54,972 bases of DNA from Folioceros fuciformis (lineage: Eukaryota), in NCBI GenBank assembly GCA_049999805.1, contig JBNGIO010006183.1, positions 72,550 to 127,521 on the forward strand, read 5' to 3'. Position numbers and translations under genes: made by a program. The number at the start of each line of letters is the position of its first letter. Position 1 is the stretch's first letter. Under the pieces are notes generated by a model. It did no database searches and was not told the origin of the DNA. It worked only from the letters and a program-made list of their open reading frames with translations. This document shows positions 1-54,972 of the stretch, one piece after another.

Positions 1-1713
1 CTGTGATGCTAGGAAGGGGGGGTCTGACAGCCTCGCCCAGCCCCAACAGCAACCATCAACAACAGTAGCAACCAGCATGGCATGCACATCAGCCTGCTCA
101 TCTGTAGTGGGCGAGCAGAGAGAGGAGTGAAAGTGCACGTCCATACGCGTGCGGGCCACCAATGCCTCCATGAGATGCGCATCATGGGCATCATCTTTCC
201 ACCGGGGCACCGGGACACTTGGGGGTACCGGGACATTGGGTGCACTGGGACACCGGGAAGAAGCATGCATCTCCGTCTCCGGGATCTTCCCAAGGACAGG
301 GACAGGGACAGGGAGAGGGACACGGACAGGGTCGACGTTGGGTTGCATTAATTTTAAGCAAAGCCCGGTGACGCCGGCATGATAAGAGCTCTGCACATAA
401 CCGTTTCCCGGGAGCAGAGCCTTTCATTGTTCGCTCCAGCCTGTGCCTGTGATTTATATCATCGCCCGCGTCGGCTCTTGCTAATTTGGAGCCGATGACG
501 GTTAATTCAAACTGGCCACCGCCCGCGCAACTTCAAACTGGGGTCCTTTCGTCCTGGGCCCCCGTACCTAATTACAGCAGCCGGCCCGGAGCCCTGCCCG
601 GCCCGGCTCGGACCTCCCTTTTATCACTCACCACATACTGTTATGTACATCGTCACATACCATACTTACAACTTTCCTTTTGACTCCGTGATGTCATATC
701 ATGGCTTGGGGACAAAGGCAGGCAACAGTCGGGAGTTGCAAAATTAGGCGGATATTTTGTAAGCAGCTGTGGACGGACTGCTCCGCAGGAAGCTTCAACC
801 TCAGCGCCTTAAAAGACGCGACGCGAGCAAATCGGAGTGACCGGATTCGCGGCCTGTGAGACGTGGAGTCGTGGCCCCATGCTGCCCATGTTCACCATGC
901 TGCCACATGTGTATATTGTACACATATACGCCCGGCCCATGCATCCCCCATGCATACCATGCAACAGGGGCTAATGGGAATGTTCCGTCTCCGATGCGTC
1001 AAGGCGGCTACTGGGCTCTTTTGTCGTCCACAACTACATGGTGTCTAAATAAATGACATCGCTTCTGCGATTCCCCGAGGCTGCGGCCGATGGCAAGGGC
1101 GACGGCCCGACACCCAGCCACCGTCACAGCCAAATGCTATTAGTCCACCGACTCCAGAGGGAGAGATGCACCCATGGCCATTTGTGTGGCTGCATTGCAT
1201 TAGCATTAGCATGAGCTGAGCTGTGAGCTGTGAACTGTACGCACTGCCCACCCAAGCGGAGAACACAGCACACCACAACACAACACAACACAACACAACA
1301 CACAGGCCCCTTCGTGTGACAGGTGTGTACAATTTCAAGCAGGCATAGCTACGAACTTCACATACATGCACGGCCCACGTCCCACGGCCCACGGCCCACG
1401 GCCCAGCGCCGGTGTACTGCTTGGTGTTGTCGACTTAGTGCGACTTGACCTGTCTCTCCCCAACGCATCATGGCTCCAACTTCTAACTGCCACCTTGGCT
1501 TCATTTCAAACTTACACACGCCAAATAGGTGGGTACGTCACGTCGCCGCTTCCGCTCCGCTCACCTCAGCTGCGCGCTCCGTCTCGCCCCGCGTCGCCCC
1601 CACCGCTAACTACACATATGTATGTACATACTGGCGGAATGAAATTTGATGCACGTACACATCACAAAAGCCCAATATAGCATTTATGTATTTTTGTCTA
1701 GCAAAGAGAACCT

Positions 1714-1797
1714 TGCTAGCTGTGGGGTTTGAACCCACGCGTACTGCTGTACAGAAGATCTTAAGTCTTCCCCCTTAGACCACTCGGGCAAGCTAGC
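1714..1797 (-). tRNA. tRNA-Leu(UAA)
   Basis: Reverse complement folds as a cloverleaf: acceptor GCTAGCT/AGCTAGC+A, D-loop GAGTGGTCTAA, anticodon arm GAAGA-CT-TAA-GA-TCTTC, long variable arm, T-arm GTGGG-TTCAAAC-CCCAC. Confidence 0.95.
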
Positions 1798-2911
1798 TCA
1801 GCTGCAACACTTGTGCATAAAAACAACTTACATATTCTTTTTGTAAAATGAGGTCACTATTTAAAGAAGGTGCCTTCCTGTCAGACTTGCCCCATCCGAA
1901 TGGAGGAAATCCGTGGAGGGTCCAGACTGTGAAGGATTTGCCGGACGAGCAGCCCGTGACGGGCCGCCACATAGCGTGGGGGCCCGGCCGCCTCTGGATG
2001 TAGCAGCACCCCAATATTGGGGCTCCGTCAATGCATCACAGGCTCCATGGGCCGATTGGCCACCGCCCGTGAACGCTCAAATCTCGAACCTCTCTACCCG
2101 TGAATCGTACAGTCTTTGTCTAACGCCTGTCACCCCAGAAGGCGAGCGACTCATAATGTCACATCAGGGTTTCGGGGATACCAGGGATTCCGTGTATGTT
2201 TGCATAAAAGCGCAGTGGCCAAGTATCCTCACACTGCACTTAGGTATATGCGCTTGCGCTGGGAGAGAGTGATGGGAGATTCGAATGAGGGATCACCACA
2301 TCTCCTGAGAGCCCGGCGGCAGGCCCGGGCTGGGAAGGACTCACCCAGTCTTTATTGTTGGAAGAATCGTTTTGTGGTCAAATACTCCCCACCTACTCTG
2401 CTACTTACATCCTGACCATCCGCAAGCATCTCTAACAGCTTCTGACCTCACCCAACTGGCTGCTATCATAGTCGAATGCCTCATCCGTCCGGTTCCCAGA
2501 TATTGTACAAAATACAAGCCTTAGCTCACCGGCCAGCAATGTGATTTGTGTTGCTGTCAGAGCTGTCTTTCCGGCCTACACATACTGCTCATGTCTCTGT
2601 GGAGGGAGTAGCTCACGTGCCAAGCTGAAACCCGCGCTACGCACTCAGCTGAGTAGCACGGAGGAGCCCCTCCTCAAAAACTTGACTTGTTCCCAGGCTA
2701 TTTCCACCCACTGACCTCAAGCAGAATGTGGAATGGCATTCCTCATCTGTCAAGGAGGCCTCACTAAAAAGGCAGGCAGCTCACTCTTCAGTTTGCAAAG
2801 CCCCTTCAAGTGGGTAACCACCTGGTTTTCAAGGTGCACAAGACCTGCAACTGGAACGCTGAAGCATCTTCACAGAGGTCACCCGCTCGAACTCGGTGCG
2901 CAACCCCGCAT

Positions 2912-4945
2912 TCAGAACACTATCTTTTTCACAACGAGGACGAAAAGCATGAAAACGATGGCAGCAACCAGAACCATCACGCATACAACCATCCCTCCTC
3001 TTTTCTGGGTTCTCTCTGCCTGAACATCAAACCACCCAATATGGTACAGTTGTCAGTCCCAGGCACCGACGCCTAAGCACTCTTCGTTCAATGCAGCATC
3101 TAGACAAGAGAATACTGATCAAACTTCTCTTCTGTCCACAAGATCAGATGATAGTACCCTTTTCACCCACCTGCACCAACTCTTTCACACCCTGCTCCAC
3201 AGAAACTGCAACGTTCTGAATGTTGAAGTCGATGCGATCCACAATGGTACCCTAGTCCCCATAAAGCATCGCACATTTCATAAGAACGACAAACATTTAT
3301 TTACTGCTGATTGTGTACAACCTGACTATGGACAACCTTAAATGGTTTCACTGAGCCTCATAGACTTTACTGAGAACTGCATTGAGACAAACCTGATCAA
3401 TAACAAGCGTAGCAAGCTCTTTCATGATTTGGGCCAAGTCATTCACTGAGGTCACAATCTGGAAACACAAGGTCAATTTATCAGGCATCGGCACTGCACC
3501 GTTCCAGCTGCCGGACCTATCTAACGGCTGTTTCACCTACCTCACTACAATCACGTCACTAATCACTATTCCGACATGTCCAAACTCTAAGCGTTTAGAG
3601 GCACCATCCAGCAGCCAGACAAAAAGATGGACTGTGTTCTCTTGTTATATACCTGCGTGATTTCCTTTTCTCTCTCCTGCGAAATTGCTTCGCTCTGCTT
3701 GAGTAAGGCGACTTGCTGCTCGTTAAATCCCTGCATAGGAAGGCTTCTTACATTCATTCCACATATTGCTGCTGAGCAAATGGTATCCTGCTGGAAAGGA
3801 CATGACGGAACAAGGACGGAAATGACAACGCGCCTCACCGGGTCAAAAAATGAGGTATCTTCCTCCCGTCTGCTCTGCAAATTTACACCAATACCATCTG
3901 CTGATCCTCCCTGTTTTGTCACAAGTCAGCGGTCAGCCAACCTGTTGGTAACAAGTTCATGTCGTCTGAGTAAGGGTGTAATCAAACCGGGGATGGGAGA
4001 GGCCACAAACGAGCACCTCTTGTTGCTGTCGTAGTCTCTGCAAATAGCCTTTCTGCTGCTTGCGAAACTCGATGGACAGGGTCTGCAAATCTGTGGCCAA
4101 CGACCTCTGCAGCAAAAATTGAGAGGCGACGTAAAATGNNNNNNNNNNNNNNNNNNNNNNNNNNNNNNNNNNNNNNNNNNNNNNNNNNNNNNNNNNNNNN
4201 NNNNNNNNNNNNNNNNNNNNNNNNNNNNNNNNNNNNNNACTTCATGCAGAGCTGCAATTTCGAGAAACCTACCTGCACATTCAGGCGTAGGTTTGCATCT
4301 TCCTGAGAGCCTGGTACTTTTGACAGTCGCTGGAGTCTCTGCTCACTCTTCTTCAACAATTTGGTCACCTCACTACTGAGCAGCTCTACAGTATACTGGT
4401 CGCCAGCATCATCATCAAAGGTAGGCATCAAAGCCCTGCCATGTGCTTTAGCTAACTCTGCCATTTTGCTCCGTATAGTCTGCATGTCTGCTTGAACCTG
4501 CTCCGAGACATCTACCCAGGCTGGGGGGAGGCTGACAGCCACAGACCCTGCCCTACAACACAGTTCACCACAATTGAATCTTTTGATCTGCTAGCAGCAC
4601 TCTCAATTCAAGTTCCGAGACAAAAACAAGTGCAAGCCTTCTCCTGGACGGCAAATAGCAGGCACGTACATGGACAGCACTCTGACTGCTTCTTGACTAA
4701 ATGATCGTGGGGGCAAAAAAAAAAAAAAAAACAGAAAAAAACCACAGATCAAGCAAGTGCCAGGGCGGACAAGCCAATGCATACCGAGAAGAGTCCGGGC
4801 CTCCAGGCTGCTTGAGCAGAGGAGCCGCAACCAGCTCTATACTAGCCCCGGCGGCGGAGGCAGACGAAGCTCCTGGAAAGGGCCGCACCTGCCGTAGCGC
4901 ATCTCGGTACTTCCGGAAAAGCGCCGTCTGATTCCGCGTGGCCAT
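2912..4945 (-). CDS. SYP4: Syntaxin of plants SYP4-group (Tlg2/syntaxin-16-like Qa-SNARE), 8 coding exons
   Basis: N-peptide MATRNQTALFRKYR, LPPAWVDVSE, Habc helices, SNARE motif (IVTSVNDLAQIMKELATLVIDQ|GTIVDRIDFNIQN) and C-terminal TM (MVVCVMVLVAAIVFMLFVLVVKKIVF*). Approximate exons: 4945-4785, 4552-4273, 4106-4017, 3910-3839, 3730-3653, 3458-3393, 3251-3171, 3019-2912. All introns are GT-AG; an N gap lies in intron 2. Confidence 0.93.
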
Positions 4946-5938
4946 AGCGCCAGATCTGCTCCCCGATCAGCACCGGCACACCAGAATTTCTCCAGATCCG
5001 ATCTCGCCAATGCTACAACGTCTCTCAGTGTTGGAAATCGAGTCCGGTCGTGAAGGAGTGGCAGGCGCGTGGGAAAACGGCCGGCAGGTGAAGACAATCG
5101 AAAGGCACCGCGGAGGGAGGCGGCCATCGCTGCGGGTGCGAGCGACGGTCCATGGCACCATCCATGCAACGCACCAACCTCTCCTTTCGGCGCTCCTGCT
5201 TCGAGTCCTGTGCCCCTCACGCTAGCTGCTCGACCTCACTAACTATTATGCCCCGCCTGGATTTTGCCCTCTTCACACCTGACCTTTACCTTACTTCAAG
5301 CTAAACCTGTTAATGCCAGCCCAGGAGGTCAGAAGTGGATTTATTGTAGGAATTTACCGCACGGATTTACCTCATTCACTGTGGTGAATGCATTGGCTTG
5401 GATGGGTAAGTGCAGGTACATACAGGCCTCGCCTGATGCAGTGCTTGGGTGATCCACCTGCTTGCACTTGTTCCAAAAATCGCTTCAAAGCATTTGGGCT
5501 GACTGTGCTCAATTACGGGCCTGTATGTAGCGGATTGCTCGGAATGTGCGGTTGGCAGGAGCACAGTTTTTGATTCTTGTCTGCCGTGGCTGGTCCCTGA
5601 GCAGCACGGTGGCATGAAGGGTTACTCTATTGGTGCGATCACTTGAAAATCGCCCTCGGTAGCAGCAAGCTATGCAGGACTTCAAGGACGTTGATCTGTC
5701 CCCGGGCTTTGGAGTGCTAATCTAAGGTTGACGTCATCGCTGCAGAGGGTAAGTCCGTGTCCAGAATGTGCTTGAGCAAGTCCAACGAAAGGATGATGAC
5801 CAGAGGTAGCGGGTGACATCTTGCATTTCTGAGCTCAATTGGAAGCTGATTTTGCTGGCAGAGACGTGGTTTGGCGGTGCAGGTTATGAATTAGGTGTTC
5901 ATGTTAGCATTTGAGTCCTGATATTTACCTTAGAAGGA

Positions 5939-7948
5939 ATGGCTCGAGCACTGCTTAAGTCAAGGGAACTGTTACACTTTGCGTATGGCAGTTTTACAAC
6001 TGTGAAGGAGTCTGTCTGTAAGGAGTTCCCTGTGTACAAGCACCCCTCTCTCAATTCTTATCTTCTGGTGGAGGCGGTCAAGGGGTGCAGAGCAGATTGG
6101 TTGAAACACATAGCTCGTCTCCAGAGGGATGGCGGCTGGATCAAGCATTTGCATAAGATGGTTGGGGTCGGGCCCAGCGTTGCTACAACAGTGTCGACGA
6201 GTTCTCGGAGTTTTGGACCCTCCAAGGTGGATGTCAGGGGCTTTCTTACTCATAGTAGAAATGTGCAAGGTGTGGTGGCTCGTGAATTCTGCAAGGTCTC
6301 TACTGGTGGATCCTTTACTACTCCAAGTGTGTCATTTTCATCTACGCCGGGAGCAGCTTGGTCTCGGCTTGGCTCCCGAATCAAGAGCGTCCAGAGTGCG
6401 AATCGGGGAATCCTTGCTTCAGGACGTAGGAGGTTCTATCACATTGATGAAGAAGGGGTCCAGCATTTCAAGGCAAGAGGGCCACGTGCCTGGCTCAAAA
6501 GGCCACAAGGAGGTTATCTGTCGGATAGGAGAGTCATTCTTGTTTTCGTTCTTGCTAGTGGTTTGACATACATCTATTTCACGCACTTGGAGATCGTGCC
6601 TTACACCCACCGCAAGCACTTTGTGCTGTTGCCACCAGATTCGGAAGTACAAATTGGAGAGGATGAGTTTGAGAAAGTAAGTCATCTTCTTTGGAGTTAC
6701 TACCCTAGCATTCGTCGCAGTCTTCAGTTCTGTTTAGCTAAACGAGTCTTCCTAGTCGGCTTTCTTATGCCTAGACCTGAGATTCTATGGAGCTTATCAA
6801 GTCACGTACGGGTCACGCCAGTTCGTTGTCATCATGCTATCCATCAGGTTACCAACTCAACTGCATGTGCAGCTCAAGAAGCAGTGGAGAAGGGAGATGC
6901 TGCCACCAATTCATCCAGCTACAATCCGTGTTCACAGAGTTGCAGAGAAAATCATAGAGTCAGTGATGTCTGCGGTTGGTCTGGGACAGAAGCAATGGGG
7001 AGGGCTGCATCATGGTTTCGACAAACATCCAGATCTGATGTACTTGGGACCTGATGGTGGGAGTCCAGAACGTGTGCTTCATTCCCATGCAGATCCTGTG
7101 GACGTGTATGGTGATGAACATCTTGATGAGGAATGGGTGGAGCAGAGTAGAGAGAAGGGATTGCAGAAAGGCCAGGAGTCAGACTTGAGGCACATCAAGC
7201 TCATGAAATGGGAAATTATCGTGGTTGATCTTCCTGTACTTAATGCAATGTGTTTACCAGGCGGGAAGATTGTTGTCTTCACAGGCCTTCTTGATAAGAT
7301 TCCATCGGATACTGAGATTGCAACGGTACTAGGTCATGAGGTGAGCAAGCTAGCAGTGATGCCATGGAGAATGAGACAGTCCTGCTGCGTCATCATTTTC
7401 ATCATTCTATTGCTGATTTACATGCAGATTGCCCACGCGGTCGCACGACATGTGGGAGAGAAGCTAACGCAGGGAGTCTGGTTGGGGTTCCTCAAGCTTA
7501 CTGCTTTGGTTTTTTTCAATATGCCTGCCATCATCAGTGACATTTCGGATCTCCTTATTGGACTTCCCTATTCGAGAAAGTAAGCATGTCTTCCTCTAGG
7601 CACAGTGTTCGGCGACGAAGTGGTTGCTTACAACTTGCTAGGAAAGTTGAGTGAACTGAGTAGGAACATAAATCTGAATCGCCTGTGTTTTGCAGAATGG
7701 AAATGGAAGCAGATCATATCGGGTTGATTTTGATGGCTGCATCAGGCTATAATCCGGTGGTTGCACCATCATTTTATGAGAAGCTGGGAAAGCTTGAAAA
7801 GGCCCCTGAATATCTGCAGTATCTGTCAACTCATCCATCGGGGAAGAAAAGAGGGGAGTCTCTCAGAGATAGTGAGACTATGAAACGTGCAATACGACTG
7901 TATGAGCAACGACTACAGGGGCAAGTCGATCTTCGCCGCTATCTTTGA
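5939..7948 (+). CDS. OMA1: Mitochondrial M48 metalloendopeptidase OMA1-like, 4 exons
   Basis: HLEIVPYTHRKHFVLL, WEIIVVD..LNAMCLPGGKIVVFTGLL, HEXXH motif GHE|IAHA split by an intron, LPYSR|MEMEADHIGL and YLSTHPSG. Basic Ser/Arg-rich N-terminus. Approximate exons: 5939-6676, 6873-7340, 7429-7579, 7696-7948. Head-to-head with SYP4. Confidence 0.9.
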
Positions 7949-8229
7949 TGTGCAAGAAGTTTTTTTTGAAGGAAAAATGGCAGTCGAGGCACGTGTTCGA
8001 AAATGCTGTACCAAGCCGGGAATAGCGGTGGGGATAATCGATGGAGATACCCAACCCTGGACTAGCTGGTATACGGGAGGGTCGCAAGCGTCTTTGTGAG
8101 GTATCAATCGACGTACCGGTTTAGCCATGTGTTTCTTTATGGGCACGGGAAGCACCCAAGTTTTGTCCACTGCACAGGCTGTCTGCCGCTTCTGCTGAAA
8201 CGTATGTACGTAGAAGACGTTTCGTCTAC

Positions 8230-8470
8230 AGTTTACCGAACACAAAAATGGTATGTTTGTGTAAGTTGTAGCTCGGTTTTCTAACTACCAAACAAACAAA
8301 GTAGTATATACGTTGGTGTCAGCTGTTGCTCGTTCTTGAGCTACCGAACAAACAAAGTCGTACTTTTGTGTAAGCTGTTGCTTGTTCTTGAGCTACCGAA
8401 CAAACAAAGTCGTATTTTTGTGTAAGCTGTTGCGGGTCACTTAGCTACAGAATAGACAAATTATGTGTCG
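8230..8470. repeat. Degenerate ~52-57 bp tandem repeat (4-5 copies)
   Basis: Recurring ctaccgaacaaacaaagtcgta..ttgtgtaagctgttgc..gttcttgag between the convergent OMA1 and NEK 3' ends. Confidence 0.8.
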
Positions 8471-8747
8471 GTGTGTATGCTGTCGCTCGATTAATTACGA
8501 AGCTGTAAGCGAATTAGCTGTAGCTGTCGCTGCTTTAGTGTCTGGAGGATAATGCCTCCGACAAGGTTTGCACCAACAAAGTGGAAACCTGGCAGGAGTC
8601 CCTGTCGCCGTCAAGAAAGTGAGGAAGAATGTACGACAATGTCGAGGATAATAACCAAAAATCGTTATCGGCAAGGCACATTTGCCAATGAACGGATCAA
8701 TATACAAACGACGCACATGCATGAGGTCGGGCAGAACCTCTTCCAAA

Positions 8748-11700
8748 TTACTTTGCTATAGCCAGCTTGCCACTGTGTTCATCCTTCCGTTGAAAAGTAG
8801 GCTTTGTCTGATGCAGAGGCACACATTACGTCTACCGATCAGGAGGCCATTCATTCGAAGTTCTAGTGATGAGGACGGGAATAAACTATACTGGAACAAA
8901 AGCAAGAGAAATGAGAACCAACCTTTACTGGAACAAGGCCAGGGGGCTGGGGGATTTTTGATGCGGTCGCAGGAGCTCGTGAAAGAGTTGGTGTTGCTTT
9001 CGGTGCTGCAAGAGAACCCTTGGATGGCGCTTTTGGCGTACTCACAGGAGATTTCGCAGTCCCTGAGGTCCCTAATGCGGATCTGGATGCTACGGTGAGA
9101 GGACCTTTGGGAGCTGAGAGAGGGGCTCGAGGAGATGGCACTCGAGGTGTTGACAGAGGGGCTCGGGGAGTAGCAGACTTAGGAGCGCTAGGAATCTTGG
9201 TAGCTACAGGCTGAAGAACAATGGGTGCATCTCTCACCCTTGGCACAAAAGAAGGTGCAGGGGTTGGATTCCGGGGAGTACCATTCAGGACTTTTGGTTT
9301 CTCTGAGACAAGAAGCTTTTCCGGTGGATCTACCTTGAGAGGTTGAGGAGACTCTAGCACCTTAGGGAGTTGAGGAGACTCTAACACCTTGGGGGATTGA
9401 GGAGGCTCTACCACCTTAGGAGGCTGAGGAGACTCTAACACGGCTGTCGACTCTGCCGGCACATCTGAAGGTGGACTTCTAGGGGACAGTGAAACAGTGA
9501 GACTGACAGGTTCCGCTGCAGTTGGAGACGGCTGGGAGTGGTGGTCATCCTCTCCAGAGCCGACGGCCGCGACTGTGTCAGGAGCCTCCGGACTTCGTAC
9601 ATAAGCTTGTTTGAATCGCCTGTTCAGGGCTGCATTCTGCTCCTTGGGAGAGAGAATTCTAGGACCGGCCAAAGAGAGTCTGTTCAACCGCTTGTTATTC
9701 ACCATAGGCGATAGAGAGGGAAGAGGCTTTCCCAAAGGCTTTGGCTTGGACTCTGCTGACTCAACGACAGGTTTGGTAGCCACTGTAGTGGTGGGCTTCG
9801 CATCATTTCCTGGCAACAACGCAGTGTGTCACCTCCTTGAACAGCGCAACGGAAGGACAAAAGCAAACGCAAGGGAGGAACAGGCTGGCAGTTCAGTAAC
9901 CTCGGCTTGACAGAACTGCTCGAGGCGGCCTAACAACTGCAGCAACATCTGATTTTGCGATCCGCGGGGCAGCTACCCTTACACTCGCCACACCTGCCGA
10001 TTCAGATTAGGCCTTAAAGTGTGAACTTCCAACCAATCCGGAAAGCAGCAAGACAGGCTGAGAGAATGGCACCAGGCCAGGGTAGCGGTGTACCAGATTG
10101 GCGCTTGACAGATACTACAGGTCCATTCGAAGTGGGTATGGCAATGCGAACAGGGCTCGGAGCCCTTACTTTGAGCCCAGTAGCTGACCTTGCAAGATTG
10201 ACCTTGGGTATTTTTGATTTTGGACTTGATGATGGCTCTGAAACGCAAACCAAGCCGTGGCCCTCACCCCGTGAGTACCGTAGGAAGAATATGCATAAGC
10301 AACCGTAAACCTCTTAGAAATACCTGGTTGCTCCCCCATTGTCTTTCTTCTAGGGACGTACAAGCGAATAGAGGGCGGTGCTAGGTGATAATGTGCTCGC
10401 ACAAGGGGGTGGATCAAGACCTCCTTGGACGACAGCCTCCATGCCTGCCACAGGCATTCACTCAGAACAAAAAAGAAAAGAAGAAAAGAAATAGGGCCAC
10501 CAGCACAAGTGGTATCAAAGCCGGGCAAAAAGAATCCCGTACCTGGTCTGTATTCAACAAGTGCTTCAATACAGTAGTAAGCCCACTGCTAAAATGCGCT
10601 GGTATTGGTGGATATTCACCCTGTAGAAGCTGTAAACAGACTGGTGTCATTAGCTCTGTGACCCCTCCTATCAAACCAGTGTACGGCCCAAAGAGGCCCG
10701 CTGTTGCTCACCTTGGCCCTCAGGTCAAATAAAGTTTGACCTCGGAAGGGTATGGACAGCGCAGCCAGCTCATAAAGCACGCAACCAAGAGCCCACATAT
10801 CACTGCTGAAAGTGTATGGTTCGTTCTTCCAAATCTGAGGGAGGACACTCATCATCGTCAGTCGGGGATGGCCTACTTAGGGGAAAACTGAGATAAGGCG
10901 TACCTGACACATGAGGGCCTTGACCAAGACAATACCTCGGGAGCCATGTAATGGGGTGTTCCAATCTGAGTGGTGCCCATGGACTGCTTGAGCAGCTTCG
11001 GTACCTGGAACCGAAACAGGCAAATGTTAGCCACTCTGTTTAGTTTCTTAGAAGAAGAGCATTTCGACTGAGACTAGCAAACTGAGCAGACAGGTGCTCC
11101 CCAACAGGAAAATCTAGTTTCGACTGAAAACGCATACCCCAAGATCTCCAATTTTTATGGAGTTATTGTCAAGTAGCATCACGTTTGCTGATTTAATATC
11201 CCTGCGCAGAGAAGGTTGTCCCATCGATGATCAATCTAATGGCAACAGACACAGGCAGCGGAAGCCAAAGTAGTGGGAAAGCAGAGGTACCTGTGGATAA
11301 GCTGGTATGAATGTAGAGCCACTATTCCTCGAAGAATCTGTTGATCCCATTATCAAGGTGGTCAATCAGACGCCATGGTCACCCACTCGCAATATGGATT
11401 GAAGGAGTTGGTTGGAGCCTCCATGACCTTTCGTGCTTACCTGAATGAAATATGACCAAATCTGCGACTCATCAAAGAGCTGAGCACGATTCCTGCAGTC
11501 GCCACACCATCGTCAGTAGGTTGTAGTGAATAGAAGGTGAAGCAAGGCCCACCCATTGCCACCACTGCGGCGGTTAGTGCTAAGCTCAAACCTGATAAGC
11601 TTGGCTAGGTCGCCTCTTTCGCAGTATTCCATAACAGTGTACAATTTGTCACCTTCCACAAAGGCATCGTAGTACTTGATCTGGTGTACAGGCGAAACTG

Positions 11701-12140
11701 CAGGTATGAATCATACGGGGAAAGCTGGGGTGCTCTCAATCTACTGAGGGCCAACTATCCGGCATGTTGAGCGGCATGAGGAGTAATCCAGGCATACCAC
11801 ATTCTGGTGCCTCACAGTCGAAAGCAGGTGAATCTGTTTGACAGCTTCATCTCGTTCTTCCTGAACACACAGCTGGCACCTGTGAGGCACGTGCAGTTAG
11901 CTAGGCAAAGGCAATGCTGGGGCTGCAGGAATCACAGACCTGAGACATGTGCACGACAGTGCATTCCTTCATGGCACAGATCAAGCCATCAGCGATTCTT
12001 CTGACCTTGTGCACAGTACCATGAGATCCTTTTCCCACGAGTCCCTTCACAACATAGTTCTTCTGAACTATGGACTGCGCCTTCTCAGCCTGCTTGGTCT
12101 GACTTGGGCCCGTCTCTTTCTCAACTTTCGGTTTCCCCAT
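8748..12140 (-). CDS. NIMA-related Ser/Thr kinase (NEK; resembles algal CNK type) with long Pro/Ser/Lys-rich C-terminal tail, multi-exon
   Basis: Spliced motifs: GKGSHGTV, CAMKE, VRHQNV|IKYYDAF, MEYCERGDL, IHR|DIKSANV, KIGDLG|VPKLL, IGTPHYMAPE|IWKNEPYTFSSDMWALGCVLYEL. Large low-complexity exons at ~10.3-8.9 kb. The last exon 8807-8748 ends ...KLAIAK*. Confidence 0.85.
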
Positions 12141-14122
12141 TATCACCTGACCTACTACCGAAGCGCCAGAAGGTGATTCCCGATCACTTCCTTAAAGAAG
12201 CACCATCCCAGCAAGTGCCCTGCTGCCTTCATTCAGAGGCTTCCCGACTCCACTCTCGCCCCTCCCGTCACCACCACTGGAGTGAGTGGCAGATCCGTTC
12301 CCACTTTCCTCCAATTCTCCTTGGGACACATCTGCGACAAACCTGCCACCTTTCTGAAACGTACAGCACAAGATCAGTGGGCGCTGGCAACAATCAGAGC
12401 TCCCGCATCCAGCACCATTGATCCTCACCTCCGATCTTCAACACGAGATGCGCGTCCAATTAAGCCTCCTCCTCCCGATGCCGGATGAAGCACCCCACCT
12501 GCCCAACACCAATTGAGCAACCTTCTAAAGCCGAGAATGCGCAACACCCAGCTGCACAACAGCCCACTGATCCCACCACTACCGCGGCCCCTAACCTGAG
12601 AGCCAAGAAGATCGGCTCCGCCAAGATGAATGGAGGAGCAGCAGAAGCGCCACCGCAAGTCCCTCGGATCACAGCAACTCCGACGGCAGATGTGTGAGCC
12701 GACCCTGCGCAGATCGGGAGCGGGAGCGGCCGGGGACGAGGGCGAGACAGCGGGGGTACGCAGGGGGCGATGGCCGCAGCAGAGCGAGAAATTAGCTAGA
12801 GCTGGAAGTGGCGAGGAAGAGCGGGGGCAGTGCGGCGTGCTGAGCGCGGGAACAGGAGGCCCGAAGCCGCAGGGACAGGACAGTGCCACCATGCGTCCAC
12901 GCCACATCAGACTCCAGTGTGCGCCACGTTGGCGATGCCTGCCTGCACTAGTGCACGACCAACCCCGTTCCGTTTCCCCTACGGCGGGGGTGACCGGGGT
13001 GAAGCCGGTGGTGGGGGCAGGGGTACAATGATGGGCGCCACCCTATCGTGGGCGCACGACCGGTTGCCGTGACTTCTCGGCTTTCCTTTCCTTTTTCTCT
13101 CCAAGACCTCAATCTCGTCCAAGCCAAGGCAACGTGCGAGCAGGCCCGCATTCCTTTTCTAACGGTGCAGACGAGCCGGCACCCGCAAGATCTCCGTCGG
13201 CAGTCGGCTGGCTTGGCGGGGAATTAAGATTTCGATTGGCTTCGCATTGTATGGTGAATTGCAGAGAAGCTTGTAGTGCGGCATCATGCAACAGAATCAA
13301 AGGCTCCCATTCGACAGAAAGAAAAGCATCCATGCTGTGTTGCGTTTGACATGTGAGAGAAAGGGTGGTGAAACAGTGCGCCCAGCCAGATCAGATCCAT
13401 GGCCTTTTTTCAGTCCAGCGTTGTGTAGTGTATGTACATACATGGGTGGGGGAGGCAGCAACAGCGTAAGCCACTAAACCAAGACATCCATCCAGCACAC
13501 TTGCCCTCGCCTGGCCTTACCTCTCCTCTGCTCGTCTCCTCGGGGCTGGCCCTGCCTTGACTGATGGCAAAAAAACGCCCCACTTCATGATCGACTTCCT
13601 CTGGCAGAGCTTAGTGAGTTCTAGGTCCCTTCAGACACTCCAATGCATCTCCTCACAACCTAGCACTACAGGCAACTGGGCTGCAGTGACAACAGGCAAA
13701 GTTGCGGGCTTGCGAAAAGCCTTGAAGAGCCTGCCTTCTTCCTTGACTGCACTGAGCTTTTGACGAGTCAACTGCAGGCCCCGTGTCCGTCCTCCCTCTT
13801 CATTCCCTGTGCAGCAGCAGGAGGACACATTCATCATCTGCGGCCGTGGCCTTCGAGCGTACAGTATTTCGGGTAACCCACTTGTCAGCTTGCACATGGA
13901 GGTGGCAGGCATCTGGGCTGGGCACACCATATTTGGGAGGAACCCCAACTCCAACCGTGGTGGGCAGGCCACACACAGCAACGGATTCATCGCAACCAGA
14001 ATTCCGGGACGTGGCTCCAGCCTGCCGCCCTCGGGAGGGTGGCGGACGGGGGGCCGGGACTGGGCACCAAGAGGCAGACAGAAACCCCATGGTTCGCTTC
14101 ATCTACAGCATGACCCTCCAGA

Positions 14123-17020
14123 TCAGAACACGTCCCCGAAATCTATCCCCGGATCCAGCATCACGCCCAGGGCTTCACCCGTGGCGGCGACAGGGCTGGA
14201 GGGAGGTGTGCGGCCCCCGACGGTGGAGACAGAATCCGGCGGACGGAATGGCCTGGGCACCTCCGGGGGAGTGGCGCATCGGATGAGAGCCCAGTTGACG
14301 CAGTGGAAGAAAGGGTGCGCCTTGATCTCCGCAGCCCCCCGAGCCGAGCCCAGCCGCTTGTGGGGATCCTTGGCCAGAAGCCCCCTGATGAGCGCCTTGG
14401 CGTCTTGGCACACAACATCGTCGTCCTCCTCGTCGTCCTGCACCTCCTCGCTCCCCGGCTCCTCCGGAAACCGCAGCGCCTGGGTGAGCACGTTCCTCAG
14501 AGTCCCCTGGTTGTCCGCCCCTCGGAATGGCGTCTTCCCGTAGAGAAGCTCGAAGAGGAAGATCCCGAACGTCCACCAATCCACAGCGCTCCCGTGGCCC
14601 TCCCCGGAGATGATCTCCGGCGCCAGGTACTCGTGGGTGCCGACGAAGGACATGGATCTGGCTTCCGTCGGCTCAGCTACCAGCTCCGGCAGCGGCACCA
14701 CCTGGTTGCTGAAGGACTCCCGCCGCACATGTCTTCTCCGGAAGCTCCCCGACAACCCCATGCCCATCCCGATTCCGCCCCCCGAGGAGGAGTAGGTGGA
14801 GGATGCCCCAGAGTTCCTCCTGGCCAACCTGGGAGACCTGGGGGAGCCCGGGACCCCGGACAGGCTGCAGGAGGGGATCCTGCAGGTCGGCATGATGCAG
14901 GAGGTAAGGTTGAGCACGTGGTGGTTGTAGGCGGAGAAGGAGAAGGCAGCCCGCTTGAGAGGAGACATTGGTGAAGATGGCGTAGACGAGGAATTCCAGT
15001 CCCAACGCAGCAGCGTGGGGCTGACATCGCACTTGAGGGAGAGGTCGAAATCGGAGAGCATGATATGGCCGTCCTTGCGCACCAGCACGTTCTCCGGCTT
15101 CAGGTCCCGGTACACCACGCCCATCATGTGAAGGTACTCGAGGGCGAGGAGGACCTCGGCGGCGTAGAACCTGGCCGCGCTGTTGAAGAAGCGCTTCCCG
15201 TGCTGCGCCTGGCGGAGGGAGTGGAGGTCTCCACCGGGGCAGAACTCCATCACCAGGCAGGAGAATTGCGGGGTGTCAAAGTGCGCGTACAGCGTGGGGA
15301 GGAAGGGGTGGTCAAGGGACTCGAGAATCTCCCGCTCCGTCTGCGCCCGCTCCTGCTTCTTCCTGTTCTCCAGAGCCCCCTTGTCCATCACCTTCATGGC
15401 GAAGTAGCATGCCGTGCCCCGGAGCTCTGCCAGGTAAACGCTCCCGATGTCCCCGCTCCCCAGGCGCTTGAGCAGGCTGAAGTGGCTGAGCCCCACGGAC
15501 CCATCCCGAGAGCGAGTGCTCCGAACCGCCTCCCAGTTGGGATCGTTGGCTTTGTGCGGCTTGGTGGGCGTGGCGCCTCCCGTGCCCATGCCCGGCCTCG
15601 GGCCCTCCCCATCTCCCGCTGGGATGCAGAAAGGGTCGAACGCCCTGCCCCCGCCCCCGCCCCCGTCGGAGTCCGAGTCCGACTCCGCGTCTCCGGTTCT
15701 GCTTGGCCTGGAGGCCGGGGACGCCCTTCCCCTCGCCCGCGATTGCACAGGTCTCCCATCCTGCGCATGCGGCGCTACCTCATCGGGCTGCCCCGGCGCG
15801 AAATCGTATTGCGCGGCGTCGAAATCCGTGCCACGCCCGGCCTCCAAGTCTTGCAAATTGAGCAACACCGCCGCCTTCTTCCGCACTTGTGGGACAACCT
15901 TGTCCTCACGTGGGGAGCACGCCCTAGCCACAGCCCCAGCACCAGACGCCGTATCCATCGCAATCCCGGCGGCCCAAACCGCAGGTGCAGTACAAGCAAT
16001 AAGCGCTCCGACGGCGCCGCCGCTCTTGGCATAAGAAGCAGCAGCCGGGGCCGAAGCAGAAGCCGCAAACTTGGAGGAGGAAGACGGAGGAGTTAAGGTG
16101 GCGTGAAGGTCGTGCATCCCGGGCGGAGGCTGGGGCGTTCCAGGCCCGGGATTTCTCTTCACCTCGAAAACGAGGGGTCTGGCCACGCCCAGCTCCCCCG
16201 ACTTGCTCCTGCCTTGGCCGTCCCCCGATTTGGCCCGGGAGGGGGCCGTCCCCAGCTCCCCGGACTTGCTCTTGGTCGGGGTTTTGCGGGGAATGAATCG
16301 GGGGCTCGCCCCGCTCGTCCTGCCATCACTATCCCTGTCGGGTGAATGGAGGAATCCCCTGCCCGGAACAAGGGCGTTCCTTGGGGACAAGCTCTGCCTG
16401 CCGGAAATTGTCGGAGCCCGCTCCTTCCTCACAGCTGGGGTTGCTGTCGATGCTGCGAGCACTTTATCTCCGTTGGGCAGGGCGTGGGCATGCGTGGGAG
16501 AGGAGGTCGTGGGGCCGCCGCGCTTCTTGGGTGCTCGGGGATTGGTGCTGCCCATAGCCACGGCCACGGCGGTGCCAGTGGTGGTGCTGGTGGCGGGAAC
16601 GGCGGGCTTCCTGGCCACGTTGACATTGGCACCTGCCGGCTCCGAGCGGCGCTTGGCTGTGGCAATTCCTGGAAGCACCTGAGCCTGTGCCTGTGCCTGC
16701 TCCTGCTTGCCGCTTCCGCCCTTGGCAAACCTGTTTTTCACGGTCCCCGCAATGCCCATACTCATGCTCATGCCGGCCTTCTTCTTGGGGATGGAGTTGC
16801 CGTGTCCTTGTTGTTGCTGCTGCTGGGCGTCCTCCTTGAGCAGCATTGCGTGGAGCTTGGGTCGGGCCTGGTTGGATCGTGCGCTGAGATCGGTGCCGGT
16901 GGGCGGCGGCGGCAAGCCGTCGTTCAGCGCCCCCGCCGCCGCCGGCGGAGCATCCGGAGAGTCTTCGTCGTCGCTGGACTTGCAAGGCGCTATCACATCG
17001 CCTCGCCCCAGCAGCCTCAT
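14123..17020 (-). CDS. AGCVIII (D6PK/KIPK-like) protein kinase, single coding exon
   Basis: [36 protein letters not shown], the DFD signature, an insert with CxxP motifs ([12 protein letters not shown]), [14 protein letters not shown], and a long disordered N-terminus. The first ATG is at 17020; the ORF-track start at 17041 is non-ATG. Confidence 0.93.
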
Positions 17021-17161
17021 GACGCCTGCTGCCACTCGCAACCTCCTTTCTCACTCTCTCTCCTTGACACCACTGCCTTCTATGTAGTGAAGGCAGGATG
17101 AAGACGAAGTTACTCCATGTTTGTATTTAATATAATTACTTCTACCCTTCAGCCTGAAGCG

Positions 17162-17235
17162 GTCTGGGTGGTGTAGTTGGTCATCACGCTAGTCTCACAC
17201 ACTAGAGGTCCCCAGTTCGAACCTGGGCTCAGACA
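17162..17235 (+). tRNA. tRNA-Val(CAC)
   Basis: Acceptor GTCTGGG/CTCAGAC+A, anticodon arm CTAGT-CT-CAC-AC-ACTAG, T-arm CCCAG-TTCGAAC-CTGGG, and a TTTT Pol III terminator immediately downstream. Confidence 0.95.
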
Positions 17236-19099
17236 CTTTTGACGAATTCTTTTTGTTCCCTGGCCGTCCCTCCACTACCATAGCACGGAGCTTGCGATAC
17301 AGACGACCAAGATTGGCAAGACAAAATTCGAAGCGGACGGTAGCAGACCGGGGTCAAGCCCGAGACCTGTGTGACACCATAAGTTAGGTAACTTAGGTGG
17401 CTGCCACTGGCATCACATGACATACGAAAAAGGTACCTGGCAAACGTCACCGAAGTCCTGCCAGAGATGGGGAAGGGAGGGCCAGGAGCAGGAGAAGCCA
17501 AGAAGGGTAGGAAAAGGGAGTAAAGCTGCGGGCCCACCCACTCATGGAACTTGGGCTGTGGCAACGGGCGAACTGCTAGGCTCATCATCATGTGGCCATG
17601 GCGTCCGATTCCTCAAAAGCGGGCATCGCAGTCTGCAGCTTCATTCAGCTGCATTCTCCTCTCATCAGTCTGCGGTCTTCAGCAGCAGCAGCAGTGCGCA
17701 TAAACAAGAGCTTCGACTGCACTGGTTTATTGGGGATGCTTATCCTAATTGTTGTTCAAATTCCAATCATTCATTCCCCGTGTTCTGGGGTCACTGGGGA
17801 TGCTTAGACAGCACTGTACATACTTGTTGGAATGGCTACATGGGCGGGGGCAAGGGAAGGGAAAGGTATGGAGGGTAAAGCGGGCAAGCAGGCGAGCGGC
17901 ATGGGGGGTGCACACTGCCCGGGGACAAAAAGTTGAAGGGTTAATGGGTTAATTCAGCTTGAACGGTGAGGGTGAGGACAGAAACACTAAATGCGGCCGT
18001 GGGTGGCAGAGCAGGATAAAAGGCTGTGCGATTTGGGGCCCATTGGGGCAATGATCATGTGACAGGCTTAGCGGCGTAGAAGCGGGAGCTGCCAGACTTG
18101 AGTTCCAAAGATAGGCGGGAGCGTACCGGGGGCTTCATTATGGCGCCTCCCTCTCCATTGGCCGGCTTCCTGGAGGCTCCTCATACAGCGCGTCCCTGCG
18201 CCTGTGCCCTGCAGGGCTCCTCGTCGTTTGCGTCCTTCCTTGCTTCCTTGTGGAAATCCTGCCACCTTCGACTCTGATCGTGGAGAATGGGTCGCGAAAC
18301 TGGGATCCCTTTCCCCGGGGCTAGAGCCAGAGTCAGAGTCAGAGCCAGAGTGACGGACAGGGCCAGGGCCCCTCTCCTCAGGCCCCGTGTCCGCGCCAGA
18401 TTCGCCGCTCTCGGATACGCCCCTCCCCTTGATTACCTCTCTCTGAACACAAGTACATCACGCCGCCCAGTTTATCGCACTGTCGCTGCTTCGCCTTCCC
18501 CTCCGACCCTCTAACACTGGCCGATTCTGCTTCGCCATCCCGCTTCGCTCGCGTCCTGCCTTCCCACGGTTGACGGGAGGGGACCCAGGACCGCCCAAAA
18601 CGCTTCATGTGAAAGGAATATTGGCGGAGTAATGAAGGGAGCTGCGTAGGATGACGCTCGGTCCGAGCCCTGACGGTTAATGCACCATCACGTCCGATGC
18701 CTCCCCTGCCATGAAGCAATCCCGGAAGCGGAGAGCAGGCAAGGTGCTCTGCCCTGCCCAGCTCAGCTCATAGCGTTTTTCCAGGCTGCCATGGTATTGA
18801 ATTGAATTGAACCGCTGCGGCAGAGGGCAGGGCAGGTGCGAGGCATGCGCATGGGCAGGGGCATGGGAAGGGGCTCTCTGCCCGACGTTGATATGACTGA
18901 TGAGACGGGTGGCCCCTGGCCGCGTGGAGTTTCCAGTTGGAAATGACATGGGAGCCACCATCGAGGCACAACAGCTGGGAAGGCTCTTGGAGGGCAGGCC
19001 TGGAAGAGCAACTGCAATGTACTGCATGTTGCTAGTGGCAAATGGGGAATTTCTCTGATGAGCGGGAAGGCAACCCAGGGCAAGGCACGGCAAGGAACG

Positions 19100-19165
19100 G
19101 AGAGAAGCGAAGAGAAGAGAAGAGAAGAGAAGAGAAGAGGAGAGGAAAGGAGAGGGGAGGAGAAG
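19100..19165. repeat. (AGAAG)n purine microsatellite
   Basis: Direct reading: agagaagagaagagaagagaagagaagagg... Confidence 0.85.
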
Positions 19166-20431
19166 GTTTGGTGCAGGCCAGCAGCAGCCCAGCACCCAAG
19201 GTCCAGTTGCGTATGTACCGTGCAGTGTGCACCAGTCACAGCCTGCCCGTTGGGGAACCGTTTGTGGGTGCCCCGCTTTTGCGCATGACATTACTCCCAT
19301 GCCATCGGCCGCACGTGAGCCATCAAGTCTCCTTATCTGGAGCAGCGCAACAGCAGCAGCACACAACGGGGTTTTCAGCTTTTTCTTTTCTCCGCTTGCC
19401 GGCGACTGGCACGGGATGCAGGCCATTGCCGTTGCCGTTGCTTGTGCCATTGCCATTGGCATCGCCATTGCGGGTTTACAAATATGCGAGATGGTGGGAT
19501 AAGGTTCATGAAATGTGAACTGCGTGGTGGCCTCGCGAGTCGGGCCACCAGGCAAAAGACAGAAAAGTGGACGGCAATGGAGGGCCGACGCCCTGCCCAT
19601 CTGCACGGTCTGCAGTTTCGCAGCATGGAACAGAAGACAGGCACCAAACCATCCAGTAATCTGGCAATTTGTACAAGGGCAGGTAGCGGGAGCAGGTTTG
19701 AATCCGGATTTGGTCCCAAGACCGACACCCGTGTCTGCCAAGCCACTGCTCCCTCATGACTGCAGTCTGCCCCACATCATCACTTGGCGCGGTCAAAATA
19801 TCGGCATGCTCCACAATCCGGTGTGAAGAAAGCTTTTTGTGTACAGGTGCAGTGGGAGGCGATCGATATCGTGCCGGGGTTTGCAAATTTCCAGCACGGA
19901 TGCCATAGGTAGGACAGCACGCAGTGGGCCGCAGTGCTTTCCAGTGCCCATGAGTGCTCACTGCGTAAGCCGCAGGAAATCCAGGCCAGTCCAGGGCTGG
20001 TCCGACGCCCGAGGCTCTGCCCTGGGGAACAAGCCACAATATATGTACATACTTTACACATACAGTTTGTCATGGACGGGCGTGGAGAGAGAGATCCACG
20101 CAGAAAGACGCAAGGATTTGGACTTTCTTGGGCCCTTTTTGTAGCAATATCCGCAACAAACAACAAGCCTTTCAAACAAGCAGCCTTTAGGGAGAATCAT
20201 CACACCGTCTCGAGTTTGGAGTCCGGAGTCTCTGGACACTGGAATGGAAGGCTCAACTTTCCAGGCGCAGCAAGGCCAAGAATCTGCCTACCGGCAGCCT
20301 CTTCTAACTCCTGGCCTTCTCGCTGCCTGGCAGTGCCTGCCAATATGCCGACACCACGCTCCCACACCTTTGGCGTGTCATACAGTAAAAATTCTTTATA
20401 TATACTTTTAATCCTCATAGCATTGGCATCA

Positions 20432-20512
20432 GCAGCTTTGGCCGAGTGGTTAAGGCGTGTGCCTGCTAAGTACATGGGTTCGCCCGCGAGAGTTCGAATC
20501 TCTCAGGCTGCG
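20432..20512 (+). tRNA. tRNA-Ser(GCU)
   Basis: Acceptor GCAGCTT/AGGCTGC+G, anticodon arm TGTGC-CT-GCT-AA-GTACA, variable arm GGG-TTCG-CCC, T-arm GAGAG-TTCGAAT-CTCTC, and TTTT shortly downstream. Confidence 0.95.
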
Positions 20513-21338
20513 AGGGATGCCTTTTGTTCCAGTTCTCGTCCCCTGATCCCTATCTTTACATGTAGGCTAAGTTGTGATGCAGCCCTAGGGCTCTTGCTTG
20601 CGGAGAGGCACTTGTGCTGAGGAGCGCGACCCGCGAGGGTTCGTAAACAGAAGTACGCAGATGCCTTTATCACCGCACCGACCAAACGAGACACAAGTAT
20701 CGAGGCGACGCAAAGAGTAGGGTAGACGGAGTCCACCCGATTACGAGTGGGTTAAGTTGTAGCAAGGAGGACGGGCTGCGGGTCGCTGCACAGCGGGAAC
20801 GGGATTTGCACACGCACAGTCGACGGCACCGGCATCGGGACTGGGCCTTGCCACGGTCGCAGCAGTCGCAACTGTGTCACCGCTGTCCTACTTGCGGGCC
20901 TGGACCCCACTCCTGGAACCTGGTGGGCCCCTTACTACTGTCTCGGTGCCAACACAAGACCAGGCAGGTACCGACTTGGCACCAGATTGGCAATCGGGAA
21001 TCAAAAGGGAACCGGATTTCTTTTCGCTCTTCTACACACTCCGACAATACAAGGTGGATAACTTATGAGGATTCGGACAGAGAGCAGTAGATTATATATT
21101 TATAGGCTAATTAGCTTTATGAACTTATTGTTCTTCTTCTTCCGTAAATTAGCTCATAAAGAAAGAAATATATTAATGATATACTATTAAAAATAATATA
21201 ATATGATATTATAATATTTAAGTTTGAACAATGTAGCACTTAGTTGTCGTAAACAATAGATCAGTGCAAACATACACACAAGCATTCACTCATAAATGGT
21301 CATGTGAAGCCAGTGAAACATAAGTATGTATGTTCTCT

Positions 21339-21990
21339 CAATGAAAAGTCAGCTGGAAAATATCCATCACGTGTAATAACATGTGCCATTCAATCACATT
21401 TAGGATGTACCAAACTGAGCAGCGATAAGTACCATATCATTTGCTCATCCTACTTATTTCATTTGCTCATCCTACTTATAGATTGCGGAGAATCATCCAT
21501 CACGGGCAATAAGCAATGAAAAGTCAGCCAAAAAACATCCCTCTTGTGTAGTAACATGTCTGATTCAAGCACGTTTGGATGTACCAAACTGAGCAATAAT
21601 ATGTACCATATCATCCGTGCATCATACACATAGATTGCGGAGAATCATCCATCATGGGCAATAACCAATGAAAAGTCAGCTGAAAAACATCCATCATGTG
21701 TTATGACATGTCTCATTCAATCACATTTGGATGTACCAAACTGAGCAACAATATGTACCATATCATCCATGCATCATACACATAGATTGCGGAGAATCAT
21801 TCATCACGGACAATAACATGTCCCATCCAATCATGTAGTTCTGACAAACTGACGTATCATGCCGAACAATAATATGCATCTCATTCGTGCACTGTACACA
21901 TAAACTGAGGAGAACAGCATAGCGTGTCTCATTCAATCAATTAGTTCTGACATAAATATGCATCTCATTCGTGCACCACACACATAGACT
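21339..21990. repeat. ~150-bp tandem repeat (3 full copies plus degenerate partials)
   Basis: caatgaaaagtcagc...gatgtaccaaactgagc...tagattgcggagaatcatccatcacgggcaata recurs at ~21339, 21514 and 21666. Confidence 0.9.
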
Positions 21991-22065
21991 AAGAAGAACA
22001 AAATCCATTGCTTTATGTACCTCAAGTACAACACGTGGGAAGTGATACAGAGGTCGACTAACGGT

Positions 22066-22558
22066 CACATTCAAAGTACAGGAGCTTTAATGTTATAGTG
22101 TTGGGTTCCTCGTAACACAAACTACCCGCGAAAGACATTCAAAGTATACGAGCTTTAATGCTATAGCGTTGGGTTCCTCGTAACACAAACTACCCGCGAA
22201 AGACATTCAAAGTACAGGAGCTTTAATGTTATAGTGTTGGGTTCCTTGTAACACAAACTACCCGCGAAACACATTCAAAGTATAGGAGCTTTAATGCTAT
22301 AGTGTTGGGTTCCTCCTAACACAAACTACCCGCGAAACACATTCAAAGTACAAGAGCTTCAATGCTATAGTGTTGGGTTCCTCCTAACACGAACAACCCG
22401 CGAAACACATTCAAAGTACAAGATCTTTAGTACAAGAGCTTCAATGCTATAGTATTGGGTTCCTCCTAAGACAAACAACCCGCGAAACACATTCAAAGTA
22501 CAAGAGCTTTAATGCTATAGTGTTGGGTTCCTTCTGACACAAACTACCCGCGAAACAC
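22066..22558. repeat. 68-bp minisatellite, 7 copies
   Basis: acattcaaagtacaggagctttaatgctatagtgttgggttcctcgtaacacaaactacccgcgaaa starts at 22067, 22135, 22203, 22271, 22339, 22407 and 22489; one unit carries a short internal duplication. Confidence 0.95.
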
Positions 22559-23834
22559 AAGAGGCAGAAATACACGTGTAGTTAGACTAGGGAGGAAAAA
22601 CATTGAAGGCCGGTATGGTTGTTATTGGTACAAAAGTTACATAAGTCTGCCGCATGAAGTTGATACTTTTGTGTCCATCTAGCAATCAAGAACATGAACC
22701 TTACAAACTTGTTGTCTTTGTTGATGACTTATTGTCTTCAAGTTGTTCAAGGTGTCTCTTGATGAGTGTTTAATTCTTAGTCAAGTAGCGTAGGGAAGGA
22801 TGCACAATTTTGTCATGCATTGGGGCTTAATTGTGGAGTTATGTTTTGGCTGAAGTGGTATGCGTGTAATGGAATTATGACTAAACTTCTCATGTTCTTG
22901 TCCTTGAATTATGGATTAAGTTTCATATTAGACATTCTATCTTGGTGACTGATGTTCCACTCATGGATATTTTGGCGCTATCTGATTTGAAAATATGTTG
23001 TGGGTACAACATGCATATGTACATGTCCATATATCTTGAGAATTTTTATACTTCTCTTGCATCTTGGCTTGATAGAGAACATATGTATATGTATGTTGTT
23101 AGAAACATTTTAAAAGAAGCATTTAGTAGTAAGCAGCCATATATATGTTCGCACAGCTCATGGAGGAGGAAGGGTATGGTGTAGCAGAGTAGTAGTAGCA
23201 CACCCAATCCAAGGAAGAAAATTCGGTTAAAGATCGGCAAGCAGGATTAGGCTGTATATATGGATGGCATGGAGTAATTGTGAAAGCGGGGACGATCGCG
23301 GCGGTTGGAGTAGCCCAGGCGGGTGCCTTTAAGCACCATAACAGCATGCAGTCCTGGAGGCCACGGCCCGGCAGACGACTGGGCTGAGGCTCATGTCATG
23401 TCGACAAGACGTCCAGGAGCGCCACGAATTAATACGCTCAAGGACGGCGTGGTGAAGCATCGCACAGCAGCGGGGCCGGGGCCCTGCCTCTGGTTTTGCA
23501 ATTTAAGAACGGCCCTACCAAGGATGGTACCGGATTAACAGAGTGAGAGCGCCGTAGCATGACTACTGATCCACAGCCGTGATGCACCCACCTCACAATT
23601 TCTCAGGCCCAGCCACCGGTCGGCGCAGCTTCAGACTGTACCACATTGTTTGCGTCAGCAGCTAGGCTCAGGCCTCCCAGCACACCCCACTCGCACGCTT
23701 TCTCTCCTTCACTTTGCCCTTGCTGAGCTCGCGCCTTCCTTTGGAACCCTGGGCTGCTCGGAGTGGTGTGGAGTGTGCTTGCGGGGGAGGGACACGGACA
23801 CGGGCTGCAGAGAAAAGTGGGAGCTCGCGACGGA

Positions 23835-25697
23835 ATGGGGGAAGGGAATGTGTACCCGGATGGCCGCGACAGTTTGGAGGACATCTTCAGCGCTAGAGGG
23901 CTTCCCAGAAGGAACTGGCCGATGCCGCAACCATTGGAGAGGAGGGATGCCTTCATGATGCCCGTTGCTATTTGGGCGCTGGCTCGCCTGCCACAGTCGG
24001 AGACTGACATCCGCCCGCGTAGCCCTGACTCCTTTGAAGAAGAGTGGGATAGGATGGAGGCTGAGCTATCGGATTGGGACGAGGATGAGCCTGCGGCAGA
24101 AGGTGGGGACTCGGCGCCATCGCACTTGGAGACGGCTCCAGCTCCGGTTCCGCTACCGCACGGCTATCGGTCCACGCGAGTGCTCATTCCTTTCAGCTGC
24201 TTTCACTACACTAACGACGTCGACCTCAACGGCCCAGCAGAGCATCAACTCAGTGCGTCAGCTCGGGAGCGAAGGATGGCTGAAGACGCCGAGTTCGAGC
24301 GGGCCCTGAACGCCGGCCTTTTCGCGCCACCTCGCCACTGGACTGACGAGGAGAGAATGATCCAGACTCCGGTGCTGGTGGACAGCCGGCGGTGCTTGGA
24401 TCTGCAGCCTGAAGAGATGGAAATCATCTGTCGCAGCCGCGGGGAGTGCAGTACCGGATCCGGATCTGAGGTGGGCGAATCATCGGCCAGGCGCCGTTTG
24501 CTGGAAGGGCCGGGCTTGTCTACCTGGGCTTGGACTGTCGGAGGCCCTAGCATGCCCGGTGGCAACGACAACGTTAATGCTCAATCACCCAACCTCAAGC
24601 TCAAGTCCGTGATCGAGGTGAGTATTGCCGTTGAAGTTTGAGGAGGCCATGGAGGATCCCGGTTGAGAGGCATGCTGACCCCCCCTACGTTTGCAGGATC
24701 CGGAGGACCTCTCCACAGGATCGACGAATATCTATGCCAACTTTGCGGCGGGTGTGGGTCACCTCTCATCACTGGCACCGGAAACCCTGGAGGATGAACT
24801 GAACCGGCTAACGCTGCAGCTGGGGTCTTCCGATGCTGTGGCAGTTGATGGTGCTCCAGGGGATGCCCTGCCGAGCTCTACGAAAAAAACCAAGAAGCGA
24901 CAGCTACTCGGAGGCAAGGAAGGGCGCGAGGGCAAGATCATGGCAGTTAGCTCATCGTCAAAAGATCGCGTAAGGAGAGCATTAGCCACCGCTGTATTTC
25001 ATGCTGAAGCTCTTGTACGTGAGACTCGTCGGGTTGCAAGCTCACTCGACATCCAAGCCAGAAGCTTTCGCGTGAATCGCGTTAGAAGAGCATCCAGGCA
25101 CCACAACAACACACGTCGACGGAGGGCGACACCAGCAGCTGAAGGAGGAGCCTCTGCTTTCCCCTCATCCCCAGGATCGAGAGTCGGAATGGACCTGAGC
25201 AGATTACCGGTCCTGGACCAGCTGTACAACACGCTTGTGCAGCATCCGCCGAGTCCCCAAGGTTTCGCTCGGGGGAGTCTGACTACTGCACGAGGTTAGA
25301 GGTTAACGAGGAAGCTCTCAAGTAAACTGAAGGAGTTTACTTGCGAGCTCTTCAATATTTTGGCCAGCGTCTGGCATGAGCAGCTGATGCTAATCGTGAC
25401 ACGTGTGTGCGTCGTAGGAGCTGCACATCTGGAGTCCACGGGACTGTTGCCTGATCTCAGCCAGCTTACTCTCGTGGAAGAGGCTGACTCTGCTGTCCCC
25501 GCTGACTCAGAAATGACGGGACATCACCGTAAGCCATCGTTCCGATTCCGATAATCACATTGCTAGGGCCCAAGGGTGTCTGGCTGCAGCTTTTTCCCAT
25601 GTTGTTGAAAGCAGCTAACAGATGTGCGTGAATTCCAGCAGGGGTAAGCGGGCCAGCCGATGGCCGCAACACTTCTGCGTCAGCTGGATCGCCCTGA
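23835..25697 (+). CDS. Protein of unknown function, island paralog A (4 exons)
   Basis: Frame-consistent GT-AG model: 23835-24617, 24697-25294, 25418-25528, 25639-25697 (NAGNAG acceptor). Clear peptide similarity to paralog C (e.g. EFERALNAGLFAPPRHWTDEER, PETLEDELNRLT, AAEGGASA). Confidence 0.7.
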
Positions 25698-26779
25698 GAC
25701 AGGTACCATGTGCAGCGTGCAAGATGAAGACATCAACTGCTCTACCAAGGATCGAGATCATGGGAAGTGCTAAAATTGTTTGACATTCTCTCACACGGTG
25801 CAATGCTTTGTACATTTGGCAACAGATGGTCATGAGGCCATCTTGGAGGCTTCTGAAGACGATCGATGCAGCTTGCCTGCAGGGCCAATTCCAAGACGTT
25901 CTCAGACATTTTGTAGTAGCCAGTAGCTAGTAGCAAGTGGCCACGAGCCCTGGTTGTACCCGAGGCTCGGAAACTCGTTACAAACTGGGCTAGACGCAAG
26001 CTCTTTCTGTGCTCACGTCGATATTCCCTCCAAACACTTCACATCATTTTGATACCCGACCATTTTCTGCAATCCTGTGTTACAGAAGAGGAGAACATCA
26101 GGAGCGTCGTGGTGTGGACTCCCACTGTAAACCTAGACAAGTAGATTCAATCTTTCTTATTTTAAGAATGTTCACCTACGGCGTTCCGGGTCCAGGCGTT
26201 TCACGATGGGAATCCCCTGGTGAACCTATTTTCCCAAACCCAGATGCCATAGAGCCGTCGGAGTTGTAAAAGGCACGTTGAGACGTTGAGAAGACGAGGT
26301 CACCTTCGAGGAAACCCCAACTGCACGCAAAGTGCAGACGGGAGGCCTGCTCACACCGGTTACTGGCTGGTTCGCGGTTTAAGCAAGCCGAACGGGGCAG
26401 ACGCGCGTGACCGTGGAGTCCACTTGTAAGGTAACGGGAAACGGGGAAAGGCACTTTCGTTTCGCTTTCTTTTCAGGGGACGTTGGAAGACTGTGGCAGT
26501 AGAGCAGCTGGCACGCGTCCACACCCGGTGGGGCCCCACTGCCTACTCCCAACCACAATGAAGTGTGTCTCGGTACGCACACGTCAGGGGTGCCTGCCAA
26601 CCACGTACCGCGTTGGACAGCAGTCCGTCGCTACTGCGATGGTCGCAGGCGGGGCAGTTTGTCCAGCGTTGAACAGTCTTCCGTCCCGTTCTTTTTTGTC
26701 TGACTGCGGGTATTCTACTGGCCAGGCGTGATTCTACCCCCGGGTCCTTAAACCCTCCTCTCATTTCAATCCTTATCAA

Positions 26780-28700
26780 CTTTTGTCAATAGAGAAATTG
26801 AGGTTATAAAAATCATAAAAAAGTTATATAGTAGTATATGTGCTAAATAGAAAGAAAATTTGCATGACCTCTTATGCACTTCATGGTATTTTAGTTGGTA
26901 ATAATAACTCGCTAACACACTATGCAATTATGCAATGTATAGATCGTAAGAGGTATAGTTTGTCTTAATTTAAGTTTGTTTTACTCGAGGTGTTGTTTGG
27001 TGACTTGTCTTCCATGGACAATAGAGACACTTCAAGTTATAACATACTTGAAGTATCAAACTTGAATTGTCATAGTTTATCGTGGTTTTCCGTCTTTTAA
27101 GTGTGCATGTCTAGGTTGTCTCACTAGAGGTATTGAAAACTTTGTCTTAGTGGCTGGTCTTTATTTGAGTTTATACTTTTTGATCTAGAGTTTGTTATAC
27201 TTAAGCTGTTGTTAAGCTTATCTTGTTTGAAGTGTATGTGTGCGACACTCAATTGTTAGAGTGTGTGTCAATTAAGGTGGACTACGGTGACTTTGTTTGA
27301 ATGGCCCCAATTGGTCTTTGTCTAACTGTATGCTATTTGTTCTCAAGTTTGTCTTACTCAAGGTGTTGTGCGGCTTATCTCATTTGACGTGACGGGTACT
27401 GCACGAGCACGTTAAGTTTGTCCATCTCACTCAAGGTGTTGTCCTTGTTCGACTTATCTTATTTGAAGATGATGTGACTCAGTTTGTGCATCTGGTATCT
27501 CAAGATGTTGTGAACTCAAGGTGTTGTCCTTGTTTGACTTATCTTATTTGAATATGATGTGACTCAGTTTGTGCACATAGTATCTCAAGGTGTTGTGAAC
27601 TCAAGGTGTTGTCCTTGTTTGACTTATCTTATTTAAATATGATGTGACTTAGTTTTTGCACGCTGGTATCTCAAGGTGTTGTGACTATTTGTGAGCACGT
27701 TTAGCTTGTCCATTTCATTCACAGTGTTGTCCTTGTTTGGCTGATCTTATTTGAATATGATGTGACTTAGCTTGTGGAGAGTGGTATCCTTGTCCGATTG
27801 ATCTTACTTGATGTGACTCTATGCACGGCTAATCTTAAGTTTGTCTCACTCCAAGTGGTGCCCATGATGTCTCACAGACCAAGTGGTCTTTATCTAAGTT
27901 TACACTTTTTGTTCTCAAGTTTGTCTTACGCAAGTGTTGTCCACCCTGGTCCCGACATCTAACTATATTTAAAATGTTTGTGTGCACGTAGAGTTTGTGT
28001 CTCGTAACCTCGTGTGTGTCTGACTTTATCTTGATGGCCTTCAAGATGTTGTCCGGTTGGCTTTGTCTTGGTAACCTTGTCCTTGTGTGTGTGAGCACAT
28101 GAGGTGAACTTTGTCTTGATCAAGGTATTATTTAGTTTTGTCCTAATGACCTTGTCCTTGACGTGCATGACTATGTGAACACATCAAGTAAACTTTGTCT
28201 CACGCTACATATTACTTGGTTTTGTCCTGATGATCTCATCTTTGAAGTCTCAATCAAGGTCAAGGTGTCCTGGTGACCATATCTTTTGAAGTGCACATAA
28301 AGCAAGGTCAAGGGCAAGGTCATTAGGACAAAGCCAAACAACTTGAAGTCTCACTCAACTTGGTGAATGTTGAACGACTTCGTCTTATTGACAAGCTTGT
28401 GTTTGTCTAACTTATAGTGTTGTACAACTTTGTCTAGCCTTCTCCCTCGTCCTTGTCGAAGAGCTTGTGTCATTGGAATTGGAGTTTGTCTTACTCAAAG
28501 AGACAATGTGTTATCTATCTTTGAAGCATATATCCATTTTCACTTTGAGTTTAAAATGTCACTCCAAGCTGCGTGTTCCAAGACTTCGTAGTCAAGGTTT
28601 AATTGTAGGACCATACTGTCTTGGAATAAAATCTTCATCCTACATTCTCAGACTTAATATGAGCTGCAACAAACAAACAATATGTACATACATATGTAGC
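26780..28700. repeat. AT-rich, TTGTC-rich degenerate repeat block including an 85-bp tandem repeat (27430-27770)
   Basis: ctcaaggtgttgtccttgtttgacttatcttatttgaatatgatgtgac starts at 27430, 27515 and 27600, plus a partial copy. Flanks are dense in ttgtc/ctcaag words and have no credible ORF. Confidence 0.75.
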
Positions 28701-28919
28701 AAAGAAAACATGCAAGAAGAAAGTGAGACAAAGGCTGGGCTGGGCTGGGCTGCGGCTCAAAACACCTTGGCGCGCGCTGGTGCCTACGCTCTGTATTTAT
28801 ACAATACTGTATGGCAGTATGTGGTACATTTGGCCATGCCACGGTTCCCGCCCGATCGAGCGACGGTAATACAAGCATTACGACACGCGGCGATCCCCTC
28901 CATGTCGGGTCCCATCACC

Positions 28920-29130
28920 TGGAGCGGGAAGCGGGAGCTTCTGGATGGTGTGTTGGGACCGGGGAGAGAGCGGGATCGGCCCATCGGATCTAGGTCGGAA
29001 GCGGGAAGTGGGAAGCGGGAAGCGGGAGCTTCTGGATGGTGTGTTGGGACCGGGGAGNNNNNNNNNNAGAGTGGGATCGGCCCATCGGATCTAGGTCGGA
29101 AGCGGGAAGCGGGAAGGAAGGAGAGTGGGG
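28920..29130. repeat. Short GC-rich direct duplication spanning a 10-N gap
   Basis: gaagcgggagcttctggatggtgtgttgggaccggggag...gggatcggcccatcggatctaggtcggaagcgggaag occurs twice. It may partly reflect assembly across the gap. Confidence 0.6.
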
Positions 29131-29697
29131 ATCGGGCTCCGGGCGCGACTACGAGCGAGCGGGTTCGAGTTCCCTTCGACCGGCCACCATTACGTCCTTC
29201 CCACGTTTGCTCCTTCCAATTCCAGAATGTGCCATGATTCCTTTCCGATTTACCTCTGCATGCACCGACTTGGCCGAAGCGGCCAGTGCCGTTGCCCAAC
29301 CCTATCGGACAGCCCAGGCAGGCGCAATAAACCAACATGTGTAGACAGTCAACATTAGGCCGATCCGTGCGTACAGCAAGAATCAAGCAAGTTCAGGCGT
29401 GACGGAGCCGGCTCAAAGACTGAGCCCAGGAATCGGTCGGCCCCAGAATTGCCAGCTCTGGACTGTACGTATGTACATTCCTGGTGGCCCCCCTTGCCTC
29501 TCCTCGGGCGCGTTTCACCCGCCCTCCTCCCCTCATCCTCATCACTTCTTTCCTCGCACTCTTGCGGGTGGCGGACGCGCGGCCTGAGCGGCGCAGAGTG
29601 AGGTGCCGGTAGAGCCTCTGGCGGCCATACCAGCGCCAGCTTCGTGAATCTGGGGAGGAAGCTGCGAGAGCGCTGAGCACAGGATTTGGAGGGGAAG

Positions 29698-30745
29698 ATG
29701 GCACAGGGAGGTCCTTCTCGCGGACACCGGAGCGGGTTCGAAGGCGGTCCGAACCCGCAGCCGAAGAAGGTAAAGCCTGCGCAATGAAGAGTTGCACCCC
29801 AAAGTTGTTTTGGAGCCTTGTTGTCTGGCTGCAGGAGCCCGTGAAATGTGTGTAAGAAGGTCCCTTTAGCGTTGCGACGCATCCTTGACCACCACCCCGT
29901 TTGCATTTGCAGGAGGAGATCGAAGACAAGAACAACGAGCCGAACGGCATGGAGGACGTGCCCGTGGACGGCACCCGGGAGCAGTCGGAAGCAACGCAGC
30001 CGGGAGCGCCGTCGCTGGTGCCACAGGAAGGGCCCAAGAAGAAGAACAAGAAAAAGAAGCGGCACATGAAGGGGAAGTTTCCGGATATCCCGGACAAGCT
30101 GGAAGACGACCCGGAGGTGCCCTTGTGCTCCGACGGAATGGTCTATCTGTACACGCTGAGCTTCATCGCGAAGCATGCCTATCCATCCTCGCTGGAACCA
30201 GAATTCGGAAAGTCTCTGGCCGATGCTGCGAACGATGCTTTCGAGCGGTACGCGAACGGCGATACTTCATGCAATGGCCTTCGGTTTACCATCTCTCCAG
30301 CAGGTGAGATCCCGAGCACATTCATGAGGACTTAGATGGGAGTCGTGTATTTGAGATAAACTGCTCTTGCTCTTGATTTTTAATTTTTGCAAACGGTTCG
30401 CATGACCAGCTGCTGATCATATTCGTGTGCCGGCTTCCTTCACAGAGCCTGATCCGGACACCATGTGGCGTCGAGCGAATCCGAACCAGGTCAGTGTTGT
30501 GGAGATGGCTCACTCCAACGACCCCGCAGACTCCGAGCTGGCTGAGCGCAGCTCGAACGCTTATGGTAAGGCGTGTTTTGCATATACGTTCTGTTTCATC
30601 TTACAGTAAGGGCTAGGCTAGGCTAGCGCTAGCGTTGTGTGTAGCTGCAGCTTGTGCCATGTGGTTCAAAACAGCTGACAGACGTGCGTGATTTTCAGGC
30701 ATGACAAGCGCTCCAGCTGGTGGTGACATCGCTGCCGTCCCATAA
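29698..30745 (+). CDS. Protein of unknown function, island paralog B (4 exons; short, Lys-rich NLS-like tract)
   Basis: Frame-consistent GT-AG model: 29698-29769, 29913-30303, 30446-30565, 30699-30745. Exons 3-4 and their splice contexts are homologous to those of paralogs A and C. Contains PKKKNKKKKR. Confidence 0.65.
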
Positions 30746-31649
30746 GAGGTAAACATCCGACTGAAGTCCATTCATCTAAGATGCGATGTGCTAACAATGT
30801 CTCTTAGACGACCAAGAAGCATGGAAATTGATCAAAGCTAGCTTACTACTTGCCTTCGACCCGCTCTCACACCTGTTGCTGTTGTCTACATTTGCCAACA
30901 GATGTGGCCGTCGTGGATACGTGAGATGCGTGTCCTACCAAGCTCCGTTGAACAGAGATATGGGGAGACGGATATATAACGTATGTTGGTCCAGGTGCTA
31001 AGCTTACGGTGTTACAAAGCGTTGAGACCCAGGAGACGTAGACGATAGATGCAAGCGGGCAGAGCGCACCTGCGGCACACGTCGAAGAATTTAGATACCA
31101 GCCGTCGTAGGGACCCCGTGCCTTGAGGAACTTGTCAAAACTTGCTCGATCCAAACGCTCCGCTGAAGCACTCAGTATGTTATTTGATATTAAGTTTTGG
31201 TTTGGTTATGCTTTAATAATAATATATGTTTTGAGACCTGACGAGAGAAAAGGCCTCTTAAAAGCGTGGCCGTCTGTGCAAGAGTTTCTTAATCATTAAT
31301 TAGCTAAGCCATGACGAGCGACAAATCATAAGTACTGTATGTATGTAATTAGGCGGACTGCTAACAGCCTAACCAGGAAGCCCCCAGTATAGAACGATAT
31401 TAGACTGTGGACGCCGTCCACACTGGCTGTCACTCAGTAACGGGTATTAAGGCCGGAGGACCTGTCCGTGACTTATTGTCAGGGAGAACGTAACGGGAAA
31501 GAAGAAACGGGATGCATATGCATTTTGAGGACCGTTGAAACAAAGGCTGGTCTGGGTTGGGTATCGCGGTCGCAGCAGTCGCAACCGCGACACCGCTGGC
31601 TGTGTCCCTTGCCTGCCACGCCTCGCTGCCTACCTCCACTGGAATAAAG

Positions 31650-32560
31650 TCTGTCCCGGTACCCACATGACATCACAGTCCTGTCCCGGTACCCACTGGG
31701 CACCCTGCTACCCGTGTCGCAGTACCTATCCTCTGGGCACCAAGCTACCCGCACTTATCTGTCGCGGTACACAACTCACTGGGCACCCCGCTACCAGCAC
31801 TTATCTGTCGCGGTACATAACCCACGAGGCACCCAACTACCCGCACTTATCTGTCGCGGTACACAGCTCACTGGGCACCGAGCTACCCGTGTCGCGGTAC
31901 ACAACCCACTGGGCACACCCAGCTACCCGCTTTAGTCTGTCGCGGTACACAACCCACTGGGCACCCAGCTACTCGAACCGGTCTGTCGCGGTACAGAACC
32001 TACTGGGCACCCAGCTACTCGAACCAGTCTGTCGCGGGACACAATCCACTGGGCACCCAGCTATCCGCACTGTCTGTCGCGGCACACAACCTTCTGGGCA
32101 TCCAACTCCCCGCACTAACCTGTCGCGGTACAGCACCCCACGTTGGGCCCCCGCTACCCGCACCCGTCTGTCGCGGTACACAACCCACAACCCGCACTAT
32201 CCAGTCGCGGTACCCACTCAACTGGGAACCCAACTACCCTCACTAGTCTGTCGCGCTACTCTCCCAACTGGGGCCCCAACTACCCTGACTGGCGTGTCGA
32301 GGTACCCAAGCCGATGGGCACCCCGCTACCCGCACTAGTCTATCTCTGTCGCGGTACCCAAGCTATAGGCACCACGCAAACCCCACAGTCTGGGCTGACT
32401 GGGCACCCGGCTACCTCCGGTCTTCGCACCCCACACAGCTCCAGGCTGCCACCTCGGGTGTCTCGGTACCGTCCCAGCACCGGCAAGCTGCCACATGCAG
32501 TGTACCCTCTGGGCACCCCCACCCCGCAACGTCCACTGTCGCGGTGCGAGCACTCACCCA
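31650..32560. repeat. GC-rich ~46-bp minisatellite, ~19 degenerate copies
   Basis: Core ctgtcgcggtacacaacccactgggcacccagctacccgcac repeats with a period of ~46 bp (e.g. 31759, 31805, 31851, 31937, 31983, 32029). Confidence 0.92.
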
Positions 32561-32827
32561 GTTGTCTGCCTGCCTTGGACGGCACGTCAGTGGGTGACAA
32601 GGTTCCAAGACCCAACCCCGCGCACTGGCGTTGCAAACCCAGGCTCGCCTTCAGGCTGCGGGCCCATTTGTCGTTTGGCATACCCCAAGTTAATACAATC
32701 AAGCTAGCTGTGAAGAGAACATTTAACCAAATTATATGGAAGTGATGATACCTAAGAACCATAAAACAGTAGGAATGATCAATTGAGATAGTATCTTTAT
32801 GCGTACAACTTGGCCTTTGCTTCTTGG

Positions 32828-33130
32828 GTCGATGATGAAACATCATCAATGTTAGATTGAGATTGTTATGCTTTTGTCCTTGGTAGTTGTCTTCAAGGGA
32901 CTTTGTGCATTGAAAGGAACATCTATCCGTATATTGTGTCCGACTATGTCTCTGTTTGCATTTGGTGTTTGTCTGCGTCGATGATGAAACATCATCAATG
33001 TTAGATTGAGATTGTTATGCTTTTGTCCTTGGTGGTTGTCTTCAAGGGACTTTGTGCATTGAAAGGAATGTCTATCCGTAGAATGTGTCCGACTATATCT
33101 TTGCTTGCATTTGGTCTTTGTCTGCGCGGG
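32828..33130. repeat. ~149-bp direct tandem duplication in an AT-rich TTGTC-rich block
   Basis: gtcgatgatgaaacatcatcaatgttagattgag... at ~32828 and ~32977, each beginning with the inverted repeat gatgatg-aaa-catcatc. Confidence 0.88.
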
Positions 33131-34668
33131 CTTTGTCCTTTATAGAAGCTTTTAGTTTTGTCCGTAGAATTTGTCCGACTTTGTCTAGAGCNNNNNNNNN
33201 NNNNNNNNNNNNNNNNNNNNNNNNNNNNNNNNNNNNNNNNNNNNNNNNNNNNNNNNNNNNNNNNNNNNNNNNNNNNNNNNNNNNNNNNNNNAGAATTTGT
33301 ATGACTTTGTCAAAAGTGTAGTAGTCCTCGTATTGTCTCTCTCTGTTATTATAGCTTCTGTTTGACTTTGTGAAGAGTTTAGTGTTTGTCCTACGAGCTA
33401 CGGTCTCTCTTCTGCTGCAATAGTTTCGATCGAACTTTGTCTACAATGTTTGCACAATTTTGTACATGGCATTTATTTGACTTTGTCTAACATTCCTGTC
33501 ACTATAGATAGGTGTCGTCACTAGAATGAGAGTTGGTTGGACCTTCATGTTTAACATTGTCCTATTGACAGCATGTCATATCTTCTAAGGAATTCATGTC
33601 CTTATTTTGATGACTTGTGCTATCATACCTTTATCCTTGTCTTTAGAGACATGTATACGCATATGAAGTGAGAACAAAGAGTCTAAGTTTCATGTACTAT
33701 ATGAGTTTTGTTATTCCATATTTCTTTAATTTTACTCTATTAAAGTTTTAATAGCATAAATACTAGTTCAGGACTTATATATATGTATATATACTTACCA
33801 TACGATAACCATCGACGAGATAACATATACGACGACATAACGTACAATACATGTACATACTTACATGTGTCCCGACTCCCAAACCCACGGTGATAATTTC
33901 GAAATGGGGAACACTTTGGGGGAGGAGGGGAGGGATGGCGCCTGGGAGGGGCTACGCCTACGCCTAGGCTAGGCCCAAGGCAGGAAGGGCCATGTGAAGT
34001 CAACATCGGAGCGATTCGAGTGTACAGCACAATCAGGGAGGGGCAGGAGGCCAGAGCCTGCCAGACGGCCGGGCCTGAACGGAGTGCGTCTGTGCAAGAC
34101 GTCCAGGCCTCCAAGGGAGGCGACGAATTAATACGCAGACTGAGAGTGTGTGGTGGAGGAGCGGGGACCGAGCCGAGCTGGGTCGGACCGGAGCCTCCTC
34201 GTAACATTAGCAAGGCCCCTCCCAAAGGCTTGTACCCAATTACCCACGTGAGAGCGCCGTAGCATGAGTAAATGACCCGCTGGCGTGATGCACCCAGCGC
34301 ACAAATTATCAGCCGGGGCATCGCCCGGCTTCACCCATTGCCAGCTCTGGACTGTACTGTACGCCATGGTTTTCGTCAGGGGCCACAGACCCACCCTTCT
34401 TTCCTTAAGTAGCCCCTCGCCTCTCCCTCTTTGCCACCCACCATCACTCGCTTTCTCGCATTTGCTCTCGGCCTCCTCAGCTCTCCGGTCTTCTCTTCCC
34501 TTCTCTTCCCTTCTCCTCCCTTCTCTTCTCTTCTCTTCTCTTCTCTTCCCCTCTCCTCTCCGCTCCGCTCTTGCCGGGCTTCTGCCTTCTGCCGGAAATT
34601 GAGCTCTGCTTCGCTACCGCTAGCGCCTTCGTGGAGGTCTGACAGTCTCAAAGTCCCCAGCAGCAGCC

Positions 34669-37463
34669 ATGGGCGGAGACTGCCTGGACTCTATTGACGA
34701 CATCTTCAGCTGCATTTTGAGCGCAAATTGGGCGCTGCCGCCACCAATCGAGGAGACGCTTGATTTATTTGGCGCTCTGGACGACGGGCTGGAGTCGCTC
34801 CTGCCTGAGCTCCAGGGCGAGTGTGAGCCTGAGCCCGAGCCCAAGGCTCAGGTTGAGCCTCTACCTGAGCCTGCGCCTGACTGTGTGGTTGATGGCTCGT
34901 GGACAGATGCTATCAATGCTATCGATTCAGTCGATGTGGTTGTGAGTCAGAATCTGGCCGCTGCTGCTGCTGGTGCTGCGGCGGCGGGTACCGGTGCGTA
35001 TGCCGAGGCGCTGCCCCATTCCCCTTTCGGTGAGAATCCCGCCGGCTATGGGGCGAACTGGGACACGATGCGAGGTCACTACGGAGGGAACGCCTTCCAG
35101 TCGGAGCTCGGAGTGGGAGACTGGACAGTGCCAGAAGTGACCTACCACGTTATTGAAGGTAGAGCGGGGCGCTTTGAATTGTCGTGGAGAATGTGGACCA
35201 TGTCGAACTTATCCATGCCTTTCTATACGGAGCCCACTGACTCTGTCACAATGACTCCTGCGCAACGTTCATCGGCGGAGGACGCATCTTAAATGCTTGC
35301 TCTTATTCACTTTGTTCATCGCGCAGGGTATGACGAGGATGGTCGGGACGTGGAGGATGGCCACCGTGCTGGAGCAGGATTCGGACCAGCCGACACAACA
35401 CCAGTACTTCGCGCTCCGGTTCCGCTTCCACCCCTGGACGGACCGGCCTACATGCTTCCAGTGCCGCTGTGCTCGCTCAACGGAGTCATCCATGAGCAGC
35501 AACACTCGGTTACCAACATCTCCGGGAGTCTGTCGGCCCGCTACCGTCATGTAGCGGATGAGGAATTCGAGCAGGCCCTTACCACGGGGCTCTTTGCACC
35601 ACCCCGGCGCTGGACTGATGAGGAGCGCGTGATCCACCCCCCAGAGCTGGTCGACACCCGGCGCTGCTTGGACCTGCAGCCTGCTGAGCGGGAGACGCTG
35701 AGGTGGACCGGAGGGGACGGCATTAACGGATTCGCACCAGCGGCGCAGGGTCAGGGGAGGGAGGAATCGATTGTGGACTCCAATTTCACCCATCCCGAGC
35801 CCCGTACCGCGTCCAGGGCTCCACCTGTGAGGCCGCGCCGGCAAAGGCCCAGCCGCGCCGGTAAGTCACGAGCAGCCAAGGCAAAGGCTGCGCAAGCGCA
35901 AGAGGCGGCCAATCAGGCGATTAAAGACAACGATCCTGTTAAGCAGGTGAATGTGAACTTGAAGTTGCGGGATAAGGAGGCAGTGGAGTACACGAATGGA
36001 GATCAGACCACGTTAACCTCGCGTTTAAATTTGCAGACGGCTCACGAGAAGAACGTCGAGGCCAAGAGTAACGAGCCTGTGTCCGTGCCGGTACGAGTGG
36101 TGAAGACTCCGTTTGGGCCTGCCAGGATTCTCCCAAGGCCTTACCCAAGCTCGAGGACGGCATTTGTACAGGCTCCAGCAGAGTCCCTGGAGGATCAACT
36201 GCGGCGAATGACAGCTCCATCTCGGCAACTGGGTGGCTCCTCCAATAGCAAGACAAAGGAGCTCCAGCTTTGGAACCGCAGCATGGATGTCCAAAACCTC
36301 AGGGCTGTGGAGGATGCGATTTCTGTGAAGAGAGCCAGGGCCAGCACGGTGACCAGCATTGACTCGCAGGCCGAGAGTCACTTGTCGGCACCCGTTCGGG
36401 TGCAAGTCCACGCTGTGTCACAGGCTCAGCGACCACGCCCTGCCAATGCGAATGCCCAGCCGGATCCATACCAAACAGAGCCTCACGCTGGTACCTCACA
36501 ATGTCTGCCAGTCACATTCTTTGGGTGGAGTCCGGTGAACGGATCTACAGGGGCAGTGTACAACTTGCAGCCCGCGGCAACTGCTGAAGGAGGAGCCCCT
36601 GCGTTGCTCTCAGCGTATGGATCCGGAGCTGTGCCGGACCTTCCTCCTGCTATGGGCTTCTTTGGTAATCATGAATTTGCCGTGGTTGATTCCTCCCGTC
36701 CAGATTATGTCATTGCTTGCGACTCCGGCGCAGGATGGACTTACAACGCTATTATGCAGTCTGAGAGGGCTTATAGCTCTGCTGAGCCAATAAGCATCCA
36801 TGCCCATGAAGAGCGTGTAGCAGGCTACAGTACTTCGGGGCCCCTGTTCCCCTATGCCTTGATTGACCTGCAGCCAGCAGCGGCTTTGAATTATCCTTTA
36901 CCGGTGCAGCCCAGTCCACCAGCTTATGGCCAGGCCGAGAACCCGAACGTGCTTCGACAGCAGCCGTCGAGCCCACGCCGATTCACTACTGGGGGGACTC
37001 TGACGGCTGAAGGTGAAATCTCCCTCCAGAGATGTATGAGCTCGACAAAGCAGTTTGATCGAAACCAAATTTTCAGTATTTTGTTTGGCATGCTGACTGA
37101 TTCCTGTGTGGCTGTCGTAGAAACTGATCAGGACTCTACGGGACGGGGAGTACATCAGACCCAGGAGACTGTGTCGGAAGACGATAATAATTCTGCTGAG
37201 CCCGCAAACCCAGAACTGGCTGGACACAGCCCTGGCGATGATGGTAAGGCATCACTACCAAAGCATTTGGGCTTCATCTAACAATGGGCTAGCATGTGTG
37301 TGTACTTGTGCCTTGTGGTCTGTTGTCCAAACAAGCTTAAGCTTATTATTCAATTTGTGTGTGACTTTCAGGGACACGCGGTTCAGCTGATGGTGGGAGG
37401 ACACTTCGCTGCCCGACGATCTATTGGCCCCGATTTGGAAACACGGGGGGATCTCCAAAGTGA
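34669..37463 (+). CDS. Protein of unknown function, island paralog C (4-5 exons)
   Basis: Model: 34669-35158, 35327-37012 (probable internal intron 35947-36036), 37121-37243, 37372-37463. A phase-1 junction joins the 207-aa and 662-aa ORFs. Homologous to paralogs A and B. A (TTCTC)n tract lies in the leader at ~34490-34560. Confidence 0.72.
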
Positions 37464-38899
37464 GCTCCAGCCTGGCTATAGTTAACATCTCAGATCCAGT
37501 CATAGGAGCCATGTCGACATAGCATGCCTTGGCCAATCATCACAAAGCTCGATATTTTGGAGCTCCATGATAGATGAGCCTCGAGCTTGGAGGCCAAACC
37601 TCCACTGCATCTTACGCATTAGATACAACCCTCCGAGGGGGCCTGTCCCTTAAGCAACTTGTACTCGCCCTCGTAACATAATGTTCTATTACATTTTTTC
37701 TCATTATTCTGTGGACGCCGTGGACTTATGGGCAAATTCCCAAGGTTGGGTTACAGATATGAAAACCCAAAGCAAAGGGTACAAATTCTTAAGGTGGGCA
37801 TTAATTTGGAATAACCTTCATCAACCTCTTCTTCTTAGAGTAATCGCTCACCAAAACCAAGAGACTGAATTCACGGAATTAAATATGTGTGAGGTTTTTT
37901 TCAAACAAGTAAAACTTTATGGAATTAAAATATTATTATAATTTTTTTTATTTCATATATATATAAAAATTTCCTAGTATATATATAAATAGATTTTAAT
38001 TAATTATATTTCTCATTTAAGGATGGAGGAATCACCATGTGACAAGAAAATAAGCCATCATAAAAGAAGTTGAAAAAAGAGGGCACAACTTAACCATAAA
38101 AATTCATTATGTTTTTATATTCTGACTTAAATAATGCCAATTTGCAANNNNNNNNNNNNNNNNNNNNNNNNNNNNNNNNNNNNNNNNNNNNNNNNNNNNN
38201 NNNNNNNNNNNNNNNNNNNNNNNNNNNNNNNNNNNNNNNNNNNNNNNGCTTGAAGCATTGTAAGGCATACATTATGTGGCGAGTGCAATATATGGTAAGC
38301 ATACATCAATCATGGCACATTGCATAAATTTGATGCACTATGATTGTCACAAAAGGCAAAGATGTTCGAGTTGTCTTTCTATAAGGAAATGTGATGTAAA
38401 GATTATGTTAAGGACTTACCACTTTGGATGGGTAGAAAATAAGATATAAAGTATTCAGAACCTATGGCTTTGGATGGGTAGAGAATATGGCGTGAAGGGT
38501 ATGTTTAGGACCTATGACTTTGAATGGGTACCAACTATGAATCACTAGGCTCTTTTCCAAGGTATGAAAGTTAACAACTAGCAGTGTGAAGATGGAGAAT
38601 TAGTGTTTATGGTCTTGAAAGGATTAGTATGAGTACATGTTGGCCTTGCAGTTATTGCCCATATGACTGTTATTTGTGAGATGAACAAATGTTTATTTGA
38701 TAATCATACCAGTGCTTGTGTTATAACTATATGGCTATAAATGTATATTAACAACATGAAGAGGACACAAAGATGGATAGATTCACATGTACATATTCAT
38801 ACTAGAATTCATTCAATTATGCACCCATATGATTGTCAAATCATAATAAATTGTCCTTAGTGCATGTTGCTTAAGTACTATGACAATTTATTATACTTT

Positions 38900-39420
38900 G
38901 AACCATCTTTTGTGGTTTCCCATTGGGAGATTGCAGCCATGGCCAGCCATTATGCAATTTGAGATGTCATGTTCTCAATGGCTAGGGGGTGTGAGTTTCT
39001 TCATGTAGGGAGCATCTTTTACTTTGCGCAAAAAGGTTTCGATTATAGGTGACCATTTTTTCTCTAGGCGGAATAGGTTTGTATCATTGATGTGGTTGTT
39101 ATCGATCCCACTAGGGATTCGACCCCTTGGATGGGCGGTAGAGGGTTGTGCAAACGCAAAAGTCCAAAAGTATTCTCCCTTGCAAGACCTACATATTTTG
39201 ATCTGGGGCTATGGGCAAGGACTTTTCAAGGTTTATCAAAGAGTGCGCCAAGGTTTATCAGAGTCTTAGGAATGGTGTTCTCCCTCTTTCCTCTGTGGTG
39301 GCCTTCTTTCAACAACGCATATTATTGCTTTGCAAACAGCATTGGCCGATGCAAATTTTAGGATAGCAACAAGCGCAGGTAATGCGACTTTTTCACCCGT
39401 GGTAGGTATACCTTTTGTTA
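38900..39420 (+). mobile_element. Decayed 3' fragment of an RLE-type (CRE-like) non-LTR retrotransposon
   Basis: Across frameshifts it reads NHLL..SHYAI*DVMFSMAR, then IDVVVIDPTRD..AVEGCANAKVQKY, RFIKECAK and AFFQQRI..ALQTALADA. This order matches the zinc-knuckle plus restriction-like endonuclease C-terminus of CRE/R2-group elements. Confidence 0.65.
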
Positions 39421-39900
39421 TTCTACATCATGACATTTTGGGAGCAGTAGATAGTTTATATAATGATATTCAAAGAGGCTAGTTTTTATAATGACATTCG
39501 TCGAAGAGGTTAGTACCCCTTTTGGCCCTGTTACATCATGACATTTTGGGACATTCTACGAGCAGTAGATAGTTTTTATAATGATATTCAAAGAGGTTTT
39601 TATAATGATATTCAAAGAGGCTAGTACCCCATCATGACATTTTGGGAGCAATAGATAGTTTTTATAATGATATTCAAAGAGGTTTTTATAATGATATTCA
39701 AAGAGGCTAATACCCCTTTTGGCTCTTCTACATCATGACATTTTGGGAGTAGTAGATAGTTTTTATAATGATATTCAAAAGAGGTTTTTATAATGATATT
39801 CAAAGAGGCTAGTACCCCTTTTTGGCTCTTCTACATCATGACATTTTGGGAGCAGTAGATAGTTTTTATAATGATATTCAAAGGGGCTAGTACCTTTTGG
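39420..39900. repeat. ~100-bp tandem repeat (~5 copies) with an internal 23-24 bp subrepeat
   Basis: ctacatcatgacattttgggagcagtagatag(tttttataatgatattcaaagagg)x2 ctagtacccct recurring. Confidence 0.9.
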
Positions 39901-40701
39901 CCTGCTCGAGTTGTTCCAAATTTGGAGTAGATGAGACTTTCCATCTCTTTTTCAAGAATAGACAATATAATTTTGTGGTTTCCATGTGTTGGATGCTTCA
40001 TAATATACTTGATATTACTTTGAAAGATGATTAATAGAAGTATCAACAACCTTTAGAAAAATCTTCAAGAAAAGTTTAACTCATGCTAAATGCCATCTAG
40101 GACCACAAGAAATGTGCAATGTGAAATTAGTAGGGTTTGGAAACATGGAAGTCATATATATTTAGATATTTAAAAAACGGATACCAATCTTAATAACAAT
40201 AAAATCACTTTTCTGGAGTGATGGGACTTCCCTAAAGATGACATGCCAAGCAGCATCCTTCCATAAAATACGAAGGTTGATTATTAAAATTAACTTGTAT
40301 TTATCTTCAAATTAAAATTAGCTTATATTCATCTTGTAGTGTTTTTACAATTTCTTCAATTTCTGAGAAAGTGGATTCCCATGGGCCTAGCCTTCTTCTT
40401 ACTACCAGAATTCGCATCAGAGTCAATTTCATAAGAGGGTCAGAAGAAATCATTCCGTACATGACTGAAGGCAAGAGCCTGGCTCCAATGTAATTAGGGG
40501 GCAAAATTGACTGGATTGTTCGTACATCAGGGTGATAAGTTACATCACCCTTTAAGAGTCATCAATCGCATGTGAAGACTCAATGAAACCTTTTCGACTT
40601 GGCAACGTCGATCCTTGCTTCTGACTAATTTATGAACATACTAGACTGTCCTGAGAAAGAGGTGCGTGGTTGGATAGTATACAATGGAGGCACAAAACCC
40701 C

Positions 40702-43700
40702 TCAAGAAGTTTCATAGCTTGACAAAACTGCGTCTGTGTGCACTGTAAACAGCTGGGTGTCTGCAAACAGCTGCCAATTAAGCAAGCAGTTCAGAGTGTT
40801 AGGATCCTATTCACAATGGGACTATTGGGCCTGTTGAGACCACCTACGTGTCAATGCACCCATGGAACATAAAGGATGGGATACAGTACCTTGATGAAGG
40901 GCCGGTCCCTGCTGGCGAATGAATCGATAAAACTCTCCTTCAGAAGTAGGGACACCTGATAAGAGAACACGAGGAAAATTGGCAATGCAATCGGCAATAT
41001 GATCACGAACTAATCAGATCTGCACAGTGCATAAGCGGAGAGTTACATACCCTGTCATTGTTTGATTGTACATTGGTGATGGTATGAGAACGCAGATTCA
41101 TGCAAAGAGAGTCCAAGTAGCTTTTCAGAACTGCGAGAAATCCATCTGCTGCTTTGACCTGCATGCAATTATTTTGACGCATATGACTTACAAAAGCTCT
41201 TATCATCACGAAGGAATAAAGAGCCTAGGACAGCAATACATACCTGAGCGTCATTATTCTCGTTCACTGGATGTCGCTGTGCGGAGCTACATTCAGCAGC
41301 TAGTTTGGCATGATAAGGCTCCAGAGCACTTGCAAGCTCTCTATGGCGTGGAAGTGCTGGCATGGATGACATTTTTACCTGCATCACTCAACATCAGATA
41401 GGTTCTTAGTTTGTAGAGTTTAGGGTTTATTGTTGGTCAAACTTTGTGACTAGCGGCATTCTAATTTGTAGTTAGACGAATTATTGTTGGTTACACTTTT
41501 TGACTAGAACCATTCTAGTTTGTAGATAAAAGAATTATTGTTGGTCATTCTTTGTGATTAATTCAAGCTGGTCATACGGGAGGACATCAACGTGCCCAGC
41601 AAAAGAAAACCACCTTATCTTTGTCCACATTTACACGAATCAGGCTAGAAGATTTGGCTTGTACTTCAGGATATTTGTATTGGACACCAACCTGTCAGAA
41701 AGCCCAGCCAAACTCAGCACTGGGAACATACTCGTCCTCTATTTTCAGCAATAAGTGGGAGAAAAAGCGTTACCACGAAAGGCACAGGAGCATCAAGAAA
41801 GTCCAGCATCTTGCTTGGAAGTACCTGCGAAACAAGATACACAGATTGATTCAATATTTTCATTTTCGTTGGTAATTCATCCAACATGCGCTCAGACTTA
41901 AACCGTACCGGCAGCAAGAGGCTCTGCCATTCATACGGCCGAAGCATTGGGATCAATGACAGAACAACTCCTGATAGCACCCCCTGCACGTGCAGAACAT
42001 CAGAAGTATTGATCAGAGGCTCAATAAGCGACAGGTACAAACTGGCTGCTGAATAACTGGAGGAGTTGGGGTTTTACCAGATTCGAACACACTACAACCA
42101 TTTGCTTCTCCAGCAAAGCGCTGGCAAACATAGCAAGAATCTAAAACAACAACCAAATTGGATGAGTTACAGTGAATTTAACGGGGGACTGCAGCACTGA
42201 CAAGGTCAAACTCGAAGATAGTTTACATTCTCAAGGGAAAGGACTCTACAAATAGTTGCTGTAGTCCACACAGCAACAGACATCGCTTCTTCAGCTGCCA
42301 TTGCTGCTGCGTGTGCCTGATTCAATTGTGAAGTCATTAGAAACAAGTTGGCCATGCAATGCATTTGTTTCAATATCACAAAACCCATGCTAATTTAAAA
42401 GCTGCGGCACATGTCTCTAGGAATCTGATACGCACATCAAACAGGCAGTTCAAGATAAGGACCAGCAATTATGCTAAACAGCGAATACCTCAGCAGCTTC
42501 GAGATTGGTCCTAAAAGTTTTTCGACCCAAACCCCATCCAGAAACAGCTGTCAATCGTGTAAAGTTAATGGGTTGCACATGGCTCAATGGTTGAAAATCC
42601 ATGGAACTTCCACGCTCAGGAATTGGTGTGCGATGATAGGCACAAATAATCCGTAAAGAGTCATTATTGTTGGCCTGACAAAACCCCAGGCATTTGTTGT
42701 AAGCCAGATATTTACAAACAAGACGACAAGCACTGGCTATCAGAACGAATCAACACCTCCCACCAGTTAACGTACCTCAGCCCAGGCAAGAACAGCATCA
42801 GCACCAGTGTCTTCTTGACCAGCAGCTACCTCGTCATCTTCTTCATCTTCAGAATCCAAGCTCCGCAGCGAGCTCTCTAACATACTGCAACCAAGAGAAG
42901 CAATGTGAATCTCTATGACATGCAAATCTGGGGCAAACAGCTCTCTCTGAGAAAATGTGGACAACGAGAATTGATTCCCAACTATCAGGTGGTAGCCTGA
43001 ACTCATTACCTGTAGTTTGATTCCGAACTGTCTGCACGTTCGTGATGTGGCTGGGGTCGAAGTAATGGTGCAATACTCTCCACTGCAGAGCCTGAGGCAG
43101 TGGAGTCTACTTCCCCAGCAGCTTGTAACGTGGAGGCCTTGTCAAAGCTTTGGCTTCTGCCATCCTCATCTTCTGGATGGATTTTCATATCCTCTCTAGC
43201 ACCATGACTGATGTTCTCTTGAAGAGCTGACGTGACTTCAATTCCTTCGGAAAGCTCATGCTCCTCAGAGGACCTCAACAGAGAGCCTGACCGCGCGGAC
43301 ACAAAATCTGCCGACACATCTGGAGAGGCAGGTGCTGATCCTTTATTTGAAGAAAAGGATTTCACCTTTTCCTCAGATATCAGACCGGCAGCTGCTGCTG
43401 TAGCCCCTAGAACAGAGTCAACAGGGATTGCATCTTCCATCCAGCCGTTAGGATCACGTCTTGATGGAGAGGCATTGCCATTACCCTTGCTGCCCGTTTT
43501 AACCATTGGAGGCACATCATCTAGAAAACTCATCTCACTTACGCACTTTGTTATCCTGTCCAGCCGCTCCTGTGCAATGATGCTGCAATTGATATGTGAA
43601 CATGAGAGGACAGGACAAAGCTTACAAAACGGAGGGCCTATAGCTGTAGACCTTAAGTGGAACAACAGAAGAGATGCTAGCTCACCTGTTTAGAACTTCA

Positions 43701-45465
43701 AAATGAAGGTTGAAGAAGGGCAATTTTGTAAGGATGCAATAACATCGAGGGGCTGAAACTAAGAATCGACCAGTTGGAGAACTTGGAGGTGACATTGCTG
43801 TGCTAAGGGATAGGATTCCCGGTAGTCTCTGTACAATTTCTTGAACCAATACGCAAACTCCGTACAAGGTCGCATTGTCCGCCACCTATAAATTACTCTA
43901 GAAAGTGAATTGGGAGACACAAATCACCAAAACAGGACCAGGCTGAGGCAAAGACACACCTTCAGACGGAAAACGAAAGAGAGATCATCCCTTTTCAAAT
44001 GAGCCTGCAAACAAGAACCCATCATTAGGTTAAAGCCCCCCTCATCACGATCCCAAAGCTGGTAGTGACTATGGCAGCATATAAATTCAAGTCCCTACAG
44101 GTAGACACTCGAGTACCTGGCCATACATAACTTCATTCAGCTCGCTCATTGAGGGAGTCCTCTCCATTAGCTTTGCCTGCCAGTGAGCACCATTGTCATC
44201 ATCAACTTCCTAACACTCACAACGTCAACTTAGAAAAGCAGACTGGCATGCCCCTTGTATCTAACTACATCTAAGTTTCATTTCTTGTCAACCAAAAGCA
44301 AACAAAAATCTCATCCGAAACTTGCGCAAAGTACCTCAACGCCTCCTGGAAAACAAAATGCAGGAAGATCTTTACTTTTCAATGGCAGCCTCTTGTTTGG
44401 TGGGAATTTGAACAAGACCTACACCGAAAACATGGACGCACATGCCAAAACCGTCACAGCAATCCTTCGAGGAAGAGAAAAATCAAGAGTATTGCATGCA
44501 ACACCAATCATGGTGAAGCGTACCCTTGAAAGCTACAAAGCACCCACAGCTCTTTCAGCTCATTTCATACCTCTACAGAAGAAACAGAATGACAAATCAA
44601 ACTACTTTGCAAGCCTGGACTGCATCTCATCAAGGTAACACAGCATGCCACACCTTTCTATTGTAAATATTCCAATCTTACGTTCTCCCTACACTATTGA
44701 GAGCTTAGACAAAAGAGCACCTGCGGCTCGAGCGTTGAAACAGGGGGAGCGCGCTTTTGCATGACAACTTCTCCCACAAGCCTCTCAACTTTGTCTTGAA
44801 GGTCCCTTTCCCAAGCTTTCTTCCTGGCAAATGCTGCCTCTGTTGCCTGGACATTGGTGTTTGGATGCAATCCCACCACCACGAAGTGCTCAAAAATGGC
44901 TGTGGGCTCCGTCCTAGGCCTCCGTTCCTGCCACATTGACGATCGGCCAGTACACAAAGATGAAAATGCACAGTACCTAGACCCCTTGAACGCAGCTACA
45001 CACATTCCATCAGACATGAGCAAACCATTCTTCCCGATCCTGGTCAGCCTGATGTGGCTCTGAGATGCTAGACCATGCATTTCAAGACCAACTACACAGT
45101 GCGTCGTAGTGAAAACAAGCATCGCAATTTTTACGAGTTTGCAATTAAAATCATACCAGAGCTAGGAGCTGAAGGTCACTCCATTGGCGCTTCTGCTTGG
45201 TGAGCACTTCCGGATTGAAGGCGTTCCTCCTGTAACCCTCTCCTGAATTGGCACTCCATTTCAGGACTTTCTGCAAATGCCTTCTCCACTTGTTCAGACT
45301 GCTGCCACTGGGGTTCTTCGAAGATATAACAATAGAAGGACGAGGGCGAACAGCGGCAGCAGCAGCTACAGCCGCCCTTGCTACCTCCTCCGTAGTTTGT
45401 TGAAAGAAGGAAGGCCGGCGATCAATTTGATCAGAGCTCGAACTGTCAGCCATAACATTGTTCAT
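40702..45465 (-). CDS. DENN (AEX-3) domain protein, putative Rab GEF, multi-exon
   Basis: FEHFVVVGLHP, LPAFCFPGGVE, VADNATLYGVC, PRCYCILTKLPFFNLHFEVLN, LLEKQMVVVCSNL|GVLS, RPYEWQSLLLP|VLP..MLDFLDAPVPFV and LFADTQLFTVHTD. All introns are GT-AG. The start ATG at 45465 or 45453 follows a leader intron. Confidence 0.9.
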
Positions 45466-47478
45466 GGACACCTAAAAGTAACAGTGATGTCTACCCAATT
45501 CTCGACAGACGCCCAGTACCCCTATATGAGCTAGGGCAGCCCATGCTCTGGTGAAAACCACGAGCACGGACAATGCATGAAGCGAGCCAACCTTAGCAGT
45601 AAAATCTGATCATCCCATTCCAAGCGAAATACATACTTGCTCCCTGTCACACCAGATGGCGAATGAGAAGCAACTCTAGGGACTGTCGGCCCCCCCTGTC
45701 AGAGGGCTGCCTGAAAACCATCAAACATCTGATCATTGAAACGTGCACAACATTTTGAAGATATCCAACTAAACAATATGCTCACCACTGGAAATTGGAC
45801 AGTCCGACGGGCACACGCTGTGGAGAGAGTGAAACCAACCCTAATGACCCCGTTCCTCCGACACCTTCAGCCACTCTCCTAAGCTGGCCTGATAGGGCCA
45901 AGCTCCTGATGAACCGACCCCGTCTGTACGTCAACCCCAACGTGTGCACACTCCACATACGACCGTCCCCACCACAACCAAAGGACGGAAGAAATTGGAT
46001 AGTAAAATGCGCAGCCGCCCACTGGCATAACCAGCACAGCTACACAGGGCTTCGAAGCGCACCCAAACACACGTGCTCCCTCGTTAACCTTCCTCGACCA
46101 ATTGATCGCAAACCAATTCCTAAACGAGCTGTGGGCCAAAGGCGATGCCTCTCCGTCGACGGTGCAGCTGATCCCCACAGAATTGAGCAGGCCTGATGAG
46201 CCGTGACCAGGGACACAGGCGCAGACCCGCAGTTTCTGCCAGCCGAAGGACAAAAACCCTGGATGAAACAATTTAGGCGGAGCAATCCAGAGACACGCTC
46301 CTAGACCGAGCAACCCACAAAGCTACATGGAAAATCCTGCACCAATCTAGCTTGCTCCACCGGAGCAGGGCTAGAGAGCTCCGCCCACACAGCACTGGTG
46401 CTCTCTGCGCTGCAGCCTCGCCACTCCTGGACGCCGTCAACCAGGGTCGCAGTCCGGTAGACTCCCACACTCGCCTCCGGCGGGTACTGGGTCTAGTTCT
46501 AGTGGTAGTGCGCGTTGCTCTCCGTTAGTGCGTCGCCAGCGTTGATGTTTGTGTGCATGTTTTTCTGTTGGCCGGCTCACTTGGCCTCCCCGTCCTCGTA
46601 ACTCAACAAGTAAGCGTCAGGATAGAAACCATGTAGACTACGCACAATTGGACCAAGGGGGCTGTTCATTTAGGTACTCGGGACCCTGAACGGCGTTCAG
46701 TCCTATTCCGACACCAGCGCTTGGGGTGTGTGTAATGACATACGGGAAGCTCCAAGGATCGAAGATTTCCTGTCATCGGCAGAGATTCAGAAGCCCCCGT
46801 TGCAGGAAGGCCTGCTAACTCGTCATGATGTGAGCTGCAAATATGGGATACTTTGGAGGCGAAGAAATGCGGCAGGAACGTAGTCTCAACGGGCTGCAAG
46901 GCACTGTAAGGACTCTCATGGATGGCTATATTATACCAGTTTGCCAAATTCGGCAGGCCACACTCTCGTAACGCAGTTCCCCGCCGCAGGTGCGTGTCAC
47001 AGAGGTCCAGGTGGCTGCCTCCGACACCTCGACTTGCACCAAACAGTCAGGCCTACACATGGAACCATGGCCTCCACACCGGGACCCCACCCTTGCTTCC
47101 GACCTAGGACTGGGTTACAGCGCCACGGAGCGCCTTCACGCAAACATTGGCGTGTAGCATGTACGTTCACATTCTCATGGAATGTTCCCCAGAACTGTTG
47201 CCCCAAATTTTGTCGCACTCTACTATACAAAAGTGTAAACAACAGGCGGGATCACAAATATAAGAATAAAACCAAGTTGCCAACAGGCACACTCCACGTC
47301 TCCTCGACCACAACTCTCCTGTCTCCGGGGAAAACCCATGATCCGGTAGGTGCATACGTAATTGCTTTGATGGCAACAGTTTATGCAACATGGAACATTG
47401 ATGTTGAAACGGATGAACCATGCACCTCTGCAGACCCCGCTTGGAGAGCTTCGGACCTTCAAGGAGCAAGCAGGGCCC

Positions 47479-49981
47479 TCAACTCTTAGGCATTCCCCCT
47501 CGTGCTCGTATTCCTTCTCCGTCAAGCAACTGCAGTCCAGGGAGAGCTTGAATTAAGGACTGCTTGAAGTCCTCAGCTTTGGCAGCGGGGTTTCCGGTTG
47601 TGTTCAGTTCCAGTAATAGCATGCCGCCAAACACAGCCTCAACTTCCCACACAACTGCACAACCAGGGTTAGCTGTAGAACCGCATTCCTTGGAGTTGGC
47701 CAATCTAGAATGGCAGAGATATCTGCAAGGGTCCACACTGTGACCGCCGATGGCATTGTGAGAGACGTCTAGTGCTCGGAGTCCGTGGATAGAACGCAGA
47801 GGTCCAAGAGCTGTTACACTGGGAATGAGGTTATGGCTGATGTTCAGGCTAGACAGGAGTTGCAAAGGCTCAATACCTAGTGGATGGCCAACGAACAGAA
47901 AACGAATCAGCGCTAAGCACTGAGACGTAAACAGGCCCTGAGAGACGAAAATCCAGGTGGCCGGAGGACACTCACCATCTATTGATCGTAACTTGTTGTG
48001 ACTCAGATCAAGCTTCTGAACAAACGACAAGCTCTGGGCGCCAGCAAACCTTGTCAACGAGAGACGGTCCAACCGGTACCACCCTGACTCTGATTTCTCA
48101 TCATTGTTTCCGAGTTCACAGATTTTCTGCAGACGAGGCCCAACACTCAGAACCAGTGACCGGGGCCTAGAAGTCCCAAAGTAATAACACTAAAAATGCA
48201 TGGATTTCAGAGTAGCACATCGCGTCTACCACCTTGTGAACTTGGAGTAAGCTGTGTTGATCCCAATAAAAAGCAGCATGTGCAGGGTCTACAGTTGCCA
48301 ATTCCTTGTACAGCTCCATCACTTCGCTCGAGTGTTTGCCATTTGGGTGGGCAAAATTCTCTGCCACGCTCGTATCCTCTGCAGTCAAGAATCTCGCCAG
48401 AGTGAGCTTTGCCCATTTGCTGCAAGCAACAAGACAGCCAATCACATTATATCACACCACCAAAGTGCCCTCGTCAACTTGAGTACGTGATTCTGAGAGC
48501 AGCTTGAGAACAGGCTTACTGCCCAACCTGTCCGTTTCTAGAATGAGGAGCTCCCGCAATGCACCAATTTCCCTCTGCATGACAAGTTGCTCCCACTTCA
48601 ATTTCGCAGAACCTCCAGGCTGGAGGACTTCATCTTCATGACCACCAGTCACACTGGAACCAGTGGAAGCAACGGCCTGAGCCAAGAGCCAAGATTGGTA
48701 GAACCAGGCGCTCTGATCATCAGGTTCTGTATAATAGGCATTTTGCACCAGCTTGAACTCTTGTTCCAGGATATGTTGCCGCTTTCTGTCCTGCTGTGAG
48801 TCCTGTTCAAACAGCTTGGACAGCAGAGCACTGCAAAACAGCAACTTTTCAGGCTGCTTTTAACCACAACGTTTTGGAATGTTGTGATTTGCAAAACAAG
48901 TTCTGGATGCGGACCTGCGATTATGCCAGGCAGAATAATTGCTGAAATTCTTTTCAATCATCTCCTTGGTGAATGCCAGCTCTTCTTCCAGCGGGACTCC
49001 TTTCATCCTCACAGCAAATCTGAGAGGTAACCCGCATCAGGCCTATCTATGGACATCAGAACAACAGTAAGCAGAGACCACCTTGGGTGCCAGCCAACTA
49101 GTACCTTCGGTAATCCCAACCAAGAAAGTTCCTTTCATCCAGGTTCTGCAACTTTGACAGCAAAGCAAACTCATGATCTAGCTCTGAAATCCCCAAGCTA
49201 ATGATCCACTTGCGATGATACCATGCTCCGTACGACTTATAATTCCTGAGCAAAGCTCTCTGGACCTGCCTTCGGAACATGGGATATCACGGAAGACTGT
49301 CAAAGGTCTGGCAGGAGTATCAATCTGGACCCACAAAAAAAGTCGGCCACAACACTTGGGAGTCACATCTAAAAGTGGTACTCATTGGCCTACGCATTGA
49401 CCGACGAAGGGCATCACCGAGGGAAAGAAAAACAGTCCATCAACAAGCTTGTCCGTAACCAATGGGCCAGTAAAATACCACGCGGAGCTCCTCGTCGGCA
49501 AGTTTTTTTCTCCCAGCTTGTTCTTCCTCTTGCTCCATAAGATGTTTCACAGCAAGCTTCCGGAAGTTCCATGCCGTATAAACTTCAGGATTCAACTCCA
49601 CGAGACGGGCATTTTGCTCAAGTGCTTTCTTAGTGTAGCTGCACATTCAGCTACCCAAAGTCATGTCATTATTCCGAGGGAATGGATGCAAGCGAAACCC
49701 AGCCTCCCCATCGAACAGAACGAACCGGGAAGTGTTTACAGCTCAGCAGACCTTCACTGTGCTGGCTACTTCCCTGACAGTACTGTCAATCCAACTGCTC
49801 AAAACACAGGAGGACGACCGGCAGGACGAAATTCATCGGAAACCTCACACCATACATACCGTCGAGATCGGTGATTTTCCTCAAGCTCATTCCACAGAGA
49901 TCGCGCTAGATCGAACTTGGCCTTCTGCTCAGCCGTCTCGACGTGAACCTGCCCAGGACGCTGCCGTGGTCTGCCATGCAT
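47479..49981 (-). CDS. RGTA: Rab geranylgeranyltransferase (type II) alpha subunit with C-terminal LRRs
   Basis: MHGRPR start, prenyltransferase alpha repeats (NPEVYTAWNFRK, NYKSYGAWYHRKW, DERNFLGWDYRR, NFSNYSAWHNR, YTEPDDQSAWFY) and LRRs (LDLSHNKLRSI, LNISHNLI, LDVSHNAI). About 8 GT-AG exons. Confidence 0.92.
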
Positions 49982-50554
49982 GCTTGCTAGTCCCTAAGCT
50001 TCAACTTCGAGATAGTATGTGAAAGCGGTAAGCCAAACCAATCCGGTCAGAAAATGCAGTCGAGGCAGTGCCGAACTGCCAAACTCATTCATTGCCCCTG
50101 TGCAAGTAGGGCAACGGTGTGGGGCCACGGGTCCATCCGTCGACGAAAGTCGCGGATGGTTTGGTTGAATCTAGAACCAACTAGCCGGGTTCGGATGAAT
50201 GCAGAACGCTGGTGGTGAGGGAAGTGTTCGAAGGATGTTCTTGCCGTCCGTTGAAAATCTCGTTCCCGGAGGCTTCAGAAGCGGAAATTTGCTTGTCCTC
50301 TTCCTCTCTGATTGCTAGCTTAACCTTTCTCGAGTTACCTCAATACTTCGAATACGGTACGGCATAACTCGGTGGACAAAACAATGTGTTCTCTTCAAAA
50401 CAAATCTTTCCTTCCAGCTTTCGCTGTCGCGCATTGCGTAGGCGATACTCTACCTGCTGTCATAGAAGGACCTTTTTCTTTTGATTCCATTTACACCTTG
50501 CAACAAGCATAGCCCACGGCAGCGAGGTGTTGGTAGTAGCTACCATCTGTCCAG

Positions 50555-52101
50555 TCATGCCGCAATGCATTGTTTGGATCGAAAATCTGGGGCAGATATG
50601 AGACTCAGCATCAGGTGCTGAAACCGTTCGGACCCAAAACCAGGGTTCAATATGTTATCATCTCCGATCACCTTGCAAGGATCCCGAGCTCCAGTAGAAT
50701 TTCCTCTACACCATCCACCTGGGGTGAAGCGGCCAGTAGGCCGTCCCAAAAGTTCCCTGTCTATTCTATCCAAGAGCGGCTCGTCTACGGCAAACTTTCG
50801 AGCAAAAGGAGCGCCGCTGTCTGTCATCTTCTGGAAATGCTCGGCATTCAGCGACTGAGGATGCTGTCGAGGAGGGTTGTCCCATGATATGTAATGTAAA
50901 TCATTGTTGACTGTGGTGTTCTTGAACTCCGGAGAGTTGCAGATAACGGTGTGGAAGTAGCCTTCAGGTGAGGAAACAAAGTTTGTGTAGTACATGAGCA
51001 CAGCCCGAGGAAGATTATCCCATCCCGAAATACAGAACTCCATGAATGAACGGGAGAGCGCCACCCAGGCTGAGCCTGCAAGAAGCGGAAGCTCAGAAAC
51101 AAGCGACGACTGGGACTGCAAACATGTGCAGTCAAGTGTGCTGTAGAGAAGAGACCCACAGTGGCAATCCCAGTTATGGCCACGGAGGATGCATACCTGT
51201 GAATAAGCGGAAGGAAGTAGGCAGAGGCCGTTTCTCACTAAGCCACACGATTTCGGTCTTCTGTGACATGTACAAACCCGGATCCATGATGATCGGTTTT
51301 GCTCTTTGGTTCCTGCACTTGGAAGCAGTGAGTGAGGCTCATCCCTGAGCTGGAACTGACAACATGCTGAAAGGAGAAAACGAAGAAAGTGCATGCTTAC
51401 TCCATCCACGAGATGTCGCTGGAATGGTGAATGAAATTGAGCTCCCTTGGCACGTACGAAAGCACGTGCAGAAGCTCTGCCAGTTCAAGCAAAAGTTTGT
51501 GGTGAGTAAGTTTAGAACGGCGTCCGGATTGGAAGAGGCAGGCAGAGAGGAGAAATATACCGTCTTGAGTGATGAGGGGGTAGTCGGCGGCGCTGAGATT
51601 GATGAACCAATCCCAGTCTAGGCTTTGCTTCAGCAGAATTGCAGCCCCATGCAGGGTGGTGGCAACCATGGAGGCGCCTCTGTAGGTGACCATATTTGAC
51701 TTGCGCACGACCTGCACGTTGCCAACCTCCATAAAGGTAGAATCCAACTGAACATACCTGTCCAGATCATCCCTCTCCTCGGTTGGTGCGTCGAGGTCGA
51801 GGTGCAAAACATACTGGTTCCTGGGATGATAAGTAGCCTGCAGCAGCCTTGTCATGCGTTGCCCATCACCCTTGCTGCCCGAAATCAAGTAGGCCAATCT
51901 GGGGGGAGATGGCAAGGGCTCTGCCTTCGGCAGTTCTTCCCACTCCCCTGTCGACTGCTCCTGCTCATCAAGTAAAGGTTGCGGTAGCACAGAGGACGGG
52001 ATGCTGGTCTGAATGAACCCGAGCGTAAGAGTAGTGGCCAGAACGAGAACGACAGACGCCAGTGAGCTGACTACAAGGGGCACGACACAGTTTCGTTCCA
52101 T
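50555..52101 (-). CDS. GlcAT14: GT14 family beta-glucuronosyltransferase (GlcAT14 / core-2/I-branching-like), 4 exons
   Basis: N-terminal TM, RLAYLISGSKGDG, YHPRNQYVLHLD, WDWFINLSAADYPL, GSAWVALSR, GWDNLPR, SSPEGYFHTVICN, WDNPPRQHP and APFARKF. Approximate exons: 52101-51561, 51476-51400, 51312-51197, 51075-50555. Confidence 0.93.
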
Positions 52102-53399
52102 GTCGACCGTCCTGTGAAGGCATGTGGAAGGGCTCCTTCACCCAATCAATCTACTGGCCATGGGTCTGGGTGTGGACCTGCCAAAGATGAAACAGGCTTC
52201 GGAATCAGGATAACAACTTCAAATTGGCAGACCGAGGGCAGCGACGGATACGAGAAACCCATGCACGCTCACGCTTGAATCACCTGAATGAGGTCCTTCC
52301 GCACATATAGATATATAGCATTCTGTTCGCTCTTGAATCGTCTGTGTGAGTAGTGGGACTCTCCGGTTATCGAAGCGTAAACGGATGCGGGGAGACGATA
52401 TCGAGAAAACGACTGCTCGTGAAATCCAGCGTTGGCACCCGACTGTGAGAGCCTTGATTGTCCGAGTATTCGGAGCCGACATCCCAACTGATCAGCAACA
52501 CGTGAAGATGAAACAGCATTCAAACATATGCCATGGAGATGGATGTTTTGTTTTGTTGAGAGGTGTTGTTCGGCCATCCATGATCGCTGAACGCTGATCC
52601 GCGAGCTCGATCCAGCTGGGTAGGTGGAAACCGTGAGCCCCATACTATAAGCTCCAGTTTGTCGTTGGAACCCCTGATTCCGCAGACGTTGATGTGGCAA
52701 CTGGAGCTGTTACACAAGTGCGAAATAGTAGGGCAACGTTGTGGGGCCGCGAAAGAAGTGGGCGCACTGAAGTGGCGCGGTGAGCTTTCCTTTACGGTGA
52801 GACTAGTTGTTGGGCCTTGCGATCCTTGAGGTGAAGGCTTGAACCTGATGATGCGGCCGGTGTGGGATGGATTTTGTTGGCCGGCTTCCCTGGTGTCTGA
52901 TGGTTGTGCTTTGGTAATGCGGTGAAGCAGTGTTTTTGACAGTTGAAGCAAAAGTGCGGCTGGGGGGAATGGCGATGAGTCCGCGGGAGTGGTGGAGGCG
53001 GAAACAGCAGCAGCTAGGGTTGTGCAACTGCCAGTCTTTGATGATCGCCTCTCCGCAGGAGCTGAGCTCCGCAGGGCAGGCTATGGAGGCGAGAATGGAG
53101 AAATCTGCGGAGGAGCGCTTGGCGCGGGCCCATCAGTGCACCGATGGTTGGTTCTCTGTTCCCACATGATTGCGTTCATGACATGGCACAAGACCCTGAC
53201 CTACATACATTGCGGGTTGTTTTGGCGGGGTTGGATCGTTGACGAGGCGTTTGGTGGGAGGGGGCTGATAGTGTAGGTGGGCATGAGGGAGAGGATGTGT
53301 GGCGGCAATTGTTGAGCGACTGTTCAATTTGTGAGTGACAGTGCACATGAAGTGTTATGGCTCCGTTTTTCTTGACTGTGCTTGTTGAGGAAGGTGAGC

Positions 53400-53448
53400 T
53401 GGGCAGGGGCAGGGGCAGGGGCAGGGGCAGGGGCAGGGGCAGTGGGGC
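53400..53448 (+). repeat. (GGGGCA)n hexamer tract, potential G-quadruplex
   Basis: gggcaggggcaggggcaggggcaggggcaggggcaggggcagtgggg, upstream of GlcAT14. Confidence 0.7.
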
Positions 53449-54972
53449 TCCAGCCATCCCTGATTCGTGGTGGTGGCCTATCCAAGTTGAAGATCCTGAT
53501 AGCTAGGGTGCATCCATTGTATGGGGTAGGCAGATGTGTAGCAGCAGCTGTGAGTGCAGGGAAGGAATTGTTCGTTTGACGGCATGGCCATGAGGGCGCC
53601 GTGCGCACACTCGTTTGGGCTGCTGGAACACAATTGTGTTGATGTTGATGGCATGGTTGTGGCGGGTGGATGATTTGCAGAGGGTGTGAGAGCTGGATTG
53701 AAAGCTGGAGCAGTGGCGTCGGTAGTGTCTGCCGTCCCGACTGTAAGTAGCCTGACGAGATGGATGTTTACATGTGTGGTGTGGAAGCACTGGAAGGGGT
53801 TTACTTGACGGCAAGTGGGTTGAAATGTGTGGGGTGGTGTTGTGCTGTGTATAGTATAACACGGGGGGCATGCATTGGTGTTGGATTTAATGCGCAGCTT
53901 CTTGGGGCGCGTTACATCCCCTGGGCGAAGAAGCATGTGAACTACACCGGGCAGGCTCTCATAATAAGCGCAGGTAAGGAGATGAATGTGGAAGTGGGTT
54001 GTTGTGCATCCGGTGTGTTGATGGTGGGTGATGAGGATTGGAAGACGCTCTGGGTGGCACGGTGAGGTCAGGTCAGGTCTAGTGTGGTGTAGTGTGGTGT
54101 GGTCGGGTCCAGTTGGTTGCGTTGACTGACACCAGCTGGTGCGAGCTGTTGACAGCTACGATCGCAGCTTACTTCATCGTAGCCGAGCAGACGATTCTAG
54201 AGTGCGCACGTTCGTCCAAGTACAGCGAGCAGGAGGTTAGCAACGGCAGGGCAGGTAGTGGAGTGGATGAGGCGCAATTGTAGGGGGTACGGTGTGTGTA
54301 GATACATAGATAACTTGGGCGAAGCGGCAAGCAAGCCTGAGGTGGCGTAGAAGGCGAGGGGACGCGGGGAGGCGAGGCATGAGAAGCTTAGGTCCGCTCC
54401 CTAGTTGTGGCAGGTTGCAGTTGAGGACGAAGGCAAATTGTTATAGTGGTTTTGGGATGCAGGCGATAAAAATAGGTGGTGGCTGGGCCCCTTCTAGTCT
54501 CCTGTCACTGGAAGGAAGCGTCTGGCAGAGCTCCACTTCCGATTCCAATTGCAAGTGCTAGTGCAGATCCCGTCCCTCTCCCTCTCGTGTTTGGGTGTGT
54601 GTTTCGATAGATAGATAGATACCAAGAGGGGGCGAGGGCGAGAGCGAGAGCAATCCATTGACAGTAGAGTGTGGAGAGGGTGCAGTGTGTGTGGGCGGGC
54701 AAGTGATAAAAGGGAGGTGATGACGGTGGTGGAAGACTGCAGGTGAAGAATGTCATAAAAGTCCATGTCCATGGTCGCGAGGTGGCGTGACGTAAGCGCA
54801 TTGGTGGAGACGGGCATGCAGGATAAGGTGCAGTGGTGGGGCCGATGCAGGGAGGGCCAATGGAAGCAGACATGATCACGTGACGGCAGGAAGTACCGTA
54901 TATTAGCAGAGGAAGTTGCAAGCAGGTAGGCAGGCGTTGAGGCCATGTCCAGTCGCATGGCATGGGGTGGGT

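Follow-up and report, generated by a model that had tools for sequence, protein, structure and literature searches.

Taxonomically restricted (orphan) gene families arise by duplication and divergence and expand in tandem, and plant microProteins and truncated paralogues can act as competitors. Tandem repeats can also control genes, as at FWA and SDC in Arabidopsis and at b1 in maize. In the hornwort Anthoceros angustus, at least 9.82% of genes belong to tandem clusters (PMC7027989), and scattered short arrays have been described in Anthoceros (PMC8075897), where an LCIB-like gene is also given as a hornwort marker among land plants; the source genome analysed here carries an intron-containing LCIB-like gene.

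Here we describe three neighbouring genes, A, B and C, in a window of 54,972 nucleotides (the whole stretch of Folioceros fuciformis contig JBNGIO010006183.1 that was analysed), which form a genuine, fairly ordinary and apparently lineage-restricted family of fast-evolving genes. The cluster resembles those of Anthoceros: its paralogues are neighbours on one strand, and the genome is compact, with short introns and a GC content of approximately 50% (PMC7027989). However, expanded families named for Anthoceros (cupins, PPR and CYP) are known ones (PMC7027989), whereas no family could be assigned to A, B and C, which may yet figure among the tandem clusters tabulated there.

Three spliced, transcribed genes of one family

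A, B and C are real, spliced, transcribed neighbouring genes of one family. They lie on the same strand, within 14 kb in total and in collinear homology, and thus constitute a tandemly arrayed family in the usual sense of homologous neighbours less than 100 kb apart and separated by few genes, if any. The parts are laid out as follows.

20432..20512, + strand: tRNA-Ser(GCT) gene, the left boundary of the cluster, outside the duplicated unit (ARAGORN, Rfam)
23713..26066, + strand: gene A transcript; coding exons 23835-24617, 24697-25294, 25418-25528 and 25639-25697; 516 aa
29555..31238, + strand: gene B transcript; coding exons 29698-29769, 29913-30303, 30446-30565 and 30699-30745; 209 aa
30749-30901, + strand: intron in the 3' UTR of gene B (RNA-type contig)
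34669..35158, + strand: first coding exon of gene C; its start region resembles that of A
35159-35326, + strand: phase-1 intron present in C alone among the three copies; predicted, without RNA coverage
35327..37699, + strand: remainder of gene C; exons 35327-35946, 36037-37012, 37121-37243 and 37372-37463 (stop)
35947..36036, + strand: phase-0 intron of gene C, 90 nt, overlooked by the sequence-only reading (RNA-type contigs, intron homology)

The sequence-only reading had proposed three same-strand spliced genes sharing two phase-1 terminal introns. For A and B, its coordinates, reading frames and GT-AG introns were all borne out; for C, the frame and the GT-AG introns stood, but the intron at 35947-36036, which contains no stop, had been read through, and the corrected product, from a gene whose 3' UTR reaches about 37699, has 766 aa. 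The last two introns are indeed phase 1 in all three genes, and because intron 1 of A and B is the homologue of the extra intron in C, the three copies have three homologous introns in common rather than two.

Transcript and junction evidence, for which that reading had called, came from one run, stored as contigs and of a guessed RNA type; its GT..AG and CT..AC joints and its empty intergenic bins are consistent with RNA. Spliced contigs fit all three models. A 2042-letter contig equals the spliced model of A exactly (the joint of intron 1 is listed, and introns 2 and 3 follow from record length and bin depth), a 1113-letter contig equals the model of B, with four GT..AG joints listed, and C is represented by records 3 and 4, with bin depths that agree with the spliced form and a record 4 length of 1457 that equals 1427 plus 30 letters of the upstream exon. 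The first exon and first intron of C have no contig cover in this run, which proves nothing, and contig depths (30.5 for A, 318 for B and 4-7 for C) cannot rank the genes by expression. No further spliced transcript was seen in the run between A, B and C.

Homology extends to the ends and introns of the genes. The start regions of A and C match in protein (blastp, E 0.006) and in DNA (62% over 77 nt, E 0.013), and all 9 same-position intron pairs aligned better than their shuffles (z 2.4-10.2, with at most 9 of 500 shuffles reaching the score). Eight of the 9 exceeded the maximum of the controls (63 comparisons with the introns of a neighbouring gene, mean z 0.44 and maximum 2.55; 18 off-position pairs, maximum z 1.97), the exception being intron 2 of B and C (z 2.4). 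The introns are conserved about as well as most of the coding sequence.

Module duplication, coding constraint and the history of B

Collinear homology spans whole modules of 5-6.5 kb, taking in head, promoter, exons, introns and 3' UTR, and thus marks A, B and C as old tandem duplicates (dS about 0.5-1.3); control comparisons of modules with flanks were without a match in 6 of 6 cases. The upstream homology claimed from the sequence was recovered, both between A and C (290 bp, 67%, E 7e-25) and between B and C (97 bp, 68%, E 3e-7), and the promoters of A and C share identical runs of 14, 20 and 13 bp, with ends near 23437, 23562 and 23590, that are clustered (permutation p 0.026). Module ends have diverged too far for the base-level placement that a target-site duplication would require.

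20854..20885, + strand: GC-rich head of module 1, matching the module 3 head at 31567-31598 (32 bp, 90.6%, E 4e-5)
26533..26586, + strand: head of module 2, matching 31620-31672 (54 bp, 74%, E 3e-4)
23356..23624, + strand: promoter block of A, homologous to the promoter block of C
29347..29468, + strand: promoter remnants of B, homologous to the C promoter at 33998-34357 (E 3e-4 and 3e-7)
34046..34329, + strand: promoter block of C (sequence homology)
24291..24471, + strand: conserved core of A, 60 codons, with its counterpart in C at 35563-35743; missing from B

The A-C core (72% DNA and 58% amino acid identity) has an omega of 0.33 and a pN/pS 95% interval of 0.28-0.71, values that indicate purifying selection. 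Constraint was lower once more than the core was considered, in blocks that were picked by alignment and are biased towards conservation: omega was 0.54 across all A-C blocks (pN/pS interval 0.49-0.86), and pN/pS was 0.55 (0.40-0.75) for the last two exons of A and B, 0.90 (0.58-1.45) for the A-C tail and 0.77 (0.48-1.41) for the B-C tail, neither tail being significantly below 1. Judged by these ratios, most blocks outside the core appear to evolve nearly neutrally yet retain their frames, and codon register is kept in 338 of the 350 columns of the four A-C DNA alignments. In a neutral, substitution-only simulation at 0.25 substitutions per site, open frames survived in 0 (A), 29 (B) and 0 (C) of 2000 runs; at 0.1 substitutions per site, the frame of B survived in 314 of 2000. 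The proposal of a tandemly amplified family with intact frames, suggestive of selection, is thus upheld, with the constraint located in the A-C core. Its companion, divergence mainly by N-terminal remodelling, holds in part, but the shared middle exon differs as well (598 nt in A, 391 in B and 976 in C). Of the three, C is the longest, the middle exon is shorter in A, and B lacks the core; the middle exon of B did not match that of A significantly (145 of 1000 shuffles reached the score), and a second B-C block there, plausible by eye, was dropped when 70 of 1000 shuffles equalled its score.

Taken as a whole, including the step to function considered below, the probable explanation of the locus is an old tandem triplication with expressed, diverging copies and incidental arrays. 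An ancestral unit of 5-6.5 kb, made up of a GC-rich head, an AT-rich spacer, a promoter and a gene with the three shared introns, underwent two ancient rounds of tandem duplication, for which unequal crossing-over is the probable mechanism. All three copies remained expressed, and their weakly constrained, disordered coding sequence diverged through insertions and deletions that preserve the frame. C, the longest, is probably nearest to the ancestral form; A retained the core as well as the N-terminal start motif, with a shorter middle exon, and B lost the core while retaining the promoter, all three introns and the C-terminal tail.

A variant of this history would make B a chimera, formed by unequal crossing-over of A and C, so that its 5' end would be C-like and its 3' end A-like. 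The head and promoter of B match only C, its intron 3 and 3' UTR match A best, and informative sites (A=B/B=C/A=C) shift from 25/78/88 over the 5' stretch to 100/103/88 over the 3' stretch (Fisher p 3e-5 and 9e-8), with 18/14/5 in intron 3. However, three sequences without an outgroup yield branch lengths and no topology, a slow 5' end of C accounts for the counts equally well, the 5' alignments are poor and bridged by C, the promoters of A and C (0.62) are closer than those of B and C (0.56), and the 3' UTR of B matches C too (E 0.005). We regard the chimera as a minority possibility within the triplication account.

Family status and predicted properties of the proteins

No known family had been recognised from the sequence, and none was found in Pfam, PHROGs, the PDB, 1.84 billion representative proteins or viral and metagenome contigs, in searches that ran exon-level pieces rather than full spliced proteins and, in the large searches, left out the tail of B, the first exon of C and the middle exon of A. 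Pfam returned 0 families for five exon-level proteins and for three (none at E 5), and PHROGs a single weak match among six proteins (E 0.006, over 25 aa of a Pro/Glu stretch). Word-seeded homologue searches yielded 0 of 2977 and 0 of 508 candidates, and none of the 343 and 600 stretches compared from viral and metagenome contigs was a relative. The profile search of the 1.84 billion representatives gave one match, at profile positions 4-39 only, rejected as an unrelated repeat protein resembling an AP2 array (a family label assigned by eye). Two Atlas searches returned no usable match, PDB sequences only two matches (E 0.46 and 0.49), Foldseek with the low-confidence B model a best E of 5.8, and Rfam tRNAs only. 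The literature, covered by titles and the beginnings of abstracts, mostly non-subscription and without supplements, held nothing describing this family or locus.

These blanks are weak for A, B and C, because even a flanking kinase domain is only 54-62% identical to its best 120 matches, indicating databases without near relatives, and lineage restriction is for the same reason unprovable. In the source genome, searches miss copies below approximately 45% identity (the middle exon of C failed to find A), so three members is a lower bound. The distance to database relatives, together with weak PDB matches of the core profile, among them the linker that precedes the B3 domain in VRN1 (E 0.49), speaks for highly diverged members of a known plant family, now beyond the reach of homology detection. 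Yet the VRN1 match takes in that protein's His-tag, no B3-like domain follows the core, the sole profile match is the AP2-array-like protein, and neither the Atlas nor the fold search offered an alternative, and we judge a known family improbable. A B3/REM (VRN1-like) transcription factor was rejected on its own account, with no B3 domain in Pfam and a match at the level of the linker only.

FoldIndex was below 0 for 56-72% of residues in the three proteins, and maximum 19-residue hydropathy (0.68-1.32) argues against a membrane segment. Basic clusters occur at residues 322-331 of A and 64-79 of B; in C, no cluster of 5 basic residues in 8 was found, only a +8 window. AlphaFold models were of low confidence, with short helices only (pLDDT 47 and 53), although low pLDDT from inputs of one or two sequences does not demonstrate disorder. 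On these properties, we tentatively take the products to be soluble, largely disordered proteins that carry acidic stretches and a single basic patch and that probably serve as nuclear or cytosolic adaptors or regulators. The core of approximately 60 residues, a predicted helix with an aromatic- and proline-rich motif, would fold upon partner binding, and the remainder of the protein would act as linker. A bolder and improbable extension would see an undescribed, hornwort-wide family of regulators, disordered and equipped with a new binding module of 60 residues, whose tandem duplicates partition the ancestral parts. The short, core-less and apparently abundant B would then compete with or tune A and C; if so, the locus would be a compact model of how orphan disordered proteins gain functions through in-frame remodelling and intron gain or loss.

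Spacer arrays, mobile elements and known systems

Tandem-repeat arrays had been claimed ahead of the genes, and the arrays exist.

21339..21817, no strand: array of 152-bp units in the AT-rich spacer of module 1
22066..22559, no strand: array of 68-bp units, within the source genome found only here
27405..27788, no strand: array of 85-bp units in the AT-rich spacer of module 2
31649..32361, no strand: GC-rich array of 46-bp units, an outgrowth of the module 3 head, within the source genome found only here
32825..33126, no strand: two copies of a 149-bp unit, 65 bp short of an assembly gap and possibly longer

The suggestion of a repeat island or repeat-regulated locus fared less well. By analogy with FWA, SDC and b1, each upstream array would set the expression of its gene via small RNAs or methylation, and all three AT-rich spacers in the cluster do hold an array, arrays occupy approximately 12% of the cluster (2037/16,911 bp) versus approximately 2.6% of 117.6 kb of background, and the contig depths of A, B and C differ widely, for what depth can tell. 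However, of the 12 AT-rich spacers that lie beyond the cluster, 9 hold long-unit arrays too, and the count within the cluster (5, versus 2.2 expected; Poisson P 0.07) does not establish an excess over the genome background. Moreover, the array units are mutually unrelated, with no cross-matches, and thus arose after the duplications; their distance upstream of the transcript starts, or of the start codon, is approximately 1.1-1.8 kb, farther out than the conserved promoter blocks; and short scattered arrays are reported from Anthoceros as well (PMC8075897). Repeat regulation is thus very unlikely, and the arrays are, as part of the triplication account, probably unrelated products of local slippage, as in most AT-rich spacers of this contig.

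Little can be said for the modules as mobile elements, whether non-autonomous transposons that carry the genes as cargo (Pack-MULE-, CACTA- or Helitron-like) or the remains of an endogenous virus; we consider this highly improbable. Module heads remain alignable 3 kb upstream of the genes, and a short palindromic motif at 31405 recurs at 37709. However, of 217 inverted-repeat pairs, none of the 25 longest links the module ends (old terminal inverted repeats could have decayed), and heads, spacers, arrays and exons were not found beyond the locus in the source genome, by searches that skip very common words and so give a lower bound on copies. The palindromic motif was rejected as a transposon end, its 13-mer having 9 matches versus 5 for a control; as regards a Helitron, a palindrome is present at 31407-31421 and Pfam shows no helicase domain, and as regards a virus there is the one weak PHROGs match and no relative among viral or metagenome contigs. 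That the copies are decaying pseudogenes or mis-called frames, as near-neutral pN/pS beyond the core and the low RNA depth and uncovered first exon of C might hint, is scarcely credible against exact spliced contigs, the core omega and intact frames.

The present evidence thus reveals neither a new mobile element nor a repeat-based control system. Hornwort-type genomes are rich in unassigned genes, to which the cluster contributes three RNA-verified models (one of them corrected) and a testable core, and it illustrates module-scale duplication, in-frame remodelling and an intron in only one copy. Like FWA, SDC and b1, it has arrays upstream of each gene, but these arrays are unrelated to one another, postdate the duplications and match the background in frequency. 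B resembles a microProtein as a short paralogue without the conserved core of A and C, but has 209 aa and a shared tail that is weakly conserved and at most a putative interaction domain. Orphan families offer a further likeness: no homologue is detected, the products are disordered and of low complexity, purifying selection is weak, and the transcribed copies lie locally in tandem. Here, the level of restriction is presumed, with no near relative in the databases, and the genes are, in contrast, of considerable length (516 and 766 aa) with many introns, a structure in keeping with old duplication and not with de novo birth.

Gene models and transcript support

The window (G000:C6183:72550-127521, where G000 is this genome assembly of 87.2 Mb in 7240 contigs and C6183 the contig concerned) is gene-dense, with ~50% GC and short introns. 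The cluster and its borders are as follows:

20432-20512, tRNA-Ser gene, left border
23835-25697, gene A, 516 aa
29698-30745, gene B, same strand as A, 209 aa
34669-37463, gene C, same strand as A and B, 766 aa
minus strand, multi-exon gene, right border (presumably DENN, as the sequence-only reading labelled it)

When rebuilt from coordinates, A, B and C had open frames, GT-AG introns and last two introns in phase 1, confirming the three spliced genes first proposed; RNA support and one more shared intron extend that observation. A single run, which we take to be of RNA type, was used over 23100-42600. It yielded 20 joints, and the 15 displayed comprised A intron 1, B introns 1-3, the B 3'-UTR intron (30749-30901), nine CT..AC joints that belong to the gene next door and, inside a repeat, a single joint of non-canonical type. 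Introns absent from the displayed joints are implied by arithmetic on record lengths and bin depths: records of 2042, 1113 and 1457 matched exactly the spliced A, B and 3' part of C, and all 11 depth bins compared agreed with the spliced prediction (for example, 19.6 in an A bin, against 19.58 spliced and 30.5 unspliced; 4.3 in a C bin, against 4.3 and 6.75). Depth was zero in spacer bins 26355-28307 and 31563-34817. C has a further 90-nt, phase 0 intron (35947-36036), through which the sequence-only reading had passed, since record 3 stops at 35946, and in record 4 the sequence from 36037 is preceded by 30 letters from the exon ending there. The first exon of C (34669-35158) and the next intron lie outside RNA cover and are predicted, with weak likeness to the start of A (E 0.006) and promoter-block position in their favour.

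RNA contigs break exactly at the 35947 donor, with bin depth in surplus, hinting at a minor intron-retaining form of C that would add 30 in-frame residues. In A, 25703-25828 is homologous to the end of the B 3'-UTR intron, yet the A contig reads through unspliced; the intron was either lost or retained.

Duplication of whole modules and their remodelling

Each gene lies in a module comprising a GC-rich head, an AT-rich spacer, a promoter and the gene. Sensitive module-by-module comparison gave 13 collinear plus-strand matches (3 A-B, 4 A-C and 6 B-C), spanning heads ~3 kb upstream, promoters, exons, introns and 3' UTRs, with none in six control comparisons; the proposed upstream homology thus stands. 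Introns were homologous at all three positions (z 2.4-10.2, 9 pairs; control maxima 2.55, n = 63, and 1.97, n = 18). The duplicated unit is therefore the whole 5-6.5 kb module, and tandem amplification is upheld. The A-C promoter block contains identical runs of 14, 20 and 13 bp (run clustering P = 0.026).

A 138-residue region is common to A and C (42% identity, E 3e-21) and includes a 60-codon core (24291-24471 in A, 35563-35743 in C), whereas B lacks the core and has only 24 codons ahead of the first shared intron. Middle exons measure 598 (A), 391 (B) and 976 nt (C), so remodelling was both N-terminal and central; the earlier proposal of mainly N-terminal divergence was right about the former and missed the latter. 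A predicted intron (35159-35326) is present in C alone, implying gain in C or precise loss from A. Informative sites shift along the modules, which, with three sequences and no outgroup, allows B to be a putative A/C recombinant, a reading whose proof needs an outgroup.

Selective constraint and protein properties

Blocks were delimited by aligning the DNA without regard to reading frame. In the A-C core (60 codons), dS was 0.79, dN 0.26 and omega 0.33 (pN/pS interval 0.28-0.71); all A-C blocks combined (147 codons) had an omega of 0.54 (0.49-0.86). The last two exons were significantly under 1 for A-B (0.55; 0.40-0.75) and the tails not significantly so for A-C and B-C. Introns were 61-76% identical by pairwise global alignment, no less alike than most coding blocks (63-72%). 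Simulated neutral substitution at 0.25 per site closed the frames in 2000 (A), 1971 (B) and 2000 (C) of 2000 runs, and at 0.1 per site in 1982, 1686 and 1998. The core is constrained, the linkers are loose and the frames are kept, in line with the selection suggested from intact frames. There was no sign of positive selection, for which three old paralogues are a poor test. The cluster holds as a tandem, fast-evolving family under selection.

The products are computed to be acidic (pI 4.9-5.5), each with a basic stretch and none with a hydrophobic segment; FoldIndex placed 56-72% of residues under its threshold, and AlphaFold gave short helices only, at low confidence. They may be soluble, disordered adaptors or regulators, nuclear or cytosolic, with the core a short fold-on-binding module.

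Arrays, mobile elements and known families

Cargo of a mobile element, as once suggested, finds little favour: no inverted repeat among the 25 longest of 217 paired the module ends, and searches of the assembly with the core, the B middle exon and 3' DNA, and the C promoter, middle and first exons matched this locus only, at a sensitivity that overlooks copies under ~45% identity. A 16-bp promoter motif occurred in A and C only (2 matches; control 2).

Nor is a repeat island supported. TRF arrays with units of at least 40 bp numbered 5 in the 16.9-kb cluster (2.2 expected, P = 0.07). The background had 15 over 117.6 kb of legible sequence, made up of the window outside the cluster and 79.9 kb out of a further 140 kb that otherwise consisted of N. 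Long-unit arrays occupied 3 of 3 AT-rich islands in the cluster and 9 of 12 elsewhere. Arrays made up ~12% of cluster bases and 2.6% of background, the excess being mostly 46-bp and 68-bp arrays. Units were mutually unrelated, and the 68-, 46- and 85-bp units tested had no match elsewhere in the assembly; the likely source of the 46-bp array is a short motif that every one of the three heads contains. Local slippage later than the duplications is the best reading of the arrays. In Anthoceros agrestis, units > 30 bp form only very short, unclustered arrays, according to PMC8075897.

Unlike the other 13 islands, spacers before B (26601-28800) and C (32601-34000) have in common a strong T-rich strand skew (-0.21 and -0.15) and the same enriched 5-mers, with no alignable similarity; they are perhaps a decayed common ancestral minisatellite. 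The spacer ahead of B also has a local inverted repeat at 28057-28348 that could form a hairpin; its 35-bp arms (89%) are separated by 144 nt, and RNA cover there is zero. Upstream of B, two ~90-bp copies (28923-29116, 88% identical) flank a 10-N gap, possibly an assembly artefact and not a repeat. Outside the modules, the AT-rich element at 38918-39975, with a 103-bp array, is a dispersed repeat; it is partly matched by an RNA contig originating elsewhere, and this contig carries a second copy (621 bp, 74.6%, E 1e-119) ~28 kb beyond the right end of the window.

Isolated, intergenic tRNA genes occur at 1714-1797 (Leu) and 17162-17236 (Val), as at the Ser border. Elsewhere, an intron-containing locus (C1919:3950-4891) carries an LCIB-like gene, with two collinear exon matches over the Pfam cut-off. 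PMC8075897 reports that LCIB occurs in algae and, among land plants, in hornworts only; by this lineage marker the plant is most likely a hornwort.

As in the sequence-only reading, no known family was recognised for the proteins: no credible relative emerged from Pfam, PHROGs, PDB, Atlas, 5.8 billion proteins, 1.84 billion representatives, or viral and metagenome contigs. These blanks show the lack of a conserved known domain; species-level novelty does not follow, because protein databases hold no near relative. The flanking D6PK-like AGC kinase (14123-17020, minus strand; intronless, 965 aa, its N-terminus long and of low complexity) resembles land-plant D6PK proteins at only 54-62% identity over its kinase region in the best 120 of 1208 matches. 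In the literature searched, at the level of titles and opening lines of abstracts, no description of the family came up. The A/B/C family is undescribed and arose by ordinary means. Tandem clusters are common in hornworts, and at least 9.82% of Anthoceros angustus genes lie in them, as stated in PMC7027989.
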